In this document: piece after piece, positions 1 through 64,000 of the stretch
Numbering within the stretch: the first letter of the stretch is position 1
Layout of the letters: the number at the start of each line of letters is the position of its first letter
Origin: Blastocatellia bacterium
GTDB lineage: Bacteria; Acidobacteriota; Blastocatellia; Chloracidobacteriales; JADJPF01
DNA: 64,000 nucleotides
Direction: 5' to 3'
NCBI GenBank assembly: GCA_025057015.1
Contig: JANWYG010000022.1
Coordinates: forward strand, 26,864 to 90,863
Program-made: the position numbers and the translations under genes
The notes under the pieces: model-generated
What the model saw: the letters and a program-made list of their open reading frames with translations, nothing else
What the model was told of the DNA's origin: nothing
Database searches by the model: none

Positions 1-2
1 TT

Positions 3-254
3 CTTACTTTGCTGTCCATAGCTGTAATGGTGAACGTGATGCTAGCAGTCTTCAATATGCTGCCCATTCCGCCATTGGATGGTAGCCACGTGCTTTCTAG
101 CGTGCTGAGTTTAGTTTCGACTCGCCTGATGGAAGCTTATGAGACTACAAGGCCTTATGGATTTCTCGTCTTGCTGCTGCTTATTTATACCGGTGTGCTG
201 AGAAGCTTGCTTCAACCTGTGGTGTATCTCGTGATGTTTTTGCTACTTGCCTAG
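3..254 (+). CDS. Site-2 protease (M50) family membrane protein, 5'-truncated by window edge
   Basis: FNMLPIPPLDG motif (NxxPxxxLDG) in a hydrophobic ORF that is open to the window edge. Confidence 0.88.
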   Translation, partial: LTLLSIAVMVNVMLAVFNMLPIPPLDGSHVLSSVLSLVSTRLMEAYETTRPYGFLVLLLLIYTGVLRSLLQPVVYLVMFLLLA

Positions 255-260
255 GGAACG

Positions 261-965
261 GTGGTGAGCGAAGTAGCATACCAGATAAAACTCGACGTTT
301 TCGAAGGACCGCTTGACTTACTGCTCTACCTCATACAAAAGGACAAGATAGACATCTGCGATATACCTATATCGCATGTCACTGAGCAGTACCTTGAACA
401 TATTCGCCTGCTGCAGGATTTGGACATGGAAGCTGCAGGTGAGTTTTTGCTGATGGCGGCAACGCTCATACACATCAAGTCGAAGATGTTGCTTCCAACA
501 ACCAAAGAAGGTAAGGCTGAAGAGCCCGATCCTCGTTCCGAACTGGTACAACAACTTTCTGAGCACAAGAAGTTCAAAGCAGCCGCTGAGATGCTCCTTC
601 TTCGGTCTGTTGTGCAACAGGAAGTCTTCACTCGTGCTTCCCTTGAGAATGATGAAAAGAATACTGAAGTGGCAGCTACGGTAATTGACTTGATAGAGGC
701 ATTCAAGAGGGTGTTAGATAGAAGGAAAACGTCGCCTGTGATTGAAATAGCTCTAGAAGAAATGAGTCTCGAGCAGAAAATCGAGCAGATAAAAACTATG
801 TTTGTTAGCACTGACCGAGTCAACTTAACCCAACTTTTTGATGCTTGTAGTAGCAAGCGAGAGCTCGTAGTGACGTTACTTGCCGTGCTTGAACTAGCAA
901 AAGAAGATGTGATAGCTTTGTTGCAAGAAGTACATTTTGGTGTCATCTATGCTCTGAAGCGTTAG
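261..965 (+). CDS. scpA: Segregation/condensation protein A (kleisin)
   Basis: FEGPLDLLLYLI, FLLMAATL.IKSKMLLP, DPR.ELV motifs; adjacent to scpB. Confidence 0.96.
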   Translation: MVSEVAYQIKLDVFEGPLDLLLYLIQKDKIDICDIPISHVTEQYLEHIRLLQDLDMEAAGEFLLMAATLIHIKSKMLLPTTKEGKAEEPDPRSELVQQLSEHKKFKAAAEMLLLRSVVQQEVFTRASLENDEKNTEVAATVIDLIEAFKRVLDRRKTSPVIEIALEEMSLEQKIEQIKTMFVSTDRVNLTQLFDACSSKRELVVTLLAVLELAKEDVIALLQEVHFGVIYALKR

Positions 966-967
966 AG

Positions 968-1501
968 ATGGAGCTGAGCAAACTCAAGTCGATAGTTGAG
1001 GTGTTAGTCTTTGTCTCAAATGAACCTATTAGGCTAGAGCAACTGGAGGCAGTGCTGCCGCAAGTGTCACGTGAGCAGATCCTTGCTGCCCTAAATGAGT
1101 TAGCAGGCGACTATGATGCTCGTGGAAGTGGTCTTGAAGTGTGTGAGATAGCCGGTGGTTGGCGAATTTCAACTCGACCTGAGTATCATGAATACCTACG
1201 TAGCTATCTGAAGAAAAAACCGTCTGCCAGACTGAGCCCTGCAGCACTAGAAACTCTTGCCATAATAGCTTACAAACAGCCTATCACTATACCGGAGATA
1301 CTTGAGCTTCGAGGTGTTTCCTCGTCATCTGCAATAAAGACGCTGCTTGATAAGCGGCTCATAGTTCCTAAAGGCAGAAAGGAATGTGTAGGTAGGCCGA
1401 TAATGTACGGCACTTCAAGGGAGTTTTTGATACAGTTTGGACTGAAAGATCTCTCAGAGCTTCCGAGCATAGAGGAATTTGAAGAGTTGGTGTCAAGCTA
1501 A
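968..1501 (+). CDS. scpB: SMC-Scp complex subunit ScpB
   Basis: LSPAALETLAIIAYKQPIT, GRPIMYGTS..FL..FGL..L.ELP. Confidence 0.96.
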   Translation: MELSKLKSIVEVLVFVSNEPIRLEQLEAVLPQVSREQILAALNELAGDYDARGSGLEVCEIAGGWRISTRPEYHEYLRSYLKKKPSARLSPAALETLAIIAYKQPITIPEILELRGVSSSSAIKTLLDKRLIVPKGRKECVGRPIMYGTSREFLIQFGLKDLSELPSIEEFEELVSS

Positions 1502-1502
1502 T

Positions 1503-2240
1503 ATGCAACAACGTCTACAAAAGCTGATAGCTGCTGCTGGTATGGCTTCTCGGCGCAAAGCTGAGCAGATGATACTGGCGGGCGAGGTGACGGTAAACGG
1601 GCACGTAGTGACTGAACTTGGTACGAAAGCCGATCCGGAGCAGGACCATATCAAAGTCAAAGGCAAACTGATCAATCCTAAGCTGGCGGGATTGAAGAAA
1701 CAGTATGTGCTGTTAAATAAACCCAAGGGCTATCTTTCAAGTCGGAGTGATCCAAAGAATCGTCCTCTGGTGATCGACTTGTTGCCTGCAAATTTACGGC
1801 ACTTGCACCCTGTTGGTCGACTGGACTTCAACAGCGAGGGAATAATCTTGCTGACTAACGACGGAGAACTTACTAGGGTTGTTACTTCTGCTGCTGCGCA
1901 GGTGGAGAAAGTGTATGAAGTGAAGGTCAAAGGTGAGGTACCTGAACAGGCACTCAGCAGGTTGCGCAATGGGATAGTTATAGACGGCAGGAGGACACTG
2001 CCGGTAAGCATCCGTCAGATGAAAATTACTGATGCTGGGAATGCTTGGTATCAAGTCACGCTCTATGAGGGTAGGAACAATCAAATAAGAAGAATGTTCG
2101 ACGCAGTTGGACACTCTGTAGTGAAACTTCGGCGGGTGCGGATAGGGCATCTGACTTGTCAAGGGCTCGCCGTAGGCGCTTATCGCTTGCTTAGCCCTGC
2201 TGAAGTTGCGCCGTTTTTGGACCAACGATCGGGAGAGTAG
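1503..2240 (+). CDS. rluB: 23S rRNA pseudouridine synthase (RluB family)
   Basis: S4 domain RLQKLIAAAGMASRR, LNKPKG, VGRLD, EGRNNQIRRM; scpAB-rluB synteny; ATG at 1503 preferred. Confidence 0.92.
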   Translation: MQQRLQKLIAAAGMASRRKAEQMILAGEVTVNGHVVTELGTKADPEQDHIKVKGKLINPKLAGLKKQYVLLNKPKGYLSSRSDPKNRPLVIDLLPANLRHLHPVGRLDFNSEGIILLTNDGELTRVVTSAAAQVEKVYEVKVKGEVPEQALSRLRNGIVIDGRRTLPVSIRQMKITDAGNAWYQVTLYEGRNNQIRRMFDAVGHSVVKLRRVRIGHLTCQGLAVGAYRLLSPAEVAPFLDQRSGE

Positions 2241-2246
2241 GTTTGA

Positions 2247-3830
2247 ATGAGACGTTTAGTAGGAGAGCTTCGTGAGCTGGAAGAACGTCTAAAGCTGGGC
2301 GGAGGAGTTGATAAGATAGAGCGTTTGCGCGCGCAGGGTAGGATGAGTGTGCGCGAGCGAGTTCAGGCTTTGTTCGATGCAGACAGCTATTTTCAGGAAA
2401 TAGGCCTACTTGTAGCATATGACCAGTACGATGGGCAAGCTCCTGCGGCAGGCGTAGTTACGGGTATCGGGACTATCTGTGGTAGAGAGTGCGTTGTCGT
2501 GGCAAACGATCCTACGGTTAAGGCTGGCTCGTGGTGGCCTGAGACGATAAAAAAGATCCTAAGAGCACAAGAGATTGCCATGCGTTGTCGCGTCCCGATA
2601 ATCTATCTTGTTGACTCGGCCGGAGTTAATTTGCCATACCAAGGAGGAGTCTTTCCTGGTCAGTATGGAGCGGCGAGGATATTTTTCTACAATTCTGTGA
2701 TGCGTCGCTACCTGAAAGTGCCTCAACTAGCAGCGGTAATGGGTCAGTGTGTTGCCGGTGGAGCATATCTTCCGGCTTTGAGCGACTCGATCATCATGGT
2801 TGAGAAGACAAGCTTTATGGGTTTGGGCGGACCGAATCTGGTTAAAGGAGCTACTGGGCAAACCGTAGACTCAGAGAGCTTAGGTGGTGCCACAATGCAC
2901 AATGAGATAAGCGGAGTAGCCCACTATCGAGTACCAAACGACGCGGCAGCTATAGCCAAGCTTCGCGATCTGGTTTCGCTGTTGCCACCAAAGCCCGTGC
3001 CTAAGACTGGAGTTTGTCCTCCGAAGCAGCCAGCCCGTCCCGAGACCGACATCTATGAAATAGTGCCTGAAGATCATCGCCTGCCATATGACATGCGGGC
3101 TGTACTAGACTGCATACTTGATGAAGGTAGCCTGATAGAGTTTCAGGCAGATTACGCCAAAGAGGTAATCACAGGGCACGCTTATATAGCCGGCCTAGCC
3201 ATTGGTGTCATAGCTAATCAAAGAGGACTAATTAAAGGAGCTAAGGGTAAACCAACGAAGTTCGGGGGAATAATCTACACTGATAGCGCGGAGAAAGTGG
3301 CGTACTTTATAGAGACCTGTAACAGGCAAGGAACGCCGCTTTTGTTTATTCAAGACGTCTCGGGTTTCATGGTGGGCGTCGAGGCTGAGCAATCCGGGAT
3401 AATCCGTGCTGGAGCTCGCTTTGTCGAGGCTATGGCTACGGCTACTGTACCGAAGTTAGTGCTTACGGTAAACCATGCTTCCGGTGCGGGGTACTATGCT
3501 ATGGCCGGACAGGGTTTTGATCCTGACTTTATTTTCACCTTACCCACCGGCAGAATGGGCGTAATGGAAGGTGAATCTGCAGTGATGGCGCTGTTTAGTG
3601 CACAGCTAGAAAAGCTAAAGCGCGAAGGCAAGGAGCCGGACCAAGAGCTTAAATCGGCTATGGAGAGCGTCCGAGCCGACTATGAGCATCAACTAGACGC
3701 TCGCTTTGCTGCAGCGCGGGGATTCGTAGATGCCGTCATTATTCCGGAACAGATCCGAAACTGCTTGGAGCTTGCTCTTAAGACGGCGCTCAACAATCCT
3801 GGGCCTCATTTGGGACCGTTTGCTATGTAA
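2247..3830 (+). CDS. Acyl-CoA carboxylase carboxyltransferase (beta) subunit, MCC-like
   Basis: VANDPTVKAG, LVDSAG, CVAGGAY, SGFMVG..AE..GI, SGAGYYAMAG motifs. Confidence 0.9.
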   Translation: MRRLVGELRELEERLKLGGGVDKIERLRAQGRMSVRERVQALFDADSYFQEIGLLVAYDQYDGQAPAAGVVTGIGTICGRECVVVANDPTVKAGSWWPETIKKILRAQEIAMRCRVPIIYLVDSAGVNLPYQGGVFPGQYGAARIFFYNSVMRRYLKVPQLAAVMGQCVAGGAYLPALSDSIIMVEKTSFMGLGGPNLVKGATGQTVDSESLGGATMHNEISGVAHYRVPNDAAAIAKLRDLVSLLPPKPVPKTGVCPPKQPARPETDIYEIVPEDHRLPYDMRAVLDCILDEGSLIEFQADYAKEVITGHAYIAGLAIGVIANQRGLIKGAKGKPTKFGGIIYTDSAEKVAYFIETCNRQGTPLLFIQDVSGFMVGVEAEQSGIIRAGARFVEAMATATVPKLVLTVNHASGAGYYAMAGQGFDPDFIFTLPTGRMGVMEGESAVMALFSAQLEKLKREGKEPDQELKSAMESVRADYEHQLDARFAAARGFVDAVIIPEQIRNCLELALKTALNNPGPHLGPFAM

Positions 3831-3886
3831 GTGTGGCCTAAGAAGTATCTCGGCCGGAGGCGAGTAGCGTCAAGTAGGAGCAGTAA

Positions 3887-3934
3887 CTAGGCTTGGACAA
3901 GCCTAGAGGGGATTGCAGGCAGCTTAGCAAGCTG
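3887..3934. terminator. Two hairpins between convergent genes (possible bidirectional terminator)
   Basis: CTAGGCTT-ggac-AAGCCTAG (3887-3906) and CAGCTT-agc-AAGCTG (3920-3934); no clear U-tract. Confidence 0.4.
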
Positions 3935-3942
3935 TTGGAGCT

Positions 3943-4692
3943 CTACCTTGCATTGCCGCAAATCACGCAGAAGAGGTCGTTTTTGTCAGTGAACTTGCCA
4001 CAGATTTTGCATATCACCCAATCGGAAGTTTGAGCGGCCAGGCTAGAGATAGGCGAGCCACATCCAAGACAGACTAAATCTTCCGGGCTGATGGCGTGCC
4101 CGCACTCTTTACAGGTTTGCGTGTAATGCTGGTTACTGAATACACCTAGAGGATCGCTTTCTAGGTCCGATGTGGCAGGAGTGGATTCTACTGCTATTTG
4201 AAAAACATAATGCGTACCTGTCAGACTGTTGACACTCACAGTGCAGGCAAGTATTTTTGGTAGCTTTTGGTCTTCTTCATCGAGCGGCTCTATTTCATCG
4301 ATGACGGTTGGCTCATCAACTTTATCTACTATGGCCAAGGTATCGAGTACGGCGGCTAGAGTGTTCCTATCGATGAGCTTAGGAATACAGCGCGAGGCAC
4401 CGGAGCGTTTTGCTCGTGCCGGATCGAAAGGCTCGTCCTCGCTAAAGGTTAGTATGATAGGAGTCTGCAGATATTCTGAGGATTTTCTCAGCAAGCTACA
4501 TATTTCATAGCCGGTTCTTCCCGGCATAAACAGGTCGAGAACTATCAGGTGAGGCTTGAAGGTGTGAGTTTCTTGTAGGACAGCGTCTCCGTTAGCCACT
4601 GTGCGTACTAGGTATCCTAGGCTAGAAAACAGCCCTGCAAGGCTTCCCAACGTTTGCGGGTTGTCATCGGCTATCAACACCTTGCGAGTCAT
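3943..4692 (-). CDS. Response regulator receiver domain with C-terminal double zinc ribbon
   Basis: KVLIADDN..LDLFMPGRTGYE receiver; CKEC..CLGC and CKIC..CVIC pairs. Confidence 0.85.
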   Translation of the reverse strand: MTRKVLIADDNPQTLGSLAGLFSSLGYLVRTVANGDAVLQETHTFKPHLIVLDLFMPGRTGYEICSLLRKSSEYLQTPIILTFSEDEPFDPARAKRSGASRCIPKLIDRNTLAAVLDTLAIVDKVDEPTVIDEIEPLDEEDQKLPKILACTVSVNSLTGTHYVFQIAVESTPATSDLESDPLGVFSNQHYTQTCKECGHAISPEDLVCLGCGSPISSLAAQTSDWVICKICGKFTDKNDLFCVICGNAR

Positions 4693-4752
4693 ATGTGAAA
4701 GGTTTATTGAGGCGGTTTTATTGATAGTTTACAAATTATAAGCTATTTTCGT

Positions 4753-5283
4753 TTGGCATGGGCAACTAAAAGTGAAGTGACGAAGTTGAAGAGGCAAGCT
4801 ATAGTAGGACTTGGGTCAAACTGTGGCGATCGGGCAGGGTATTTGCTGGCTGCCATCAGCGAAATGATGGCCCTAGGACTTAAGATAGAGCGACTTTCTG
4901 CTATATACGAGACTGAGCCGGTAGACTATATCGATCAACCTAGTTTTTTAAACATGGCAGCCCTCATAGGTGGGAGGATGCCTTCGCCTGAAAAGTTGTT
5001 GTTGATGCTTCTAGAACTAGAGAGTCGCCTTGGAAGAAGTAGGTCTGTTCCAAAGGGTCCTAGGACGATAGATCTGGATTTGTTGGTTTATGGTGATGTG
5101 GTAATAAGTGATAGGCAAGCAGAGCTAGAAATACCTCATCCTAGAATGCATCTGCGCAGGTTTGTTATGGTGCCGGTAGTAGATGTTTGCCCGCATGGCA
5201 TACATCCGGTGTTAGGTAGGAGTTTCGAACAAATCTTATTCACTTTACCGCTTAGTCCACGGGTGGTTAAATATAGGCTTTAG
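4753..5283 (+). CDS. folK: 2-amino-4-hydroxy-6-hydroxymethyldihydropteridine diphosphokinase (start uncertain)
   Basis: GLGSNCGDR, YETEP, GPRTIDLDLL, PHPRMHLRRFV. Confidence 0.95.
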   Translation: MAWATKSEVTKLKRQAIVGLGSNCGDRAGYLLAAISEMMALGLKIERLSAIYETEPVDYIDQPSFLNMAALIGGRMPSPEKLLLMLLELESRLGRSRSVPKGPRTIDLDLLVYGDVVISDRQAELEIPHPRMHLRRFVMVPVVDVCPHGIHPVLGRSFEQILFTLPLSPRVVKYRL

Positions 5284-5293
5284 GAGAGGGGAA

Positions 5294-6142
5294 ATGAGTC
5301 ATCTTGGTAGTGCTGAGGGAAAGGTTACTACGCGCCTCATACGCGAGAGTAAGGGTAAGAAGATAGTTGCGATCACGGCATATGACTATCCCTCTGCGAG
5401 GCTTGTAGACGAAGCTGGTGTAGACATAGTACTTGTTGGGGATTCTGCAGCGAATGTAGTCTTCGGGTATGATAACACTCTGCCCGTGACACTCGATGAG
5501 ATGTTGTTACTTGCAAGGGGAGTGACTAGGGCGGTAAAGCGCGCTCTTGTCGTGGGAGATATGCCTTTTGGGACATATCATAGTGGGAGAAAGCAGGCGC
5601 TCAGATCTGCTGTAAGGTTTCTCAAAGAAGGTGGTGTAGAGGCAGTCAAGCTTGAAGGTGGTGCTCGACGTGCATCGCTTGTAGAAGAGCTTTGCGAAGC
5701 TGGGATACCAGTGATGGGGCATATAGGTCTGACTCCGCAATCTTTACATCAGATGGGTGGCTATCGTGTGCAGGGTCGCACGGCAGCAGCAGCGCACAAG
5801 CTTATAGAGGATGCGCTTGCGCTGCAACAAGCGGGTGCTTTTAGTATAGTTTTGGAAGGAATGCCGGCCGAGATAGCGGGTATGATTACCGAGCGGGTCT
5901 CGATCCCGACCATAGGTATAGGAGCTGGCAGTAAGTGTGACGGTCAGATCTTAGTCTATCATGACCTTCTTGGTCTCAGTTTTGGTCATCAGCCGAAATT
6001 TGTGCGTAGATACGTGCAGTTAAGAGATATCATCTCAAAAGCACTTACGGCATACGTAGATGACGTAAGAAGCGGGAGATTTCCTTCTGAAGAGGAGTCT
6101 TATCATCTCTCTGCTGAAGTGAGAGAGCAGCTGGAGAAGTAA
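5294..6142 (+). CDS. panB: 3-methyl-2-oxobutanoate hydroxymethyltransferase
   Basis: TAYDY, LVGDS, GDMPFG, VKLEGG, GHIGLTPQS, IGIGAG..CDGQILV. Confidence 0.97.
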   Translation: MSHLGSAEGKVTTRLIRESKGKKIVAITAYDYPSARLVDEAGVDIVLVGDSAANVVFGYDNTLPVTLDEMLLLARGVTRAVKRALVVGDMPFGTYHSGRKQALRSAVRFLKEGGVEAVKLEGGARRASLVEELCEAGIPVMGHIGLTPQSLHQMGGYRVQGRTAAAAHKLIEDALALQQAGAFSIVLEGMPAEIAGMITERVSIPTIGIGAGSKCDGQILVYHDLLGLSFGHQPKFVRRYVQLRDIISKALTAYVDDVRSGRFPSEEESYHLSAEVREQLEK

Positions 6143-7027
6143 ATGGAGATAGTAAACCGCATACCGAGAATGCAGGCCATATCGCGCAGGCTTCGCAAAG
6201 AGGGTAAGAAGATAGGTTTCGTCCCTACCATGGGAGCATTGCATGAAGGGCACCTGAGTCTTATAAGTCGCGCTCGCACCATGTCGGATGTAGTTGTAGT
6301 CTCAATCTTCGTCAATCCCATACAGTTTGGCAAGGGAGAGGATTTTGACAAGTACCCGCGCGACTTAGCTAAAGATGCAGAACTTGTGACAGATCGTGGG
6401 GTAGATTACCTGTTTGCACCAAACAGGGATGAGGTTTATCCAAAAGATTATTCTACGTATGTGCTAGTAGAGGATCTAAGCGACAAGCTATGTGGTTTAT
6501 CTCGGCCGGGTCATTTTCGAGGTGTGACCACTGTAGTGATGAAGTTGTTAAACATAGTTCGTCCTAACTTTTGTTTCTTCGGGCAGAAGGACGGGCAGCA
6601 GGCTGTAATCATAAAGAGGATGATACGTGATTTGTGCGTCGATACGGAGATGGTAGTTTGCCCAATAGTTAGGGACTCGGATGGCCTGGCACTTTCCTCG
6701 CGCAACATATATTTGAACAAAGAAGAACGCTCAGCGGCTACCGTGCTGTTTAGGGCTTTGAATAAGGGCAAACAGTTGTTTGAAGAAGGGGAAACGGAAG
6801 CTGCGAGGATAATTGCTGCTATGCAACAGGTTATAGAAGCTGAACCGCTTGCGAGGATAGATTACGTTGCGCTGGTAGATCCGGAGACTCTAGAAGATGT
6901 GTACGTGTTGGAGGAAGATCGCAAAGTTATGGCAGCAGTTGCGGTTTACATAGGAAGCACACGGCTAATAGACAATATGATCTTTGGAGAGAAGCCAACA
7001 TTTACCTACAGCGAAGAAGATTTATAG
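6143..7027 (+). CDS. panC: Pantoate-beta-alanine ligase
   Basis: VPTMGALHEGH, FVNPIQF, RPGHFRGV, FGQKD, GLALSSRN, RLIDN. Confidence 0.97.
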   Translation: MEIVNRIPRMQAISRRLRKEGKKIGFVPTMGALHEGHLSLISRARTMSDVVVVSIFVNPIQFGKGEDFDKYPRDLAKDAELVTDRGVDYLFAPNRDEVYPKDYSTYVLVEDLSDKLCGLSRPGHFRGVTTVVMKLLNIVRPNFCFFGQKDGQQAVIIKRMIRDLCVDTEMVVCPIVRDSDGLALSSRNIYLNKEERSAATVLFRALNKGKQLFEEGETEAARIIAAMQQVIEAEPLARIDYVALVDPETLEDVYVLEEDRKVMAAVAVYIGSTRLIDNMIFGEKPTFTYSEEDL

Positions 7028-7525
7028 CTTCTTCTTTGAGTCAAGCAACAGCTTGTTAAATCTAGCCCTGTCAGCAGCAGACATGTTTATCATTTTGACG
7101 CCGAGCAAGTAATTATAGTCTGACCTGTCTATGCTCAGATATCTACACGTCTGGCCTAGAAGTGAGATATCTCCTTCTGGAACATGCAGCAGCACTTGTA
7201 GGAGATTTTTGTCCATCATGTCGCTGCTAAAGTAAGCGTGCAGTCCGTCGGCGCTTATAGTGTCAGTTAGCAGAGCTAGGCCCGTCTCGCTTATATCTTG
7301 AGTTATGCCGCTCAAAAATCTTGACATCCGTCGGGCGCGTCCAGTGTCAATTATTCGAAAGCTTACCGGGATGGAAACTTCGTATCTTTGGCTCGTTCCC
7401 CATTCAAGTACCAACCGGCTAAAAGTAGTTCGCAGCCGTTCTGTAATGCTTATCAACGTAGTGTTCCTCGCTTGAGATTTTTGAGGGAGGGCAAGTACTC
7501 TTTTTCCAAATTCTACCCCAAACAC
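7022..7525 (-). CDS. PilZ-domain protein (start uncertain)
   Basis: QRYEVSIPV...TQDISETGLAL (DxSxxG) and C-terminal YLLGVKM strand. Confidence 0.7.
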   Translation of the reverse strand: MFGVEFGKRVLALPQKSQARNTTLISITERLRTTFSRLVLEWGTSQRYEVSIPVSFRIIDTGRARRMSRFLSGITQDISETGLALLTDTISADGLHAYFSSDMMDKNLLQVLLHVPEGDISLLGQTCRYLSIDRSDYNYLLGVKMINMSAADRARFNKLLLDSKKKL

Positions 7526-7535
7526 GCTTACAAAT

Positions 7536-8390
7536 CTAGACTTTATTGCTACTTCTGTTATTTGCGATCAGTAGGTCGTAGATCCTGATGAGCTCTTCTT
7601 CGGTGTGGAAGTCTATTTGAATTTTTCCACCTTTGCCAGAGCGTAATATCCTTACTTTAGTTCCTAGGTATTTCTGTAATCGCTGTTCGGCTGCCCTCAC
7701 GTTTGGATCTATAATTTCTTCATATTCTTTCTTTGGTTTGCGCAGGCGTTCTACGAGTCGTTCGACGTCTCTTACGGAGAGGCCTTCGGATGCTATTCGG
7801 TGTGCAAGACTAAGCTGAATAGTTTTGTCGCTTATACTAAGCAGGACTTTTGCGTGTCCTGTTGAGACAAGGCCATCTACTATCAGAGAGTGTATCTCTG
7901 TCGGTAGTTTAAGCAACCGCAAGGAGTTGGCTACCGAGGATCTATCTTTTCCAACTTTGCAAGCAACCTGCTCCTGAGTGAGTTTGTGCTGTTCGATCAG
8001 GCGTTGATAAGCCAGAGCTTCTTCTATAGGGTTTAGCTCTTCTCTGGCTATATTCTCTACTAGGGCAAGTTCTAACAGCTTGTCATCTGGTACTGTACGC
8101 ACTACGGCAGGGATTTTCTGCAGACCTGCGAGTTTAGCGGCGCGCCAGCGACGCTCGCCGGCGACTATCTGGTATCTGCCGTCGTCTATTTTTCTTACTA
8201 CTATGGGTTGTACCAAGCCGTTTTCCTTTATCGACTCAGCTAGTTCTTGTATTTTCTTTTCGTCGAATCTGGAGCGGGGCTGTGACTGATTTGCCTCTAG
8301 GAGACTCAAATCTAGCTCTAGTAACTCTTCCGTAGTGCTTAGTTCGGGGAGCAGAGCTGCTAATCCCTTACCTAAGGCCCTTTTTACCAT
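7536..8390 (-). CDS. parB: Chromosome partitioning protein ParB
   Basis: RALGKGL.AL, QPR..F, IVAGERRWRA, ALVEN..RE.LNPIEEA, HTH. Confidence 0.97.
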   Translation of the reverse strand: MVKRALGKGLAALLPELSTTEELLELDLSLLEANQSQPRSRFDEKKIQELAESIKENGLVQPIVVRKIDDGRYQIVAGERRWRAAKLAGLQKIPAVVRTVPDDKLLELALVENIAREELNPIEEALAYQRLIEQHKLTQEQVACKVGKDRSSVANSLRLLKLPTEIHSLIVDGLVSTGHAKVLLSISDKTIQLSLAHRIASEGLSVRDVERLVERLRKPKKEYEEIIDPNVRAAEQRLQKYLGTKVRILRSGKGGKIQIDFHTEEELIRIYDLLIANNRSSNKV

Positions 8391-9144
8391 TTCCGATCAC
8401 CTCTTTTGCGAGGCGCAAGTAGCTATCTGCGCCTTTAGATTTAATGTCGTAAAGTATTATCGGTTTTCCGTGGCTCGGAGCTTCTGCGAGCTTGACATTT
8501 CTCGGTATAGCTGTCTCGAACACTTGTCCGCCTAGGAAGTCCCTGAGGTCCGACATCACTTGTGCCGAGAGTTTAGTCCGCTCGTCGTACATGGTTAGCA
8601 GAAATCCTTCTACGGAGAGATTAGGATTTAACGTCCTTCTGACTCTTACGAGGGTGTCCCATATGGCTGAAACTCCTTCTAGGGCAAAGTACTCACACTG
8701 CACTGGCACCAACACTGAGTCTGCAGCTGCAAGAGCGTTTACGGTAAGCAATCCTAACGATGGAGGACAGTCTATTATGAGGAAATCATAGTCGGCTTTA
8801 ACCGGCTGGAGTATTTCTCTTAGCCGCAGCTCTCTTCTTTCGAATTCTATCAGTTCTATTTCGGCTCCGGCGAGATTGCGGTCTGATGGAGCTAGATGTA
8901 GCTTGCTTAGTTCTGTCTCTCGAATGATGCTCTTTATGTCATCGCCCAGTATGAGGGTGTGGTAGAAGCTTCGTCTTAACTGCTCGCGGTGCACCCCGAG
9001 GCCAGAAGTAGAATTTGCCTGCGGATCTATATCTACTAGCAGCGTGCGCTTATTTGTTACTGCAAGGCATGCTGCCAGGTTAATTGCTGTGGTCGTCTTT
9101 CCGACGCCACCTTTTTGATTGGCAATCGCTATGATCTTACCCAT
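8368..9144 (-). CDS. parA: Chromosome partitioning ATPase ParA/Soj
   Basis: NQKGGVGKTTT, DIDPQAN, DCPPSLG, IPRNVKLAEAPSHG; ATG 9144 with GAGG RBS. Confidence 0.97.
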   Translation of the reverse strand: MGKIIAIANQKGGVGKTTTAINLAACLAVTNKRTLLVDIDPQANSTSGLGVHREQLRRSFYHTLILGDDIKSIIRETELSKLHLAPSDRNLAGAEIELIEFERRELRLREILQPVKADYDFLIIDCPPSLGLLTVNALAAADSVLVPVQCEYFALEGVSAIWDTLVRVRRTLNPNLSVEGFLLTMYDERTKLSAQVMSDLRDFLGGQVFETAIPRNVKLAEAPSHGKPIILYDIKSKGADSYLRLAKEVIGNGKKGLR

Positions 9145-9209
9145 GTCGGGCCTCACTCAGCTTGGGCTTTTAGGTCGAAAAAATACCATACCTCCTGCTG
9201 GAAGTCTAT

Positions 9210-9225
9210 TGTTCTACGTGGAACA
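9210..9225. promoter_or_regulatory. parS centromere site (1 mismatch)
   Basis: TGTTCTACGTGGAACA, overlapping the rsmG stop codon. Confidence 0.85.
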
Positions 9226-9861
9226 TTCTTGGGCAACACCTTCTGTTCCACGTGGAACATCTTGGTGTTTTTCAAGCAGCAAGATGGCCCTGTTACGGCA
9301 ATACGGTACGGCTTGGATCCTTTTGGCTAATCTTTCCGAAGAGATGCTCTTGGCTGCATCTGTGCTTAGAAAAAGCATTACCTGCTCTGCTTGCGAAGCT
9401 AGTTCAAGTATCTGCTCGACGCGTTGACGAAATTTCTCGATGGCTCGACAAGTGTATACTTCGTAGCTTTGCTCGAGATCTTGAAATCTAGACCTGACGA
9501 CATGGAGGTTCTTTAGTCCTAATCGGCGGCGGCATTCTTTTAAAAACTCGACCTTCTTCCTGTCAGAGTCGACCACTGTTACTTGTATCTTGGGAAGGGC
9601 TATGGCCATAGGCACGCCAGGGAAACCTGCCCCGCTACCTATGTCAACTAAGGAAGTAGCGGCTGAGAATACAAACGTAGAAGCAAAGATTGACTCGAAG
9701 TAATGTAGTAAGGCCGCATCCTTCGGCGAAGTTATGGTCGTAAGCGATGTGGCAGAGTTCCATTTGAGAACTAGCTGGTAGTGTTTTTCAAGAAGGTCTA
9801 TTTGGCCCTCGTCTAGGTTTATCCTTTGTCCAGCAAGCAGTTGTCGCAGATAGTCTTTCAT
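9214..9861 (-). CDS. rsmG: 16S rRNA m7G527 methyltransferase
   Basis: KWN...SLT, DIGSGAGFPG, TCRA; located between mnmG and parA. Confidence 0.94.
   Translation of the reverse strand: MKDYLRQLLAGQRINLDEGQIDLLEKHYQLVLKWNSATSLTTITSPKDAALLHYFESIFASTFVFSAATSLVDIGSGAGFPGVPMAIALPKIQVTVVDSDRKKVEFLKECRRRLGLKNLHVVRSRFQDLEQSYEVYTCRAIEKFRQRVEQILELASQAEQVMLFLSTDAAKSISSERLAKRIQAVPYCRNRAILLLEKHQDVPRGTEGVAQECST
9244..9259. promoter_or_regulatory. parS centromere site (perfect palindrome)
   Basis: TGTTCCACGTGGAACA, 100 bp upstream of parA; encodes VPRGT in the RsmG tail. Confidence 0.93.
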
Positions 9862-11736
9862 CTAGCGGCGCATTAGCTCTATCTGTAAGTTTATTATGGC
9901 AATAGCGGCAGGCGTCACACCTGGAATCCGTGCTGCTTGTCCGAGAGTTTCAGGACGAATACGTGAAAGTTTCTCTACCATCTCGCGTGAAAGACCCGGC
10001 AAGTCGGCATAGTCTAAATCAGCCGGGATCTTCTTTGACTGAGCTCGCAAAACTCTCTCGGCTTGTACTCGGCTTGCGTCTACATATCCGGCATACTTCA
10101 GGTCGTTTACAGCTACGGACAATTCGTCCGGATCGCAGTTGTCTGCTACCTCCCGAGGTAGGAGCATCCTCAGGTGTTCTGGAGCAACTTCCGGGCGCTT
10201 AGCTAGCTGTGAAAGGTAAGTGGATTCGGTCAGTTTGATGCCGAGAACCTCGCAAAAGGCATCTGTGCTACTGTGGCCGAGCACGGCCTTGTGCCGTTGC
10301 ATCAGTCGCTTGAGTTCTTTTATGCGATCTTGCTTGGCTAAAAATGCAGAGTATGCCTCATCTGAAACAAGACCTAGTTTTCTGCCTATAGGTGTGAGCC
10401 TCTCGTCGGCGTTATCTATCCTCAGAAGTAACCGCATTTCTGATCGCGAGGTAAACATTCTGTAAGGCTCGTCTACACCCCGCGATACTAAGTCGTCTAT
10501 TAAAACTCCTATGTAGCTCGATACTCTAGGAAGGACTAGTGGTTCTCTATCGAGACAAAACAGAGCTGCATTGATGCCGGCGATCAGTCCCTGACAGGCA
10601 GCTTCTTCATACCCAGTGGTGCCGTTGATCTGCCCAGCATGAAATAGGCCTCGGACTCGCTTAGTCTCTAGAGAAGACTTCAGTTCTGTAGGGTCAACCA
10701 TGTCGTACTCTATAGCGTATCCAGGGCGTATCATCTCGACGTGCTCTAGACCTGGTATGGCTCTTACCGCTTGTTCTTGTACGTCTAGCGGCAAGCTTGT
10801 GGAGAAGCCGTTCAGGTAGACTTCGTTCGTATCATAGCCTTCCGGTTCGAGGAAAAGTTGGTGACGAGGTTTGTCAGAGAACTTGACCACTTTGTCTTCT
10901 ATGGAAGGACAGTAGCGCGGCCCTATCGACTGTATTTGCCCGCTGTAGAGCGGAGAACGGTCTATGTTTCGTCGTATCACTTCGTGTACACGCTCGTCGG
11001 TGTAGGCTATGTAGCAAGAAAGTTGTTTTTGAGTAATCTTCTTTGTGCGAAATGAAAAGGGAACAGGGGGTTCATCGCCAGGTTGCTCTTCAAACAAAGA
11101 GAAATCTATAGTGCGTCCATCAAGTCTTGGTGGAGTGCCGGTCTTTAACCTACCCATTCGAAATCCGAGGCTGCGAATAGATTGTCCAAGCAGTATCGAG
11201 GCTATTTCTCCTGACCGGCCTGCACTGAACGTGCGAGTACCTATATGAATCGTGCCGTTTAAGAATGTTCCCGTGGCTATCACTACGGCCTTAGCAGCTA
11301 GACGCCTTCCATCCATGAGCTCTACGCCGATAATTCTGCCTTGTTCCACGAGCAGCGAAGTTACTTCACCTTGCCTTAGAAAGAGCTTAGGTACTCGTTC
11401 CAGTAATTGGCGCATCTCTTTACGATAGATGGCTCTGTCGGTCTGGGCGCGTGGAGACTGTACGGCAGGCCCGCGGCTACGGTTAAGTAGCCTAAACTGT
11501 ATGCCAGCTTTGTCTGTGACTTTACCCATTAGGCCCCCCAACGCGTCTATCTCGCGCACTAAGTGCCCCTTGGCTATGCCTCCTACAGCAGGATTGCAGG
11601 ACATCTGGGCTACGAGGTCTAGATTGAGAGTGACCATAGCTGTTCTACAACCCATAACTGCAGATGCATTGGCTGCCTCACAACCAGCATGGCCCGCACC
11701 TATGACTATCACGTCAAACTTCTCGTTGAAGTTCAT
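9862..11736 (-). CDS. mnmG: tRNA uridine-5-carboxymethylaminomethyl modification enzyme
   Basis: [51 protein letters not shown]; ATG 11736 with GAGGA RBS. Confidence 0.98.
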
Positions 11737-11871
11737 AACTATCCTCGTACTAACAACCACAGCTTGGAATTATTTCAGATACTGTGACTGCTTGCAATAC
11801 GGAGAAGCCTTTGATGGATTTTCGCTCTTTGCTAGAATGTCACCAAACACCGACAACTTGAGGAAGATAGA

Positions 11872-12066
11872 ATGGAAGCGGCACTCGTCTTTTTGTTTAT
11901 CGGCTTCATAGGGTACGGTCTATGCATTCTCTATCGTGTAGACCAGTTAATTAAGCGGGAAATGACTCTTGAGCGTCTGGAACAGGACAGAGAGCTGCGC
12001 GCTGAAATTGACGCTTTGTGCGATAAGATAGAGGAAGCTTTGAAGATCACCACTAAGAGGCGCTAG
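11872..12066 (+). CDS. Small membrane-anchored hypothetical protein
   Basis: GAGG RBS, N-terminal TM helix followed by a charged coiled-coil-like tail. Confidence 0.6.
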   Translation: MEAALVFLFIGFIGYGLCILYRVDQLIKREMTLERLEQDRELRAEIDALCDKIEEALKITTKRR

Positions 12067-12146
12067 GGGTATGACCTATTTCGCTCAGGCGTCTGCCTGT
12101 CGCCAATGCTTTGAAGATCACCACTAAGAGGCGCTAGGGGTATGAC
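12037..12146 (+). repeat. Exact 39-bp direct repeat (12037-12075, 12108-12146) flanking a 32-bp unique insert
   Basis: GCTTTGAAGATCACCACTAAGAGGCGCTAGGGGTATGAC occurs twice with a period of 71 bp. Confidence 0.95.
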
Positions 12147-14931
12147 TGTCGACAGACTAAAGTATTTCGTGTTTATTTTCTTCGTGTTAAACAGTGCCTA
12201 TCTTGCTGCAACTGCCACACCGTCGATGTTTTATATGAGTAACCTGTTGCTGCACTTGCTGATAGGTGCAGCCCTGCTTGCTGTTTTACTCTTTGTAGTC
12301 AGAAAGAAAATCAAAGACCTCAGACTTGATGACAGTTGGTGGATAGTCACTCTGGTAGCAGGTATCTGCGGTGTGGCCTTACTTTACTTGGGAAATTCAG
12401 CAAAGACCAAATGGATTCTCTACCTACATATAGTACTTTCTGTCGTAGGGCTGCTGCTGTTTGCTCTACGCAAACAGGAAGGCCGCAGGTATCTGCTGTT
12501 TATGCTCTTTGCTGCAGGGCTTGCCGCTATAAGCTTTCGTATCTATGAAGAAAAGTACTATGTTCCGAAGAGGATAGTTAATCCCGAGCAAGTACCGCTG
12601 TCGATGCAAGAGGAAGGAGACGGAGTTGGTTCACCGTTCTTTCCTTCTTCGGCTACCACTAATACCCGTGGCATAATACCGGCAAACTTTTTCCTCACCT
12701 CTGCCAGATGTGGCGAGTGCCACAAGGATATCTACGAGCAATGGAACTCCTCTGCACATCATTTCTCGTCATTCAATAACCAATGGTACAGAAAGTCGAT
12801 AGAGTACATGCAGGAAGTAGTAGGCACGCAACCTTCGAAGTGGTGTGCTGGTTGTCATGATCACGCTGTTTTTTTCAACGGTCGCTTTGATCGGCCTATA
12901 AAAGAACAGATAAATACGCCAGAAGCTCAGGCTGGTCTTGCGTGTACCTCCTGCCATTCGATAGTGCATGTGCGTAGTACCATGGGGCAGGGAGATTTCG
13001 AAATAGAGTATCCGCCGCTGCATGATTTGGCGGTAAGTGACAATCCGATACTTAGGTTTACGCATGACCTGCTGCTAAGAGCAGATCCTGAACCGCACAA
13101 AAGGGCGTTTATGCGACCTTTTTACCGTCTAGACTCAGCACAGTTTTGCTCTGCCTGCCATAAAGTACATCTGGATAAGCCCGTCAATAGCTACCGTTGG
13201 CTGCGAGGATTCAACGAGTACGACAACTGGCAAGCGAGCGGCGTATCTGGCGAAGGCGGTAGATCGTTTTACAGCCCGCCCGAGCCACGCAAGTGTATAG
13301 ACTGTCATATGCCACTTGTACCCTCTAACGATCCGGCTGCTAAGAATGGCATGGTTCGCTCGCATCGATTTCCAGGAGCAAATACCGCTTTACCATACGT
13401 CAACGGTGACGCCGAGCAGTTGAAAGTAGTAACTGATTTTCTGCAATCCAAGCAGGTGACTATCGATATCTTCGCTTTGAGCACCGGTAAGTCAGAGCAT
13501 AAAGCCTTGTCTTCTCAAGAGGGAAGTTTAAGAATGAGCACTAGTTTTGCTGTTGGCGAAGAGTCGCTCGAAACGCCTGCTGCAGTGGTGATTTCTGAGC
13601 CTCAGCAAGTGACTGCTCCGCTTGATAAAGTAGATGCTGTTGTAAGGCGTGGCGACTCAGTTCGGATAGACGTGGTCGTGAGGACACGCAACGTAGGACA
13701 TTTCTTTCCCGGCGGTACAGTCGACGCTTTTGACGTCTGGGTAGAACTGCAAGCAGTGGATAGCAAGGGCAGAATAATCTTCTGGAGCGGTATGGTAGAA
13801 GATGGGGGTCGGGGACCTGTAGAGCCGGGAGCGCACTTTTATAGATCGTTGATGCTAGACGAGCATGGTAATCGTATCAACAAGCGCAATGCTTGGGCAG
13901 CTCGTTCGGTGGCTTATGTGCGACTTGTGCCTCCAGGTGCTGCGGATACTGTCCGATATAGATTGAACGTGCCCAATGACTGCGGAGACGAGATTATTCT
14001 TAAAGCGAAGCTTAACTATCGCAAGTTTAGCTGGTGGAACACTCAGTGGGCGTATGCCGGTATACGAGATCCGCAACAGAAAAATTACTCGGTTGCTCCT
14101 GGACACGACGATGGTAACTGGGTATTTACGGGAGATACCTCGCAAGTCTCCGGCAAACTAAAGTCTATACCTGACCTGCCGATAGTGACTATGGCGTCGA
14201 GTGAAGTAAAACTCAGAGTAATAAACGCAAACTCCCCGCTACCAGCTCCTAAAGTCTATCTCGATGAGTCAGTTCGTGAGCGCTGGAATGACTATGGTAT
14301 AGGTCTGCTGCTACAAGGTGACATAAGAGCTGCCGAGGAGGCTTTCTTAAAGGTAACGCAGATGGATCCAGAGTATGCCGATGGGTGGGTAAATGTGGCT
14401 CGTGCTAGACTGCAGGAGGGAAGACTTGAGGCTGCACGAGAGATGCTTCTTAAGGCGCTGCAGCTTGAGCCCGAACTTGCAAAAGCACACTTCTTCCTAG
14501 GTCAAGTATTAAAAGCCGACGGACAGTACGATGAGGCTTTAAAACATCTCCGACTTGCCTTAGCTAAGTTTCCTCGTGATCGGGTTATGATAAACGAAAC
14601 CGGTCGCGTGCTATTTCTCAAACGGCAGTATCGCGAAGCAGTAGAAATGTTTAAACGGACGCTGGCGATCGATCCTGAAGACCTGCAAGCACATTATAAC
14701 TTGATGCTCTGCTACCGTGGTCTCGGAGAGACTGCTCTAGCTGAACGTGAAGAAAAGCTCTACCGAAGGTTCAAAGCCGATGAGTCAGCTCAATCGATTA
14801 CGGGGGAGTTCAGGAGGCTCAACCCAGAGGATAATAACGAACGCCAGAGCATTCATGAGCATAAGTCTGTACCTGCCGAAAAAATAGCCAACTGGAGTAA
14901 AGAAGAAAGGTATAACATTGCACAGAGATGA
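12142..14931 (+). CDS. Membrane-anchored pentaheme cytochrome c (c554/c552-like) with C-terminal TPRs
   Basis: About 5 N-terminal TM helices; CGECH, CAGCH, CTSCH, CSACH, CIDCH; TPR repeats near the C-terminus. Confidence 0.88.
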   Translation: MTVDRLKYFVFIFFVLNSAYLAATATPSMFYMSNLLLHLLIGAALLAVLLFVVRKKIKDLRLDDSWWIVTLVAGICGVALLYLGNSAKTKWILYLHIVLSVVGLLLFALRKQEGRRYLLFMLFAAGLAAISFRIYEEKYYVPKRIVNPEQVPLSMQEEGDGVGSPFFPSSATTNTRGIIPANFFLTSARCGECHKDIYEQWNSSAHHFSSFNNQWYRKSIEYMQEVVGTQPSKWCAGCHDHAVFFNGRFDRPIKEQINTPEAQAGLACTSCHSIVHVRSTMGQGDFEIEYPPLHDLAVSDNPILRFTHDLLLRADPEPHKRAFMRPFYRLDSAQFCSACHKVHLDKPVNSYRWLRGFNEYDNWQASGVSGEGGRSFYSPPEPRKCIDCHMPLVPSNDPAAKNGMVRSHRFPGANTALPYVNGDAEQLKVVTDFLQSKQVTIDIFALSTGKSEHKALSSQEGSLRMSTSFAVGEESLETPAAVVISEPQQVTAPLDKVDAVVRRGDSVRIDVVVRTRNVGHFFPGGTVDAFDVWVELQAVDSKGRIIFWSGMVEDGGRGPVEPGAHFYRSLMLDEHGNRINKRNAWAARSVAYVRLVPPGAADTVRYRLNVPNDCGDEIILKAKLNYRKFSWWNTQWAYAGIRDPQQKNYSVAPGHDDGNWVFTGDTSQVSGKLKSIPDLPIVTMASSEVKLRVINANSPLPAPKVYLDESVRERWNDYGIGLLLQGDIRAAEEAFLKVTQMDPEYADGWVNVARARLQEGRLEAAREMLLKALQLEPELAKAHFFLGQVLKADGQYDEALKHLRLALAKFPRDRVMINETGRVLFLKRQYREAVEMFKRTLAIDPEDLQAHYNLMLCYRGLGETALAEREEKLYRRFKADESAQSITGEFRRLNPEDNNERQSIHEHKSVPAEKIANWSKEERYNIAQR

Positions 14932-16703
14932 GGTTTCTATCTTTTGCACTTGTCGCTATCTGCACACTTACCTCTTGCAAGAGTAAGCAGGAGGGTATTT
15001 CTCAGGAAGTGGCACGAGAAGAGCGCAGAAGTGCAGCTACGGTTGAAGTTGCTGCCTCTGCATCAACTTCTACAACTACGCAGCATTCTCTTGCGCCCGT
15101 GACTTTTGTTGATGTGACTGCCGAGGCTGGGTTGAACTTTCGCCATGTAAGTGGCGCCTTTGGCAAGAAGTACCTGCCAGAAACTATGGGCTCAGGCTGT
15201 GCTTTTCTAGACTACAACGGCGATGGCTGGCAAGACATATTCCTCGTGAACTCCACTTCTTGGCCTGAGCGCAAAGGCCTTAGGGGATATCTAGCACTTT
15301 ACAGAAACGATCGCAACGGTCGGTTCACAGATGTGACTGAAGAAACAGGCCTGAAGGTGGAGCTCTATGGCATGGGTGTAGCTGCTGGCGATTATGATAA
15401 CGACGGTGACGTCGACATTTACGTCACAGCTCTAGGTCAAGACAGGCTATTTCGCAACAATGGGGGTAGCTTCGAGGATGTAACCTTAGCGGCAGGTATA
15501 GTGGAGTCCGATTTTGGTACCAGTGCTGCTTGGCTCGATTATGATCGAGATGGCTTGCTAGACCTATTTGTTTGTAACTACGTCGAGTGGTCTGTAGATA
15601 AAGACCTGTTTTGCACGCTCGACGGTAAGACTAAGTCGTACTGTAAACCTGAATCCTACAAGGGTCAATCACCGAGGCTTTATCGAAATCTTGGTGAAGG
15701 GCGCTTTCAAGATGTAACCGCTGCGGCGGGTCTGAAAGATGCTACCTGTAAGGCGCTGGGCGTGACCGTCCTTGATTACGACAGGGACGGCTGGCCAGAT
15801 ATCTTCGTGGCGAATGACACAGAGCCTAACAAGCTTTATCACAACGAGCGAGACGGCAAGTTTTCCGAACAAGGCGTGGCAGCAGGCGTAGCGTTTAGCG
15901 AGGCTGGTCTTGCCCGTGCGGGGATGGGTACTGATGCAGCTGACTATGACGCCTCGGGCTATCCAAGCCTCATAGTGGGAAATTTTTCAAACGAGATGTT
16001 GGCTGTTTACCATAATGAGGGTACCGGACTATTTATAGATGAGGCTCCAACGTCGAATATAGGCCGGGCGACGCTTCTTTCGCTTACTTTCGGCTGCTTT
16101 TTCTTCGACTACGATTTGGATGGACGGGAAGATATCTTCTTAGCAAATGGGCATGTTGCCGATGATATCAACAAAGTGCAACCCAAGATAACCTATGCTC
16201 AGCCTCCGAAGCTGTTTCGTAACCTGGGTAGAAGACAGTTCGAGGATAAATCAAGGAGCGTGGGCGAGGATTTTAGCCGGCCTTTGGTAGCGCGAGGTGC
16301 TGCTTATGGCGACTATGATAATGATGGAGACCTGGACATTCTGATAAGCTGTAATAATGGTCGTGCTAGGCTCTACCGAAATGAGTTTGGCAACCAGAAC
16401 AATTCTATCAAGGTGAAGACCATAGGGACCAAAAGCACGAGGGATGGTATAGGAGCAGTAGTTACGGTGAAGCTTGAGGATGGAACTTTACAGTGGAAGA
16501 CGGTAAAAACTGGATCAAGCTACTGTTCACAGAGTGAGTTACCCGTGACCTTTGGTCTAGGTCGAGCCGAACGTGTGGCGCTTGTGGAAGTAAAATGGCC
16601 TAGCGGTAGGGTGGACCAGTTTCTGGATTTAACCGCAGGCCGAATGTTAGTAATCAAAGAGGGCGAAGGAATAGTAAGTACCATAGGTTTTACAAAGGGG
16701 TAA
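14928..16703 (+). CDS. CRTAC1-family FG-GAP/ASPIC-UnbV lipoprotein
   Basis: Lipobox-like LTSC; repeated DYDNDGDxD motifs; C-terminal SSYCSQS..FGLG..WPSG; ATGA overlap with the upstream gene. Confidence 0.9.
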   Translation: MRFLSFALVAICTLTSCKSKQEGISQEVAREERRSAATVEVAASASTSTTTQHSLAPVTFVDVTAEAGLNFRHVSGAFGKKYLPETMGSGCAFLDYNGDGWQDIFLVNSTSWPERKGLRGYLALYRNDRNGRFTDVTEETGLKVELYGMGVAAGDYDNDGDVDIYVTALGQDRLFRNNGGSFEDVTLAAGIVESDFGTSAAWLDYDRDGLLDLFVCNYVEWSVDKDLFCTLDGKTKSYCKPESYKGQSPRLYRNLGEGRFQDVTAAAGLKDATCKALGVTVLDYDRDGWPDIFVANDTEPNKLYHNERDGKFSEQGVAAGVAFSEAGLARAGMGTDAADYDASGYPSLIVGNFSNEMLAVYHNEGTGLFIDEAPTSNIGRATLLSLTFGCFFFDYDLDGREDIFLANGHVADDINKVQPKITYAQPPKLFRNLGRRQFEDKSRSVGEDFSRPLVARGAAYGDYDNDGDLDILISCNNGRARLYRNEFGNQNNSIKVKTIGTKSTRDGIGAVVTVKLEDGTLQWKTVKTGSSYCSQSELPVTFGLGRAERVALVEVKWPSGRVDQFLDLTAGRMLVIKEGEGIVSTIGFTKG

Positions 16704-16717
16704 TAATCTCTCGCTCG

Positions 16718-17509
16718 TCAAAAATCTACCGAGAACCCTAGCTGCAGCCCTACTCGTGGGCTAGACGGAAAATTACCACCGACTATTAGTCCAAAGTCGA
16801 GGGAAAGGTTGTCCCGTAGGAAGTAATTGCCTCCAAACTGCAGTTGTAATTGTCCTTTGCCTAGGTTGGCGTTGCGAGCAACGGCCCCAAATACTTCTCC
16901 GCCTAGTTGGAGCTTAGGGGTTATTTCTTTGACTAAAGATGAGCCGCCTGTGAGAACCAGACCTCTTGTGTTTATCCCTATGACGCCGGTGAGAGTATTG
17001 CCTGATAAGATTACACCTGAATTAGCTCGTAGCGTAAGGGTCTCACTAAGTGACTTTTGTAATATGTAATTTAGAAAGAAATCTTCCACACCAGAGCCTA
17101 ATTGTTTACTGACGTCGCCTGTAGGTATTTCTAAGTTGAAACTGAGAGACATTGCTGGATGGCGTTTGCCTTCTTGTTCTTTGAGGAAATTATATTTGAT
17201 AGAGAAATTGGTATCTCCTATTCCGAAGGGAGTTTGGGGCATAGTTCCTTTTTCGTTGAAGATAGTTATTAGCGGGCACTCTATACCTATCTCAACATTC
17301 TTAAAGATGCCGTAGTTTAGTTCAAAACTCGAAGTGTTTTGCCTTAAGTTGGGGGAAGCTGAAGGGTTTAGAAAGTCGAATTCGTTACTGAACTCGAAGT
17401 GTAATTTGCGGTGTTCTGTAACGTCTGCATCGTCTGTAAGAAAGGGTTGTTGAGCCAGTGCCACCGTTTGCCATAGTAGAAGCAATATGAGTGAGTACCT
17501 ATGACGCAT
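16718..17509 (-). CDS. Putative outer-membrane beta-barrel 'transporter' (phenol MetA-degradation-like family)
   Basis: Signal peptide from ATG 17509, PFLTDDA, GIGD...KYNF, PTGD....LGSG, terminal Phe. Confidence 0.75.
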   Translation of the reverse strand: MRHRYSLILLLLWQTVALAQQPFLTDDADVTEHRKLHFEFSNEFDFLNPSASPNLRQNTSSFELNYGIFKNVEIGIECPLITIFNEKGTMPQTPFGIGDTNFSIKYNFLKEQEGKRHPAMSLSFNLEIPTGDVSKQLGSGVEDFFLNYILQKSLSETLTLRANSGVILSGNTLTGVIGINTRGLVLTGGSSLVKEITPKLQLGGEVFGAVARNANLGKGQLQLQFGGNYFLRDNLSLDFGLIVGGNFPSSPRVGLQLGFSVDF

Positions 17510-17628
17510 ATATGGATAATAAGTCGGAATTTTACACCTAAAAAGCAAAGATTCAAGTTGACGTTTACGAGAGACTAGCTTACAACAAAAACTTCTTTGG
17601 CATGCGTTAGGAATGGAGGTAGTACGAG

Positions 17629-19029
17629 GTGGTAGAGCAGAAAGCAAAATCGACGGTAACACCGGAGTTACTCGATCGCCTGAGGATGCAGGTCAGATCT
17701 AATCCGCAGACTGCTACCGAGGTGATAGACCAGCTCAAGGCACCCGATGCTGCAGAAGTAATAAATGATCTCCCGCTTGAAGATGCTGCGCTGACTATAA
17801 GTATGTTGCCAGTGGAAGAAGCGGTTGCGCTTTTCAACGAGCCCAGTCTAGAGCGTCGTCATGAAATCCTGGCAAAGTTTGAGCTAGAGCGTGCGGCTGC
17901 TATTCTTAGTGAAATGTCTTCGGACGAGCGAGCCGATGTAGTCCGTAGACTGGAGATGAAATACCGGGAGCAGGTATTACCGCTTCTGCCTGAGAGTGTC
18001 CAGAACGAAATAAAGTTTCTACTTCAGTTCCCTCCAACAACCGCTGGTGGGATCATGTCGACGGAGTTCATCCGTATAGGGCCTGATATCTCTGTGTCAG
18101 AGGCGCTTAATCATATACGGGCTGTCAGTAAGCGGCGGCTGCATTTTTACTCTATCTATGTGTTAGACGAAGATGGGAGCTTGCTAGGTGCTTTGTCGGT
18201 ACGGGATCTCTTGGTTGCTAATCCACATAGCTCGATAAAGCAAGTAATGCGTCGCTATCCTATATCTGTAAATTGTATGGATGATCAGGAGCTTGTGGCC
18301 CGCAAGCTGGCTAAGTATAACCTGCTTGCGGTCCCAGTGGTAGATGACAAGGGTCGCGTGCTCGGATACGTCACGGTGGATGATGCACTAGATGTGCTCG
18401 TAGAAGAACACACTGAAGATGTGCAAAAGATGGGCGGTATGGAGGCACTAGACGAGCCTTATATGACCACACCACTTTTCAGTTTAATAAGAAAGCGGGC
18501 AGGTTGGTTAGTGGTGCTATTTTTAAGTGAGATGCTCACGGCTACAGCCATGGGGTATTTTGAAGATGAGATAGCAAAGGCTGTAGTGCTTGCTCTTTTT
18601 GTACCGCTAATTATTTCTAGCGGGGGTAATTCTGGCTCGCAGGCGGCTACCTTGATCATCAGAGCGCTCGCTCTGGGCGAAGTCACGCTGAGAGATTGGT
18701 GGGTCGTTATGAGGCGTGAGATATTTTCAGGACTCACATTAGGCACTATTCTTGGCTCCATCGGTTTCTTGCGAGTGGCCATGTGGTCAGTCTTCACGGA
18801 CGTCTACGGGCCACACTGGTTGTTTATAGGAGTTACTATCTTTCTCTCGCTTATAGGTGTTGTTTTGTGGGGTACGCTTTCTGGTTCGATGTTGCCATTT
18901 ATTCTGAAAAAATTAGGTTTTGATCCAGCTACTTCATCTGCACCGTTTGTCGCCACGCTAGTTGATGTCACTGGTATAGTTATTTACTTTACCGTTGCTG
19001 CTTTCGTGTTAAGCGGTAAGCTTTTGTAG
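17629..19029 (+). CDS. mgtE: Magnesium transporter MgtE
   Basis: TAGGIM, CBS pair, PLIISSGGNSGSQ, DPATSSAPFVATLVDVTG. Confidence 0.96.
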   Translation: MVEQKAKSTVTPELLDRLRMQVRSNPQTATEVIDQLKAPDAAEVINDLPLEDAALTISMLPVEEAVALFNEPSLERRHEILAKFELERAAAILSEMSSDERADVVRRLEMKYREQVLPLLPESVQNEIKFLLQFPPTTAGGIMSTEFIRIGPDISVSEALNHIRAVSKRRLHFYSIYVLDEDGSLLGALSVRDLLVANPHSSIKQVMRRYPISVNCMDDQELVARKLAKYNLLAVPVVDDKGRVLGYVTVDDALDVLVEEHTEDVQKMGGMEALDEPYMTTPLFSLIRKRAGWLVVLFLSEMLTATAMGYFEDEIAKAVVLALFVPLIISSGGNSGSQAATLIIRALALGEVTLRDWWVVMRREIFSGLTLGTILGSIGFLRVAMWSVFTDVYGPHWLFIGVTIFLSLIGVVLWGTLSGSMLPFILKKLGFDPATSSAPFVATLVDVTGIVIYFTVAAFVLSGKLL

Positions 19030-19862
19030 CCTAGTCTTGAGAGTCTATAAGCCTCGTAGTACTTCCCAGGAGTTACCCCGACGAGTTTTTTAAAGTGTCT
19101 AGTAAAGTGACTCTGATCTGCAAATCCCGTGGAGTAAGCAGCTTCTGCTATTGAGGCCCCGTTTCTGATCAACTGTTTGGCGTGATGAATCCGTATTTGC
19201 TCCAGATACGCGTGAGGCGGCAAGCCTACCTGCCTATGAAAAACCCGCGTTAAGTGATATGGACTCAAACCGGAAAGCTGTGACAATTCCTTTAGAGAGA
19301 CGTTGTAGTCATAATGCTCATTAAGAAAGTCTTTCACTAGTTTGACAGCAGCTATTTCCTTGACTAGGGGGACAGAAATTTTTTTGCTTTCCGAATACTT
19401 TAGAAGCTCGGCCATAGTGACTGTAAACACCGACTGACGTTGAAGAATAGAGTTACTGCCTATGAGTACCAGGTGGAGGTATCTGAGCTTGTTAGCAAGC
19501 TTTGAGTCATATATAACCGGTTGAGAAAAGAACGGTAGGGTGGGAAGCTCTGGGAGTGTGTCATTCAGGGTACTAGGATCTATATAGAAAACGCGAAACA
19601 CCCACCCTTGCTCAGTGGCTCCTTGTCCAGTATGTACTTCTTCGGGGTTAAAGACTATTACCGTTCCTGCTGGAGCTATATGATTAGCTCTCCTATAGAA
19701 AAACTTTTCTGCTCCGCTTTCTATCACTCCTACAGTGAATCCCGTGTGAGTGTGCTTGGAGAATGAGAAGGTAACGTATTTTGCATATAGCAGTTCTAAG
19801 TTACCTATGTCATTTGCAGAGAAATATTCAGATATTTCGGTTGGTTTGTCCGAGATCTTCAT
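18984..19862 (-). CDS. AraC-family transcriptional regulator (cupin + HTH)
   Basis: FSKHTH, NPEEVHTG, LSPYHLTRVF, GFADQSHFTRHFKK..GVTPG; 3' end overlaps mgtE by 46 bp. Confidence 0.93.
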   Translation of the reverse strand: MKISDKPTEISEYFSANDIGNLELLYAKYVTFSFSKHTHTGFTVGVIESGAEKFFYRRANHIAPAGTVIVFNPEEVHTGQGATEQGWVFRVFYIDPSTLNDTLPELPTLPFFSQPVIYDSKLANKLRYLHLVLIGSNSILQRQSVFTVTMAELLKYSESKKISVPLVKEIAAVKLVKDFLNEHYDYNVSLKELSQLSGLSPYHLTRVFHRQVGLPPHAYLEQIRIHHAKQLIRNGASIAEAAYSTGFADQSHFTRHFKKLVGVTPGKYYEAYRLSRLGYKSLPLNTKAATVK

Positions 19863-19956
19863 ACTGTAAAAAAACAGCAAAAACGTACAAGACGGATAAG
19901 TTCATAGAGCTTATCATAGAAGAGATGAGGTGAAAATTTAATTTAGGGAGAAACAG

Positions 19957-21057
19957 ATGCCTTTTCCTAATATCGATCCTATACCTTTACCTGCTCCGGT
20001 TTGGCTTTTTAAAGTACTACATATGGTCACTCTATCTTTGCACTTCGTGGCCGTGAATTTGCTGATAGGAGGGCTGCTGTTAGCTACGGTGTGGAATCTT
20101 GTGGCCAAGAGCAAAAAAGCCCAAGCAGAAGCTGCAAAAGCAATAGCGATCAGACTGCCTATAGTTATGACCTACGTGATAAATCTCGGGGTACCTCCGC
20201 TGCTGTTTGCACAGGTACTCTATGGGCGGGCGCTTTATACAAGCAGCATACTGATAGGGCTTTACTGGATAGGGGTAATACTTCTGCTGATGTTTGGCTA
20301 CTACTTATTGTACCAAGTTGCGAAGAGGGCTGAGGAAGGGAAGACTTGGTGGTGGTTATCGCTCGTATCTCTGCTCGTTATTTCTTACATAGCTAGGATA
20401 TATACTGCGAACATGACTTTGATGTTACGTCCTGAAGTATGGCTGGAAATGTATCGCAGCAGTGCCATAGGAGCGCAGATGCCCACCGGGGATCCTACAG
20501 TGCTGCCGCGCTGGTTGATGATGATGGTTAGTTCGTTGACCTTAACAGGAGTTGCCGTAACAGTACTTGCTGCATCTTCGAAGAGTCTATCGCTTGAAGC
20601 AAAGAATTTGTTAAGGAGTTGGGGTGCGGCGGTAGCACTGATCTGCCTAATTGCAGAAGCTGCTATAGGCTTATGGTTATGGCAGGTGCAACCGGCCAAG
20701 GTAGTCGAGTTGCTTTTAGGCTCAAAGTATCTTTATGGAGTCTATCTTTGGTGGGGAAGCCTGCTTTTACTAGCTTTGTTAGTTATATGGACAAAGTTAA
20801 GAGAAGGAGCTTTACCTGCAGCGGTATCTGCTTTAGCGGCTGTTGTCAGTGTTAGCGCTGCGGTGGTTCTTAGAGATGGTATACGAGATATGACGTTGCT
20901 GGTGAAGGGTCTTGACGTGTGGCAGCAGCCAGTGGTGTCTAGTTGGTCAGTAGTGGCGTTGTTTTTAGGACTATTTATTGCGGGACTAGCTGTCGTGGGT
21001 TGGATGATCAGTCTTGCCATAGGAGTGGCTAGGAAAGGAGTTGAACAAAATGTCTGA
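19957..21057 (+). CDS. Polytopic membrane protein, CydA'-like partner of a cytochrome bd-type oxidase
   Basis: About 9 TM helices, LHFVAVNLLIGG, INLGVPPLLF.Q; first gene of the Rieske/cyt b/CydA-c operon. Confidence 0.65.
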   Translation: MPFPNIDPIPLPAPVWLFKVLHMVTLSLHFVAVNLLIGGLLLATVWNLVAKSKKAQAEAAKAIAIRLPIVMTYVINLGVPPLLFAQVLYGRALYTSSILIGLYWIGVILLLMFGYYLLYQVAKRAEEGKTWWWLSLVSLLVISYIARIYTANMTLMLRPEVWLEMYRSSAIGAQMPTGDPTVLPRWLMMMVSSLTLTGVAVTVLAASSKSLSLEAKNLLRSWGAAVALICLIAEAAIGLWLWQVQPAKVVELLLGSKYLYGVYLWWGSLLLLALLVIWTKLREGALPAAVSALAAVVSVSAAVVLRDGIRDMTLLVKGLDVWQQPVVSSWSVVALFLGLFIAGLAVVGWMISLAIGVARKGVEQNV

Positions 21058-21529
21058 GTTTGTTAAGGAGCAAGAGGCTATCGAGCAAGAAACTGTTATG
21101 CGCCGCACGTTTATCAGACTTGGCATAGGTGCTATGGCTACTGGATATGCTGCGGCGATAGGCTATCCGATATATGCATATCTTTCGACACCAGCTAAGC
21201 GGGCTGCTGAAGCTGGTTCTATAACAGAAGTCAGGCTTGAAGGAGCTGCAAAATTGCCTGCTGGTTCGGCTATGGTTTTTAAGTTTGGTCACAAGCCAGC
21301 GTTGCTGATACACCATAGGGATGGCAGGTGGGTAGCGATGGATGCTGTCTGTACTCATCTAGGATGTACTGTTCAGTATGAAACTGACAATAACAGGGTG
21401 TTCTGCGCTTGTCATGGTGGAGTATATGACGCTGTGACGGGAGAGAACATCTCAGGGCCGCCGCCCAAACCTTTATCGGTATACAGAGTGGAGGTGAAAG
21501 ATGCAAACGTCGTTGTGGCGAAGTCGTAA
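21050..21529 (+). CDS. Rieske 2Fe-2S subunit of a quinol:cytochrome c oxidoreductase
   Basis: Tat motif RRTFI, CTHLGC and CACHGG boxes, GPPPKPL; ATG 21050 with AGGAG RBS. Confidence 0.95.
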   Translation: MSEFVKEQEAIEQETVMRRTFIRLGIGAMATGYAAAIGYPIYAYLSTPAKRAAEAGSITEVRLEGAAKLPAGSAMVFKFGHKPALLIHHRDGRWVAMDAVCTHLGCTVQYETDNNRVFCACHGGVYDAVTGENISGPPPKPLSVYRVEVKDANVVVAKS

Positions 21530-22592
21530 GGTCTTGGTTTGGCTGGATGAACGATTAGCGCTAACAGAGCTGCTTGAATATGCACGACACAAGACCGTTC
21601 CCGAGCACAAGCATTCGTTTTGGTACTATTGGGGTGGTATATCGATGTTTTTCTTTCTGATACAGGTCTTTACGGGCGTGTTGCTGATGGTTTATTACCG
21701 TCCTGGAGCCGAGAGCTACGAATCGGTGCGTGAGATAACTTATGACATACGTTTTGGTTGGTTGATACGCTCAGCGCATTCTTGGTCGGCAAATCTGATG
21801 GTACTGGCAGTATTCATACATATGTTTTCTGTGTTTTTCATGAAAGCATATCGCAAGCCGCGTGAGTTTGGTTGGTGGAGCGGACTAGCACTACTTGCAC
21901 TGACAATGACGTTTGGTTTCAGCGGATATTTGCTGCCTATGGATGAGTTAGCTTATTTTGCAACCAAGGTAGGTCTGGAGCTACCGGCATCTTTACCTCT
22001 GGTAGGCAAGTTCATAAACGACGTGGTACGTGGAGGGCCGGAAGTTGGTTCGGTGACGATACAGAGATTTTTTGCGCTGCATGTAGTCGTATTGCCGCTA
22101 ATTTTTATACCTGTACTGGCGTTTCATCTATGGCTGGTACAAAAACATGGCAATGCCCTACCACCTAGCGAGGAACAAAAGCCGATAGCTGAGCGTAGGT
22201 CTATACCTTTTTTTCCGGACTTCTTCTCGAAGGATTTAGCTATGTGGTTAGTAGCGTTGAATGTATTAGCGATACTTGCGTCGCTTTACCCTTGGCAGCT
22301 TGGCCCTCAGGCTGATCCGCTAGCACCTGCTCCGGCTGGCATACATCCCGAATGGTACTTTATGAGCCAGTTCCAACTGCTAAAGCTCTTCGGACGATGG
22401 TTTCCTGGAGTCACGGGCGAAGTACTAGGTCTAGTGTTTTTCACATTGATTCTGCTGCTATGGGCGATTGTTCCTCTATATGACACAGGCACCGCTGCTG
22501 GCCGCCGTGCTAAAGTTGCAACTTGGTTCGGCATAACGGTACTTGCTTTGTTGATCGTCACTACAATCTGGGGTTATTGGGAGGTGTTATGA
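21501..22592 (+). CDS. Cytochrome b (N- and C-terminal domains fused)
   Basis: RSAHSW..FIHM and FALH..AFHL heme ligands, SGYLLP, HPEWY. Confidence 0.95.
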   Translation: MQTSLWRSRKVLVWLDERLALTELLEYARHKTVPEHKHSFWYYWGGISMFFFLIQVFTGVLLMVYYRPGAESYESVREITYDIRFGWLIRSAHSWSANLMVLAVFIHMFSVFFMKAYRKPREFGWWSGLALLALTMTFGFSGYLLPMDELAYFATKVGLELPASLPLVGKFINDVVRGGPEVGSVTIQRFFALHVVVLPLIFIPVLAFHLWLVQKHGNALPPSEEQKPIAERRSIPFFPDFFSKDLAMWLVALNVLAILASLYPWQLGPQADPLAPAPAGIHPEWYFMSQFQLLKLFGRWFPGVTGEVLGLVFFTLILLLWAIVPLYDTGTAAGRRAKVATWFGITVLALLIVTTIWGYWEVL

Positions 22593-23974
22593 ACTATCCG
22601 TTTTGGGATGTACCTTTAATAGGCAGTGGCTGGGTAATCGGAACTATAGCGATATTCCATGTAGTGATATCTCATTTTGCGATAGGAGGAGGTTTTTATC
22701 TTCCTATTGCTGAACGTAAGGCTTTAGCTGAAGGCCGAGCTGACTGGATGGAGATCTTACGCAATCACTCTAGATTTTTTCTGATACTAACAGGAGTGTT
22801 TGGAGCGGTTTCTGGGGTTGGTATATGGTTTTCGATAGGGCTAGCACATCCTGAAGCCACAAGCACGCTGATACACAACTTCGTCTTCGCTTGGGCGATA
22901 GAATGGGTCTTTTTCGTAGTTGAGCTTACAGCTGCTGCGGTCTACTACTATACTTGGGGCAAGCTTGACAGTAGGACGCACTTAAAGGTAGGTTGGGTTT
23001 ATGCTCTCTCTTCTTGGATGAGTTTAGTCATAATCAATGGCATACTTACATTTATGCTGACACCTGGTGAGCGATGGCTGTCAGTTGCTGGTAGCGGCAA
23101 TGAGGCTAGTGCTTTCTGGAGTGCTTTTTTCAACCCTACCTACTGGCCGAGTTTATTTTTACGTACCTTGGTTATGATATCGCTTGCTGGCATATTTGCG
23201 TTGTTTACAGCTGCTGCAATAGATGGTTATGAGCGACCTCAGTTGAAAACTGAGATAGTGCGATGGTCTAGCCGGTGGTTGGTGCCGTCTTTCGTTCTAA
23301 TGCCGTTTTTCTTTGCTTGGTATTTGTTCAGTGTACCGGAGAGTCAGCGGCAGCTGCTCCAGCTTGGAATTTCGACGATAGGCCAAGGGACGTTCACACA
23401 AGTAACGAGGGCGGCTTTAGTTTCGGTGATGACTTCGGCAACGATAGTAGCTATAGTCTATTTTGTGGCTTACAAGCAGGCACGTAGCTTTAGCAGGGGT
23501 TGGGCTTGGACGATATTGCTTTTGGCGGTAGCGGCGACTGCTGCTACCGAGCAGGCTAGGGAAATGCTGCGCAAGCCATACGTGATCGGCAACCATATGT
23601 ACTCGAACGGGATACGTACGAGCGAGGTTGCCAGTTTCAATGAGGCTGGGTATCTGACCAACTCGATATGGTTGCGTGAGGATGAACGCAGGAGCCTGCA
23701 AGATGGTGGGAGTAGGCTTGCTGCCGGTGAACTGATCTTTAGAGGCCAGTGCGCTTCGTGCCACACTAGAGATGGCTATCGCAGCATGCGGCGGCTGTTG
23801 CAGGGTCGGAACAGACAAGCGATAGAAAACCTGCTCGGAGTATTGCATAGGAGCGAAGCTAATTCTACGTATCGTTTCATGCCGCCGCTAGTAGGTAGCA
23901 AGCAAGAGATAGAAGCTCTAGCGGACTATTTGGAAAATATGGTAACTGAACCGGTGCGTACGGCGGGGCTTTAG
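22589..23974 (+). CDS. Cytochrome bd subunit I (CydA)-like protein fused to a C-terminal cytochrome c
   Basis: HVVISHF, GAVSGVGIWF, WAIEWVFF..E, REMLRKPY; CASCH and FMPP; ATGA overlap at 22589 with GGAGG RBS. Confidence 0.88.
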   Translation: MNYPFWDVPLIGSGWVIGTIAIFHVVISHFAIGGGFYLPIAERKALAEGRADWMEILRNHSRFFLILTGVFGAVSGVGIWFSIGLAHPEATSTLIHNFVFAWAIEWVFFVVELTAAAVYYYTWGKLDSRTHLKVGWVYALSSWMSLVIINGILTFMLTPGERWLSVAGSGNEASAFWSAFFNPTYWPSLFLRTLVMISLAGIFALFTAAAIDGYERPQLKTEIVRWSSRWLVPSFVLMPFFFAWYLFSVPESQRQLLQLGISTIGQGTFTQVTRAALVSVMTSATIVAIVYFVAYKQARSFSRGWAWTILLLAVAATAATEQAREMLRKPYVIGNHMYSNGIRTSEVASFNEAGYLTNSIWLREDERRSLQDGGSRLAAGELIFRGQCASCHTRDGYRSMRRLLQGRNRQAIENLLGVLHRSEANSTYRFMPPLVGSKQEIEALADYLENMVTEPVRTAGL

Positions 23975-23995
23975 AGCTTTGTCGAAGTAGGCTAG

Positions 23996-24026
23996 ATCGG
24001 CGCAGTAGATTGCGCCGATATTTTTT
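23996..24026 (+). terminator. Rho-independent terminator of the respiratory operon
   Basis: ATCGGCGCA-gtagat-TGCGCCGAT 9-bp stem followed by ATTTTTT. Confidence 0.8.
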
Positions 24027-24109
24027 CAAGGCGGTAACAACTGCCTGTGAGAGCTTTGTTAGGACGGGCAAAGACTTCATTATACTCTGGTTTGAGGCAG
24101 GAGTGGTAG

Positions 24110-25174
24110 GTGTCTGGGGTATTTTTTCTGTTGTTGCTTTTTATGCCGACAGGTAGCTATGTTGAGCAACTGCTGAGTGACTCGTTGGGAGGCATAGCGC
24201 CTAAGAGCAAACCTCAAAAGCTCGACGAGATGCCTGACGCTGAGATATTTTCTGAGTTCGGCGCGATCGAGGGCTACAGGCAGTCTTTTGGGTCAACGGA
24301 AGTTCGCATCTATCTTATGGAGAATGCTAGTAAAGCTTATGGCCTTTATACTTTCTATCGTAATCCCAAAGCTGACGAACCAGGATTTACCTTACACGGT
24401 GACCTTGCTCCTACTATGGCGAAGTATACGTTAGGCCGGTGGTACGTAGAAGTAGAAGGTGTGCGAGCGAAGGGCATAGCTGAAGAGCTCTATGAAAAGT
24501 TGAACAGGCATTACCGAGCACATATGTCCCAAGAACAACTAGAGGCCGAGCGAAAGCTGCCTATGGTGGTACGCAGCTTACCTTTTGAAGGATTGAAGCC
24601 GCGCACCATAAGATACGTGCTAGGACCTAAGGCGCTTGAGCGGCTTCTGGGAGACTCTGTTTCGCAGTATGATTTCTATCCGGATTCAGGATCTGAGTTT
24701 GCTCTTGCAGAATACGAGTCGGATTCGGGGAAAGGTAGGTTGCTTCTGATAGAGTATCACACACCGCAGCAGGCAAAAGCTGCGTTTGAGCGGTTGAAGG
24801 ATTACCGAAGAGGCAGCGAATTTCTCGTTGAGCGTGAGGGCAACTACGTGATAGAACTCTCTGGGCCTGTTGGCAAAAGTGTCGCTGATGCTGTCGAGTA
24901 CAATTATACGATAAAGTGGTTGGACTATAGGCAACCTGGGCCAAGTTGGGCTTCAGAAGCTGCTAAGACGGCTCAGATACTGGTCAGCGTTGTCAGCATT
25001 ATCGGCATAGGTCTTCTGGTGTCAGTGATCTGTGGCGTAGGGTTAGGGTTTGTCATATTTCAGATACGGCGACGTCGACCGAGCTACGCGCATACGTTTT
25101 CTGATGCTGGTGGTATGATACGTTTGAACATAGTTGATGAGCTGGTGATGGAGCGCAGGCAAAGACAGCAATGA
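24110..25174 (+). CDS. Exported protein with C-terminal TM anchor (possibly DUF6599-like)
   Basis: Signal-like N-terminus, A..AYGLYT motif, TM near the C-terminus, FSDAGGMIRLN tail. Confidence 0.7.
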   Translation: MSGVFFLLLLFMPTGSYVEQLLSDSLGGIAPKSKPQKLDEMPDAEIFSEFGAIEGYRQSFGSTEVRIYLMENASKAYGLYTFYRNPKADEPGFTLHGDLAPTMAKYTLGRWYVEVEGVRAKGIAEELYEKLNRHYRAHMSQEQLEAERKLPMVVRSLPFEGLKPRTIRYVLGPKALERLLGDSVSQYDFYPDSGSEFALAEYESDSGKGRLLLIEYHTPQQAKAAFERLKDYRRGSEFLVEREGNYVIELSGPVGKSVADAVEYNYTIKWLDYRQPGPSWASEAAKTAQILVSVVSIIGIGLLVSVICGVGLGFVIFQIRRRRPSYAHTFSDAGGMIRLNIVDELVMERRQRQQ

Positions 25175-26187
25175 ATGATTTGGCGGAACTGAAGTCGGTA
25201 GTAGAGCAGCAGTCAGCTATAGTTGCGCAGTTGATGGCACAGATTCGGCGGCGGATTATTGGTCAGGCTACGTTGTTGGAGAGAATGTTGATTGGTGTAC
25301 TGACCGGCGGACATATCCTGCTTGAAGGAGTTCCGGGGCTTGCCAAGACTTTAGCCGTAAAGACGTTGGCAGAGTCTTTAGACCTAAGCTTTAGAAGGGT
25401 ACAGTTTACACCGGACTTACTACCTGCTGACCTGATAGGGACTATGGTCTATGACCGCAGGACGGGTGACTTTGTAGCTAGAAAAGGTCCGATTTTCGCA
25501 AACATTATACTTGCCGATGAGATCAACCGTGCCCCGGCAAAGGTGCAGAGTGCTTTGTTAGAGGCGATGCAGGAGCGACAAGTGACGATAGGCGATAGCA
25601 GCTACATCTTACCCGAACCATTCCTAGTATTAGCTACTCAGAATCCTATAGAGCAAGAGGGGACATATCAACTACCGGAAGCCCAGGTAGATCGTTTTAT
25701 GCTGAAAGTGCGAGTGGACTATCCTGCACGTCACGAAGAGCGCAAGATGATGGATCTTCTGCTAGTTCAGGAAAGCGCCAGTGGAGAGGCAGCCGTGGCT
25801 GAGGCGATAAATGTCGAGCGGGTACTGTCGTGGCAGCAGCTGAGGCAGTTACGCTCTACGGTGAACAGGATATATGTTGACGAGCGGATTAGGGATTACT
25901 GTTTGGATTTGGTTATGGCGACGCGTAAGCCAGCTGAGTATAAGATGAAGGAATTGGCCCAGTTTATACGCTATGGGGCTTCGCCACGGGCTAGTGTATA
26001 TCTGGTGGTTGCTTCTAGAACGCTTGCTTATCTCAGGAGTAGGGCGTACGTTATTCCGGAAGACGTGAAGGCGATATGTGCAGACGTACTGCGACATCGC
26101 ATATGTCTGTCTTATGAGGCCGAAGCGGAACAAGTGACTCAAGACGACATTATCAAAAAACTGCTAGAACGTGTACCGGTGCCGTAG
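25171..26187 (+). CDS. moxR: MoxR-family AAA+ ATPase
   Basis: LEGVPGLAKT, QFTPDLLPAD, ADEINRAPAKVQSALLEAM, ATQNPIEQEGTY, GASPRA. Confidence 0.95.
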   Translation: MNDLAELKSVVEQQSAIVAQLMAQIRRRIIGQATLLERMLIGVLTGGHILLEGVPGLAKTLAVKTLAESLDLSFRRVQFTPDLLPADLIGTMVYDRRTGDFVARKGPIFANIILADEINRAPAKVQSALLEAMQERQVTIGDSSYILPEPFLVLATQNPIEQEGTYQLPEAQVDRFMLKVRVDYPARHEERKMMDLLLVQESASGEAAVAEAINVERVLSWQQLRQLRSTVNRIYVDERIRDYCLDLVMATRKPAEYKMKELAQFIRYGASPRASVYLVVASRTLAYLRSRAYVIPEDVKAICADVLRHRICLSYEAEAEQVTQDDIIKKLLERVPVP

Positions 26188-27069
26188 GTGCTCTCTTCAG
26201 AAATCATTAGTAAGATAAGGTTATTTGAGGTGCGTAGTCGCCGTTTGATGAAAGCAGGTTTTGCTGGCGAATATCGCAGCGTCTTTCGCGGTCGCGGAAT
26301 AGAGTTTGACGAGGTTAGGCCTTATGAGCCGGGTGATGATGTGCGGTTGATAGACTGGAATGTTTCGGCGCGTACGGGTGAACTTTATATTAAGAAGCAC
26401 GTAGAGGAACGTGAGCAAACCGTACTGCTAGTTGTAGATCTTTCTGGTTCACAGGAGTTTGCCTCCTTTGCTCGTACGAAGCGCGAGGTTGCAGCTGAGA
26501 TATGTTGTGTTTTGGGTATAGCTGCGGCATCTAATAACGACCGTGTCGGACTTTTGATTTTCACAGACTTAGTCGAGCACTATGTGCCTCCGCAAAGAGG
26601 CATAAGGCATGCCCTTCGGGCAGTGAGAGACCTTATTTTAGCGACACCGAAGAGCCGCAAGACGAATTTAAGTGTGGCTTTAGGATACATAAGGCGTGTA
26701 CTGCGCCGAACGGCGGTCATATTTATCTTGTCAGACTTTCTTTGTGCTGGTTTTGAGAAGGAGCTAAGGGTGCTGGCCAGACACCATGACGTAGTAGCTA
26801 TAAGACTGCAAGATCCAATAGAAAAATTGTTTCCAAAAGCTGGAATCGTGGCGATAGAAGACGCTGAGACAGGAGAGGCAGTGTTTATCGACAGTTCTGA
26901 CAAGGGATTTCGCAGCCGTTTAGCTGAAGAGTTAGAAAAGCAGGAAGGTTACCTTAGAAGACTTTTTGCCGGCTTGTCAATAGACTATCTATCCCTTTCC
27001 ACGGCTGAGTCTTATGAGTCGGCACTTAGGCGGCTGCTTTTGCTAAGGTCGCAAAAAATGTCACATTAG
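26188..27069 (+). CDS. DUF58 protein
   Basis: GEYRSVFRGRGIEFDEVRPYEPGDDVRLIDWNV, ILSDF. Confidence 0.93.
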   Translation: MLSSEIISKIRLFEVRSRRLMKAGFAGEYRSVFRGRGIEFDEVRPYEPGDDVRLIDWNVSARTGELYIKKHVEEREQTVLLVVDLSGSQEFASFARTKREVAAEICCVLGIAAASNNDRVGLLIFTDLVEHYVPPQRGIRHALRAVRDLILATPKSRKTNLSVALGYIRRVLRRTAVIFILSDFLCAGFEKELRVLARHHDVVAIRLQDPIEKLFPKAGIVAIEDAETGEAVFIDSSDKGFRSRLAEELEKQEGYLRRLFAGLSIDYLSLSTAESYESALRRLLLLRSQKMSH

Positions 27070-27084
27070 TGTTAATATTCTTGT

Positions 27085-27489
27085 ATGTTTTGTCCAAACT
27101 GTGGAGTAGAAAACGAGCGGGCGGACTATTGCCGCAAGTGCAACACAAATCTTGCTCTCGTCTCTAAGTTTATACGTAGCAACGACTCGGTCTTGCAACG
27201 CAGCCGGCTACTTACTAGGACTGGTCTTGTAGGCATAGTGATTTCTGAAGGCGTTGCATGGACGTTAGCGGCCTTGCTACTGTTTGTGGTTCTAATACTT
27301 ACTGGCACGGTGCTCTTGCCAAGGGAACCTTCTACTACGAGAGATATAGTCTATGCGTCGGTCATTTTGGTTCTGCTTATTCTTCTGTGCGGAGTTCCGT
27401 TGCTGCTCGGCCTGGTGCTGATACTAAAGGACCTGACATATACGCCAAAGTCTCCTAATGCCAGGGGATTACAGAATAAGCCCGAATGA
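27085..27489 (+). CDS. Zinc-ribbon protein with two TM helices
   Basis: MFCPNCG...YCRKCNTNL followed by two hydrophobic segments. Confidence 0.75.
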   Translation: MFCPNCGVENERADYCRKCNTNLALVSKFIRSNDSVLQRSRLLTRTGLVGIVISEGVAWTLAALLLFVVLILTGTVLLPREPSTTRDIVYASVILVLLILLCGVPLLLGLVLILKDLTYTPKSPNARGLQNKPE

Positions 27490-28379
27490 AAAGGCTAGTT
27501 ATTGCCTGGATTCTGCTTGCAAGCAACTCGATTTTTGCTGCGGAGCTAGTCTCTACGAGGCTGTTGCATGGCGAAAGAGTTTTAATAGGTGACCTCGTAG
27601 TGCTTGAAGTATTGGTACGGCACGAATGGGATAAGCAGTATACGCTACATATAGACCGACGAGGACTGGTCGGACTAGAGATAGGAAGAGACCTAGAGGT
27701 AAAAATTGTTTCTGATGAAGGTCGGTATATCGTTACTAGCTATCGTCTTAGGCTAATTCCTTTTGTTACTGGGCAGGTACCGTTGCCACCGTTTGTCATA
27801 GAAGGTCAAGGCGAGAGGTTGCAGACACCTGCACTTAAGCTCGAAGTCTCTGCTGTTACAGAACCCCAGGCGTTCGAGATAAAGGATGTCAGATTGCTGC
27901 CGTCGCCACCTACAGAAAGCAAGCTAGGAGTCAGTATCGCAGTACCAGTGTTTTTCTCAATACTGCTATATTTGGCGCTGCATTATACAACTCGGCTGCC
28001 GAATAGACCGCTTGCAGATTCCGTTTTGCCAGCTTCAGACTTGAAACCCGAGGATGAGGCTATAAGTAGGATACGTGCTTTGTTATCTACTGAGACTGAT
28101 GTCAAGATGTTCCACGTGGAACTTTCTGCTGTGATGAGTTGGTACGTGGCCAAACGCTTTTCATGCCCGGCACAGGAGTGGACTACTACGGAAATTTTGC
28201 ACTATTCTGAGGGTATGGGACTACCGCCGCTTTTGCGTGACGTGTATTCCGAAGTATTGCCGCAGTGTGATCTAGTGAAGTTTGCCTGCGTACGTCCAGA
28301 ACGTTCTGTCTATGAAGGTATGGCCTATCGGGTCATCGATCTATTTACCGCACTAGGAGTGCTGCGTGAAGGTGAGTAG
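27486..28379 (+). CDS. BatD-like / Bat-operon membrane protein
   Basis: Signal peptide, Ig-like region, IKD, TM helix, TT.EI, DLVKFA motifs. Confidence 0.75.
   Translation: MKRLVIAWILLASNSIFAAELVSTRLLHGERVLIGDLVVLEVLVRHEWDKQYTLHIDRRGLVGLEIGRDLEVKIVSDEGRYIVTSYRLRLIPFVTGQVPLPPFVIEGQGERLQTPALKLEVSAVTEPQAFEIKDVRLLPSPPTESKLGVSIAVPVFFSILLYLALHYTTRLPNRPLADSVLPASDLKPEDEAISRIRALLSTETDVKMFHVELSAVMSWYVAKRFSCPAQEWTTTEILHYSEGMGLPPLLRDVYSEVLPQCDLVKFACVRPERSVYEGMAYRVIDLFTALGVLREGE
28108..28123. promoter_or_regulatory. Intragenic parS-like site (15/16 match)
   Basis: TGTTCCACGTGGAACT, encoding MFHVEL. Confidence 0.7.
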
Positions 28380-28381
28380 GG

Positions 28382-29374
28382 ATGCGCTTCGAGTATCCAT
28401 GGGTACTGCTACTGCTTACGTTGAACTTTCCGCTAGCGTTTCTTCTAGGTTCAAAGGCTAGATTACGTCTTCCTAGTACTACGGCTATTTCTAGAACTGT
28501 AGGCAAGAGCCTCAGGTTAAAACTCGCCCGTTACAGGCCGTTTCTTCAGTTGCTCGTGTTTAGCTTGATAGTAATAGCTCTTGCTAGGCCACAGACGCTG
28601 CGGCAAGTCGAACAGGTCAAAGCAGAGGTGATAGACATCATCATAACCTTAGACATCTCGCTGAGCATGGGAGCGCGAGACTTTGGCACAGAAACAAGGC
28701 TAGAAGTTGCAAAGCGCTTGCTTGATGATTTTGTAGCAAGGCGCAAAGGTGACAGGTTAGGTCTGATAACTTTCGCCGCTTATAGTCAACTGCGCTGCCC
28801 ATTGACGCTCGATCATGAGGTGCTCCGGCAAGTGCTTTCTGAAGTGGAGCTAGTTGATCGCGAGGATCTGGAGGCCAACGGTACTGCTATAGGACTGGCT
28901 ATATCGAGCGGGGTGGATCACCTAAGGCATTCTGCCACGAAGAGTCGCATTCTAGTCTTGTTGACCGATGGAGACAACAACATTTCTACCGTAGAGCCAG
29001 AAACAGCTGCTGAGGTTGCACGCGTCATGGGTGTGAAAGTCTATGCCGTAGGCATAGGAAGCCAAGATTTTGTAGAGATGCCAAGCACTGATCCTGCCGA
29101 TCCAGTCGGAACTTATAAGTTACAGCGAGCAGGCTTTAATGAGGAGCTGCTTAAGACAATAGCGGCTATCACTTCTGGAAAATATTTTCCAGCAGCCGAT
29201 TCTAACTCGCTTGAGGGCGTGCTTGCTGAAATAGATAATCTCGAACGAACGAAAATGGAGCTCGAGCGGTACGAACATTACGGCGAACGGTATACCGTAT
29301 TTGTTTTCCTGGCTACCGGGTTATTGCTGCTGGATCTGCTGCTTGAACACACCTACTTGAGGGTACTGCCGTAG
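28382..29374 (+). CDS. batA: BatA-like vWA domain protein
   Basis: ALARPQ, DISLSM (MIDAS), DRLGL..F, PLTLD, GTAIG, LTDG. Confidence 0.88.
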   Translation: MRFEYPWVLLLLTLNFPLAFLLGSKARLRLPSTTAISRTVGKSLRLKLARYRPFLQLLVFSLIVIALARPQTLRQVEQVKAEVIDIIITLDISLSMGARDFGTETRLEVAKRLLDDFVARRKGDRLGLITFAAYSQLRCPLTLDHEVLRQVLSEVELVDREDLEANGTAIGLAISSGVDHLRHSATKSRILVLLTDGDNNISTVEPETAAEVARVMGVKVYAVGIGSQDFVEMPSTDPADPVGTYKLQRAGFNEELLKTIAAITSGKYFPAADSNSLEGVLAEIDNLERTKMELERYEHYGERYTVFVFLATGLLLLDLLLEHTYLRVLP

Positions 29375-30369
29375 TGGAAGATTTTCGTTTCAAACACCCG
29401 GAGTACTTGTATCTGATATTGCTGCTACCGCTGCTGGCACTAGTGATACATCTGCTAATAGCTCGCAGACGCAAAGCTATGGAGCTGTTCTGTAGGAACG
29501 CAGACCGTTCCCTAGCTCTGAGAATTCACTTATATAGGGCGCGAGCAGGACTGACGATCTTGGTATTTCTGTCTCTGCTTCTTGCTCTTGCTCGCCCACA
29601 GTGGGGAGCTGCAGAAGGAGTCAAAGCTCAGGGCGTAGACATGATCTTGGCTGTAGATGTTTCACTTAGCATGTTGGCAGACGACGAACTACCTTCTAGA
29701 CTGGACAGAGCCCGCCGAGTTGCTAGGGATGTTGTCGATCACTTCAAGTCGGGCCGTATCGGAGTGATAGCCTTTGCCGGTAGCAGTAGTGCTACTGTGC
29801 CGCTTACTTTTGACGTTGCTGCAGTACATAGTTTCTTGAAAGACCTGAACGTCAGACTGGCAGATGTTCCCGGCACATCTGTAGCAGGAGCCATTCGCCG
29901 GGCAGTCAAAAGCTTAAAGGACCTGCAGCGAAGCTCTAAGCTTGTAATAGTAGTTTCTGACGGTGAAGACCAGGATGATGCTCCACTAAGAGCAGTCGCT
30001 GCAGCTGCAAAAGAAGCTGCCGAGTATAATGTGGTGATAGTTACCGTGGGTATAGGCTCTACGCAAGGCAGCACAATACCGCTAGGATCTTTGGGGCTAC
30101 TTGGAGTAAAGCGCGACTCGGAAGGGAAGGTAGTAATCACTCGGCTGGAAGAAGAAACTTTAAAAGTGGCAGCGGAAACTACAGGAGGCATTTATCTACG
30201 TGCTGAGCCAAACGGTAGTGAAGTCAACGAGATAATCAAGTTTGTCGAGCGCATGAAAAAAGGCGAAATCGAGGTCAATGCTCGAGATCGCAAAGATCGG
30301 TATCATTATCCCCTCTGTGCAGCTCTGGTCTTATTGCTTGTGGAAATGCTGATTCTACGAAAAACTTAA
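29374..30369 (+). CDS. batB: BatB-like vWA domain protein
   Basis: ALARPQWG, DVSLSMLA.D..PSRL, SDGED, GIGS..G..IP, VITRL.E..L. Confidence 0.85.
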   Translation: MEDFRFKHPEYLYLILLLPLLALVIHLLIARRRKAMELFCRNADRSLALRIHLYRARAGLTILVFLSLLLALARPQWGAAEGVKAQGVDMILAVDVSLSMLADDELPSRLDRARRVARDVVDHFKSGRIGVIAFAGSSSATVPLTFDVAAVHSFLKDLNVRLADVPGTSVAGAIRRAVKSLKDLQRSSKLVIVVSDGEDQDDAPLRAVAAAAKEAAEYNVVIVTVGIGSTQGSTIPLGSLGLLGVKRDSEGKVVITRLEEETLKVAAETTGGIYLRAEPNGSEVNEIIKFVERMKKGEIEVNARDRKDRYHYPLCAALVLLLVEMLILRKT

Positions 30370-30426
30370 ATTTTTGTGGCAACAGTTAGGCTAATTCGGA
30401 CGATGACTTGAGTAGGAGAAGTTGGA

Positions 30427-30696
30427 ATGCAGCACCAAGGGAATCTTGAAATAGCTCTTACTCTTGAGATTTTAGAGAAAATAGGTATAGAAAGGGCAAC
30501 CGCTATTTGGAAATGGCTTGTGGATCCTGAAGGTAATCCTGTTCCTGAAGGACTGAAAGGCGAAGAAGTGATGGGGATTTATCTTCGCAATACCAAGTTG
30601 CTCGAACGTTTGAGGGAAATAGTCGCCAGTCTAGAGAGCCTACGTGGCGGTATAGCAAACAAGCCGCAATTGAATAAAGGACCTATGCGCATCTGA
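30427..30696 (+). CDS. Hypothetical protein (89 aa)
   Basis: AGGAG upstream; fills the gap ahead of the lipase-like gene. Confidence 0.6.
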   Translation: MQHQGNLEIALTLEILEKIGIERATAIWKWLVDPEGNPVPEGLKGEEVMGIYLRNTKLLERLREIVASLESLRGGIANKPQLNKGPMRI

Positions 30697-30718
30697 GTTG
30701 AAAACATAGGAGGGATGT

Positions 30719-31873
30719 ATGGGTTTCAATATAGGTAATGTCGCAAATAATGTTGTAAATAATGTTCGAAATACACTCGATCAAATAGGCAGCCTGGTAA
30801 GAGATGTAGCGCAAAATGTTACCATTCAGAGTTTGTCCAGGCTTAGGGACATAGCAGATTTTGCGTCAAATCTGACGGGAGCGCGTATAGGAAGTGGGCT
30901 GCTGGCGCCGCGAGGAGGTTTTCCTATAAGTCCGCTTGGCTACTCGGATAAGGTAGTAGAAGCTGGTGTAAAACTTGCGAAAGCACTCTTCTCGAAATCA
31001 CCTGATGCTGAATATGATGGTAGAATTGAAACTTATCCGAAGGGACAGAATCTTGGATCAGAGCCCAAAGTATATATCATAAACGGAATACAGACGGATC
31101 TAGCCGGCCGTGAGGCTTTGGCTGTGGAGACGGCTAACAAGCTGGGGGTAAACGTCAACCTGATACATAACTCTACGGGTGGTAGTGGTCTAATAGGCGC
31201 TGCTAAAGATTTAGCTGAGTGCATAGGTCAGCTTGTGTTGGGAATACCCAGCAAACCTTCTCAAACGCTAGCAAACGAGATTTTTAAGAATCTTACTGCG
31301 AATCCTCCTAAGAAAATGGAGTTGATAGGCTACAGTCAGGGCAGCATAATGGTGGCACATGCTGTCTCAATGGCGATAGAGAGGCTCAAGAGAGCCGGTT
31401 ATAGCGACGAGCAGATCCGCTCGTTGATGAGCCAAAGCGTCAAGGTCAAGTTGGTAGGGACACCTATAGACATAAGCAATCCGATGCACACCATCTTAAA
31501 CGTACCGGGAGGCAAGCATTTAAGCTGGTATTTTACCATGGAAGACCGGTTGATTTCTGGGCGAGGAGTGCCGTTTAATGAGGTAGTAAATAGCGAAGCT
31601 GGTCGACGCGGCGAACTTGCTGAGGCGAACTTCCACACTATCCGTCATGAAAAGGATCTAGTAGCTACTGTGGTTCGAGACCTTGGTATTGATGATCTCG
31701 CCAGGTTGGCAAGTCCTGCGACCAGGGGGCTGTATTTAGCAGAGTTAGGTGCTAGAATAGCATACTCGCTGATCGGCTCGGCCGTAGAGGGAGGTGATCC
31801 CTTTGCCTATCATGGTTACTACAACGTCTACTTGCCTTATATGTTGAGTGAAGGGTTGTTACGAGCGAAATAG
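30719..31873 (+). CDS. Alpha/beta-hydrolase (lipase-like) protein with an Asn/Val-rich N-terminal extension; putative secreted effector
   Basis: AGGAGG RBS; IINGIQT, LIHNST, GYSQG nucleophile elbow, HEKDLV, late His (AYH). Confidence 0.75.
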   Translation: MGFNIGNVANNVVNNVRNTLDQIGSLVRDVAQNVTIQSLSRLRDIADFASNLTGARIGSGLLAPRGGFPISPLGYSDKVVEAGVKLAKALFSKSPDAEYDGRIETYPKGQNLGSEPKVYIINGIQTDLAGREALAVETANKLGVNVNLIHNSTGGSGLIGAAKDLAECIGQLVLGIPSKPSQTLANEIFKNLTANPPKKMELIGYSQGSIMVAHAVSMAIERLKRAGYSDEQIRSLMSQSVKVKLVGTPIDISNPMHTILNVPGGKHLSWYFTMEDRLISGRGVPFNEVVNSEAGRRGELAEANFHTIRHEKDLVATVVRDLGIDDLARLASPATRGLYLAELGARIAYSLIGSAVEGGDPFAYHGYYNVYLPYMLSEGLLRAK

Positions 31874-31884
31874 CGGAGTGATTG

Positions 31885-32421
31885 ATGAATCAAGACGTAG
31901 CTCAACTAGCTGAAATGGTGAGGCAGTCCCTGAAGGAGTCTCTTCAGGGACGTAAATCTTTTAGGGAAGCTTTCGGGCTAAGCGAAGAAGAAATAACTGC
32001 ACTTGCTGGCGCTGCTTGCGAGATGGCCGAACAAGGCCGCAACGAAGAAGCGCTCGCTATGCTCGAAGGGCTCTTTGTTCTTGATCCGGAAAATCTCCAT
32101 GTGCACAACTGTCTAGGTTCGCTTTATATGCGTCTAGACAGGAGGAAGCTTGCCGAACAGGAGTTTGAATACGTGCTTGCACGCACACCTGACGATATAG
32201 CTGCGAATACCAACCTCGGAGAACTGCTTTTTGAGCAAGGTGAGTTGGAACGTGCTGTAGAGAAGCTTCGCAAAGCTGTAGAGCTTGATCCGGAAGGGAA
32301 AAGTCTTTTTGCGAATCGTGCTCGCAGCATACTTGGCCTTATAGCTACTCTCGCAAAAGAGCTTCAAGAAAACGGCCCTGAGGCTATGGAGCAACTGCGA
32401 AAGCAGCTTCTGTCAAAGTAA
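31885..32421 (+). CDS. TPR protein resembling SycD/LcrH type III secretion chaperones
   Basis: G.SFREAFGLSEEE, EQGRNEEA...EGL..LDP, three TPRs, DPEGKS..ANRAR. Confidence 0.75.
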   Translation: MNQDVAQLAEMVRQSLKESLQGRKSFREAFGLSEEEITALAGAACEMAEQGRNEEALAMLEGLFVLDPENLHVHNCLGSLYMRLDRRKLAEQEFEYVLARTPDDIAANTNLGELLFEQGELERAVEKLRKAVELDPEGKSLFANRARSILGLIATLAKELQENGPEAMEQLRKQLLSK

Positions 32422-32551
32422 CTCTAAGCTCACAAGTAGCCCACCGAAATTACTTTTTCAGAAAAAATCTTATATACTTTTATCTGCTCGTAGGCAGGAA
32501 CAACTTCGAGACGGCAAATTTTGAGTTTCAGGGAGAAGAGTCCGAAGATCT

Positions 32552-33190
32552 ATGGAAATTAAGCGCCTGAAATTTGATAGCCAGGGTAAGCTCCCTGTTA
32601 TCATACAAGACTCAAAAACTTGTAAAATACTTGCATTGATCTATGTAGGAGCTGATGAACTCTCGCAGATTTTACAGACCGGGTGTTTGGAGCGTTTTAA
32701 CTTGCCGGCGGCAAGCTTGGCAGACGTAAGGGTAAGTAGCGAGTATGATTCACTTCTGATGCTTATCAGAGCTAATAGCGAAGTTGCATTGGGTAGCTAC
32801 CGCAGTTGCTTTGGGGGCGAACCAGATTCAAAATCCCAACAAGAGCAAGCACGCCTCGATGTTGTTAGGGAAAGTTCCCTCGATCTAGGTATCTTGCTAG
32901 ACGAGCTATATCGGCTAATAACTGATCGTAAGAAGCATCGGCCTGAAGGTTCGTATACCACGTATCTTTTCAATTCTGGGCCTGATAGGATCTTTAAAAA
33001 GATAGCGGAGGAGGCTGTAGAAGCTATCATAGCGGCAAAGAATCGTTCGAAACCGCAGGTTATAGCCGAGGTTTCAGACCTTCTCTACCATGTACTTGTG
33101 ATGCTATGTGAAATGGAGATACGTCTAGAAGATGTCTATCATGAGCTGAAAAAGAGAATGGGTGGGCAAGTAACTTCTGTAGTACAGTAG
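32552..33190 (+). CDS. hisIE: HisIE-like protein: degenerate PRA-CH domain plus apparently intact phosphoribosyl-ATP pyrophosphatase
   Basis: LKFDSQGKLPVIIQD start; EGSYTTYLF, KKIAEEAVE, EVSDLLYH intact; SRSR/KGETSG/DCD/CHTG motifs absent. Confidence 0.85.
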   Translation: MEIKRLKFDSQGKLPVIIQDSKTCKILALIYVGADELSQILQTGCLERFNLPAASLADVRVSSEYDSLLMLIRANSEVALGSYRSCFGGEPDSKSQQEQARLDVVRESSLDLGILLDELYRLITDRKKHRPEGSYTTYLFNSGPDRIFKKIAEEAVEAIIAAKNRSKPQVIAEVSDLLYHVLVMLCEMEIRLEDVYHELKKRMGGQVTSVVQ

Positions 33191-33197
33191 CAATGCA

Positions 33198-34679
33198 ATG
33201 ACCTATCGTCCAAAAAACTATGAAGAGTTTGCAGCTTACGCTTCTACGGCTAACGTCATTCCGGTAAGCAAGAAGTTGCCTTCCGACATGCTAACACCCG
33301 TAGCAGCCTACCTGAAGTTGAGAGGGGCAGGGAAGCGCTCTTTCTTGCTTGAATCGATAGAGGGCAATGAAAGGATCTCGCGTTATTCCTTCATTGGCGT
33401 AGATCCCTACTTGGTAATTAAGGCGCGAGGTGAAAATCTAGAGTACGAGCAAGGCGACGGTATCGTAAGCGTCGAGAAGGGTGATATATTCACGTCTCTA
33501 AGCAAGTACCTGGCTAGCTTTGTAGTGGCAAAGGTTCCCGACATGCCGCCATTCGTAGGAGGAGGTGTTGGCTACATAGGATATGATGCTATAAGGAGCT
33601 TAGAGCGACTTGGTGGTGGGTTGGCGGACGACCTAGGAATATATGACTCCGTAGTGATGTTCTTTTCTGCAGCGGTTATTTTTGATCATGTCAAACAGAG
33701 CTTACTCATAGTAGCAGGTGTATTTGTAAGTCAGGAAGGTGCTAGCAGGCAGCTTTATGAATCGGCACTTGCTACGATATCCGATATAGAGAACGTACTT
33801 TTCGGTGTCGTTCCGGCTATTGACAAAACTACAAGGACTTTGCCACCGGCTATCCGTAGCAACGTTACTAAGGAAGGCTTTGAGTCGGCAGTAGAAAAGA
33901 TAAGGGTTCATATTAGGGAAGGGGAAATACTGCAGGCAACTCTTTCGGTCAGGGTTGTAATAGATAATTTTGCTCCTGCTTTTCAGCTCTATAGAGCGAT
34001 ACGTACGCTCAGTCCTGCGCCTTATATGTTTTATCTGGACATTGGGGAGTACCAGTTGATGGGTGCCTCATATGACATGCTGTTGCGCTGCACAGGACGA
34101 CGGCTTGACTATAGGATTGCGGCCGGAAGCTGCGGGCGAGGTGCTACTGATGTAGAAGATCTGTTGCTTGCAGAGGAGCTACGTGCAGATGAGAAAAAGG
34201 TAGCAGAGCATACTCTAGCGGTGGATCTGGCAAGGGGAGATCTAGGCCGTGTCTGTGATTATGGGTCGATAGAGTTATTTGAACTGATGATCGTAGAAAA
34301 ATACTCTCAGATGATGCAGATGGTTTCGAGCATCAAAGGTCGGCTAGCTAACAATAAGACCAGCATCGATGCTTTGGCTGCATGTTTACCGGCAGCTAAG
34401 GTGTCTGGGGCCCCCAAGCTTCGTGCAATTAAGTTAATGGATGAACTAGAAAACACTCGCCGTGGCCCTTACGCAGGTGTTATTCTTTACTTAGATTATT
34501 CCAGAAATCTAGACTCTTGTATTACAATAAGTACAGTCATTTGCAAGCAAGGTCAGGCTTACGCGCAGGCAGGCGAAAGCATAGTAGCAGATTCTGTTCC
34601 TGACAAAAAGTACCTAGAGACTATAAACAAAGTCCGCCTGCTTCTTAAATCGGTAGAGATAGCTGAGAAAGAAATTTAG
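33198..34679 (+). CDS. Anthranilate synthase component I (TrpE/MST) paralog, probably catalytically impaired
   Basis: FLLES, RYSFIG, PPFVGGGVGY, AEH...VDLAR, SGAPKLRA; several catalytic positions substituted. Confidence 0.88.
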   Translation: MTYRPKNYEEFAAYASTANVIPVSKKLPSDMLTPVAAYLKLRGAGKRSFLLESIEGNERISRYSFIGVDPYLVIKARGENLEYEQGDGIVSVEKGDIFTSLSKYLASFVVAKVPDMPPFVGGGVGYIGYDAIRSLERLGGGLADDLGIYDSVVMFFSAAVIFDHVKQSLLIVAGVFVSQEGASRQLYESALATISDIENVLFGVVPAIDKTTRTLPPAIRSNVTKEGFESAVEKIRVHIREGEILQATLSVRVVIDNFAPAFQLYRAIRTLSPAPYMFYLDIGEYQLMGASYDMLLRCTGRRLDYRIAAGSCGRGATDVEDLLLAEELRADEKKVAEHTLAVDLARGDLGRVCDYGSIELFELMIVEKYSQMMQMVSSIKGRLANNKTSIDALAACLPAAKVSGAPKLRAIKLMDELENTRRGPYAGVILYLDYSRNLDSCITISTVICKQGQAYAQAGESIVADSVPDKKYLETINKVRLLLKSVEIAEKEI

Positions 34680-34725
34680 CTTACAGAGAGCCTGTGTATA
34701 GGCCGAGAGGGCGGAGATATAGAAT

Positions 34726-37700
34726 ATGCTAGTCAAGCGTTGTCCAAGCTGTCAGAATGAGTATTCGGCGACGCTTCCTACCTGCCCGCAAGATGGTACG
34801 TCGTTGAGAGAAGTGATAGCTGTGGATCCGATGATAGGACAGGTTTTGGAGGGAAAGTATAGGATAGAGTCACTTTTGGGTTCTGGCGGAATGGCAGCCG
34901 TCTACCTTGCTACTCATAGAGAATTAGATAGTAAGGTAGCTATTAAGGTATTGAGTTCAGAGTCGCTCAAGAACTCTCTTGCAGTAGCCCGTTTTCGGCG
35001 TGAGGCACAAGCTGTAGCTAAGATAAGGCATCGTTCGGTTGTGGCCATCTATGATATTGGTAAGCTTCCGAGCGGAAACACCTTTCTAGTAATGGAGTAC
35101 ATAGAAGGTCATTCGCTACGGGAGGAACTGAAGAAGCACAAAAGATTGGACATTAGAAGGGCGGTACAGATTGCTACAGAAATCTGTGAAGGCATGCAAG
35201 CAGCCCACGACGTCGGAATAATACACCGGGACTTGAAGCCAGAAAACATAATGATAGAGTCGCGTAAGAGCAACAGCTACATCAAAATAGTAGACTTTGG
35301 CGTTGCTGAGCTCTGCGAAAATGCCGTAAACGACGCTCTGACTCGCTTGACGGAAGCGGGTATGATGGTAGGCACGCCCTACTATATCTCCCCTGAACAA
35401 TGCAAAGGTGAAGAACTAGACCATCGGTCTGACATTTACTCGTTGGGAATAATGCTCTACGAGCTGCTTACAGGCGAAGTGCCGTTCAGGGGCAGGACCT
35501 TATCGGCAGTGATACTGCAACATGTCTCTGAGCCTGCACCCTCGATTCGACAGGTACGGCCCGAAGTGAGTAAGGCACTGGAATCAGTGGTGCTAAGCGC
35601 CCTGTCTAAGTCCAAGGAGGATAGGCCGGCCAGCATGTTGGAGTTTGCACAGGAGCTGACCCGCGCAGTTGAGCAGACTGCTAGCCTAGGGAACACTATT
35701 GTTGGCTCGTCGCTATCTGTCTCAAATTTGCCCTCAGCTACTAATACGGGAAGCATAAAACGTACTACTGGTCAGATTCGCAGAACCGGGATGCTCACTC
35801 ATGATAGTCTGACCGGGCTACATTCTTATGTCTACTTCTTAGGACAACTGGAAGAAGCCGTCGCCCGAGCACTGCAAACAGGTGAGTCGCTAGTAGTAGC
35901 TTTAATTGGGATAGACCGATTTAAGAAGTTCAATGAACATGGGTACTTAGTCGGTGATCAGGTACTGCGCGAGGTTGCTACGCTTGTTAACAAGCGAGTG
36001 CCAAGCGAAGCAAAACTGAGCAGGCTCGAAGGTGATAACTTTGTATTGATGCTGACCGGTCAGTATGCGAAAGAAGCCGACTTACTGCTTGAAAATATTG
36101 TTAGGACTGTGGAGGAGACCGAAATCCGCTTGCCAGTCTTGCCAGAAAGCTTTGCAAGAGTGAGTATTTCCGTCGGTACAGCCGTGCTGCGTGAACATGC
36201 CCAGACGGCTTCCGAGTTGATCGATTTCGCTAAACAGTCGCTCAGACAGGCAAAACAACGTAAATACGCTGAATTAGCTACTGACTCTACTCCGCAAATT
36301 AGCTTCGAGCACTTTGTCGGACGCAGAAAAGAGCTTGAAAAGCTCCAAAAAGAGCTCGAGCTTACCGTCTCTGGCAAAGGTAGAGTCTTGTTTATATCCG
36401 GTGATGCAGGCGTAGGAAAGTCCCGCCTAGTGGATGAGTTTCGGCGTAGATTAATAGGCAAGGATATCCTCTTCCTACAAGGGCGGTTTTACGAATCTGG
36501 GGGTACGGTGCCTTACAAGGTTTTCTACGATTCTTTGCGCAGCTCTATCCACTACTTGGCGGAAAATTCAGAAGAGCTAGAACTCATATTCGGTCCGCTT
36601 TCTGAGCGAGTAAGGCAAGACTTTGCTGACGACGACTCGATTTCTTCTCTGCTTGGCAGCGTAACGCTCAGCGGTAATGCGGAGCAGGAGAAGTATAAGC
36701 TCTTTGATTATTTGTCGAGGATATACTCCAGCCTTTCGCATGTAAGGCCAGTAGTGCTTTTCTTAGACGATCTACAATGGGCAGATGAGCTGGCGTTGGA
36801 CTTTCTATCCTACCTTACTAGGGTCGTCCAACATAGCCGTGTCTTTGTCATAGCTACGATGCGGGAGTGGGAAGTCTCGTCCGAGCAGAGTCCCGTCCGT
36901 AGTTGGCTGCGGCAGATGGGTAGATACTGCTCCTATGAGCAGATCAAGCTTTCGCCGCTTACTGAATCTGAGGTACGTCAGATAATAGACCAAACTTTTG
37001 GGAAGATTCAGATCTCACCCGGAACACTATCACTTATCTGCTCTGAGACTAAAGGCAACGCTTTCTACTTAATGGAAGTGATGAGGTTGCTCATTCAGGA
37101 CGAGGTAATAAGGTGGGTCGACGGCAGGTGGCGCGTCGAGGACGTAAATGAGATCCGTCTGCCTACATCGGTTGTCGACCTTGTGGAAGCACATCTTGCA
37201 AAGCTGCCGGATAAGACCCTGGAGATATTCGTCACCGCTGCAGTGCTTGGAGATGGGTTCTCTTTCGATGTACTTGCATCGGTTACGGATATGGATGAAG
37301 ACGATTTGTTGCCAATTATCGAGGAGGGACTAAAAAAGCGCATCATCAAAGAAGAGGTAAGCGGACGTGAAGAACGCTATGTATTCTATCAGAGTACCAT
37401 GCGCAAGGTTCTCTATGAGCGTGTCAGCAGACGGCGTCGTAAAAAGCTGCACCAACAGATAGGGCACAAGCTGGAAGAGATGTATGGCTCTAAGGTGAAT
37501 AAGATAGCTGCCGAACTCGCTTACCACTACTATCAGGCAGAAGATTATGGCCGTTCGCTCAAGTATTCGATAGAAGCCGGAAATCTGGCTTGGCGAGTAC
37601 TAGCTGTCTCAGAAGCGCTCAAGTACTACGAGTGGACAGAAAAGTCGATTCGCAATCTAATGGCGACTCTGCGTGAAGAAGGCGGCAAAGGATCTAACCA

Positions 37701-38916
37701 AGTTCTGCAACTTGCCGCTTGTGGCCTACACATAGAAGTGGATGCGTTGGCGTTGTACCACCTCAACTACGGTAGATTGTTGATGCAGATAGGCCATCAT
37801 AGCAAAGCTGAGGCAGAGCTGCGTCAAACGCTCGAACTTGCCAGACAGCTGAAATCGCTAAAGCTGATGGGACGTGCGTTTACAGCCCTAGGTGAGCTTT
37901 ATAGGCAGTACGGACAGTTGACACGTGGCCTTGAGTATGGAGAACAGGGACTTACTTTGCTCAGCTCTACTGAAGATACTGAATGGGAAGTTCAGGCGCT
38001 GTTAGTCGTAGGAGCTGCTCATGAGGGCCTAGGGGCATTTTCTTCTGCACTAGAAACCTACAAAAGTGCTCTGGCATTAGCGCGTAAGCTCCGCGACCAA
38101 ATTAACGAGGCTAACGCTCTCTGGGGTATAGGATTTACTTATTACAGGTTTGGACAGTATGAACGAGCTAGAGCTTCGGCCCAACAAGGGCTAGATATAG
38201 CCACCAAAAGCAACGATAAGCTGGGACAACAACGGTGCCATAGCTTGCTTGGAAGCGTCTACCTGGGTATAGGACGATTTGAGGAAGGGCTGAAGCACTT
38301 TGAGTCTGCTCTTAGAATAGCGCGCGAGCTAGGGTATAGACTTAGCGAATCAGTCATATTGAACAACATAGGCGAGTGTTTTAGGCTGCGTAAAATGTAC
38401 AAGGATGCACGAGAGAACTATGAACAGGCGCTTCTGCTCGCCCAAGAGACGAACGATCGAGTAACTCAAGGCATCGTGAAACTCAGCCTTGGATTGGTAG
38501 AGCAGGACAAAGGAAACTACAATAAATCTCTGGAACTGTTGGAAGAAGCTCTGCGTCTTGCCTGTGAAACAGGAGCTACGCCCACACAACTAGAAATCTC
38601 CCTTGCTCGAGGGAAATCGCTGTTCGAGCTCGGCAAGATTGAGGAGGCCTTGGAGCACTACCATCACGCGCTGGACCTGGCGCGACATTCCGGTAGCCCA
38701 GTTTTCGAATGGCAAGCGCTCTATGGTCTCGCAAAGTGTGAACGTCGTCTTGGAAATGCGGCCGAAGCACTGAAGCTAGTACAGCTCAGCTTGGAAATTG
38801 TCGAGCAAATGTCGTCTGATCTGAAAAGTTCCTCTGATAGAGAGAATTTTCTCAGAGATAAACAGATGCTTTATCTCGATCTAGTGGAGCTTACTGAAGC
38901 TAAGAAGATAGTCTAG
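34726..38916 (+). CDS. Zinc ribbon - Ser/Thr kinase - degenerate GGDEF - STAND ATPase - TPR multidomain protein
   Basis: CPSC..CPQDG; GSGGMA, VAIK, HRDLKPEN, DFG; HDSLTGL..DRFK..EGDNF; GDAGVGKS, LFLDDLQWAD; MalT-type TPRs. Confidence 0.92.
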   Translation: MLVKRCPSCQNEYSATLPTCPQDGTSLREVIAVDPMIGQVLEGKYRIESLLGSGGMAAVYLATHRELDSKVAIKVLSSESLKNSLAVARFRREAQAVAKIRHRSVVAIYDIGKLPSGNTFLVMEYIEGHSLREELKKHKRLDIRRAVQIATEICEGMQAAHDVGIIHRDLKPENIMIESRKSNSYIKIVDFGVAELCENAVNDALTRLTEAGMMVGTPYYISPEQCKGEELDHRSDIYSLGIMLYELLTGEVPFRGRTLSAVILQHVSEPAPSIRQVRPEVSKALESVVLSALSKSKEDRPASMLEFAQELTRAVEQTASLGNTIVGSSLSVSNLPSATNTGSIKRTTGQIRRTGMLTHDSLTGLHSYVYFLGQLEEAVARALQTGESLVVALIGIDRFKKFNEHGYLVGDQVLREVATLVNKRVPSEAKLSRLEGDNFVLMLTGQYAKEADLLLENIVRTVEETEIRLPVLPESFARVSISVGTAVLREHAQTASELIDFAKQSLRQAKQRKYAELATDSTPQISFEHFVGRRKELEKLQKELELTVSGKGRVLFISGDAGVGKSRLVDEFRRRLIGKDILFLQGRFYESGGTVPYKVFYDSLRSSIHYLAENSEELELIFGPLSERVRQDFADDDSISSLLGSVTLSGNAEQEKYKLFDYLSRIYSSLSHVRPVVLFLDDLQWADELALDFLSYLTRVVQHSRVFVIATMREWEVSSEQSPVRSWLRQMGRYCSYEQIKLSPLTESEVRQIIDQTFGKIQISPGTLSLICSETKGNAFYLMEVMRLLIQDEVIRWVDGRWRVEDVNEIRLPTSVVDLVEAHLAKLPDKTLEIFVTAAVLGDGFSFDVLASVTDMDEDDLLPIIEEGLKKRIIKEEVSGREERYVFYQSTMRKVLYERVSRRRRKKLHQQIGHKLEEMYGSKVNKIAAELAYHYYQAEDYGRSLKYSIEAGNLAWRVLAVSEALKYYEWTEKSIRNLMATLREEGGKGSNQVLQLAACGLHIEVDALALYHLNYGRLLMQIGHHSKAEAELRQTLELARQLKSLKLMGRAFTALGELYRQYGQLTRGLEYGEQGLTLLSSTEDTEWEVQALLVVGAAHEGLGAFSSALETYKSALALARKLRDQINEANALWGIGFTYYRFGQYERARASAQQGLDIATKSNDKLGQQRCHSLLGSVYLGIGRFEEGLKHFESALRIARELGYRLSESVILNNIGECFRLRKMYKDARENYEQALLLAQETNDRVTQGIVKLSLGLVEQDKGNYNKSLELLEEALRLACETGATPTQLEISLARGKSLFELGKIEEALEHYHHALDLARHSGSPVFEWQALYGLAKCERRLGNAAEALKLVQLSLEIVEQMSSDLKSSSDRENFLRDKQMLYLDLVELTEAKKIV

Positions 38917-38937
38917 CTTTCACTCTCTTGGAGAGTT

Positions 38938-39645
38938 ATGAAGCTGCTAAAAGTAACACTGATTTGCCTGCTGGTTTGCCTGTCTGCGTCTCCGACGCAG
39001 AAGAAACGTTCATCTCGACCTGGCAGAATGCAACAAGCAACGCAGCCTGTTAAGCCCCCGCCGCCTGTACCTCTGCCGCAGGAACCGGAAATCATCCGGC
39101 CGCCGGAGAAAAAGCTCTCCATAGAAGAAATTAGCAATCTGCGCGCTGTGATGGAGACTTCCTTAGGTAACATAGTTCTGGATTTCTATCCTGAAGCTGC
39201 TCCAGAACACGTTCGACAGTTCGTCTGGCTTAGCCAAGTAGGTTACTTCGACGGCATGTCGTTCAGTAGGATACTGCCTAAGCTGCTTATCCAAAGCGGA
39301 AACTATGCCTCTTGGCAGGAAGATAATCCTAATCTGAAAAAGCGCTTCGACATACCGAAGCTCAAGGCAGAATATAGTCCCGCTGCCCGACATGACCGCG
39401 GAGCCTTGTCAATGGCCAGACCTAACGACGATCCAGACGGCGGTACGTGTCACTTTTTCATCTGTGCTACGCGTATACCAGCTCTCGATGACAAATACAC
39501 AGTCTTCGGATATGTTTCAGAAGGCATAGAAGTAGTAGAAAAGATAGCCGAGCAGCCTGTTGATGGTGATAAGCCCTTGAATAGGATAGAAATTAAGCGG
39601 GTTAGCATAGTGCAGAAGGCTTCCAATGATCCTAGTAATAGATAA
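38938..39645 (+). CDS. Exported cyclophilin-type peptidyl-prolyl isomerase
   Basis: Signal peptide, Pro-rich linker, GYFDG..FSR, HDRGALSMAR, LDDKYTVFG. Confidence 0.88.
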   Translation: MKLLKVTLICLLVCLSASPTQKKRSSRPGRMQQATQPVKPPPPVPLPQEPEIIRPPEKKLSIEEISNLRAVMETSLGNIVLDFYPEAAPEHVRQFVWLSQVGYFDGMSFSRILPKLLIQSGNYASWQEDNPNLKKRFDIPKLKAEYSPAARHDRGALSMARPNDDPDGGTCHFFICATRIPALDDKYTVFGYVSEGIEVVEKIAEQPVDGDKPLNRIEIKRVSIVQKASNDPSNR

Positions 39646-40192
39646 TTATGACTCCTTCACCTATAACCTGGTGCAGTACATAGGAGAATTTGACCAGTCC
39701 GTCGCAGTCTATCGTAATGATCGGATCAGCATAGAAGAGATAAAGCGACTGTCGCCCAAGCGAATAGTAATCTCACCAGGCCCGGGACGTCCAGAGACTG
39801 CGGGAATTAGCCTAGAAGTAGTGCGTCAGCTGGGCAGCTATGTTCCCATACTAGGAGTATGTCTGGGTCATCAAGTAATAGCTGTCGCTTTTGGTGCTAA
39901 AGTAGTACACGCCCCTTACTTGATGCATGGTAAGACTAGCGAAATCTGTCATGACGGCCTTACTATATTCAAGGGGCTAGAGTATCGTTTTGCCGCAACG
40001 CGCTATCATTCGCTGATAGTTGACCGAGATAGCATACCACCGGTGCTTGAGGTAAGTGCTACGACGCCTGACGGGCTGGTGATGGGCCTGCGCCATAGGG
40101 AGTATCCAATAGAGGGTGTGCAGTTTCATCCAGAGTCGATAATGACTACTTGTGGTAAGACGCTAATTAAAAACTTTCTGAGCTTGAGATAA
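39626..40192 (+). CDS. trpG: Anthranilate/aminodeoxychorismate synthase component II (glutamine amidotransferase)
   Basis: IDNYDSFTYNL, SPGPG, GVCLGHQ, RYHSL, QFHPES (complete Cys-His-Glu triad). Confidence 0.93.
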   Translation: MILVIDNYDSFTYNLVQYIGEFDQSVAVYRNDRISIEEIKRLSPKRIVISPGPGRPETAGISLEVVRQLGSYVPILGVCLGHQVIAVAFGAKVVHAPYLMHGKTSEICHDGLTIFKGLEYRFAATRYHSLIVDRDSIPPVLEVSATTPDGLVMGLRHREYPIEGVQFHPESIMTTCGKTLIKNFLSLR

Positions 40193-40499
40193 AGACTAAG
40201 CTGCTCGAATCAAGCTGAGCTACTTGCTTTTCAGCCTTCAGGCATTGAGAAGACAGTTGCCCTGTGGCTGAGCAGACTTTTGACTCGAAGAGATGTCTCT
40301 TTATCAGCTCGACAGGCTCTAGTAAATCGTACTCAAGCCGATTAATGGCCTTGAAAGAGGACTTTTTCGTCCTCTCTAGGCACATTGGCCCGTCAGCATA
40401 CTCTGAAATCCACGGCTCGGCCTTAAAGGTCCTGCTAGAGAAGAGGTGACCTGTCCTGGTGGATGCAGGACCTAGCCTAGGCGACAGGTATATCGTCAT
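40167..40499 (-). CDS. Possible hypothetical protein
   Basis: ATGA overlap with the PNP stop codon and fills a 300-bp gap; no recognisable motif. Confidence 0.3.
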   Translation of the reverse strand: MTIYLSPRLGPASTRTGHLFSSRTFKAEPWISEYADGPMCLERTKKSSFKAINRLEYDLLEPVELIKRHLFESKVCSATGQLSSQCLKAEKQVAQLDSSSLVFISSSESF

Positions 40500-41308
40500 A
40501 GCTCAGGTATTATGGCGCTGAGTAGTTGTATAAACTTGTTACTTACGCTTTCGCCTACTTCGACTACATCCTGATGGTCCAACAGACCGCCGTTTATGCC
40601 GGCCGCCATGTTGGAGATGCACGATAGGCCTAGGACACGTATGCCGCAGTGGCGTGCTGCTATTACCTCTGGGACTGTAGACATTCCGACAGCATCACCG
40701 AAATTGCTGAGAAAGCGTATTTCAGCAGGCGTCTCGTAACTGGGTCCTGGTATAGCTATATATATCCCTCTGCGCAATCTGATACCGAGTGCTTCAGCTT
40801 TACTCAGCGCTATGCTGCGCATTTGCTGATCGTAGGCTTCGGTCATGTCTGGAAAGCGTGGTCCGAAGCGCTTATCGTTCGGTCCACGCAAGGGATTAGC
40901 GCCTAGCAGGTTCACATGATCTTCTATCAACATTAGGTCGCCCGGCTCAAACTCTCTGTTGAGAGCTCCAGCGGCATTGGTGATTATCATCTTCTGGATG
41001 CCGGCTAAGAAGGCTATGCGTACTGGAAGGACTACTTCTTCGAGGCTATAGCCTTCGTAGTAGTGGAATCTGCCGGCCATTACTGCTACTGCCGCCGAGC
41101 CGCAGTGACCAACAACTAGTTTGCCAGCGTGCCCTTCTACTGTAGTCCTAGGAAGATGGGGTATCTCGGAATAGTTAATCGTGACCTTGTCGCTTAGCGT
41201 GTCTGCAAATTTGCCTAAGCCTGAGCCGAGTATTATCAACAGCTTGGGATGTATATCTAAACGAGACTTTATATACTTTGCAGCCGCTTCTGCTTTTTCA
41301 TAACTCAT
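40496..41308 (-). CDS. punA: Purine-nucleoside phosphorylase (trimeric, PunA/XapA type)
   Basis: ILGSGLG, VEGHAG, GRFHYYEGY, TNAAG, GPSYETPAE, VGMSTVPE; ATG 41308 with AGGAG RBS. Confidence 0.95.
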   Translation of the reverse strand: MSYEKAEAAAKYIKSRLDIHPKLLIILGSGLGKFADTLSDKVTINYSEIPHLPRTTVEGHAGKLVVGHCGSAAVAVMAGRFHYYEGYSLEEVVLPVRIAFLAGIQKMIITNAAGALNREFEPGDLMLIEDHVNLLGANPLRGPNDKRFGPRFPDMTEAYDQQMRSIALSKAEALGIRLRRGIYIAIPGPSYETPAEIRFLSNFGDAVGMSTVPEVIAARHCGIRVLGLSCISNMAAGINGGLLDHQDVVEVGESVSNKFIQLLSAIIPEL

Positions 41309-41318
41309 TCTGTTCTCC

Positions 41319-41714
41319 TTAATCCACCACGAAGTAAGAGACTGGAGTAATGTTGCCTTCAACTATATGGAAGGCTCGAAGTTCAAGCGTCTTTGCAGAG
41401 AAGATGAAGTAGATTAGTTGTGGATAGAAAGCCATCTTTACGTCAGTGGCCGATGGATAGGCTTCGGAATCTGGGTGTGAGTGGTAAATTCCTAAATGCT
41501 CTTGCTTACGCCTGCGCATTCTACGGATAGCCTCAAAAAGTTCTTCAGGCGCCGCAAAAAAACTCTTTGTGGGCGTGATGGCTCGATTCGTCAGAGGATA
41601 ATAGTCCATCAACAGTCTATCTATGCCGCCTAATATGCCACAACATTCGCTTGGCAAGCAGTCTCTGGCATGCAAGCGCATTTTTTGCTCTGCTTCTTGC
41701 CGTAGTCTGTACAT
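41319..41714 (-). CDS. Mov34/MPN/JAB (M67) metalloprotease
   Basis: PSECCGIL and YHSHPDSEAYPSATD JAMM motif. Confidence 0.9.
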   Translation of the reverse strand: MYRLRQEAEQKMRLHARDCLPSECCGILGGIDRLLMDYYPLTNRAITPTKSFFAAPEELFEAIRRMRRRKQEHLGIYHSHPDSEAYPSATDVKMAFYPQLIYFIFSAKTLELRAFHIVEGNITPVSYFVVD

Positions 41715-41752
41715 AATAATTTCTGTTATCGAAGTATAATTATATATTCGAG

Positions 41753-42931
41753 GTGATTTTTCAAGAGCATGACACTGTGGATCTAAAAGGCGCCTGCTTT
41801 AAGGTAACGGTAGAGAAGCTTGCTTATGGCGGTGACGGTATAGCGCGTCTAGGAAGCCAAGTAGTTTTTGTGCCAAGATCCGCCCCGAAGGATGTTTTGC
41901 TAGTTCGCATAAGCAGCGTAGAGAAGCATTACCTGCGAGCTGAGCCGGTGACCATAATTGAGCCTTCCCCTTGGAGGCGTGAACCTGCATGTCCCCGGTT
42001 CGGTATCTGTGGTGGTTGTCAGTTGCAACATCTGCGGTATGAGGCACAGCTTGCTGCAAAAGCTGAGTTTATTAAAGAGGCACTGCGTAGAATAGCACAT
42101 ATAGAAGTAAACGTGCCTATACTCTATTCTGAGGAATTTGGCTACCGAAGTAGAGCTCAGTTCAAAATAGCTTACAATCCCTTGCGAGTGGGTTTTTATC
42201 AAAGCGGTACAAACGAAGTCTGTGACATAGACTACTGTTACGTGCTTGAACCTGTTTTGAACCAAACTCTTCAAGAGCTTAAGCAAAGTACCTTTCATTC
42301 AAATAGTACTAAGGTCGACGTAGCGTCCGGGCAGGACGGTAAAGTAGTTGTAAAGGGAATGTCTTCCGAAGAAGACTATGTGCAAAGGTCCGTCTTAGGG
42401 ATAACTTACCGATACTGTGCAGGAAGCTTCTTTCAAGTTAACAGCAAGCTTCTTGAAGCTTTGGTCGCTACTGCAGTCGCAGACTTTGGAGGAGATCTGG
42501 GAGTGGATCTCTACGCCGGTGTGGGTCTTTTTTCTCTACAGCTTGCCCGTAGGTTTGGCAAGATCATCGCAGCAGAAGTAAACCCGCTAGCAGCGAAGTG
42601 GGCAGCTACGAATATTGCTTTGAATAAGCTGACGAACGTAGATTATCGTCGGATGTCAGCAGAGAAGTGTCTTCAGATGCTCTGCAGAAATTGTGTACGG
42701 CCAGATCTACTGCTTCTAGACCCGCCAAGGGCAGGCGCTTCGCCCAAAGTCGTAAGCTCAATACTTGCTCTGAGACCTAAGCACGTAGTCTATGTCTCCT
42801 GCGAACCCACAACTTTGGCGCGCGACTTGAAAGTGTTATTAGAAAAGGGATATAGCTTGGCCTCTATTACAGGCATAGACCTCTTTCCACAAAGCTATCA
42901 CGTCGAGACTATAGCTACGCTGAGGGCATAA
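41753..42931 (+). CDS. rlmD: TRAM-domain 23S rRNA m5U methyltransferase (RlmD family)
   Basis: CPRFGICGGCQLQH, SFFQVN, DLYAGVG, DPPRAG, YVSC, DLFPQSYHVE. Confidence 0.9.
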   Translation: MIFQEHDTVDLKGACFKVTVEKLAYGGDGIARLGSQVVFVPRSAPKDVLLVRISSVEKHYLRAEPVTIIEPSPWRREPACPRFGICGGCQLQHLRYEAQLAAKAEFIKEALRRIAHIEVNVPILYSEEFGYRSRAQFKIAYNPLRVGFYQSGTNEVCDIDYCYVLEPVLNQTLQELKQSTFHSNSTKVDVASGQDGKVVVKGMSSEEDYVQRSVLGITYRYCAGSFFQVNSKLLEALVATAVADFGGDLGVDLYAGVGLFSLQLARRFGKIIAAEVNPLAAKWAATNIALNKLTNVDYRRMSAEKCLQMLCRNCVRPDLLLLDPPRAGASPKVVSSILALRPKHVVYVSCEPTTLARDLKVLLEKGYSLASITGIDLFPQSYHVETIATLRA

Positions 42932-42977
42932 GTCGCCTCTGCGTTTGTGCTTTGAAGAGATGACTCGCTCACACTAC

Positions 42978-44111
42978 TTACTTCAAGAGCTCGTCGACGG
43001 TCAGCTCTGGAGCAGCTTTGCCGTGCTCATAGACTAATAGCCCTATGTCCTCGTAGTAAGGACGTATTCGCGAGCTTAATAAGCCGATGCGCTTTAGGTT
43101 GGGAATCACGCGCCGAAACATAGTCTGTCTAAAGAGATTGAGCAACCGACTGTCAAGTATTAGCTTGTCCCAATCTGAGCGCTTCATTTTGTGGGAGTAA
43201 TACTCATCATAGACTTCGTGCATGAGGAATCTGTTTCTGAGTAGCAGCGATAGCTCGAATGCCAGGTCTTCGCGGTCCCTGCGTTCAGTCTCAGGAAGCT
43301 GTTTGTAGAACACTTCCAGTGCTAGCACGCCGTAGTGTACATGTCGGGCTTCGTCTTTTATGACATACTTGAGAATTTCTTTGAGCAGCGGGTCTGAAGT
43401 AATTTGTCGAATGGTGCCAAAAGCTCCTAGGGCAAGCCCTTCGATCATGATCTGCATACCTAGAAACTTTATGTCCCACCGACTATCTGTCATCAATGTA
43501 TCTATGACAACATACAGATTGTCATTTATTTCATAGAGTTTGTTAAGCTTTTCGGTCAAATATCTGTGAAAAGCTTCCACGTGACGGCCTTCATCTACGA
43601 CTTGAGTACTTCCGTAGAGTTTTGCGTCAAGCCATGGAACAGCTTCTATTACCTGTGCTGAGGCATAGAGTGCGCCTTGTTCGCCGTGGAGGAACTGGCT
43701 GAGCAGCCAACTAAGGACGGCGTATCGTTGCTCTGCACGTTCTTTATCGTTCATCTTTTCCCAAAGAGGTAGACTAGAGGAAGGGACAAATTCGTCTGGT
43801 AGCAGTGTCTCTTTTTGGGGATCTACATCCTGAGACCAGTCTATATCTTTGGAGACGTTCCACTGAGCTGTCTTAGCAGCCTCATAAAGACGAGTCATTT
43901 CGGGAAATTCGCGCCTGTAGTGCCAGTTGAAATTGGCATTGTAGACCACCGCAAGTTCGGTCTGCTCGTGTTTTTTAGCACACTGCTTGATAAAACCTCT
44001 GAAAGCTGGCCCTAGGAGCGAGGCTAGGACACGTACGTTTTTGACCATAGTGGCTTCGCGTAGCAGCGGTCCACTCTGCATTAGGTTATTTACAGATCGA
44101 CTTATGTCCAT
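42978..44111 (-). CDS. Ferritin-like di-iron protein (AurF/N-oxygenase-like)
   Basis: SQFLHGEQGAL, DEGRH, EGLALG, DEARH di-iron motifs. Confidence 0.85.
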   Translation of the reverse strand: MDISRSVNNLMQSGPLLREATMVKNVRVLASLLGPAFRGFIKQCAKKHEQTELAVVYNANFNWHYRREFPEMTRLYEAAKTAQWNVSKDIDWSQDVDPQKETLLPDEFVPSSSLPLWEKMNDKERAEQRYAVLSWLLSQFLHGEQGALYASAQVIEAVPWLDAKLYGSTQVVDEGRHVEAFHRYLTEKLNKLYEINDNLYVVIDTLMTDSRWDIKFLGMQIMIEGLALGAFGTIRQITSDPLLKEILKYVIKDEARHVHYGVLALEVFYKQLPETERRDREDLAFELSLLLRNRFLMHEVYDEYYSHKMKRSDWDKLILDSRLLNLFRQTMFRRVIPNLKRIGLLSSRIRPYYEDIGLLVYEHGKAAPELTVDELLK

Positions 44112-44118
44112 AACACTC

Positions 44119-44706
44119 TCAGCTTTGGGATTTTCTTATCACCTCACCAGAAAGTAACATCCAGAAAGTCTCAGTAAGCTCATCAGGAGTTAAACCGCTT
44201 GAATGCTCGACTACCCAATTGAGAGCTCCCAAAACCATTTGTTTAATCAGCTTTAGGTCTATATTCTTGCTCAAGCAGCCGGCTGAGACAGCTTCATAGA
44301 GTAGACTGTCCCAGAGAGCTTCGTAGCGAGTACGCAGCCTTTCTATTCTGCCACTAGCTGCTTCGCCTAACGATCGCCAGCCATAAAGCAGAATGTAAAT
44401 AGAGTCGTCGCCTGATAGCAGGAGTTCTAAGTGTGCTTTGACCGCTAGCTTCAATCGCTCTGCCGGATCGTTAGCTTTACCGACTGCTTGCCGCAAAACG
44501 GAAGTGGCTCGCTCTAAAGCATCGTCCATCAGCTTGACTAGAATTGCTTCCTTTGTTGGATATCTGTAATGCAGGCTGCCCGGCAAAATCTTCGCAGCAG
44601 CAGCTATTTCCCTCACCGTAGTCAGAGCAAAGCCTTTCTCGCGGAATAGCTTAGCTGCTGCCTTCAGCAGCCTTTCTGAGCGTTCCTTGGCAAGTTTCTT
44701 GGTCAT
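44119..44706 (-). CDS. TetR-family regulator (KstR2-like C-terminal domain)
   Basis: AAAKLFREKGFALTTVREIA...GSLHYRYPTKE; LGALNW. Confidence 0.92.
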   Translation of the reverse strand: MTKKLAKERSERLLKAAAKLFREKGFALTTVREIAAAAKILPGSLHYRYPTKEAILVKLMDDALERATSVLRQAVGKANDPAERLKLAVKAHLELLLSGDDSIYILLYGWRSLGEAASGRIERLRTRYEALWDSLLYEAVSAGCLSKNIDLKLIKQMVLGALNWVVEHSSGLTPDELTETFWMLLSGEVIRKSQS

Positions 44707-44852
44707 ATGACCAAGATAGCAGATGCCGTCTAGACATGCAAGTAGGTTTTGGGGATGTCAGGAGTCTTTGCTCTCGACTTGAGATTGGCTTTAGGAGTCT
44801 TAAGTGTAGCCAAGAGATTTTGCGGAGGAGACTCTCGACAAGGGGCTTAGTG

Positions 44853-45401
44853 TTATAGTTCTCCTCTCAGTCTTTTGGCGCTTTTCTGGATGCGGAATAG
44901 TATGGAGCGTAGCTGGTCTACGCTGTCTTTAAGCTCGTTTAAGAAGACTAGATCCGGAGGCTGCCCACTGGCCAACTCGGAGATGACTATTTGTAACAAC
45001 ATAGAGGTGTCTGAAGATATTTTAAGAAGGGTTTCGTAATAGTCGTCGGGGCGGCTATGCCTACCGAGGAGAGGGTCGGTATATTCTTCTGTAGTCTCTG
45101 CTTGTTCTTCGGAATATAGCCATTTCTGCTGCCAGCCACTGCCTAGGAATTCGAGGATCAAGCGAGGAATTCGATCATTACCTATGAGAGTATCTTTGAC
45201 AATAGCAGGCGAGCTGAAGCTACCATCAGGCAGCTTCAGCTCAAGCAGCTCTCCGACGGCCACTTCGTGATTAAGAAACACTCGTGCACCGTTACTTGTA
45301 ACAAAGTCAGTGACGGTATGTTCGGTGCGATAAGTGTTTCCTTCTTGGTCTATGAACTCTAATACGACGTCTACCATCATAGGAATCTTGTCTTTCGGCA
45401 T
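44853..45401 (-). CDS. Degenerate PilZ-like domain protein
   Basis: TEHTVTDFVTSNGARV...VGELLEL pattern followed by a C-terminal helical region. Confidence 0.55.
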   Translation of the reverse strand: MPKDKIPMMVDVVLEFIDQEGNTYRTEHTVTDFVTSNGARVFLNHEVAVGELLELKLPDGSFSSPAIVKDTLIGNDRIPRLILEFLGSGWQQKWLYSEEQAETTEEYTDPLLGRHSRPDDYYETLLKISSDTSMLLQIVISELASGQPPDLVFLNELKDSVDQLRSILFRIQKSAKRLRGEL

Positions 45402-45456
45402 AGCTTCCCTTTCCGGCTGGGTTATACCAAGATTTTACTTGGAAGGGACAGTGTAG

Positions 45457-46056
45457 TCAAAAAGCAGGTTTTCCCCACTTGCCGGTATATACGAAGCTAG
45501 ATATCTCTTTACGGGTACGGGCAGTAAGCTCGCGTTGACGCAAGTGTTCGGGCAGTCCCTCTACAGAACCGAGATAGCCGATAGCTATAGCAGCTACTGG
45601 CTCGTGGGTATCTGGTATCTCGAACATCGTTCGAGCTTTATCGATGTAAAAGCCTCCCATTTGATGGACGCAAAGGCCTAAGCTTGTAGCTTGTACTAGC
45701 ATACATCCTACGGCAAGGCCTACGTCGTGGAAAGCATGTCGGTTTATGGCACCGTTACTTCTGTGCAGCTTTGCTACAGATAACATCAGCACAGGTGCAC
45801 GAGACGCCCATTCGACGTTGGCTGGCACTAGGCACTCTAGCATTCGAGCGTAACTTTCGGCATCATCCTTAGTTGCTATGAGAAAATACCAGGGTTGCTC
45901 ATTAGCGCTGGAGGGTGCCCAGCGCGCAGCTTCAAACAGGCTCAGCAATTTCTCCTTTTCTACTGGCCTGTCAGAGTATGCCACCGTGCTCCAACGCCGT
46001 CTGAGAACATCTTCTATAGGGTACTTGTTGTTGGCTAGCTTTACCGTGTTTTCCAT
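45457..46056 (-). CDS. Nitroreductase family protein
   Basis: RRWS, AARWAPSSANEQPW, HQMGGF; ATG 46056. Confidence 0.92.
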   Translation of the reverse strand: MENTVKLANNKYPIEDVLRRRWSTVAYSDRPVEKEKLLSLFEAARWAPSSANEQPWYFLIATKDDAESYARMLECLVPANVEWASRAPVLMLSVAKLHRSNGAINRHAFHDVGLAVGCMLVQATSLGLCVHQMGGFYIDKARTMFEIPDTHEPVAAIAIGYLGSVEGLPEHLRQRELTARTRKEISSFVYTGKWGKPAF

Positions 46057-46151
46057 AATAGCTCCATAAAGAGTTCTAGAATAAAATAGAATCTCACGTC
46101 CGGTAAGCATGCTCAACTTTATCGAGCTGAGAACTACCAGGGGCAACTGTT

Positions 46152-48755
46152 ATGAAGCTTTGGAAGATGCTCATACTGTTACTAGCATTGCCGGGAGGAC
46201 TTATGGCTGAGGAGTGGTTTGTTGCAGCAAGTAGCAAGTTAGAGAGCTTGCTAGTAGAGAAATATGGCGAAGCTGAGCGTGCCCGCATAAAGCGTGGCCT
46301 TGCGCAAGTGTCTGCCTATTGGAGACCAGAAGATGGTGACCGGGCAGAGTTTGAGCGGTTTGTTATGGCGAATTTTTTTCCTAAAGGGCAGAAATTGGAC
46401 GCGGCTTTCGAGCGTTTCCAACGTAATATGGAGATGCTCGACGGTCACATGCAGGAGATAAGGCGCGAGTTGCGCTCGCAAGCCGACCTTGACTTGGGTG
46501 AGATGCTGCCGTTTGATGAAATCTTCGCAGCTTATGAACCGGCGGCTTACGTGCAGGAAGATTTCTTCAAGAACAAGCTGGCGTTTATCGTGTTGCTTAA
46601 CTTTCCGCTAGCCGAGCTAGAGGAAAAAAACAAAGCAGCCGGCAAATGGACAAGGAGAGAATGGGCGGAAGTGAGGCTTGCAGAGCGTTTTTCTAGGCGG
46701 GTACCTGCTGAGGTATTGCAGGCCATAGCTAATGCCAGGTCTGCTGCTGAGCGCTACATAGCTGGCTATAACATCTGGGCGCATCATCTGGTAGATGAGG
46801 ATGGCGATCGGCCTTTCCCACCAGGTTTGAGACTACTTTCACACTGGAATCTGAGAGATCAGATAAAAGCTGACTACAGCAACAGTAGCGGCCTTAAAAG
46901 GCAACGAATGATACAGAAGGTGATGCAGAGAATAGTCACGCAGACCATCCCGCAGGTAGTAATAGACAACCCACAGGTAGATTGGAACCCATATACTAAT
47001 GAGGTATGGCTGTCGAAAGTAAAGGACTACGAGGTAGCCCTAGGCCAGCTTGGTAAGGTAGAGGCTACTCCTGAGCCGGACACTCGGTATCAGATGTGGC
47101 TCGGTAACTTCAAGGCTGAACGTCAATTAGACAAGTACTCTCCTAATGCTCCTACCTTGATAATTCGTCGCTTTGACGTAGAAAGGGAAATGAGCGAAGA
47201 GCGCGTAAAGGCGATGCTCGAACAGATAGTATCTTCCAAGCTTGTTCCGAAAGTAGCAGCGTTGATACAGAAACGGCTTGGTAGACCTCTTGAACCGTTC
47301 GATATTTGGTACAGCGGTTTTTTGCCGCGCAGCCGATACTCAGAAGAACAGCTCGATGCGATCTGCCAGAAGCGTTATCCTAACGCAGAGGCCTATGCTC
47401 AGGACATGCCTAGGTTGCTACAGTTGCTTGGCTTTGAAGCGGATAAAGCAGCTTACTTAGCTAGCAAGATAGTCGTAGAGCCGGCCAGAGGCTCAGGGCA
47501 CGCGCAGGGTGCAGCTATGCGTCAAGGTAAGGCTCATCTGCGCACTCGGATAGAAAAAAGTGGTATGAACTATAAAGGCTACAATATAGCTGTACATGAA
47601 ATGGGGCATAACGTAGAGCAAGTCTTCTCTGTGAGTGACATTGACTACACGTTGCTGCAAGGCGTGCCTAACACTGCTTTTACCGAAGCCTTAGCGTTTG
47701 TCTTTCAGAACAGAGATTTAGAGCTGCTTGGCCTGGAGACCATACGGGACCAAGAGACGGAGGCGCTCAAAATACTCAACGACTTTTGGGCTACTTACGA
47801 GATAGCCGGTGTAGCTTTAGTAGATATGGTAGCGTGGCACTGGCTCTATAAAAATCCAAATGCCACAGCTACTGAGTTCAAAAATGCCGTCGTTGCCATC
47901 GCTCAGGATATCTGGAACAAGTATTATGCTCCGGTGCTTGGTGGCAGAGACGAGGTGCTACTTGCCATATATTCGCATATGATCAACGAAACTCTTTACT
48001 TACCAGACTATCCCATAGGTCATCTGATAGCTTTTCAGATAGAAGAGCATATGCGGCGTGCTGGCAAAGTGGGCAAAGAGTTTGAAAGGATAGTGCTTTT
48101 CGGTAGAGTCACTCCGGACTATTGGATGCAGAATGCTACTGGTGCTCCGGTGAGTGTCGAGCCACTGCTGAAAGCTACCGAACAGTCGCTAGAATATTTT
48201 GCTAGGGAGAAAACTATGCAGGAAGTAGCAACGCTTGGTGGTGGATGCTTTTGGTGCTTGGAAGCTGTGTTTGATCAGCTTAAAGGAGTGTTTAGCGTGG
48301 AATCTGGTTACTGCGGTGGCAGTGTCAAGAATCCGACTTATGAGCAAGTTTGTAGCGGTACTACTGGTCATGCTGAGGTGGTGCAAATAAAATTCGATCC
48401 GCAAGAAATATCCTTTCACCAAATACTACAGGTTTTCTTTAGCATACACGATCCAACCCAGCTTAATCGGCAGGGTGCAGACATAGGTACACAGTACCGG
48501 TCTGTGATCTTTTATCATAGTGAACAGCAGAGGCAAACTGCCAAGCAGGTTATGGAAGAGCTGTCTGCTGCAGGAACGTGGGGCGGGAAAATAGTTACAC
48601 AACTGGTTCCTGCAGATACCTTTTATAAGGCTGAGGAATATCATCAGAAATACTTTTCCAGAAACCCTAACCAGGGCTATTGTATGTTTGTCATTTCTCC
48701 CAAGATAAAGAAGTTTAAACAAGAGTTTAGAAACTTGTTGAAACTGACAGACTAA
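46152..48755 (+). CDS. Exported gluzincin (M3-like) metallopeptidase fused in frame to MsrA
   Basis: Signal peptide; HEMGH plus downstream FTEALA; C-terminal GGCFWC MsrA domain. Confidence 0.85.
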   Translation: MKLWKMLILLLALPGGLMAEEWFVAASSKLESLLVEKYGEAERARIKRGLAQVSAYWRPEDGDRAEFERFVMANFFPKGQKLDAAFERFQRNMEMLDGHMQEIRRELRSQADLDLGEMLPFDEIFAAYEPAAYVQEDFFKNKLAFIVLLNFPLAELEEKNKAAGKWTRREWAEVRLAERFSRRVPAEVLQAIANARSAAERYIAGYNIWAHHLVDEDGDRPFPPGLRLLSHWNLRDQIKADYSNSSGLKRQRMIQKVMQRIVTQTIPQVVIDNPQVDWNPYTNEVWLSKVKDYEVALGQLGKVEATPEPDTRYQMWLGNFKAERQLDKYSPNAPTLIIRRFDVEREMSEERVKAMLEQIVSSKLVPKVAALIQKRLGRPLEPFDIWYSGFLPRSRYSEEQLDAICQKRYPNAEAYAQDMPRLLQLLGFEADKAAYLASKIVVEPARGSGHAQGAAMRQGKAHLRTRIEKSGMNYKGYNIAVHEMGHNVEQVFSVSDIDYTLLQGVPNTAFTEALAFVFQNRDLELLGLETIRDQETEALKILNDFWATYEIAGVALVDMVAWHWLYKNPNATATEFKNAVVAIAQDIWNKYYAPVLGGRDEVLLAIYSHMINETLYLPDYPIGHLIAFQIEEHMRRAGKVGKEFERIVLFGRVTPDYWMQNATGAPVSVEPLLKATEQSLEYFAREKTMQEVATLGGGCFWCLEAVFDQLKGVFSVESGYCGGSVKNPTYEQVCSGTTGHAEVVQIKFDPQEISFHQILQVFFSIHDPTQLNRQGADIGTQYRSVIFYHSEQQRQTAKQVMEELSAAGTWGGKIVTQLVPADTFYKAEEYHQKYFSRNPNQGYCMFVISPKIKKFKQEFRNLLKLTD
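48216..48755 (+). CDS. msrA: Peptide methionine sulfoxide reductase A (internal in-frame start)
   Basis: AGGGAG-aaaact-ATG; GGGCFWC, PTYEQVC, GHAEVV, GTQYRS, AEEYHQ, GYC. Confidence 0.85.
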   Translation: MQEVATLGGGCFWCLEAVFDQLKGVFSVESGYCGGSVKNPTYEQVCSGTTGHAEVVQIKFDPQEISFHQILQVFFSIHDPTQLNRQGADIGTQYRSVIFYHSEQQRQTAKQVMEELSAAGTWGGKIVTQLVPADTFYKAEEYHQKYFSRNPNQGYCMFVISPKIKKFKQEFRNLLKLTD

Positions 48756-48888
48756 TGTTGCCAATATTCCTATTCGGAACATGTCCTCATCTTGAAGCGC
48801 CTGCAGGATAGGGCAGTTGCGGCGAAACAGCGCGTTAGACTTGCTGCTGTGATTGGGGCTTGGGATAGCCAGAGGGTTTGGGCAAGTG

Positions 48889-50439
48889 ATGACACAAAAA
48901 GTTTTAGAATGGTTTGCTACTACTGGGCAGTTAGGCTTGGTAGGTTTGGACCTTTGGCAAGAAGGCCCGAGCAGGTTTTTGCAGTTTTGGGAACCTTGGG
49001 CCGCTCTGTCTACGCTGGCCTTAGCTTTTTTAGCCTATCGATGGCGTATGCAGATGATGGCTGTAAAGCAGCAATCCAGTTTGCAGCAACTGCAGCGACT
49101 GCACGATCAGCGTATAGAGAATCTCAAGTCCCTACTTGAAAGTGTTAGGATAATTAACTCACGTTTGAGCTTTGACGATCTTCTGCTCAAGATAGCTGCT
49201 GAAGGTGCGCGCCTTGTAGAGGCAGAGCCTGGCAGTATAGGCATAGTTGAGGGTGAATACCTTGTGTTTAAGGCGCTTTGGTACAGAGGGATGCTGCAAG
49301 AAAAGAGCTTAGTCTTTCCTCTCGGTAAGGGTATAGCAGGTAAGGTTGCCCAAACTGGTAAGCCTTATATAGTTAATAATCCTGATGACGAACCTAGTTT
49401 ACTTTTCCCAGAAGATGTGAAGTTATATGCGCCCCATGGGTTCATGGATATACCTATAGTAGATCGAAATGGGAAAGTAGTAGGCGTACTAGATGTGCGC
49501 AGACCGGGCGGTAGGCTTCCTTTCGATGAGACTGATGTTCAGATACTTGAGCTTTTCGCTCACCAAGCTGCCGTAGCTATAGAGAACGGCTTGCTTTATA
49601 GCAAGCTAGAGCAGAGCAAGCGGGAGCTTGAAGAAAAGAATAAGCTAGTAGAGAAATCGCTGCGCGAGATAGAGTCGCTTTATAAGAACGAGCAGAAAGT
49701 TAACCGTATGCTGCAAGAGCTTAATCAGATGAAGACGAACTTTATGATAGTTACCTCGCATGAGCTGCGCACGCCGTTGAGTGTGCTAAAGAGCCATCTG
49801 GAGTTTCTTTCAGAGGGTTTGACGTTGTTCGCAGAATCGCAAAGAGAGGCCATAGAAGGTTGTATAAGCGCAGTAGAACGGCTTGTGGAGAATGTTGAAA
49901 ATATACAAACAATGTTAGAAATAAGTGGAGGTAAAATCGAACTAGATAAATCAACTATAGATCTTTGTCAAATGATAAGAGATATAGTGATTGAAGTAGA
50001 GCCGTTTGCAAAGCAGAGAAAGCAAAAGCTAGTTGTAGATGTTCCGGGTAAGCTTGTCGTGAATGTGGATTCAACTAAGCTGCATAGTGCGCTAGTTAAT
50101 ATCTTACAGAATGCTATAAAGTTCTCTTATGATAAAGGTTCTATTTACATCTCTCTTACTGTCAAAGATGCTGAAGCGATAGTAGCTGTTAGGGACGAGG
50201 GAATAGGCATAGAGAACGGAGAGCTGGAGAAAATTTTCGAGAAATTCTACACCTGCCGCGATCCATCGAAGCATACTTCCGGTAAGTTTAAGTTTTCTGC
50301 CCGCGGATCTGGCTTAGGTCTAAGCATCGCTCGCAGCTATGTGGAAGCACACCAAGGAAAGGTGTATGCGGTATCTGAAGGCATGGGACGAGGAAGTACT
50401 TTCTACATCCATCTACCGCTGGGTAGTATGGACAATTGA
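48889..50439 (+). CDS. Membrane GAF-domain sensor histidine kinase
   Basis: TM helix, GAF (GKGIAGKVA..G, AHQAAVAIEN), SHELRTPL, NAIKF, DEGIGI, GSGLGL. Confidence 0.92.
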   Translation: MTQKVLEWFATTGQLGLVGLDLWQEGPSRFLQFWEPWAALSTLALAFLAYRWRMQMMAVKQQSSLQQLQRLHDQRIENLKSLLESVRIINSRLSFDDLLLKIAAEGARLVEAEPGSIGIVEGEYLVFKALWYRGMLQEKSLVFPLGKGIAGKVAQTGKPYIVNNPDDEPSLLFPEDVKLYAPHGFMDIPIVDRNGKVVGVLDVRRPGGRLPFDETDVQILELFAHQAAVAIENGLLYSKLEQSKRELEEKNKLVEKSLREIESLYKNEQKVNRMLQELNQMKTNFMIVTSHELRTPLSVLKSHLEFLSEGLTLFAESQREAIEGCISAVERLVENVENIQTMLEISGGKIELDKSTIDLCQMIRDIVIEVEPFAKQRKQKLVVDVPGKLVVNVDSTKLHSALVNILQNAIKFSYDKGSIYISLTVKDAEAIVAVRDEGIGIENGELEKIFEKFYTCRDPSKHTSGKFKFSARGSGLGLSIARSYVEAHQGKVYAVSEGMGRGSTFYIHLPLGSMDN

Positions 50440-50441
50440 CT

Positions 50442-50463
50442 GGCCTTCTGAGAAGGGTTTTTT
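50442..50463 (+). terminator. Probable weak intrinsic terminator
   Basis: CCTTC-tga-GAAGG followed by GTTTTTT just after the kinase stop codon. Confidence 0.45.
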
Positions 50464-50493
50464 CTGGTTTGTCTTCAATCTATACTAACCAAT

Positions 50494-51837
50494 ATGTACA
50501 GCGAGCAGTTCGAGACGATATATCCCATAGCCAGCCTTAAACGCAGTAAGCCTGGTGTCGAGATTACAGCTGTTGACACTGGCGGGCTCGGCGAGGATTT
50601 GGGGTTAGAAGTAGGTGACCGAATTCTCAGAATCAACGGGCGTAAGCTGCGCGATTATCTTGACTTCCAATTCTATGCTGGTTCAGAGGAGAGACTGACC
50701 CTCGAGGTGGCGAAAAGAAATGGTGAGCTCTGGCAGTTGGAGGTAGAAGTAGGAGAGGCAGAGATCTGGGGACTGGATTTCGAGACTTTTACGCCGCGCC
50801 AATGCGTCAACAAGTGCATCTTCTGCTTCTGTGAGCAAAATCCACCTGATGCACGGCCGTCTCTGTTTTTCAAGGATGAAGATATAAGGCTGTCTTTTTT
50901 GCATGGTAACTATACAACTCTGACCAGCATAAGCCGCGAGGAGCTCAATCGCATAATAGAGCAGCGGCTCTCGCCGCAGTATGTCTCCGTGCATGCTACC
51001 GACCTTGAGATGCGTAAGTTCTTGCTAGGCCGTGACCGCATAGATGATGTGCTGGATAAGATGCGCTTTTTAATAGATCATGGCATAGAACTGCACGCTC
51101 AAGTGGTGCTTTGCCCCAAGATAAATGATGGGGTGCATCTGGAAAAGACCGTACATGACTTGGCAAAGCTCTATCCTGGAGTCAAGTCTACCGCGATAGT
51201 CCCGCTGGGAATAACCAAGTTTCATCGCAATCGACATATACTTACTGCACCAACAGATGAATGGTGCGCTGAGGTTATTGATCAAGTGACGCCTTGGCAG
51301 CGCAGGTTTCGTCGTGAGTTAGGGACTAGGTTTGCTTATCTTGGAGATGAGTTTTATCTAAGGGCAGGCAGGCCTATACCGGGCAAGGCACATTACGAGC
51401 AGTCTCCGCAGATAGAAGATGGTGTAGGGATGGTTCGCAGATTCTTGTTGGACTTCGAGAGAATGAAAAAGAGCCGCAAGCTGAGGCCAGTAACGCGGAG
51501 ATTGCACGGTACAGTAGCAACAGGCACTCTCTTCTATCCTATACTCAAACCGTTGATAGAAGAGTTCAATGCTCGGTATGGTACACAGCTTAAACTGATC
51601 AGGGTTGTGAACCGCTATTTTGGTGAAGAGATTTCCGTAGCAGGGTTGCTTTCAGGGCGCGACTTCATACAGGCAAGAGCTGACATAGAAGGCGATTTCC
51701 TGATAGTACCGCCCGAGACGGTAACCAGTGAAAAGGAGTGGTTTTTGGACAGCATGACTCTCGAGCAGCTGCGTGTGGAGCTACGTCGCCCGGTCTATAA
51801 AGAAGGTTGGAAGTCTATTATATCGCTTATGCAATGA
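50494..51837 (+). CDS. PDZ + radical SAM (DUF512) protein
   Basis: GLEVGDRILRING PDZ; CVNKCIFC; KDEDIRLSFLHGNY; QIEDGVG; VAGLL. Confidence 0.9.
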   Translation: MYSEQFETIYPIASLKRSKPGVEITAVDTGGLGEDLGLEVGDRILRINGRKLRDYLDFQFYAGSEERLTLEVAKRNGELWQLEVEVGEAEIWGLDFETFTPRQCVNKCIFCFCEQNPPDARPSLFFKDEDIRLSFLHGNYTTLTSISREELNRIIEQRLSPQYVSVHATDLEMRKFLLGRDRIDDVLDKMRFLIDHGIELHAQVVLCPKINDGVHLEKTVHDLAKLYPGVKSTAIVPLGITKFHRNRHILTAPTDEWCAEVIDQVTPWQRRFRRELGTRFAYLGDEFYLRAGRPIPGKAHYEQSPQIEDGVGMVRRFLLDFERMKKSRKLRPVTRRLHGTVATGTLFYPILKPLIEEFNARYGTQLKLIRVVNRYFGEEISVAGLLSGRDFIQARADIEGDFLIVPPETVTSEKEWFLDSMTLEQLRVELRRPVYKEGWKSIISLMQ

Positions 51838-51896
51838 TGATCGCTCTACGCCTTATTTAGGAACAGGATTCAAGATCGAAACTCGGCTCACATACG

Positions 51897-54035
51897 ATGA
51901 CGATCACTTTGTCTACGCCAGTCGAAGAGCTACACCGTGAACTGCCGCGCGTAGGGGTTAAAACGGCAAAAGTACTGGCAAATGCCGTGGCTAGCTACTG
52001 CGGTGTATATGAAGGTTCACCTAAAGTGGAGGACCTCCTGAGCTATTTGCCTATCAGATATGAGGATAGATCAAACTTAGCTCGGGTTAGAGACCTCGGA
52101 AATGGCATGGAAGCTAGCGTGGTGTTGGAGGTACGTGTTGTCGGAAGTTACAAAGTAGGTCGCAATGGAAAGCATAAGATATTCGAGCTTTTGGGTGTAG
52201 ACGCTACAGGTCATGTGCGGGCTTACTGGTGGAATCAAGAGTTCCTTGAACGGGTATTAAAGCGTGGCCAGCGAGTCATACTCTATGGTCGATGGAAATA
52301 TGACTATTACAGAAAAAGTCTGGCAGTTGAAAATCCCGAATACGAACTAGTTGAAGACGACTTTGAAGCTGGCGAGATACACACTGGCAGGCGGGTACCT
52401 ATATATCGTAAGCTCGGTGAGATACGTACTAAGCAGATGCGTTCTTTGATGCACCGGCTGCTGCAACAGCTTGACCTGTCAGATATGCAAGAGCTTCTGC
52501 CGCCAGAGCTATGCGAACGCTACGGCTTACCTGCTAAGTCTCAGGCCATAAGGTATGTACATTTCCCACAGGATGACGTGCCGATAGAGTTGTATAATGC
52601 TTTCAAATCTCCGGCGCATAAGAGGCTTGTCTTTGAAGAATTCTTTTTACTGCTTCTTGCTTTGGCGCTGAGGCGCGCTGACCGTAAACGTAACCCGAAG
52701 AGTGCAGTCATAAAAGTAGACGATCGCATACGCGACATTATCCGTTTAATCCTCCCGTTCAGGCTTACTGAAGCACAAAAACGCGTGGTTGAAGAAATAG
52801 TGGCTGACATGTCTTCACCGTATCCGATGAATCGATTATTACAGGGGGACGTAGGATCTGGAAAGACTATAGTAGCAGCGCAGGCTATAGCTGTTGCTGT
52901 AGAGAACGGCTACCAGGCAGCGCTTATGGTTCCTACGGAAATATTGGCCGAGCAGCATGCGCATAACCTGAGTCGGCTTTATGAGAAAGTCGGTTACAGG
53001 GTAGGACTGCTTACTGGAAGTCTTAAGTCTCGTGAAAAGAGGCTGCTACAGCAAGCAATACGCAACGGCGAGGTTAGTCTCACCATTGGTACACATGCCT
53101 TGATACAAGAGGGTGTTGAGTTTAAAAACCTAGCTCTTGTCGTCATAGATGAGCAGCATCGTTTTGGTGTCTTGCAGCGAGCAGAGTTGATTAAGCGGGG
53201 ATATAATCCCGATGTTTTAGTGATGACGGCAACTCCGATACCTCGCAGTCTAGCGATGACTGTTTATGGAGATCTGGACTTATCCGTTATAGATCAACTG
53301 CCGCCGGGGCGAACGCCTGTATACACATGCGTCAGAACTGAAGCTGCTCGCGACCGGATCTACAGCTTTATTCTCTCTGAACTTCGTCAGGGTCGGCAGT
53401 GCTATATAGTTTACCCGCTAGTCGAAGAGTCTGAGAAGGTCGACTTGTTAGCTGCTACTCGTATGGCCGAGCAACTGCAGAAAGGTGTGTTTAGAGAGTT
53501 TGTCGTAGGCCTGCTGCACGGGAAGATGAAGCAGAGCGAAAAAGAAGAAGTGATGCAGCGTTTTGTGGCAAATCAGATAAACGTGCTAGTCTCGACTACA
53601 GTGATAGAAGTGGGTATAGATGTGCCAAACGCATCGGTCATGCTGATAGAGCACGCCGAACGTTTCGGTTTGTCGCAGCTGCACCAGCTGCGGGGACGTG
53701 TAGGTCGAGGCGCGGCCAAATCTTACTGCATCTTGATGGCTTCTGAACCCAAGTCAGAGGAAGCAACGGAACGCCTTGCGATTATGGAGAAAACGACCGA
53801 TGGGTTTGAAATAGCAGAAAAGGATCTGGAGCTGCGAGGACCTGGCGAGCTAATGGGTACTCGCCAGTCTGGCGAGCAACTATTTCGTGTAGCTAATCCT
53901 ATACGTGATCGTGAGCTGCTAGACTTAGCGCGTAAGGAGGTAGATCTTTTGCTCAAGATAAAAGGGGCTAGCCTGTTTTCACTGTCTAAATATTTGCAGA
54001 CCCAGCCTCGGTATAGACTTTCACAAGTAGGCTGA
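51897..54035 (+). CDS. recG: ATP-dependent DNA helicase RecG
   Basis: RLLQGDVGSGKT, DEQHRFGV, TATPIPR, QLHQLRGRVGRG, DLELRGPG. Confidence 0.97.
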   Translation: MTITLSTPVEELHRELPRVGVKTAKVLANAVASYCGVYEGSPKVEDLLSYLPIRYEDRSNLARVRDLGNGMEASVVLEVRVVGSYKVGRNGKHKIFELLGVDATGHVRAYWWNQEFLERVLKRGQRVILYGRWKYDYYRKSLAVENPEYELVEDDFEAGEIHTGRRVPIYRKLGEIRTKQMRSLMHRLLQQLDLSDMQELLPPELCERYGLPAKSQAIRYVHFPQDDVPIELYNAFKSPAHKRLVFEEFFLLLLALALRRADRKRNPKSAVIKVDDRIRDIIRLILPFRLTEAQKRVVEEIVADMSSPYPMNRLLQGDVGSGKTIVAAQAIAVAVENGYQAALMVPTEILAEQHAHNLSRLYEKVGYRVGLLTGSLKSREKRLLQQAIRNGEVSLTIGTHALIQEGVEFKNLALVVIDEQHRFGVLQRAELIKRGYNPDVLVMTATPIPRSLAMTVYGDLDLSVIDQLPPGRTPVYTCVRTEAARDRIYSFILSELRQGRQCYIVYPLVEESEKVDLLAATRMAEQLQKGVFREFVVGLLHGKMKQSEKEEVMQRFVANQINVLVSTTVIEVGIDVPNASVMLIEHAERFGLSQLHQLRGRVGRGAAKSYCILMASEPKSEEATERLAIMEKTTDGFEIAEKDLELRGPGELMGTRQSGEQLFRVANPIRDRELLDLARKEVDLLLKIKGASLFSLSKYLQTQPRYRLSQVG

Positions 54036-54098
54036 ACTTCCTTGCCTGGTGCAACAAGATGTGATACTTAAGTGTGTCGCTCGGGCTAAACGGCCTGA

Positions 54099-55127
<1,029 letters not shown>

Positions 55128-55155
55128 TAACCTTAACGAGGCAGGATAACTGATT

Positions 55156-56340
55156 ATGAACAAACTGAGCATAAGCGATCTAGATCTTAAGAGCAAGCGG
55201 GTTTTTATCCGTGTGGATTTCAACGTACCGCTAGAAGGTGGTGCTGTGTCGGATGACACTCGCGTCAAGGCGTCGTTACCGACGATCAGGTATGCAGTAG
55301 AACAGGGTGCGCGAGTCATCTTAGCTTCGCATCTCGGTAGACCGAAAGGCGCTGTAAATCCTAAGTACTCGCTTCGTCCTGTGGCGGCGTGTCTCTCTGG
55401 ACTGATGGACAAGCCGGTAGCTTTTGCTGAGGATTGCATAGGGGAGCAGGCTGAGGCTGCTGTAGCTGCCCTTTCCGATGGTGATGTGCTACTACTTGAA
55501 AATTTGCGCTTTCATGCCGAGGAAGAGAAGAACGGAGAAAATTTCTCCCGTGCTTTGGCGAAGCTGTGCGACGTCTACGTCAATGATGCTTTCGGCACAG
55601 CTCATCGCGCGCACGCTTCCACGGTCGGGATAACTAGGTTCGTCGAAAAAGCTGCTGCAGGCTTTCTTATGCAAAAGGAGCTTGAGTATCTAGGTAGAGC
55701 TCTTTACAACCCTGACCATCCATTTGTGGTTATCCTTGGCGGGGCCAAGGTCTCGGATAAGATAGGCGTTATAGAAAACCTGCTCAAGAGTGCAGATGTA
55801 CTGCTGATAGGTGGTGCTATGGCCTATACTTTCCTCAAAGCCCAAGGAGTCACTGTAGGAGCGTCGCTTGTAGAGGATGATAAGCTCGAGTTGGCAAGGC
55901 AGCTGATGGAGAAGGCTAAGGCGCGTAAAGTGACTCTAGAGTTGCCATCGGACCATGTAGTTGCTACCGATATGCAGTCTGGTTTGGGTAAGCGCATAGT
56001 GCCTGTAGCTGAAACCTTACCCCAAGAAGCTGGTTTTGACATAGGCCCGCAAACCATCGAGCGCTATAGAGCGCATATAGCTGAGGCGAAGACTATAGTA
56101 TGGAACGGACCTATGGGTATGTTTGAGAACGAACATTATGCTGAAGGTACGCGCAGAATAGCCGAAGCTGTAGCTACATCCAGCGCAGTTTCCATCATAG
56201 GTGGAGGAGATTCTGTAGCAGCTATCAATCAAGCTGGGTTGGCAGACAAAGTTTCCCATGTCTCGACTGGTGGCGGCGCTAGTCTGGAGTTTCTGTCTGG
56301 TATAGAACTTCCTGGCGTTAAGGCTTTGACCGATAAATAA
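55156..56340 (+). CDS. pgk: Phosphoglycerate kinase
   Basis: [36 protein letters not shown]. Confidence 0.98.
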
Positions 56341-56342
56341 CT

Positions 56343-57110
56343 ATGCGGCGACCTGTAGTAGCTGGTAATTGGAAAATGCACAAGCTGTTGGCCGAGGCCG
56401 TTCGGCTGGTTTTGGATCTGAAGCCTCGTGTCGTTAACTCTCATCATTGTGAGATAGTTGTGGCTCCTCCTTTTACAGCGCTCAAGACGATCTGCGACCG
56501 GCTCAATGGTTCAAACATCAAGGTTGCGGCTCAAGACTGCTCTGACCAACCTGGCGAAGGAGCTTTTACAGGTGAAGTCTCAGCCGAAATGCTCAAAGAT
56601 ATAGGCTGTAGCTATGTGATCGTGGCACACTCGGAACGAAGGCAGTTCTACGGAGAGACAAACGCTTCTGCGAACAAGAAGCTGCGTGCCGCGCTTGGTG
56701 CGAGCTTGATACCTATCTATTGTGTCGGTGAAGATCTTGCTCAACGTGATGCTGGGCTTGTAGAGCAGATCGTAGAGCAGCAGGTCCTTGAAGGACTGTC
56801 TGGCTTGACATCTGAGCAAGTTTCACATATCGTAATAGCTTACGAACCTGTCTGGGCTATAGGTACAGGTCGTACTGCTACACCGGAAATAGCCTCGAGC
56901 GTGCATGGGCTTATCCGTAGTAGGCTAGCAAAATGCTGGGGCAGGGAAGTAGCTGAGCAAGTTCGAGTACTTTATGGTGGTAGCGTCAAGCCTGAGAATA
57001 TCCAAGCATTAATGGCAGCTCGTGATATAGACGGAGCGCTCGTAGGAGGAGCTAGCTTGGAAGCTGAGAGCTTTGCTCGGATAGTAAATTACATAGGGTA
57101 TGATAGATAA
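56343..57110 (+). CDS. tpiA: Triose-phosphate isomerase
   Basis: [33 protein letters not shown]. Confidence 0.98.
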
Positions 57111-57590
57111 ATGAGCTGGTACATCTACCCACTCTTTGGGATATATTTGATAACTTGTCTAGTGCTGATAGTAGTAGTACTTCTGCAACCTGGCAAAGGG
57201 GATGCTGCTTCAGCGCTCGGAGGAGGTATAGGTAGTGCAGCTTTCGGACCGCGGGGAGCTGCTACGACCCTTGCAAAAGTTACCATGGGTGCTGCGGCGA
57301 CCTTCATGTTACTAGCGTTCGTCTTCTCCATACCAGGCGTACTTAAGAGTGGGTCGGTAGCATATGAGATTGCCGATGAGAAGAAGGAAGAGAAGAAAGC
57401 CGAAGAGCAGCAGCCTCCAGCAGACACAAACGCTGGCTCAGAGTTGAAACAACAGGAGGCAAAGCAAGAAGCTGGTCAGCAGCAACAGCAATCCGGCGAG
57501 CAGAAGGAGACTCAGAAGACAGAGCAAACTCAGCAGAAAGCTGATGAAGCTCAGCAACAAAAAGATCTACAAAAGCCTGAAACGAAATAA
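57111..57590 (+). CDS. secG: Preprotein translocase subunit SecG with a long Gln/Glu/Lys-rich tail
   Basis: [17 protein letters not shown], two TM helices; tpiA-secG-tRNA-Leu synteny. Confidence 0.93.
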
Positions 57591-57675
<85 letters not shown>

Positions 57676-58177
57676 TCCTAATCAGGCACGCCAGCCGCAG
57701 ATTCACCCGATCAAAGATGCTCTTCCGGCGTTTTCCTCCTAAACAGTTTCTTCCGAGTATAGCTCTCTGCAGCTATCTCCAAACGTAGCTCTGCTATTCG
57801 CCAGAGAAAGCCAGCGCACTTCCCCCTTTTACTACAGTTCCCCGGAGAGAAGAAGGCTGTGAGACTTGTTAGACAGCCAGGAGCAAAGGTACGACTCTCT
57901 GCCTAGAAATCGGCAGAGTCTCTGATGATGTCCTGCTGGGCGTGCAGTCGACAGACAGCACCCGCCCTACAGACGCTCTGTTGCTGAAGGTGGCTTTGCT
58001 GCTAGCAACGGGAAGTAATAGAGCTTCCAGACGGCGCAGTAAGAAGACAAGAGCTATGAGAAATCCTCGTCTCCCTTCTCCACTCCACTTGCGTGTCCCC
58101 CGCTCATGCCGTCCTGGCTAGGACACTGTAGCAGGCTCGTCATACATACACACGCGCCGGCGGGCGGAGGCTCTCCC

Positions 58178-58198
58178 GCTGCCCTAATTGAGGGCAGC
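58178..58198. other. GC-rich hairpin 20 bp downstream of the PpiD-like gene
   Basis: GCTGCCCT-aattg-AGGGCAGC; no U-tract. Confidence 0.45.
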
Positions 58199-58217
58199 TG
58201 TCTTCTCTCACACTGGA

Positions 58218-60212
58218 TTATTTTGAAGCAGTTTGTTCAGGGCCAAATATCTTGTCGAGGGTCTCTTTATATACGACCAACTTGCCGCTTTCCTTGAGTT
58301 TCTTCTTTATGCCGTCGATGTAAGCGTTGAAGGTCATTTCGCGTCGATCGAAAGCAAGTCTCTCTTCAATTGACCTCGACTGTTCGTTGAATTTGGTCAT
58401 ATCGGGTTCGGTGCGCTTGACTGCAGCTATGGCAATGTATCTATCACTTACTACGACAGGTTTATCGGTTGCAGTACCTTCCTTCAGCTGCATTATAGCG
58501 GCCTCTAATTGTGTTCCGGAACCTGCGGAGTCAAGATAAGAGCCAACCTTGTAGTCATCTTTGGTGTAGGTCTTGAGTCCTTCTTTTTCTGCGCTGGCTT
58601 TGAGTGCGTCAGCTTTACCTGCAGCAGCAGCAATTGCTGCTTGCACCTTTTGTTTGCAAATTTCTCTGGCTTTCTCTTGTTTGTACTTCTGCTCTACTTT
58701 GGTCTTAGCTTCATCGAAACTCGGAATAAGGCCAGGTTCACGGGTGTCTGCTAGCATAGGTATAGCAAAGCCGCCGCGTATACCTACTTTCTCACCAACG
58801 TCGCCGGGCTTGAGTTTAGCGGTAGCTTCCTCGAACGAAGGATTGCTGCCTATATCTGGCACGTCATCGCCTTCTGCAAAGAAGGGAGTTTGTTTATATG
58901 TCTCTTCAGGTTTGCTGCCTATCTTTTCGGCTATGATTGCTGCTACTGCTTTTATATCTTTCTTTTCTCGCAGTAGTTTTGCAGCTTCATCAGCTATCTC
59001 TGAAGCACGTTTGTATGAAAGTCGGTTGCGTGCCGAAGCAAGTAGTGCTTCTTTTGCCTCTTCGAAGGTCTTAGTCCGGCGTTCGACAAGTTTGAGTATG
59101 TAGTATGCCTTGCCTTCGTGGATAGGATCGCTTATCTCGCCTTCTTTTAGGTTGAGAGCATTCATCAAGTAACTGCCGGGTTTGATGTCTTCTCTCTTGA
59201 TGAAACCAAGGTCACCTCCCTTGTCTTTTGTAGTGGTGTCTTGGGAGTAACCGCGTGCAAGTGCGGCAAAATCTTCTGGCTTGCCTGTGAGAGTGCCACG
59301 TGCGCGAGATACGAGTTCGTTTGCTTTCTCGCGTGCCGTAGGTTCGTCTTTATCTACAAGATACTTGATCACTATCTGACTTACTCGGATGCCAGCTATG
59401 TGCTTTTCAGGATCGAAGTCCTTTCTGAGTTCTTCGTCAGATATGGTCATTGTTTTTGAGACTTGTTCTTGACTGACGTAGACATAGTCTATCTTGCGTT
59501 GTTTTTTATCTGATTTGAAGTCTTCCTTTCTTTGCTCGAAGAAGGCTCTTAGCTCCTCTTCTGTGGGTTTTATCTTATCTAGGAACTCTGCCGGCTCGGC
59601 CACAGTATAGACGAGGTTAAAGGAGGTATTCTCGCGATTAAACTGTTCTTGTATTTCTTTCTTCGAGATGGAGACGCTTCCGGTGACAAAACTGCGTAGC
59701 TTTTCCTCAGCAAGGCTTTCTCTCAGAGATTGCTCGTACTCTTCTAGAGACTGGCCAGAACGTTCTACGAACTTTTTATACTTGTCAAATCCTACCCATT
59801 TTCCGTCGACAGTGAATTGTTCACGGATATGGTTTTGCAGTTCTCTATCGGTGGTTTCTAGGCCTAGGCGTTCGACCTCCATAGCTATGATTTTCCTCTT
59901 TATCAGGTTGTTTAACGCCGTTTTGTCAAGCCCCATAGTCTTGAGCGAGGCATAAGTCATGCCTGAATCGTCCTTTGACAGAAACCCCTGATATGCTCTC
60001 ATCAGCAGGTCCAGACTTTTGGTATATTCCAACGCTGTGATTTCTTTGTCTCCTACCTTAGCTATAAGTTCGTCTTCGCTGACGTTGCTAGAAGTTCCTG
60101 GAATACCCCTAGTGGGCGCGTAAAACATTACCATACCGAATACTACTATGACTGAGATAAAAACCCAGATGAGTTTCTGAGAGCGTTTCCTCTCGTTGAG
60201 AAACCTGAGCAT
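58218..60212 (-). CDS. PpiD/SurA-like membrane-anchored periplasmic chaperone with parvulin domain
   Basis: N-terminal TM, IAKVGDKEIT SurA-N domain, FAALARGYSQD..TKDKGGDLG rotamase. Confidence 0.88.
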   Translation of the reverse strand: MLRFLNERKRSQKLIWVFISVIVVFGMVMFYAPTRGIPGTSSNVSEDELIAKVGDKEITALEYTKSLDLLMRAYQGFLSKDDSGMTYASLKTMGLDKTALNNLIKRKIIAMEVERLGLETTDRELQNHIREQFTVDGKWVGFDKYKKFVERSGQSLEEYEQSLRESLAEEKLRSFVTGSVSISKKEIQEQFNRENTSFNLVYTVAEPAEFLDKIKPTEEELRAFFEQRKEDFKSDKKQRKIDYVYVSQEQVSKTMTISDEELRKDFDPEKHIAGIRVSQIVIKYLVDKDEPTAREKANELVSRARGTLTGKPEDFAALARGYSQDTTTKDKGGDLGFIKREDIKPGSYLMNALNLKEGEISDPIHEGKAYYILKLVERRTKTFEEAKEALLASARNRLSYKRASEIADEAAKLLREKKDIKAVAAIIAEKIGSKPEETYKQTPFFAEGDDVPDIGSNPSFEEATAKLKPGDVGEKVGIRGGFAIPMLADTREPGLIPSFDEAKTKVEQKYKQEKAREICKQKVQAAIAAAAGKADALKASAEKEGLKTYTKDDYKVGSYLDSAGSGTQLEAAIMQLKEGTATDKPVVVSDRYIAIAAVKRTEPDMTKFNEQSRSIEERLAFDRREMTFNAYIDGIKKKLKESGKLVVYKETLDKIFGPEQTASK

Positions 60213-60294
60213 TACGAAACCTCCTAACTATAAGCCGGTGGCTAGGTAAGTAAGCGAAAATAAGAATTGTAGTTAATACTTTTGATATACGCAA

Positions 60295-60924
60295 TCAGTC
60301 GAAGCGTTCAGGTTCGGCTTCCAGGCCTCTGAGCATGGTATCGACGACGTGGTCAATTAAGTCGTTACGATCTACCCAAGGATAGTCTCTGTGTACAATC
60401 AGCAGTGAAGTAATTCCGTGAATTCCTGCCCACAGTCCCTGACTAACCATTTTAGCATCTAGTTTAAGGAAGCGTCCTTGTTGTATGCACTCAACTACTT
60501 TAGACATCAGTTCCTCGAATGCTTGTCTACCTTTGGAGGACTCACGCGTGTAGTGGTCTAGATCTTCTAGGTAACCGGGGTGTACTATAAACGCTACTTT
60601 GTAGTGATTTGGATGGCTTAACCCAAATTCTATGTAGGCTCGTAGAGCCTTTCTGAGGCAGACGACCGGATCATCACAGCTGTTTTTGAGCGAACGCATA
60701 ATTTCGAGCAGATTTTCAAAAGTCTCGTCGCATATGCAGCGCAACAGCTCAGCTTTATCTTTAAAGTGCAGGTATATCGTCGTTGGTGAGTAGTCTATTT
60801 TTTCAGCTATTTTGCGCATAGAGACATTATCGTAGCCTTCTTTCGCAAATAGCTCTCTAGCTGCATTTAGTATCTCTTGCCGAAGCATTCTGCGTTGACG
60901 CTCACGGCGCTCTTTTGTGCCCAT
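60295..60924 (-). CDS. TetR-family regulator (WHG-type C-terminal domain)
   Basis: SMRKIAEKIDYSPTTIYLHFKDK; WAGIHG. Confidence 0.93.
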   Translation of the reverse strand: MGTKERRERQRRMLRQEILNAARELFAKEGYDNVSMRKIAEKIDYSPTTIYLHFKDKAELLRCICDETFENLLEIMRSLKNSCDDPVVCLRKALRAYIEFGLSHPNHYKVAFIVHPGYLEDLDHYTRESSKGRQAFEELMSKVVECIQQGRFLKLDAKMVSQGLWAGIHGITSLLIVHRDYPWVDRNDLIDHVVDTMLRGLEAEPERFD

Positions 60925-61024
60925 AGAGATGAATTTCCTGAGAATTTTAGGGCAGCAGAGCCTATTTCTGCTGCAAAACGGAATGGTAAAAAATAGTCGG
61001 CAGTTTATCTGGCTGTCAAGCGCG

Positions 61025-61570
61025 TCAAGAGGCAGCTACACCTGCATCTTCTAGGAAGAGATATTTACGCCATTCGGGTCGGCTTTCAGCTGCATGTGCG
61101 AGGATCGCTCGATCAAGCCCATAGTAGAAGGCGCTGGGATTGGATAAAAGCGGCATCCTAGCTTCCTCTGGTGTGCGGTCACCTTTGCGCTGGTTACACT
61201 CAAAGCATGCTGCGCAGAGATTTTCTGGTACAGTCTGTCCTCCGCGAGAGCGCGGCAGGATGTGATCTATGGTTAGCTCGAAGGCCGTGCCTTTGCGGCC
61301 GCAGTACTGGCAGCGGTAGCGATCTCGCATCAAGATGCTCAATCGTTTGCTTGCTGAGCGGCGACGGCGTGAGTGGATGTCTACGTAGTTTTTTAGCCTT
61401 ATTACAGACGGCATGCTGAAGGTGTATCTAGGTGAGCGAAGTACCATTCCATCGACGTACTCCAGTACTTCGACAGCACCCTTCCACATAAGCCGCACCG
61501 CACGCGGTGCAGAGATCATACCGAGTGCTTCGTAAGATGCGTTGAGCAGCAGTACCTTCTTAGAAAACAT
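61025..61570 (-). CDS. HNH endonuclease family protein
   Basis: VLLLNASYE, PSVIRL, RDRYRCQYCG, DHILPRSRGG, CFECNQRKG.RTPEEA. Confidence 0.93.
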   Translation of the reverse strand: MFSKKVLLLNASYEALGMISAPRAVRLMWKGAVEVLEYVDGMVLRSPRYTFSMPSVIRLKNYVDIHSRRRRSASKRLSILMRDRYRCQYCGRKGTAFELTIDHILPRSRGGQTVPENLCAACFECNQRKGDRTPEEARMPLLSNPSAFYYGLDRAILAHAAESRPEWRKYLFLEDAGVAAS

Positions 61571-61697
61571 GCTTTTTGGCCTCGCCGATCCTCCTGTCTA
61601 TATAAATTATCAGCTATGTAGCCTTGCACAATAACAAAAATCTCAAGTTAACCGGGATTTTACCCCTAAATCCTGCGGTATCTTGTTCTGCATGTAT

Positions 61698-63029
61698 TCA
61701 CTCAATTCTGACCGAATCTACTATGTCTGCAAATAGACGATCATAGCGGGGCTGCTCTTCCGTAGGTACGACGGTAATGATATAGAACAAGCTGCCTTCG
61801 GGTAGCAGTGTAGTGTATAGGGTCACGGACTCATCTTTAGCAGTAATTTCAGATCGGTTTGAGAGTTGGAGCATAAGTGCTTCTCGACGGTCTATAGCTG
61901 TATAACTTGCTCTTCCTTGTCGACGTAGTTTTGGATTACCTTCAGTCAGTTGGTCGAGGAAGCGCTCGGTAGCCTTTTCAAGATCCCTGCTTTGCGTCCT
62001 TACAGTACCGGCTATAACGCAGTGGCTAAAGGCAGTCTGCTGACCTACACGGGCATATCCGCCTTCGGGAGCAAACGTGACCGAGTTTTCGTCCTCTAGT
62101 TCTCTCCAATTCTGAGGGACAGAAATGCGAAACAGGCTAGCTCGATACGTTCGCATCCTAGAAGACGGTGAGTCAACTCTGCTACCTAGACGGGATGTTG
62201 AGCTTCTCATAAGATGACGTACTAGTTCCTGTATGCGGGCAAATTCTTTGTTGTTTCGAGGCGAATTTGCTATCCGTAAGCTTTGGGCCTCTTTGTTTAT
62301 TGCACTGTAACGATTTCCGGGGTTGGGATGACTGCTTAACCATTCCGGACCGCCGCGACCACCAGATGCTCTTTCTATCGTCTGAAACATGTTTGCTAGG
62401 TCGCGAGGATCGTATCCTGCTGCTGCCATGATCTGTGCTCCAAGCAAATCGGCTTGCCGCTCGTGTTCACGGCTGAACTTAAGTAGATACGCCCCAAAAC
62501 CTATCTGGCTACCTTGTGCTATCGCAGTACCTGTGTTACCGCCGACTATAGACCCTAAGATAGTGCCTACTACTGCTCCTATCTGGTACTTTCTGCCCTG
62601 TGCAAGCTGCGCCGTACCATGTCTAAGTGCTACGTGCGCTATCTCATGAGCCATTACACCTGCGAGTTCTCCTTCATTTCTGGCTACGTCTATCAACCCA
62701 GTATTGACGTAAGTGTACCCTCCGGGCAAGGCAAAGGCGTTTATGTCGGCTGACTCTACTACTTTGAAGGAATACTCAAATTCAGGATATTGAAACTGCG
62801 ACGGAATACTGTTTACTAGGTGGCGGCCTAAACGCATGATATATCTTTCGACTTCGGGATCATCGAGTATCTTGAGTTGCTCAGTCACCTCAGCGTTTGC
62901 CTGTCGACCTAGCTTTACGTCATCCGAGGGCCGGTATGGATTTTTGGGTGGTGTGATGCGCGTTTGTGCATTGAAGGAAATCTCCAAGATAATAAATGCC
63001 AACAAAATAGATGTTAGTCGTTTTGTCAT
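61698..63029 (-). CDS. M48-family metalloprotease (BepA/YfgC-like) with extra C-terminal domain
   Basis: Signal peptide, INAFALPGG, HEIAH, FSREHERQAD, LSSHP. Confidence 0.92.
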   Translation of the reverse strand: MTKRLTSILLAFIILEISFNAQTRITPPKNPYRPSDDVKLGRQANAEVTEQLKILDDPEVERYIMRLGRHLVNSIPSQFQYPEFEYSFKVVESADINAFALPGGYTYVNTGLIDVARNEGELAGVMAHEIAHVALRHGTAQLAQGRKYQIGAVVGTILGSIVGGNTGTAIAQGSQIGFGAYLLKFSREHERQADLLGAQIMAAAGYDPRDLANMFQTIERASGGRGGPEWLSSHPNPGNRYSAINKEAQSLRIANSPRNNKEFARIQELVRHLMRSSTSRLGSRVDSPSSRMRTYRASLFRISVPQNWRELEDENSVTFAPEGGYARVGQQTAFSHCVIAGTVRTQSRDLEKATERFLDQLTEGNPKLRRQGRASYTAIDRREALMLQLSNRSEITAKDESVTLYTTLLPEGSLFYIITVVPTEEQPRYDRLFADIVDSVRIE

Positions 63030-63050
63030 ACTGGCCTCGCTGTAATTAAA

Positions 63051-64000
63051 CTACACCGACTTTGATGTCTGTTGCTTTGTGAAGCGTTGTCGCTTCTCTG
63101 CTACCAGATCGAGTATTCTCTGCGCCAATTCTCGCTTGGTCATTAGTGGTAGCTCCAGTATACCGTCTTCGGAAATGATGCTGACACGGTTTGTATCTAC
63201 ATCAAAGCCGGCATCTGTAGCCGATACGTCATTTGCTATTATCAAGTCTAACTGTTTCTTCTTAAATTTAGTCAAAGCGTTTTCCAACAAATTTTCCGTC
63301 TCTGCGGCAAACCCTACTATGACTTGGCCAGGTTTTTTAACTTTGCTAACTGCAGCGAGTATGTCAGGCGTAGCTTCCAGTTCTAAGCTGAGTACCTTAT
63401 CCTTTTTGATCTTTTGGCCTGCGATGACTTTAGGGCGGTAGTCGCAAACAGCGGCGGTTTTGATCAAGATGCTTGTGTTGTCTAAGCGTGAGAGGACAGC
63501 TTCATACATTTCCGAGGCAGAGGTGACAGCGACGACTTCTACGCCCTGTGGCCGAGGCAATGCAGTAGGTCCGGTTATTAGTATAACTTTTGCACCTCTT
63601 TTGTGTGCAGCTTCTGCCAAAGCATAGCCCATCTTTCCAGAAGAGCGGTTAGTGATGAACCTGATCGGGTCAAGATACTCACGAGTAGGACCTGCGGTAA
63701 CTAACACGCTTTCTCCTACGAAATCCTGTTTCTGGTACTGACCTAGTATTTCGGCGGCACGTCTGGCTATCACTTCGGGTTCAGCTAGTCTTCCCTGCCC
63801 TTGCATTCCGCAAGCAAGGTAGCCTTCTGCCGGTTCTACAAACTCTACGCCGCGGCGCTTGAGCAGTTCGATGTTGGCCTGCGTAGCGGGATGCTGCCAC
63901 ATATGGACATTCATTGCTGGCGCAAGCATCACTGGAGCTGGCGTAGAGATATAGAGTGTAGAGAGAAGATCATCAGCGATGCCATGAGCAAACTTTGCCA
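63051..64000 (-). CDS. coaBC: Bifunctional phosphopantothenoylcysteine decarboxylase/synthetase, 5'-truncated
   Basis: APAMN..MW, LACG..G.GRL, TAGPTREYLDPIRFITNRSSGKMG, VGFAAET. Confidence 0.97.
   Translation of the reverse strand, partial: AKFAHGIADDLLSTLYISTPAPVMLAPAMNVHMWQHPATQANIELLKRRGVEFVEPAEGYLACGMQGQGRLAEPEVIARRAAEILGQYQKQDFVGESVLVTAGPTREYLDPIRFITNRSSGKMGYALAEAAHKRGAKVILITGPTALPRPQGVEVVAVTSASEMYEAVLSRLDNTSILIKTAAVCDYRPKVIAGQKIKKDKVLSLELEATPDILAAVSKVKKPGQVIVGFAAETENLLENALTKFKKKQLDLIIANDVSATDAGFDVDTNRVSIISEDGILELPLMTKRELAQRILDLVAEKRQRFTKQQTSKSV

Follow-up and report, generated by a model that had tools for sequence, protein, structure and literature searches.

A probable remnant of an ancestral his-trp operon that holds open the frames of degenerate HisI and TrpE in a hot-spring acidobacterium

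A five-gene cluster in a 64,000-nucleotide stretch of a Blastocatellia genome (hereafter the window) is probably the remnant of an ancestral Blastocatellia his-trp operon, whose sole trpE and hisI are dead by their motifs with their frames kept, and not a set of duplicated enzymes wired to a kinase as sensors. The five co-oriented plus-strand ORFs at 32552-40192 encode HisIE, TrpE, a kinase/GGDEF/STAND/TPR protein, a cyclophilin and TrpG (Table 1), with intergenic gaps of 7, 46 and 21 bp in gene order and then a 20-bp overlap between the cyclophilin gene and trpG. A sequence-only reading of this DNA had described the same genes and spacing, which the ORF coordinates match exactly; it had also reported motif losses in HisI, TrpE and GGDEF within full-length frames, borne out by alignment to orthologues, and an intact HisE, kinase and TrpG, borne out by motifs and profile scores. 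The source genome (G000) is a 23-contig MAG, 97.25% complete and 3.3 Mb in size compared with 4.6-10.3 Mb in relatives, and its lineage is a small, genome-reduced and fast-evolving hot-spring acidobacterium.

Table 1. Features of the cluster and its flanks, in positions of the window
Feature	Coordinates	Strand	Basis
A+T-rich spacer, 131 bp, 5' of hisIE	32422..32551	.	sequence read
hisIE, single ORF, 212 aa: degenerate HisI-like N-domain and intact HisE	32552..33190	+	profile search, alignment
HisI-like part, aa 1-95	32552..32836	+	alignment to orthologues
HisE (phosphoribosyl-ATP pyrophosphohydrolase, PRA-PH, MazG-like), aa 116-202	32897..33157	+	PF01503, 86.5 bits
trpE, 493 aa, full-length ORF, sole anthranilate-synthase-I orthologue of the genome	33198..34679	+	profiles, tree
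Signalling protein, 1396 aa: Ser/Thr kinase, degenerate GGDEF, STAND (AAA_16), TPR	34726..38916	+	Pfam
Hanks-type kinase domain, aa 45-302, intact catalytic motifs	34858..35631	+	Pfam, 184 bits
GGDEF-like domain, aa 358-513, degenerate signature	35797..36264	+	Pfam, 98 bits
AAA_16/STAND NTPase, aa 530-709, Walker A GDAGVGKS and Walker B LFLDD intact	36313..36852	+	Pfam, alignment
TPR/MalT-like sensor region, about aa 1011-1361	37756..38808	+	Pfam
Cyclophilin-type PPIase, 235 aa, hydrophobic signal-like N-terminus	38938..39645	+	Pfam
trpG (PabA/TrpG-type glutamine amidotransferase, GATase), 188 aa, intact	39626..40192	+	profile
Weak terminator-like hairpin directly 3' of trpG	40203..40220	+	counts at shuffle level; a hint only

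The order hisIE-trpE-kinase-PPIase-trpG recurs in all six same-family loci examined, where the enzymes carry canonical motifs, and the kinase association must therefore be older than, and independent of, the degeneration. Conservation of gene order in relatives, named beforehand as a check, was thus found, and for the same reason the cluster cannot have been built around degenerate enzymes, as had been suggested. A more distant relative, G039, has hisIE-trpE-PPIase-PPIase-trpG, with the kinase missing between. The two ends differ from those of relatives: hisF, directly upstream of hisIE in relatives, is replaced in G000 by the A+T-rich spacer, with a Bat-like gene set (VWA-VWA-?-?-TPR) upstream of it, and trpD-trpC-trpF-trpB-trpA, which come after trpG in relative G001, give way to convergent minus-strand genes beyond the hairpin. 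A promoter scan of the cluster gave signals only at shuffle level.

The rest of both pathways appears to be gone. In this 23-contig MAG, where the his genes searched for were hisI, hisE, hisD, hisG, hisA and hisF, we found no hisD (present in 3/4 relatives), trpC (4/4), trpA (8/8) or hisG (7/8), and for hisA/hisF just a 26.9-bit partial match (8/8 in relatives); tblastn of G000 with the hisF, trpD, trpC, trpF, trpB and trpA ORFs from the G001 cluster returned nothing at E<=1e-6. Retained are chorismate synthase, an intact PabB, DHPS, PDT and ArgG.

Every conserved catalytic block of the G000 TrpE is altered (SPE>SYD, RPIAGTR>RIAAGSC, SHVMH>SQMMQ, IRT>IST, GAGIV>GESIV, PEKEY>PDKKY), with E293D, T311S, H371Q, H374Q, R445S, A460E, G461S, E334K and E471K all falling at columns at least 98% conserved among 117 homologues. 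Over the 183 such columns it differs at 49, compared with 4 and 9 for two controls, and the kinase differs at 10 of 165 in the same test; its changes at deeply conserved columns are beyond chance. Both domains are recognizable (Anth_synt_I_N PF04715, 113 bits; Chorismate_bind PF00425, 227 bits) and align end to end with canonical TrpE of solved TrpE/TrpG structures (PDB 7bvd, 5cwa, 1qdl, 1i7q; E=1.5e-87 to 7bvd), and a TrpG-type amidotransferase lies in the cluster as in canonical anthranilate synthase loci; however, the solved TrpEs keep SPE, PIAGT, HVMH, IRT and G[AG]G[IV]VADS, all altered here, and in G000 the remainder of the pathway is absent. The protein fails TIGR00564 (438.5, cut-off 517.7), which the canonical sisters P0005 and P0006 pass at 574.0 and 577.8. 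The proteins nearest to it (P0003-5, 60-61% identity) are all canonical, and a quick tree places it with them (SH-aLRT 99), inside the family's set of canonical orthologues present in single copy, on a terminal branch of 0.70 versus 0.05-0.06 for P0003-5. What is kept includes GAPK, one Glu of each ExxE pair and the LLES..RYS region, which we take to be the Trp feedback site; some of the catalytic and Mg-site roles that we assign to conserved TrpE residues are likewise presumed.

In the HisI-like part of HisIE, alignment to orthologues reveals a 13-aa in-frame deletion that removes the conserved SRSR..WxKG.TSGN core, replacement of the DCDGD of relatives by SSEYD and of PACH by VALG, and loss of two of three Cys-containing motifs. 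PF01502 (PRA-CH/HisI) has no match in HisIE or in the whole genome, 44 changes are unique to G000 compared with 5 unique to its sister, and the bifunctional HisIE equivalog NF002747 scores 133.4 bits, below its cut-off of 187, versus 270 and 277 in sisters. The HisE domain passes TIGR03188 (105.4 bits, cut-off 42.7), its rate of G000-unique change is 0.143 per site, near the kinase's 0.151, and its replacements are conservative (mean BLOSUM62 1.00). Canonical P0122 is the sister of this HisIE, and the G000 form derives from the canonical family HisIE. Proteins with the same architecture of about 215 aa, a HisI-like N-half devoid of catalytic core and Cys/Asp motifs joined to an intact PRA-PH C-half, are widespread in Blastocatellia (P0155, P0156, P0233; G027), but they form a conserved clade of their own and at least G027 also has a standalone HisI, which G000 lacks. 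At the level of conserved motifs, then, the HisI and TrpE of this genome are shown as predicted dead enzymes. Nor are they duplicates, as had been proposed: a search of the rest of the genome returned no intact trpE or hisI copy and no other HisI domain, TrpE is the only copy, which agrees with the first half of a refuting condition set out beforehand, and is orthologous to single-copy genes, and the one further PF00425 match has PIKGT and all catalytic blocks, marking it as PabB-type.

Orthologues of the kinase, 54-67% identical, occupy the corresponding position in relatives of the family, and VAIK, HRDLKPEN and DFG are found in 7/7 aligned. The GGDEF signature reads EGDNF in G000 and PGDGF in the six other orthologues, which departs from the GG[DE]EF diguanylate cyclase signature in 7/7, with a GDxF-type consensus over 24 homologues; this degeneracy is ancestral, family-wide and unrelated to the decay of the enzymes. 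The protein shares its order of Hanks kinase, cyclase-like domain, AAA_16/STAND and TPR with the TOMM-type fusions of TIGR03903 (351.7 bits), but it scores under the cut-off of 705.75, its middle domain is a degenerate GGDEF and not a class III cyclase, and TOMM genes are absent from its context. The cyclophilin is probably exported, judging by its N-terminus. TrpG passes TIGR00566 (240.1, cut-off 121.05) with the GVCLGHQ nucleophile motif in place and is the sole PabA/TrpG-type amidotransferase of the genome (next-best tblastn matches <=36% identical), and we attribute its retention to this, given that PabB, DHPS and chorismate synthase are all kept; gene content suggests that it serves PabB in making pABA for folate.

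A parallel case comes from a sister Blastocatellia family, f2, in which we found a previously undescribed clade of degenerate, hisIE-linked TrpE (G009, G010, G014, G015; cluster representatives P0343 and P0357). These proteins belong to the same subfamily as the G000 TrpE, adjoin hisIE, are degenerate in the same catalytic blocks and fail TIGR00564 similarly (437.9 and 444.4, versus 438.5). The changed positions are common to both beyond chance (22-23 shared, 13.9 expected, P=0.003 and 0.001), with both His>Gln changes present in G009, whereas overlap of the G000 changes with four functional paralogues is at chance level. The f2 clade is nonetheless of independent origin (a separate clade, SH-aLRT 99), its genomes also hold a second, canonical TrpE adjoining trpC, which G000 lacks, and neither a kinase nor a PPIase nor trpG adjoins its degenerate TrpE. 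It is demonstrably under strong purifying selection, with dN/dS 0.055 at dS 0.44, and therefore a dead TrpE can be maintained.

Why would two dead enzymes keep open frames? One answer is pure decay: hisI and trpE would be functionless cryptic pseudogenes yet to gain a stop or frameshift, and apparent constraint would reflect substitutions that preceded the loss, selection against misfolding of a product that is still expressed, or a penalty for polar effects that would hit HisE, the kinase, the PPIase and trpG. We hold this to be possible but doubtful. It fits the loss of both pathways, the HisI-like part, changed at 39/60 family-invariant columns (65%) and flattened in codon-position GC (0.495/0.400/0.442), and the fact that these degenerate TrpE and HisI forms are known from this genome alone, the sequence cluster having one member and canonical closest homologues. 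The TrpE excess over controls is also nearly flat over conservation classes (about 24%, 22% and 17%), which is what full relaxation predicts. TrpE contains no stop codon, for which a substitution-only neutral simulation gives probabilities of 0.0075, 0.04 and 0.16 at 100, 70 and 40 replacements, weakening to about 0.16-0.2 once calibrated for lineage-wide acceleration. With G001 as outgroup, the kinase gene itself has 208 G000-unique and 65 sister-unique changes (53 and 8 in its kinase domain); because the whole lineage is fast, the per-site excess of TrpE is only about 1.4 times the kinase's, and dS for G000 is saturated, so that it yields no dN/dS value of its own. Against pure decay, the replacements that TrpE has taken at conserved columns are milder than neutrality predicts (BLOSUM score -0.06 versus -0.67±0.23, P=0.005, and 0.59 versus -0.45±0.30, P=0.0003), although HisI replacements likewise look more conservative than neutral, perhaps partly through alignment optimisation, and the test could thus be biased. 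Both TrpE indels and the two or more HisIE indels on the G000 branch are all in frame, TrpE coding GC is normal (GC1>GC3>GC2), and the f2 clade supplies both the non-random overlap of freed positions and a dead TrpE held by selection. These indirect tests favour residual constraint on TrpE, weakened by the lineage-wide acceleration, in agreement with the sequence-only reading that it is maintained rather than freely decaying, and as part of the remnant-operon explanation we think it probable that TrpE is not a freely drifting pseudogene.

That reading went further, giving HisI, HisE and TrpE a role as metabolite sensors (of Trp, chorismate or PR-ATP) or scaffolds whose output would pass to the STAND/TPR Ser/Thr kinase. 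The tight trpE-kinase adjacency, conserved in 6/6 loci, the TPR/STAND sensor module of the kinase, whose ligand is unassigned, and the kept LLES..RYS region would suit such a role, but the same order is found with fully canonical single-copy enzymes, the proposed metabolites belong to pathways lost from this genome, and, with HisG absent, no PR-ATP would be expected to form. The f2 TrpE and the G039 order lack the kinase, which is far from unique in a genome with about 55 kinase loci and about 4 STAND/TPR paralogues, and the kinase's GGDEF degeneracy is ancestral. Sequence and neighbourhood comparisons gave no support for a link of TrpE or HisI to the neighbouring kinase, and we consider the sensor model very unlikely. 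Even less credit goes to the idea that TrpE, HisI or both remain active as enzymes through diverged active sites and yield, for example, anthranilate or some other product of chorismate for a purpose other than tryptophan, which we regard as extremely unlikely. Strong fold-level signal to PF00425, available chorismate, an intact TrpG in the same cluster and the residues kept in GAPK and the ExxE pairs speak for it. However, TrpE has replaced both His of SHVMH, the Thr of PIAGT, the Arg of IRT and the GAG of GAGIV, all of which the genome's PabB retains, HisI is without its core segment and Cys motifs, and TrpE and HisIE fail equivalog cut-offs that their sisters pass. Moreover, mapping by motif spacing suggests that E293D falls on the counterpart of the general-acid Glu, and E334K and E471K on one Glu from each of the Mg-binding pairs, roles taken from work on MbtI (PMC8008425).

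A precedent for a full-length trp subunit with active-site changes in an incomplete pathway is the tryptophan synthase TrpA of Chlamydia trachomatis, described as catalytically impaired, under partly relaxed purifying selection, and able biochemically to activate TrpB four-fold (PMC8376405). The parallel has limits: Chlamydia still uses the partner TrpB, for indole salvage (PMC8376405), whereas G000 has no trp enzyme past TrpE and TrpG, and, unlike the chlamydial TrpA, the G000 TrpE has its canonical catalytic residues themselves replaced and a partner role that is at most hypothetical.

The remnant-operon explanation would run as follows. An ancestral supra-operon, hisF-hisIE-trpE-[STAND kinase]-PPIase-trpG followed by trpD-C-F-B-A as in G001, would have lost hisF and trpDCFBA from its two ends as the lineage turned auxotrophic for tryptophan and histidine. 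trpG would have been kept as the only PabA-type amidotransferase for PabB, and the kinase and exported cyclophilin presumably for unrelated roles of their own, leaving hisIE and trpE as orphaned sole copies with frames held open and a TrpE still evolving as a folded protein. Open frames may reflect some remaining function without catalysis, such as that of an inactive partner or of a subunit that binds a ligand, comparable to the f2 TrpE; alternatively, translation may have to run through them for HisE and the genes further downstream to be expressed.

Only tentatively do we suggest that in Blastocatellia the TrpE linked to hisIE also serves a purpose besides catalysis, one strong enough to hold a dead copy under purifying selection in f2 and, in G000, to preserve an open and fold-constrained gene after loss of the whole tryptophan pathway; it might be a regulatory subunit that binds chorismate or Trp, or it might partner TrpG/PabA or HisIE. 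If so, the two replacements of Glu by Lys at the presumed Mg site would represent adaptations to binding a ligand without metal, and these proteins would constitute a new pseudoenzyme family of the anthranilate synthase type.

The five co-oriented genes hisIE*, trpE*, kinase, PPIase and trpG of the Blastocatellia genome G000 are, taken as a whole, probably a relic operon that still carries two degenerate enzymes, TrpE* and HisIE*. The ORF listing reproduces exactly the arrangement and spacing given by a sequence-only reading of this DNA (gaps of 7, 46 and 21 bp and an overlap of 20 bp), and orthologue alignment bears out the motif losses it had seen in HisI, TrpE and GGDEF, as well as its intact kinase: the kinase motifs of the 1396-aa kinase/GGDEF/STAND/TPR protein are whole, as are its Walker A/B motifs. 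HisI* has lost 13 conserved-core residues, with DCDGD replaced by SSEYD and PACH by VALG, and in TrpE* each conserved block is altered (SPE>SYD, RPIAGTR>RIAAGSC, SHVMH>SQMMQ, IRT>IST, GAGIV>GESIV, PEKEY>PDKKY and GDIFQVVLSQRF>GEILQATLSVRV). All of these changes are unique to G000 among the aligned orthologues, by which the catalytic motif loss is specific to this lineage; solved TrpE structures have the canonical blocks. TrpE* scores 438.5 bits, below the cut-off of 517.7 for the TrpE equivalog model TIGR00564, and HisIE* 133 bits, below the 187 of the HisIE model NF002747, whereas the closest canonical relatives lie above both (574 and 578; 270 and 277). For the homologous enzyme MbtI, PMC8008425 describes the Glu of the SPE-type motif as the general acid and places Mg binding at two ExxE pairs; judged by motif spacing, E293D, E334K and E471K of TrpE* would map to these positions. 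Promoter and terminator scans of the locus gave counts equal to shuffle expectation.

Features of the G000 locus and of loci fetched from relatives
Feature	Sequence	Position	Strand	Description
ORF 1, hisIE*	G000, window	32552-33190	+	HisE (PRA-PH, 86.5 bits) after N-terminal half without match to any HisI model (Pfam, NCBIfam)
ORF 2, trpE*	G000, window	33198-34679	+	two-domain TrpE (Pfam, NCBIfam)
ORF 3, kinase gene	G000, window	34726-38916	+	Pkinase, GGDEF, AAA_16, TPR (Pfam, NCBIfam)
ORF 4, PPIase	G000, window	38938-39645	+	cyclophilin (Pfam, NCBIfam)
ORF 5, trpG	G000, window	39626-40192	+	TrpG/PabA amidotransferase (Pfam, NCBIfam)
Bat-like set	G000, window	28382-32421	+	VWA, VWA, two ORFs without family, TPR
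AurF-like ORF	G000, window	42978-44111	-	377 aa
675-aa gene	G000, window	58236-60212		precedes hisF in relatives
Kinase paralogue	G000, contig C8	55042-58098		GGDEF-like/STAND/TPR
trpG frame	G039, L034 (C119)	7826-8380 onward		543-aa open frame
Degenerate trpE	G009, L036	4904-6400		sister family, hisIE-adjacent
Degenerate trpE	G010, L035	3966-5555		sister family, hisIE-adjacent
Degenerate trpE	G015, L037	4764-6194		sister family, hisIE-adjacent
Degenerate trpE	G014, L040	2856-4583		sister family, hisIE-adjacent
Methyltransferase/MTHFR gene	G010, L035	6077-8020		fusion gene after dead trpE
Methyltransferase/MTHFR gene	G009, L036	6607-8487		fusion gene after dead trpE
HisE protein gene	G027, L032	4361-4984		vestigial HisI-like N-domain

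The degenerate enzymes had been taken for duplicates, and intact copies might have been expected elsewhere, but trpE* and hisIE* proved to be the sole copies in the genome (a 97.25% complete MAG of 3.33 Mb in 23 contigs; same-family genomes have 4.6-10.3 Mb). G000 has no other HisI domain anywhere and only two chorismate-binding enzymes, TrpE* and one on contig C4, which carries PIKGT and all catalytic blocks and is therefore PabB-type. Both pathways around the dead enzymes are lost: hisD (present in 3/4 relatives), trpC (4/4), trpA and hisA/hisF (8/8 each) and hisG (7/8) are absent from G000, and tblastn with hisF, trpD, trpC, trpF, trpB and trpA of the cluster in relative G001 found no match. 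Assembly incompleteness is unlikely to hide these genes, because at least 11 from several loci are gone and two deletions flank the cluster within a single contig. For Trp and His the organism is very probably auxotrophic. G000 keeps chorismate synthase, DHPS, PDT and ArgG, and its TrpG is the sole PabA-type amidotransferase, whose retention would most simply be explained by pABA/folate synthesis with PabB. A weak match to AurF (p-aminobenzoate N-oxygenase; 28.2 bits, cut-off 29.6) lies 3 kb from trpG. The Trp and His losses, with PDT and ArgG retained, come on top of that of IlvC (KARI), which is missing in 8/9 family genomes (the sole exception is 6% contaminated) and therefore an older loss; its absence suggests that the family was already auxotrophic for branched-chain amino acids in its ancestor.

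The sequence-only reading proposed that the enzymes had become metabolite sensors or scaffolds feeding the Ser/Thr kinase, an attractive reading. The order hisIE-trpE-kinase-PPIase-trpG on which it drew is indeed conserved, in 6/6 same-family loci fetched, but HisI and TrpE aligned as canonical there, so that the order is independent of the degeneration and ancestral. This argues against a sensor-to-kinase model, as kinase-containing clusters occur with canonical enzymes; a complex prediction of TrpE* with kinase residues 905-1396 scored 0.00 without controls and bears neither way. The GGDEF signature, too, is degenerate family-wide, in 7/7 orthologues, with a GDxF consensus over 24 homologues. 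With about 55 Ser/Thr-kinase loci and about 4 STAND/TPR paralogues in G000, and a signal-like N-terminus on the cyclophilin, the cluster is therefore functionally mixed. We consider the sensing pathway unsupported and very improbable, and replace it with pathway loss that left orphaned dead enzymes. One paralogue on contig C8 has the kinase protein's GGDEF-like/STAND/TPR architecture at 27-37% identity.

In relatives, hisF lies directly upstream of hisIE, and in G001 trpD-C-F-B-A follows the cluster. A Bat-like gene set occupies hisF's place in G000, and the 675-aa gene found ahead of hisF in relatives is about 25 kb off on the opposite strand. In G039, a relative further removed, the order is hisIE-trpE-PPIase-PPIase-trpG, with no kinase between trpE and trpG, which places the kinase insertion in the family ancestor. 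A tandem pair of cyclophilin genes separates trpE from trpG in G039, and trpG runs into a TrpD-like part, probably as a TrpG-TrpD fusion.

How have the degenerate enzymes evolved? The closest database homologues of TrpE* (P0003-5, 60-61% identity) are canonical, and a quick IQ-TREE tree groups it with them (SH-aLRT 99) on a terminal branch of 0.70, against 0.05-0.06 for theirs. The whole G000 lineage is fast-evolving, kinase included: with G001 as outgroup, changes unique to G000 and to its sister numbered 106 and 26 in TrpE, 208 and 65 in the kinase protein, 53 and 8 in the kinase domain, 44 and 5 in HisI, and 14 and 3 in HisE. TrpE* stands out by where its changes fall. It is altered at 49/183 deeply conserved columns (4 and 9 in controls), the kinase at 10/165 (1 and 0), and across conservation classes its excess over controls is roughly flat whereas that of the kinase is graded, which indicates that the ancestral catalytic constraints on TrpE are gone. 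Residual catalysis by the degenerate enzymes we regard as still more improbable than sensing.

Free drift is argued against by several observations. The trpE* ORF has zero stops (substitution-only simulation, P = 0.0075 to 0.16 depending on the number of replacements assumed neutral, and not decisive alone once calibrated for lineage-wide acceleration), and all indels on the G000 branch are in frame. Where conserved columns have changed, the replacements are milder than expected from neutral mutation (P=0.005 and 0.0003); functional controls lie above TrpE* in this conservativeness, and HisI* resembles it, subject to alignment bias in its gapped region. The altered positions also overlap beyond chance with those released in a TrpE clade that degenerated independently (P=0.003, 0.001 and 0.011), and for four functional paralogues the overlap is no greater than chance. 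For G000 against G001, dS is saturated (NG86, YN00), giving no dN/dS value for G000. Within the relic-operon explanation, hisIE* and trpE* may be kept open by a residual non-catalytic role, or by a requirement for translation through the pair so that HisE and the genes further downstream are expressed; between a residual role and none we see a roughly even balance.

Contigs of a near-identical strain from a second hot-spring study (run X2) differ from G000 by 16 SNPs in 19 kb; in these contigs trpE* has a 2-bp deletion, and the conserved kinase is interrupted by two frameshifts and one nonsense change (window 33271, 36199, 37610 and 38608). With a C>T/G>A-heavy spectrum (11/16) and a depth of about 6x, these differences are probably assembly or low-coverage errors, and we draw no inference on selection from them.

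The independent clade belongs to the sister family, where the hisIE-adjacent TrpE of G009, G010, G014 and G015 is degenerate (SHE/SHD, VVAGM/TIVGG, HxxH absent, G[VI]PK), scores 437.9 and 444.4 bits, below the TIGR00564 cut-off, and has neither kinase nor trpG adjoining; HisIE is its sole conserved neighbour and the first candidate for a partner. Common ancestry with TrpE* was rejected, since these proteins form their own clade in the quick tree. They are under strong purifying selection, with dN/dS 0.055 at dS 0.44 (0.035-0.052 for canonical TrpE, G005 vs G002). A second TrpE, sought in G009 and G010, is canonical in both, with trpC about 2 kb away. A canonical TrpE of this type also occurs in G011, and G014 and G015 have trpC. 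The 150 nearest clusters at 50% identity yielded 149 representatives, of which 4 are dead-type, and those with a source name bear the usual annotation of anthranilate synthase. In G009 and G010, hisIE-trpE* is followed by a homocysteine S-methyltransferase/MTHFR fusion gene, in the latter after a small 23S-rRNA-IVP-like ORF. Common in Blastocatellia (P0155-P0237, alignment A4) are HisE proteins about 215 aa long whose HisI-like N-domain is vestigial and non-catalytic yet conserved: its catalytic core is deleted, NADGSS replaces DCDGD and the Cys ligands are absent. G027 has one alongside a separate standalone HisI (L019).

The G000 locus belongs among known pseudoenzymes and relics after pathway loss. 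Its nearest described case is Chlamydia TrpA, catalytically impaired and kept as a TrpB activator under partly relaxed selection (PMC8376405). The literature searched held no description of a non-catalytic TrpE, and the titles found on Blastocatellia auxotrophy and Acidobacteria genome reduction held nothing on the hisIE*-trpE* locus. Automated annotation would score the organism TrpE- and HisIE-positive despite its very probable auxotrophy, a discrepancy that matters when the metabolism of uncultured hot-spring Acidobacteria is modelled. The case documents pathway loss that leaves orphaned dead enzymes; the sister-family dead TrpE, under strong selection, may have wider interest and is the part most worth follow-up.

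Follow-up and report, generated by a model that had tools for sequence, protein, structure and literature searches.

The gene trpE' (33198..34679; plus strand, as are all features described here) lies within the window, the stretch of 64,000 nucleotides that was analysed, and is an open reading frame of 493 codons for a full-length homologue of anthranilate synthase component I in which the catalytic motifs are eroded (protein P0001, denoted Q in the tree). The gene upstream, hisIE' (32552..33190), stops 7 nt before trpE'. Its HisI half is dead, with a 13-residue deletion, loss of the metal ligands and no detectable Pfam PRA-CH domain, and its HisE half is conserved (86.5 bits). Downstream of trpE' are genes for a 1396-residue protein of Ser/Thr kinase, GGDEF, AAA_16 and TPR composition (34726..38916), a cyclophilin-type peptidyl-prolyl isomerase (38938..39645) and the trpG/pabA glutamine amidotransferase (39626..40192), which is not accelerated and probably serves the PabB encoded on contig C4. 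The block from hisIE' to trpG is tightly packed and without a terminator-like site before the end of trpG. A hairpin resembling a terminator (40203..40220), directly 3' of trpG, was the only signal noted in a promoter and terminator scan whose counts were at or under shuffle expectation. The locus is orthologous to that of family relatives, lying between hisIE and trpG, and in all four relatives examined a protein similar to the kinase in length, the property compared instead of domains, is encoded between trpE and trpG. A complex prediction for TrpE' and HisIE' scored 0.01, which is uninformative either way.

The protein retains the two-domain layout of TrpE, with Anth_synt_I_N at 113.1 bits and Chorismate_bind at 227.3 bits in Pfam; canonical TrpE is represented by the NCBIfam model TIGR00564, with 7bvd, 5cwa and 1i7q as solved examples. 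Its sequence matches 7bvd with E = 1.5e-87, and its AlphaFold model (pTM 0.83) has TrpE 5cwa as the top fold match (TM 0.80), with TM 0.76 to PabB 7pi1. Model confidence falls below a pLDDT of 50 at residues 308-347, 368-378 and 403-405, the remodelled region. On the TrpE equivalog model TIGR00564, TrpE' scores 438.5 bits against a cut-off of 517.7, compared to 577.8 for a canonical relative (G001). It likewise falls short of the PabB model TIGR00553 (214.5 bits, cut-off 328.4) and of the isochorismate/salicylate synthase models TIGR00543 (107.0, cut-off 224.75) and TIGR03494 (112.8, cut-off 325.15), and is under the cut-off of every NCBIfam model of the superfamily. Where PabB carries its catalytic Lys (P-I-K-G-T), TrpE' reads I-A-A-G-S, with Ala instead of Lys. 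An assembly artefact was ruled out, as a depth-42 contig spans the whole stretch with zero differences and the X3 pieces from a second run show none either.

Changes were scored against 121 columns, those at which all 119 homologues carry the same residue; the match to enterobacterial numbering relies only on motifs and a constant offset. The nine motif changes listed in a sequence-only reading of this DNA are all present in the translation, each departing from residues invariant in the 119 homologues. The feedback-site motif LLES (residues 50-53, 33345..33356) is kept. The second one, NPSPYM, is replaced by SPAPYM (272-277, 34011..34028), in which P275, Y276 and M277 are kept, but N272S and S274A fall at invariant columns, so that this motif is not untouched and the earlier claim that both feedback motifs survive stands in full only for LLES. 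SPE has become SYD (291-293, 34068..34076; P292Y, E293D), so that the Glu of SPE, the general acid, is Asp in TrpE'. PIAGTR reads IAAGSC (307-312, 34116..34133; P307I, I308A, T311S, R312C). In KKVAEHTLAVDLARGD (333-348, 34194..34241), KEVAEH..RND is changed to KKVAEH..RGD (E334K, M340L, L341A, G345A, N347G), the leading Glu of the first ExxE pair thus being Lys, with E337 kept, and RND being RGD. YSHVMH is replaced by YSQMMQ (369-374, 34302..34319; H371Q, V372M, H374Q), both His becoming Gln, and AGTVSGAPK by AAKVSGAPK (399-407, 34392..34418; G400A, T401K). Further downstream, I.IRT is ITIST (442-446, 34521..34535; R445S), QAGAG is QAGES (457-461, 34566..34580; A460E, G461S) and EYIETVNK is KYLETINK (471-478, 34608..34631), where the second ExxE pair carries E471K and keeps E474.

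The conserved chorismate-site set, namely, Glu of SPE, Thr of AGT, His of YSHVMH, Arg of IRT and Gly of GAG, is affected throughout (E293D, T311S, H371Q/H374Q, R445S and G461S), always at columns invariant in the 119 homologues. For chorismate-site residues other than G328, T329, H398 and G485, the roles are general background. The active site is taken here as the residues named in passages of PMC10464499 and PMC8008425, together with those of general background, and was mapped by motif. In the former passages, G328, T329, H398 and G485 are the chorismate-binding residues, three of which are changed in TrpE' as mapped by motif. The latter, which concern MbtI, distinguish direct from water-mediated Mg2+ roles of the ExxE glutamates; by the same mapping, two of the four Mg-site glutamates are changed in TrpE', confirming the two Glu-to-Lys charge reversals near the Mg site that had been reported from the translation (E334K and E471K). 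With T401K, they bring three new lysines into the site. Still in place are the direct metal-ligand glutamates E337 and E474, along with the GAPK lysine, RRG.Y.G and Q246. Among the Trp-contact residues named in the passages of the review PMC10464499 and mapped onto TrpE' by motif, S53, P275, M277 and Y431 are kept, and the fifth, V, is replaced by I at a column that is variable among canonical homologues.

Overall, TrpE' departs from 31 of the 121 invariant columns, compared to a median of 0 and at most 5 when each of the 119 homologues is left out in turn, which, along with the TIGR00564 score below cut-off, bears out the description of the catalytic site as eroded. The accompanying claim that changes are concentrated at the active site is right as to the radical changes, but not as to changes overall: among columns conserved at 95% or more, residues 1-220 carry a change at 14 of 57 and residues 221-493 at 42 of 155, the same rate in both domains. 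The 56 replacements at these conserved columns are mild, with a mean BLOSUM62 score of +0.09 versus -0.57 +/- 0.19 for random replacement, a value reached in 1 of 10000 simulations. The frame has stayed open, with one indel of a single residue.

The host is a member of the Blastocatellia from hot springs, with a genome of 3.33 Mb that is 97% complete; family relatives have genomes of 4.6-10.3 Mb. A profile search of this genome returned no match above cut-off for TrpA, TrpB, TrpC or TrpD, and tblastn with the TrpF, TrpC and TrpD of a relative gave no hit in it. In the relatives, trpD-trpC-trpF follow trpG, whereas this genome is without them at that position; hisF and trpDCF are gone from beside the block, and the 1.5-kb trpE' is retained. 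Given the absence of trpA and trpB and the loss of trpD-trpC-trpF, anthranilate has no use in this cell. Chorismate synthase is encoded (381.5 bits), and a PabB equivalog on contig C4 scores 329.0 bits, just over the cut-off of 328.4.

In a search of 5.8 billion proteins, the closest relatives of TrpE' reach 60-61% identity and carry canonical motifs, and the same search recovered no other sequence with the motif set of TrpE'. The expectation that orthologues share the substitutions was not borne out, as no known orthologue carries them, yet the set of changed columns is non-random (see below). TrpE' is 52-54% identical to the TrpE of family relatives, which are 68-70% identical among themselves across genera, whereas for TrpG the corresponding values are 72-75% between this genome and relatives and 71-82% among relatives, indicating that acceleration is specific to trpE'. 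In the tree, Q is sister to the canonical sequences P0002-P0004 (SH-aLRT 99), nested within the family of this genome (f1), on an end branch of 0.88 compared to 0.05-0.06 for its sisters; the branch to trpE' is about 7 times longer than the sister branches. Since no orthologue carries the same substitutions, purifying selection on the trpE' form is not directly measurable, and with the nearest sequences only 60-61% identical, synonymous sites would be saturated, making dN/dS of Q unusable.

A second set of eroded TrpE-like proteins, the hisIE-linked loci L047-L049, L057-L059, L063, L066 and L072-L074, is found in a sister family (f2), in which all 14 genomes carry a second TrpE-like match beside the one of trp-operon type. 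All ten second copies that were read are eroded and have intact open reading frames. Neighbouring genes were scanned at four of the loci, and at each of these hisIE is the gene directly upstream. The copy in the nearest f2 genus (G009) scores 437.9 bits on TIGR00564, close to TrpE'. These copies evolve under purifying selection, with dN/dS of 0.06-0.19 versus 0.06-0.18 for canonical TrpE, and group together (SH-aLRT 100) as the sister clade of f1. An ancient paralogue common to Q and the f2 clade was ruled out, because the tree places Q within canonical f1; the erosion in f2 is a separate and older event than that of trpE'. In f2, TrpA is encoded in all three genomes searched (G009, G010 and G015), and a second, canonical TrpE is present in G009, G010 and G011, within a few kb of trpA in the first two. 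LLES and NPSPYM are lost from the long-lived f2 eroded copies in two genera, so that whatever maintains such proteins is independent of the Trp pocket. In a search of representative sequences with an f2 protein, three closer clusters were followed by Q at 178.0 bits and the best canonical sequence at 174.6, a margin without meaning; a scan of genome contigs with an f2 protein returned one locus.

A pseudoenzyme has lost its catalytic residues yet is retained by selection. The key catalytic residues are missing from TrpE'; indirect tests of selection on this form come out positive, and one run carries a possible frameshift allele. Our preferred reading, held with middling confidence, is that trpE' encodes a non-catalytic protein of the TrpE fold which no longer makes anthranilate but is kept folded and translated, that is, a pseudoenzyme born from pathway loss. 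The reduced hot-spring genome has lost the trp pathway, leaving anthranilate useless; residues of the chorismate and Mg2+ site were then replaced along the lengthened branch, with the frame staying open, the replacements remaining conservative and the affected columns being largely those of the f2 eroded clade. The tight packing of hisIE', trpE', kinase, cyclophilin and trpG suggests co-expression, and the protein would work by binding rather than by catalysis. Candidate ligands are Trp, which would bind in an allosteric pocket that is largely intact, or a carboxylate such as chorismate in the old active site, which the new lysines would have re-charged and in which Mg2+ is probably no longer needed; a protein partner, either TrpG/PabA or the adjacent kinase, is an alternative or additional candidate. 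Counting against this reading, both domains change equally and two feedback positions are hit, as general relaxation predicts, and the AlphaFold model is poor in the remodelled region.

An alternative is that trpE' is a relic in slow decay, devoid of selected function since the pathway was lost and still open owing either to the short time elapsed or to polarity on the kinase, cyclophilin and trpG genes and the cost of misfolding. We consider this possible, though less probable than a maintained pseudoenzyme. Relaxed catalytic constraint after pathway loss accounts for the direction of change without positive selection, and a relic would also be consistent with substitutions limited to one lineage, the long branch, the altered feedback motif, the plainly dead HisI domain in the same operon, the much smaller genome and the tight packing up to the end of trpG. 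Selection against polarity or misfolding could keep a useless frame open and conservative for some time. However, when point mutations were simulated neutrally to the divergence seen at the invariant columns, 3 of 5000 runs kept an open frame, even with indels disregarded, and the observed replacements are conservative. Neither are the changed columns random with respect to the independent eroded clade: of the 31 invariant columns changed in TrpE', 23 differ in the eroded copies L017/L018 too, compared to 25 of the 90 at which TrpE' is unchanged (odds ratio 7.5, p = 1e-5). Among columns invariant in four family relatives, 30% are changed in TrpE' and 20-23% in the kinase, the cyclophilin and the HisE domain, versus 78%, plus the deletion, in the dead HisI domain, a comparison with TrpE' that presumes a similar time since loss of function. 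Retention of trpE' when hisF and trpDCF were lost beside the block also speaks against a relic. From these sequence comparisons, trpE' is not decaying freely and looks maintained.

Contigs from run X2 of a second study, at a depth of about 6, favour decay. They carry a 2-nt deletion at 33271 that would stop the frame at codon 51, so that, if the deletion is real, a sibling strain does without the TrpE' protein. In that run the kinase, which is conserved family-wide, is likewise interrupted, by two frameshifts and a nonsense codon, and the deletion may therefore be an error or reflect decay of the whole block. Otherwise, the contigs differ in trpE' by one solid SNP (Q457E), with three further SNPs close to a contig end, where depth is partial.

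The sequence-only reading had suggested selection for a non-catalytic Trp sensor or for a different ligand or chemistry. Its sensor version is taken here as a dedicated Trp sensor that would keep the allosteric pocket and pass the signal to a partner. LLES, P275, Y276, M277 and Y431 are kept, with Trp-contact roles drawn from the passages of PMC10464499 and mapped by motif, sensing Trp would benefit a Trp auxotroph, and the next gene downstream codes for a large signalling protein. Yet N272S and S274A alter two invariant positions of NPSPYM, conserved columns in the N-terminal half change as fast as the rest, and the f2 eroded copies dispense with both Trp motifs in two genera. The loss of trpA, trpB, trpC, trpD and trpF makes pathway loss, not selection for a sensor, the first cause and explains the direction of change, and we regard a dedicated sensor as unlikely. 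An enzyme of altered chemistry or metal independence, with the three lysines replacing Mg2+ and Asp, Ser and Gln standing in for Glu, Thr and His, is also unlikely: although the direct metal ligands, the GAPK lysine, RRG.Y.G and Q246 persist, the new residues are chemically akin to the old (E to D, T to S, H to Q), the cell makes chorismate and TrpG is encoded in the block, many active-site positions changed together, including R445S and G461S in carboxylate-binding elements, no anthranilate-using enzyme is encoded, the PabB equivalog already covers ADC synthesis, TrpE' is below the cut-off of all NCBIfam models of the superfamily and the search recovered no other sequence with the motif set.

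Compared with canonical TrpE, TrpE' shares length, both Pfam domains, fold, orthologous locus, LLES, GAPK, RRG.Y.G and two of the four Mg-site Glu, but differs in scoring below the equivalog cut-off, in SPE, AGT, YSHVMH, IRT, GAG and the other two Mg-site Glu, and in the absence of the pathway. PabB belongs to the same superfamily, has the same fold and uses the same amidotransferase partner, but TrpE' has Ala for the PabB Lys and is below TIGR00553, and the genome has its own PabB. As reported in PMC5201418, the AdoMetDC prozyme of Trypanosoma brucei is a catalytically dead paralogue that regulates its active partner. TrpE' resembles it as an enzyme homologue without catalytic residues that is kept as a protein; unlike the prozyme, it has no active TrpE in the genome to regulate. 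A literature search for a TrpE pseudoenzyme or a dead paralogue of a chorismate enzyme, with subscription journals mostly outside its coverage, yielded nothing relevant by title or abstract. Annotation would name trpE' anthranilate synthase and credit the host with a step of tryptophan synthesis that is almost certainly beyond it. On the preferred reading, trpE' would be a dated snapshot of the passage from enzyme to non-enzyme, in which catalytic and metal-site residues go first, at the same columns in two lineages, and the fold is held.

The f2 copies are like trpE' in their orthologous position, in catalytic erosion at largely the same columns and in their intact frames; they differ in that trpE' is nested among canonical sequences rather than descended from an f2 eroded ancestor, and purifying selection has been measured for the f2 copies only. 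In f2, selection preserves the eroded copy alongside a working TrpE, so the TrpE fold probably serves a function that has yet to be described. We tentatively propose that the hisIE-linked TrpE of this bacterial order has a second, non-catalytic role that persists once anthranilate synthesis is gone and that its catalytic residues were stripped twice independently. The first stripping would have occurred in the f2 ancestor, when a different TrpE came to serve the trp operon and the eroded copy remained under purifying selection, and the second in the present genome, where the whole pathway was lost and the copy stayed full-length. If so, these proteins would form a previously undescribed family, derived from TrpE, with binding or regulatory roles, and disruption of both trpE' and the kinase-GGDEF-STAND gene in one natural strain, if real, would hint that the two work together.

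The open reading frame at 33198–34679 on the plus strand, trpE', encodes a 493-residue protein, Q, in which Pfam recognizes both domains of anthranilate synthase component I (Anth_synt_I_N, 113.1 bits; Chorismate_bind, 227.3 bits) and which matches solved TrpE chains (7bvd, E = 1.5e-87; 5cwa, E = 1.8e-83). The AlphaFold model, built from an input of 35 sequences, has a pTM of 0.83 and a mean pLDDT of 78.9, and its top fold match is TrpE 5cwa (TM 0.80); pLDDT falls below 50 at residues 308–347, 368–378 and 403–405, a region that contains most of the altered motifs. Q scores below the cut-off of the TIGR00564 equivalog (438.5 versus 517.7 bits); the canonical orthologue of G001, a relative from the same family (f1), reaches 577.8 bits. 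trpE' is the orthologue of the f1 TrpE, and Q is almost certainly inactive as an anthranilate synthase.

All motif changes listed in the sequence-only reading, which described Q as a catalytically eroded TrpE, are found in the translation and alignment: SYD replaces SPE, IAAGSC replaces PIAGTR, KKVAEH...RGD replaces KEVAEH...RND, YSQMMQ replaces YSHVMH, AAKVSGAPK replaces AGTVSGAPK, IST replaces IRT, QAGES replaces QAGAG and KYLETINK replaces EYIETVNK; LLES is unchanged, and SPAPYM stands for NPSPYM. When aligned with the 119 listed homologues (P0002–P0120, 46–61% identical), Q deviates from the consensus in 31 of the 121 invariant columns and in 26 of the 92 with 95–99% conservation. In a leave-one-out control, the homologues showed a median of 0 and a maximum of 5 changes at columns invariant in the rest, with 93 of the 119 having none. 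The substitution pattern is genuine and lies far outside what chance would produce. The changes, claimed to be concentrated at the active site, are in fact spread over both halves (14 of 57 columns conserved at 95% or more in residues 1–220; 42 of 155 in residues 221–493), but the most radical ones (two E-to-K replacements plus T-to-K, R-to-S, A-to-E and P-to-Y) fall within active-site motifs.

Published ligand-binding residues were placed on Q by motif and a constant offset rather than by computed alignment to the respective chains. A review names G328, T329, H398 and G485 as chorismate-binding and S40, P291, M293, V453 and Y455 as Trp-binding residues of Serratia TrpE (PMC10464499), and a structural study reports E297 and E434 as direct, E294 and E431 as water-mediated, Mg2+ ligands of the homologue MbtI (PMC8008425). 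Under this placement, three of the four chorismate-site residues are changed (S311, Q374 and S461; G310 is kept), as are two of the four Mg-site glutamates, both water-mediated (K334 and K471; E337 and E474 are kept), in agreement with the two Glu-to-Lys reversals near the Mg site noticed earlier. Five of these eight catalytic positions are changed against a background of 26% (binomial about 0.03, calculated by hand), which points to a modest enrichment. At most one of the five Trp-binding positions is altered: S53, P275, M277 and Y431 are retained, and I429 differs in a column that is variable among canonical sequences. The proposed survival of the feedback motifs is borne out for LLES but only partly for NPSPYM, where N272S and S274A affect columns invariant across all 119 homologues.

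By the source names of its matches, Q belongs to Acidobacteriota, class Blastocatellia, and the runs containing the DNA are hot-spring metagenomes. The closest listed proteins, P0002–P0004 (60–61% identical to Q), and all f1 relatives (50–54%) carry the canonical motifs, so that the substitutions are common to no known orthologue. Maximum-likelihood analysis places Q as the sister of P0002–P0004 (SH-aLRT 99), with an end branch of 0.88 versus 0.05–0.06 for its sisters, whose stem measures 0.066; in a second tree, the corresponding values are 0.72 and 0.05–0.06. The substitutions therefore arose in the Q lineage alone. The genome of the window (3.33 Mb in 23 contigs, 97% complete) is smaller than the eight other f1 genomes (4.6–10.3 Mb). 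Profile searches of this genome yielded no match to TrpA or TrpC and nothing above the cut-off for TrpD or TrpB, all four of which were matched in each of the 14 control genomes, and tblastn with TrpF, TrpC, TrpD and HisF of a relative found no match, while recovering its TrpG, HisIE, TrpE and SurA-like proteins. HisI, HisD and HisG are likewise absent, and HisA/F is represented by a partial match of only 26.9 bits. These absences make auxotrophy for both tryptophan and histidine very probable. The genome does encode chorismate synthase (381.5 bits), and contig C4 holds another chorismate-binding gene, which has the P-I-K-G-T lysine and scores as a PabB equivalog (329.0 bits versus a cut-off of 328.4). 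trpE' lost catalytic constraint with the loss of the tryptophan pathway, and the PabB equivalog explains why trpG, which is not accelerated, was kept.

Plain slow decay of trpE' appears less likely than a selected non-catalytic role; by several tests, the gene is not decaying freely. In comparisons of the window genome with four f1 relatives, in which the congeneric pair G005–G006 was excluded from the TrpE, kinase and TrpG figures among relatives, Q is 52–54% identical to relatives versus 68–70% among relatives across genera. The corresponding values are 46–49% versus 73–88% for HisIE, 56–58% versus 64–67% for the kinase encoded downstream and 72–75% versus 71–82% for TrpG; the acceleration is gene-specific. 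When point mutations, without indels, were accumulated neutrally on the trpE of a relative to 25.6% amino-acid divergence, as at the invariant columns, an intact frame survived in 3 of 5000 runs (26, 87 and 362 of 5000 at 20%, 15% and 10%, respectively). Q differs from its sisters by one single-residue indel. Its 56 replacements at conserved columns are conservative, with a mean BLOSUM62 score of +0.09 versus -0.57 +/- 0.19 for random single-nucleotide changes in the same columns, a mean attained in 1 of 10000 simulations. Furthermore, the changed columns are a non-random subset: 23 of the 31 changed invariant columns, compared with 25 of the 90 unchanged ones, are also changed in one or both of two independently eroded TrpE copies, L017 and L018 (odds ratio 7.5, p = 1e-5; at the 95% level, counts of 32, 24, 46 and 110, odds ratio 3.2, p = 3.5e-4). 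Finally, the HisI half of the adjacent hisIE' is far more eroded, a benchmark which presupposes that a comparable time has passed since function was lost: 78% of the columns invariant in the four relatives are changed or deleted in this half, which is 25–30% identical to relatives that share 82–84% with one another, compared with 30% in TrpE', 23% in the HisE half, 22% in cyclophilin, 20% in the kinase and 9% in TrpG. These tests are also compatible with selection merely for an open frame and a foldable product, to the benefit of the downstream genes. Slow decay is favoured by contigs of the metagenome run X2, from a different study (depth about 6), in which a 2-nt deletion at 33271 would end the trpE' frame at codon 51. 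In the same contigs, trpE' also carries Q457E, and the kinase gene has gained 1 nt at 36199, lost 1 nt at 37610 and acquired a stop codon in place of Arg at 38608; trpG and the covered parts of hisIE' showed no difference. The four f1 relatives examined all have this kinase gene, with only mild divergence. Either this run is error-prone or a sibling strain is losing trpE' and the kinase from the block. One contig of the possible source run X1 (depth 42) spans the whole stretch with zero differences, and the pieces of run X3 show none over the parts compared.

A precedent comes from f2, the sister family of the same order. All 14 f2 genomes, from four genera (G009–G022; loci L047–L049, L057–L059, L063, L066 and L072–L074), contain a further TrpE-like match in addition to the type found in the trp operon. 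The ten copies read are all open frames with eroded catalytic motifs, and the degree of erosion rises progressively from one genus to the next; copies from three genera score 437.9, 262.7 and 158.4 bits with TIGR00564. In the four loci scanned (G009, G010, G018 and G020), hisIE lies directly upstream, with a 4-nt overlap in G020. The f2 copies group in a single clade (SH-aLRT 100) whose sister is the canonical hisIE-linked TrpE of f1; among 1.84 billion representatives searched, this clade accounts for only three clusters. TrpA is encoded in the three genomes searched (G009, G010 and G015), and a separate canonical TrpE in G009, G010 and G011, a few kb from trpA in the former two. For close genome pairs, dN/dS, computed on stop-to-stop frames that include some upstream codons, is 0.057, 0.100, 0.194, 0.178 and 0.125 for the eroded copies and 0.100, 0.165, 0.180, 0.062 and 0.072 for five canonical TrpE pairs; therefore, a TrpE-derived protein without catalytic residues is kept by selection in f2. 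Its role is independent of the Trp pocket, as the Trp-site motifs are lost in two genera. The literature searched, which misses most subscription journals, holds no description of these copies. If real, an order-wide second function of the hisIE-linked TrpE would raise the importance of the finding beyond a single-genome case.

On the strength of the constraint tests and the f2 precedent, Q may well have a selected non-catalytic role, a reading to which we give about even credence. That Q is instead an enzyme with altered, perhaps metal-independent, chemistry seems improbable. The Trp sensor proposed earlier is one possible form of a non-catalytic role and accords with the partly kept pocket, but has gained no other specific support. 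Judged from the sequence alone, the charge shifts at the former active site (two E-to-K replacements plus T-to-K, R-to-S and A-to-E) add about three positive charges on balance, roughly the contribution of Mg2+, and a site re-charged in this way would be suited to bind a carboxylate ligand without metal. Q would then be a pseudoenzyme derived from a well-known enzyme; the literature searched, with most subscription journals outside its coverage, contained nothing relevant on pseudoenzymes of TrpE or on catalytically dead paralogues of chorismate enzymes.

The gene order in the four f1 relatives is hisF, hisIE, trpE, a gene for a protein of ~1400 aa, cyclophilin, trpG and trpD, as established by domain scans for G001 and G003 and by matching ORF lengths for G005 and G006; in G001, trpD is followed by trpC and trpF, and a methyltransferase gene separates hisF from hisIE. 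The window block consists of hisIE' (32552–33190, plus strand), trpE', a gene for a 1396-aa Ser/Thr kinase–GGDEF–AAA_16 (STAND-like)–TPR protein (34726–38916, plus strand), cyclophilin and trpG; 3' of trpG lie a terminator-like hairpin and a gene in convergent orientation. The short gaps (7, 46 and 21 nt) and the 20-nt overlap between the cyclophilin gene and trpG (39626–39645) suggest a single transcription unit from hisIE' to trpG. A protein of similar length, 56–58% identical to the window kinase, occupies the same place in all four relatives examined, making the kinase–GGDEF gene an odd, conserved insertion within a trp gene cluster.

In HisIE', the HisI (PRA-CH) half is dead, with a 13-residue core deletion, loss of the Cys/His ligands and no Pfam detection; the HisE (PRA-PH) half is as conserved as in relatives (86.5 bits), despite the absence of hisF, hisD, hisG and hisI from the genome. 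The HisI half is also eroded next to an intact HisE half in two large genomes of other families, G009 (L042:8926–9657; PRA-CH 38.7 bits) and G027 (L040:9346–10014; PRA-CH undetected), indicating that HisI-domain erosion recurs in Blastocatellia. Upstream of hisIE' lies a row of Bat-like (aerotolerance-type) genes (27486–32421, plus strand) encoding two VWA proteins that resemble BatA/BatB below NCBIfam cut-offs, two family-less proteins and one TPR protein. Relatives have hisF, methyltransferase and SurA-like genes at this position instead; the SurA-like gene of the window genome lies ~25 kb away on the opposite strand (C13:85099–87075, about 58236–60212 of the window).
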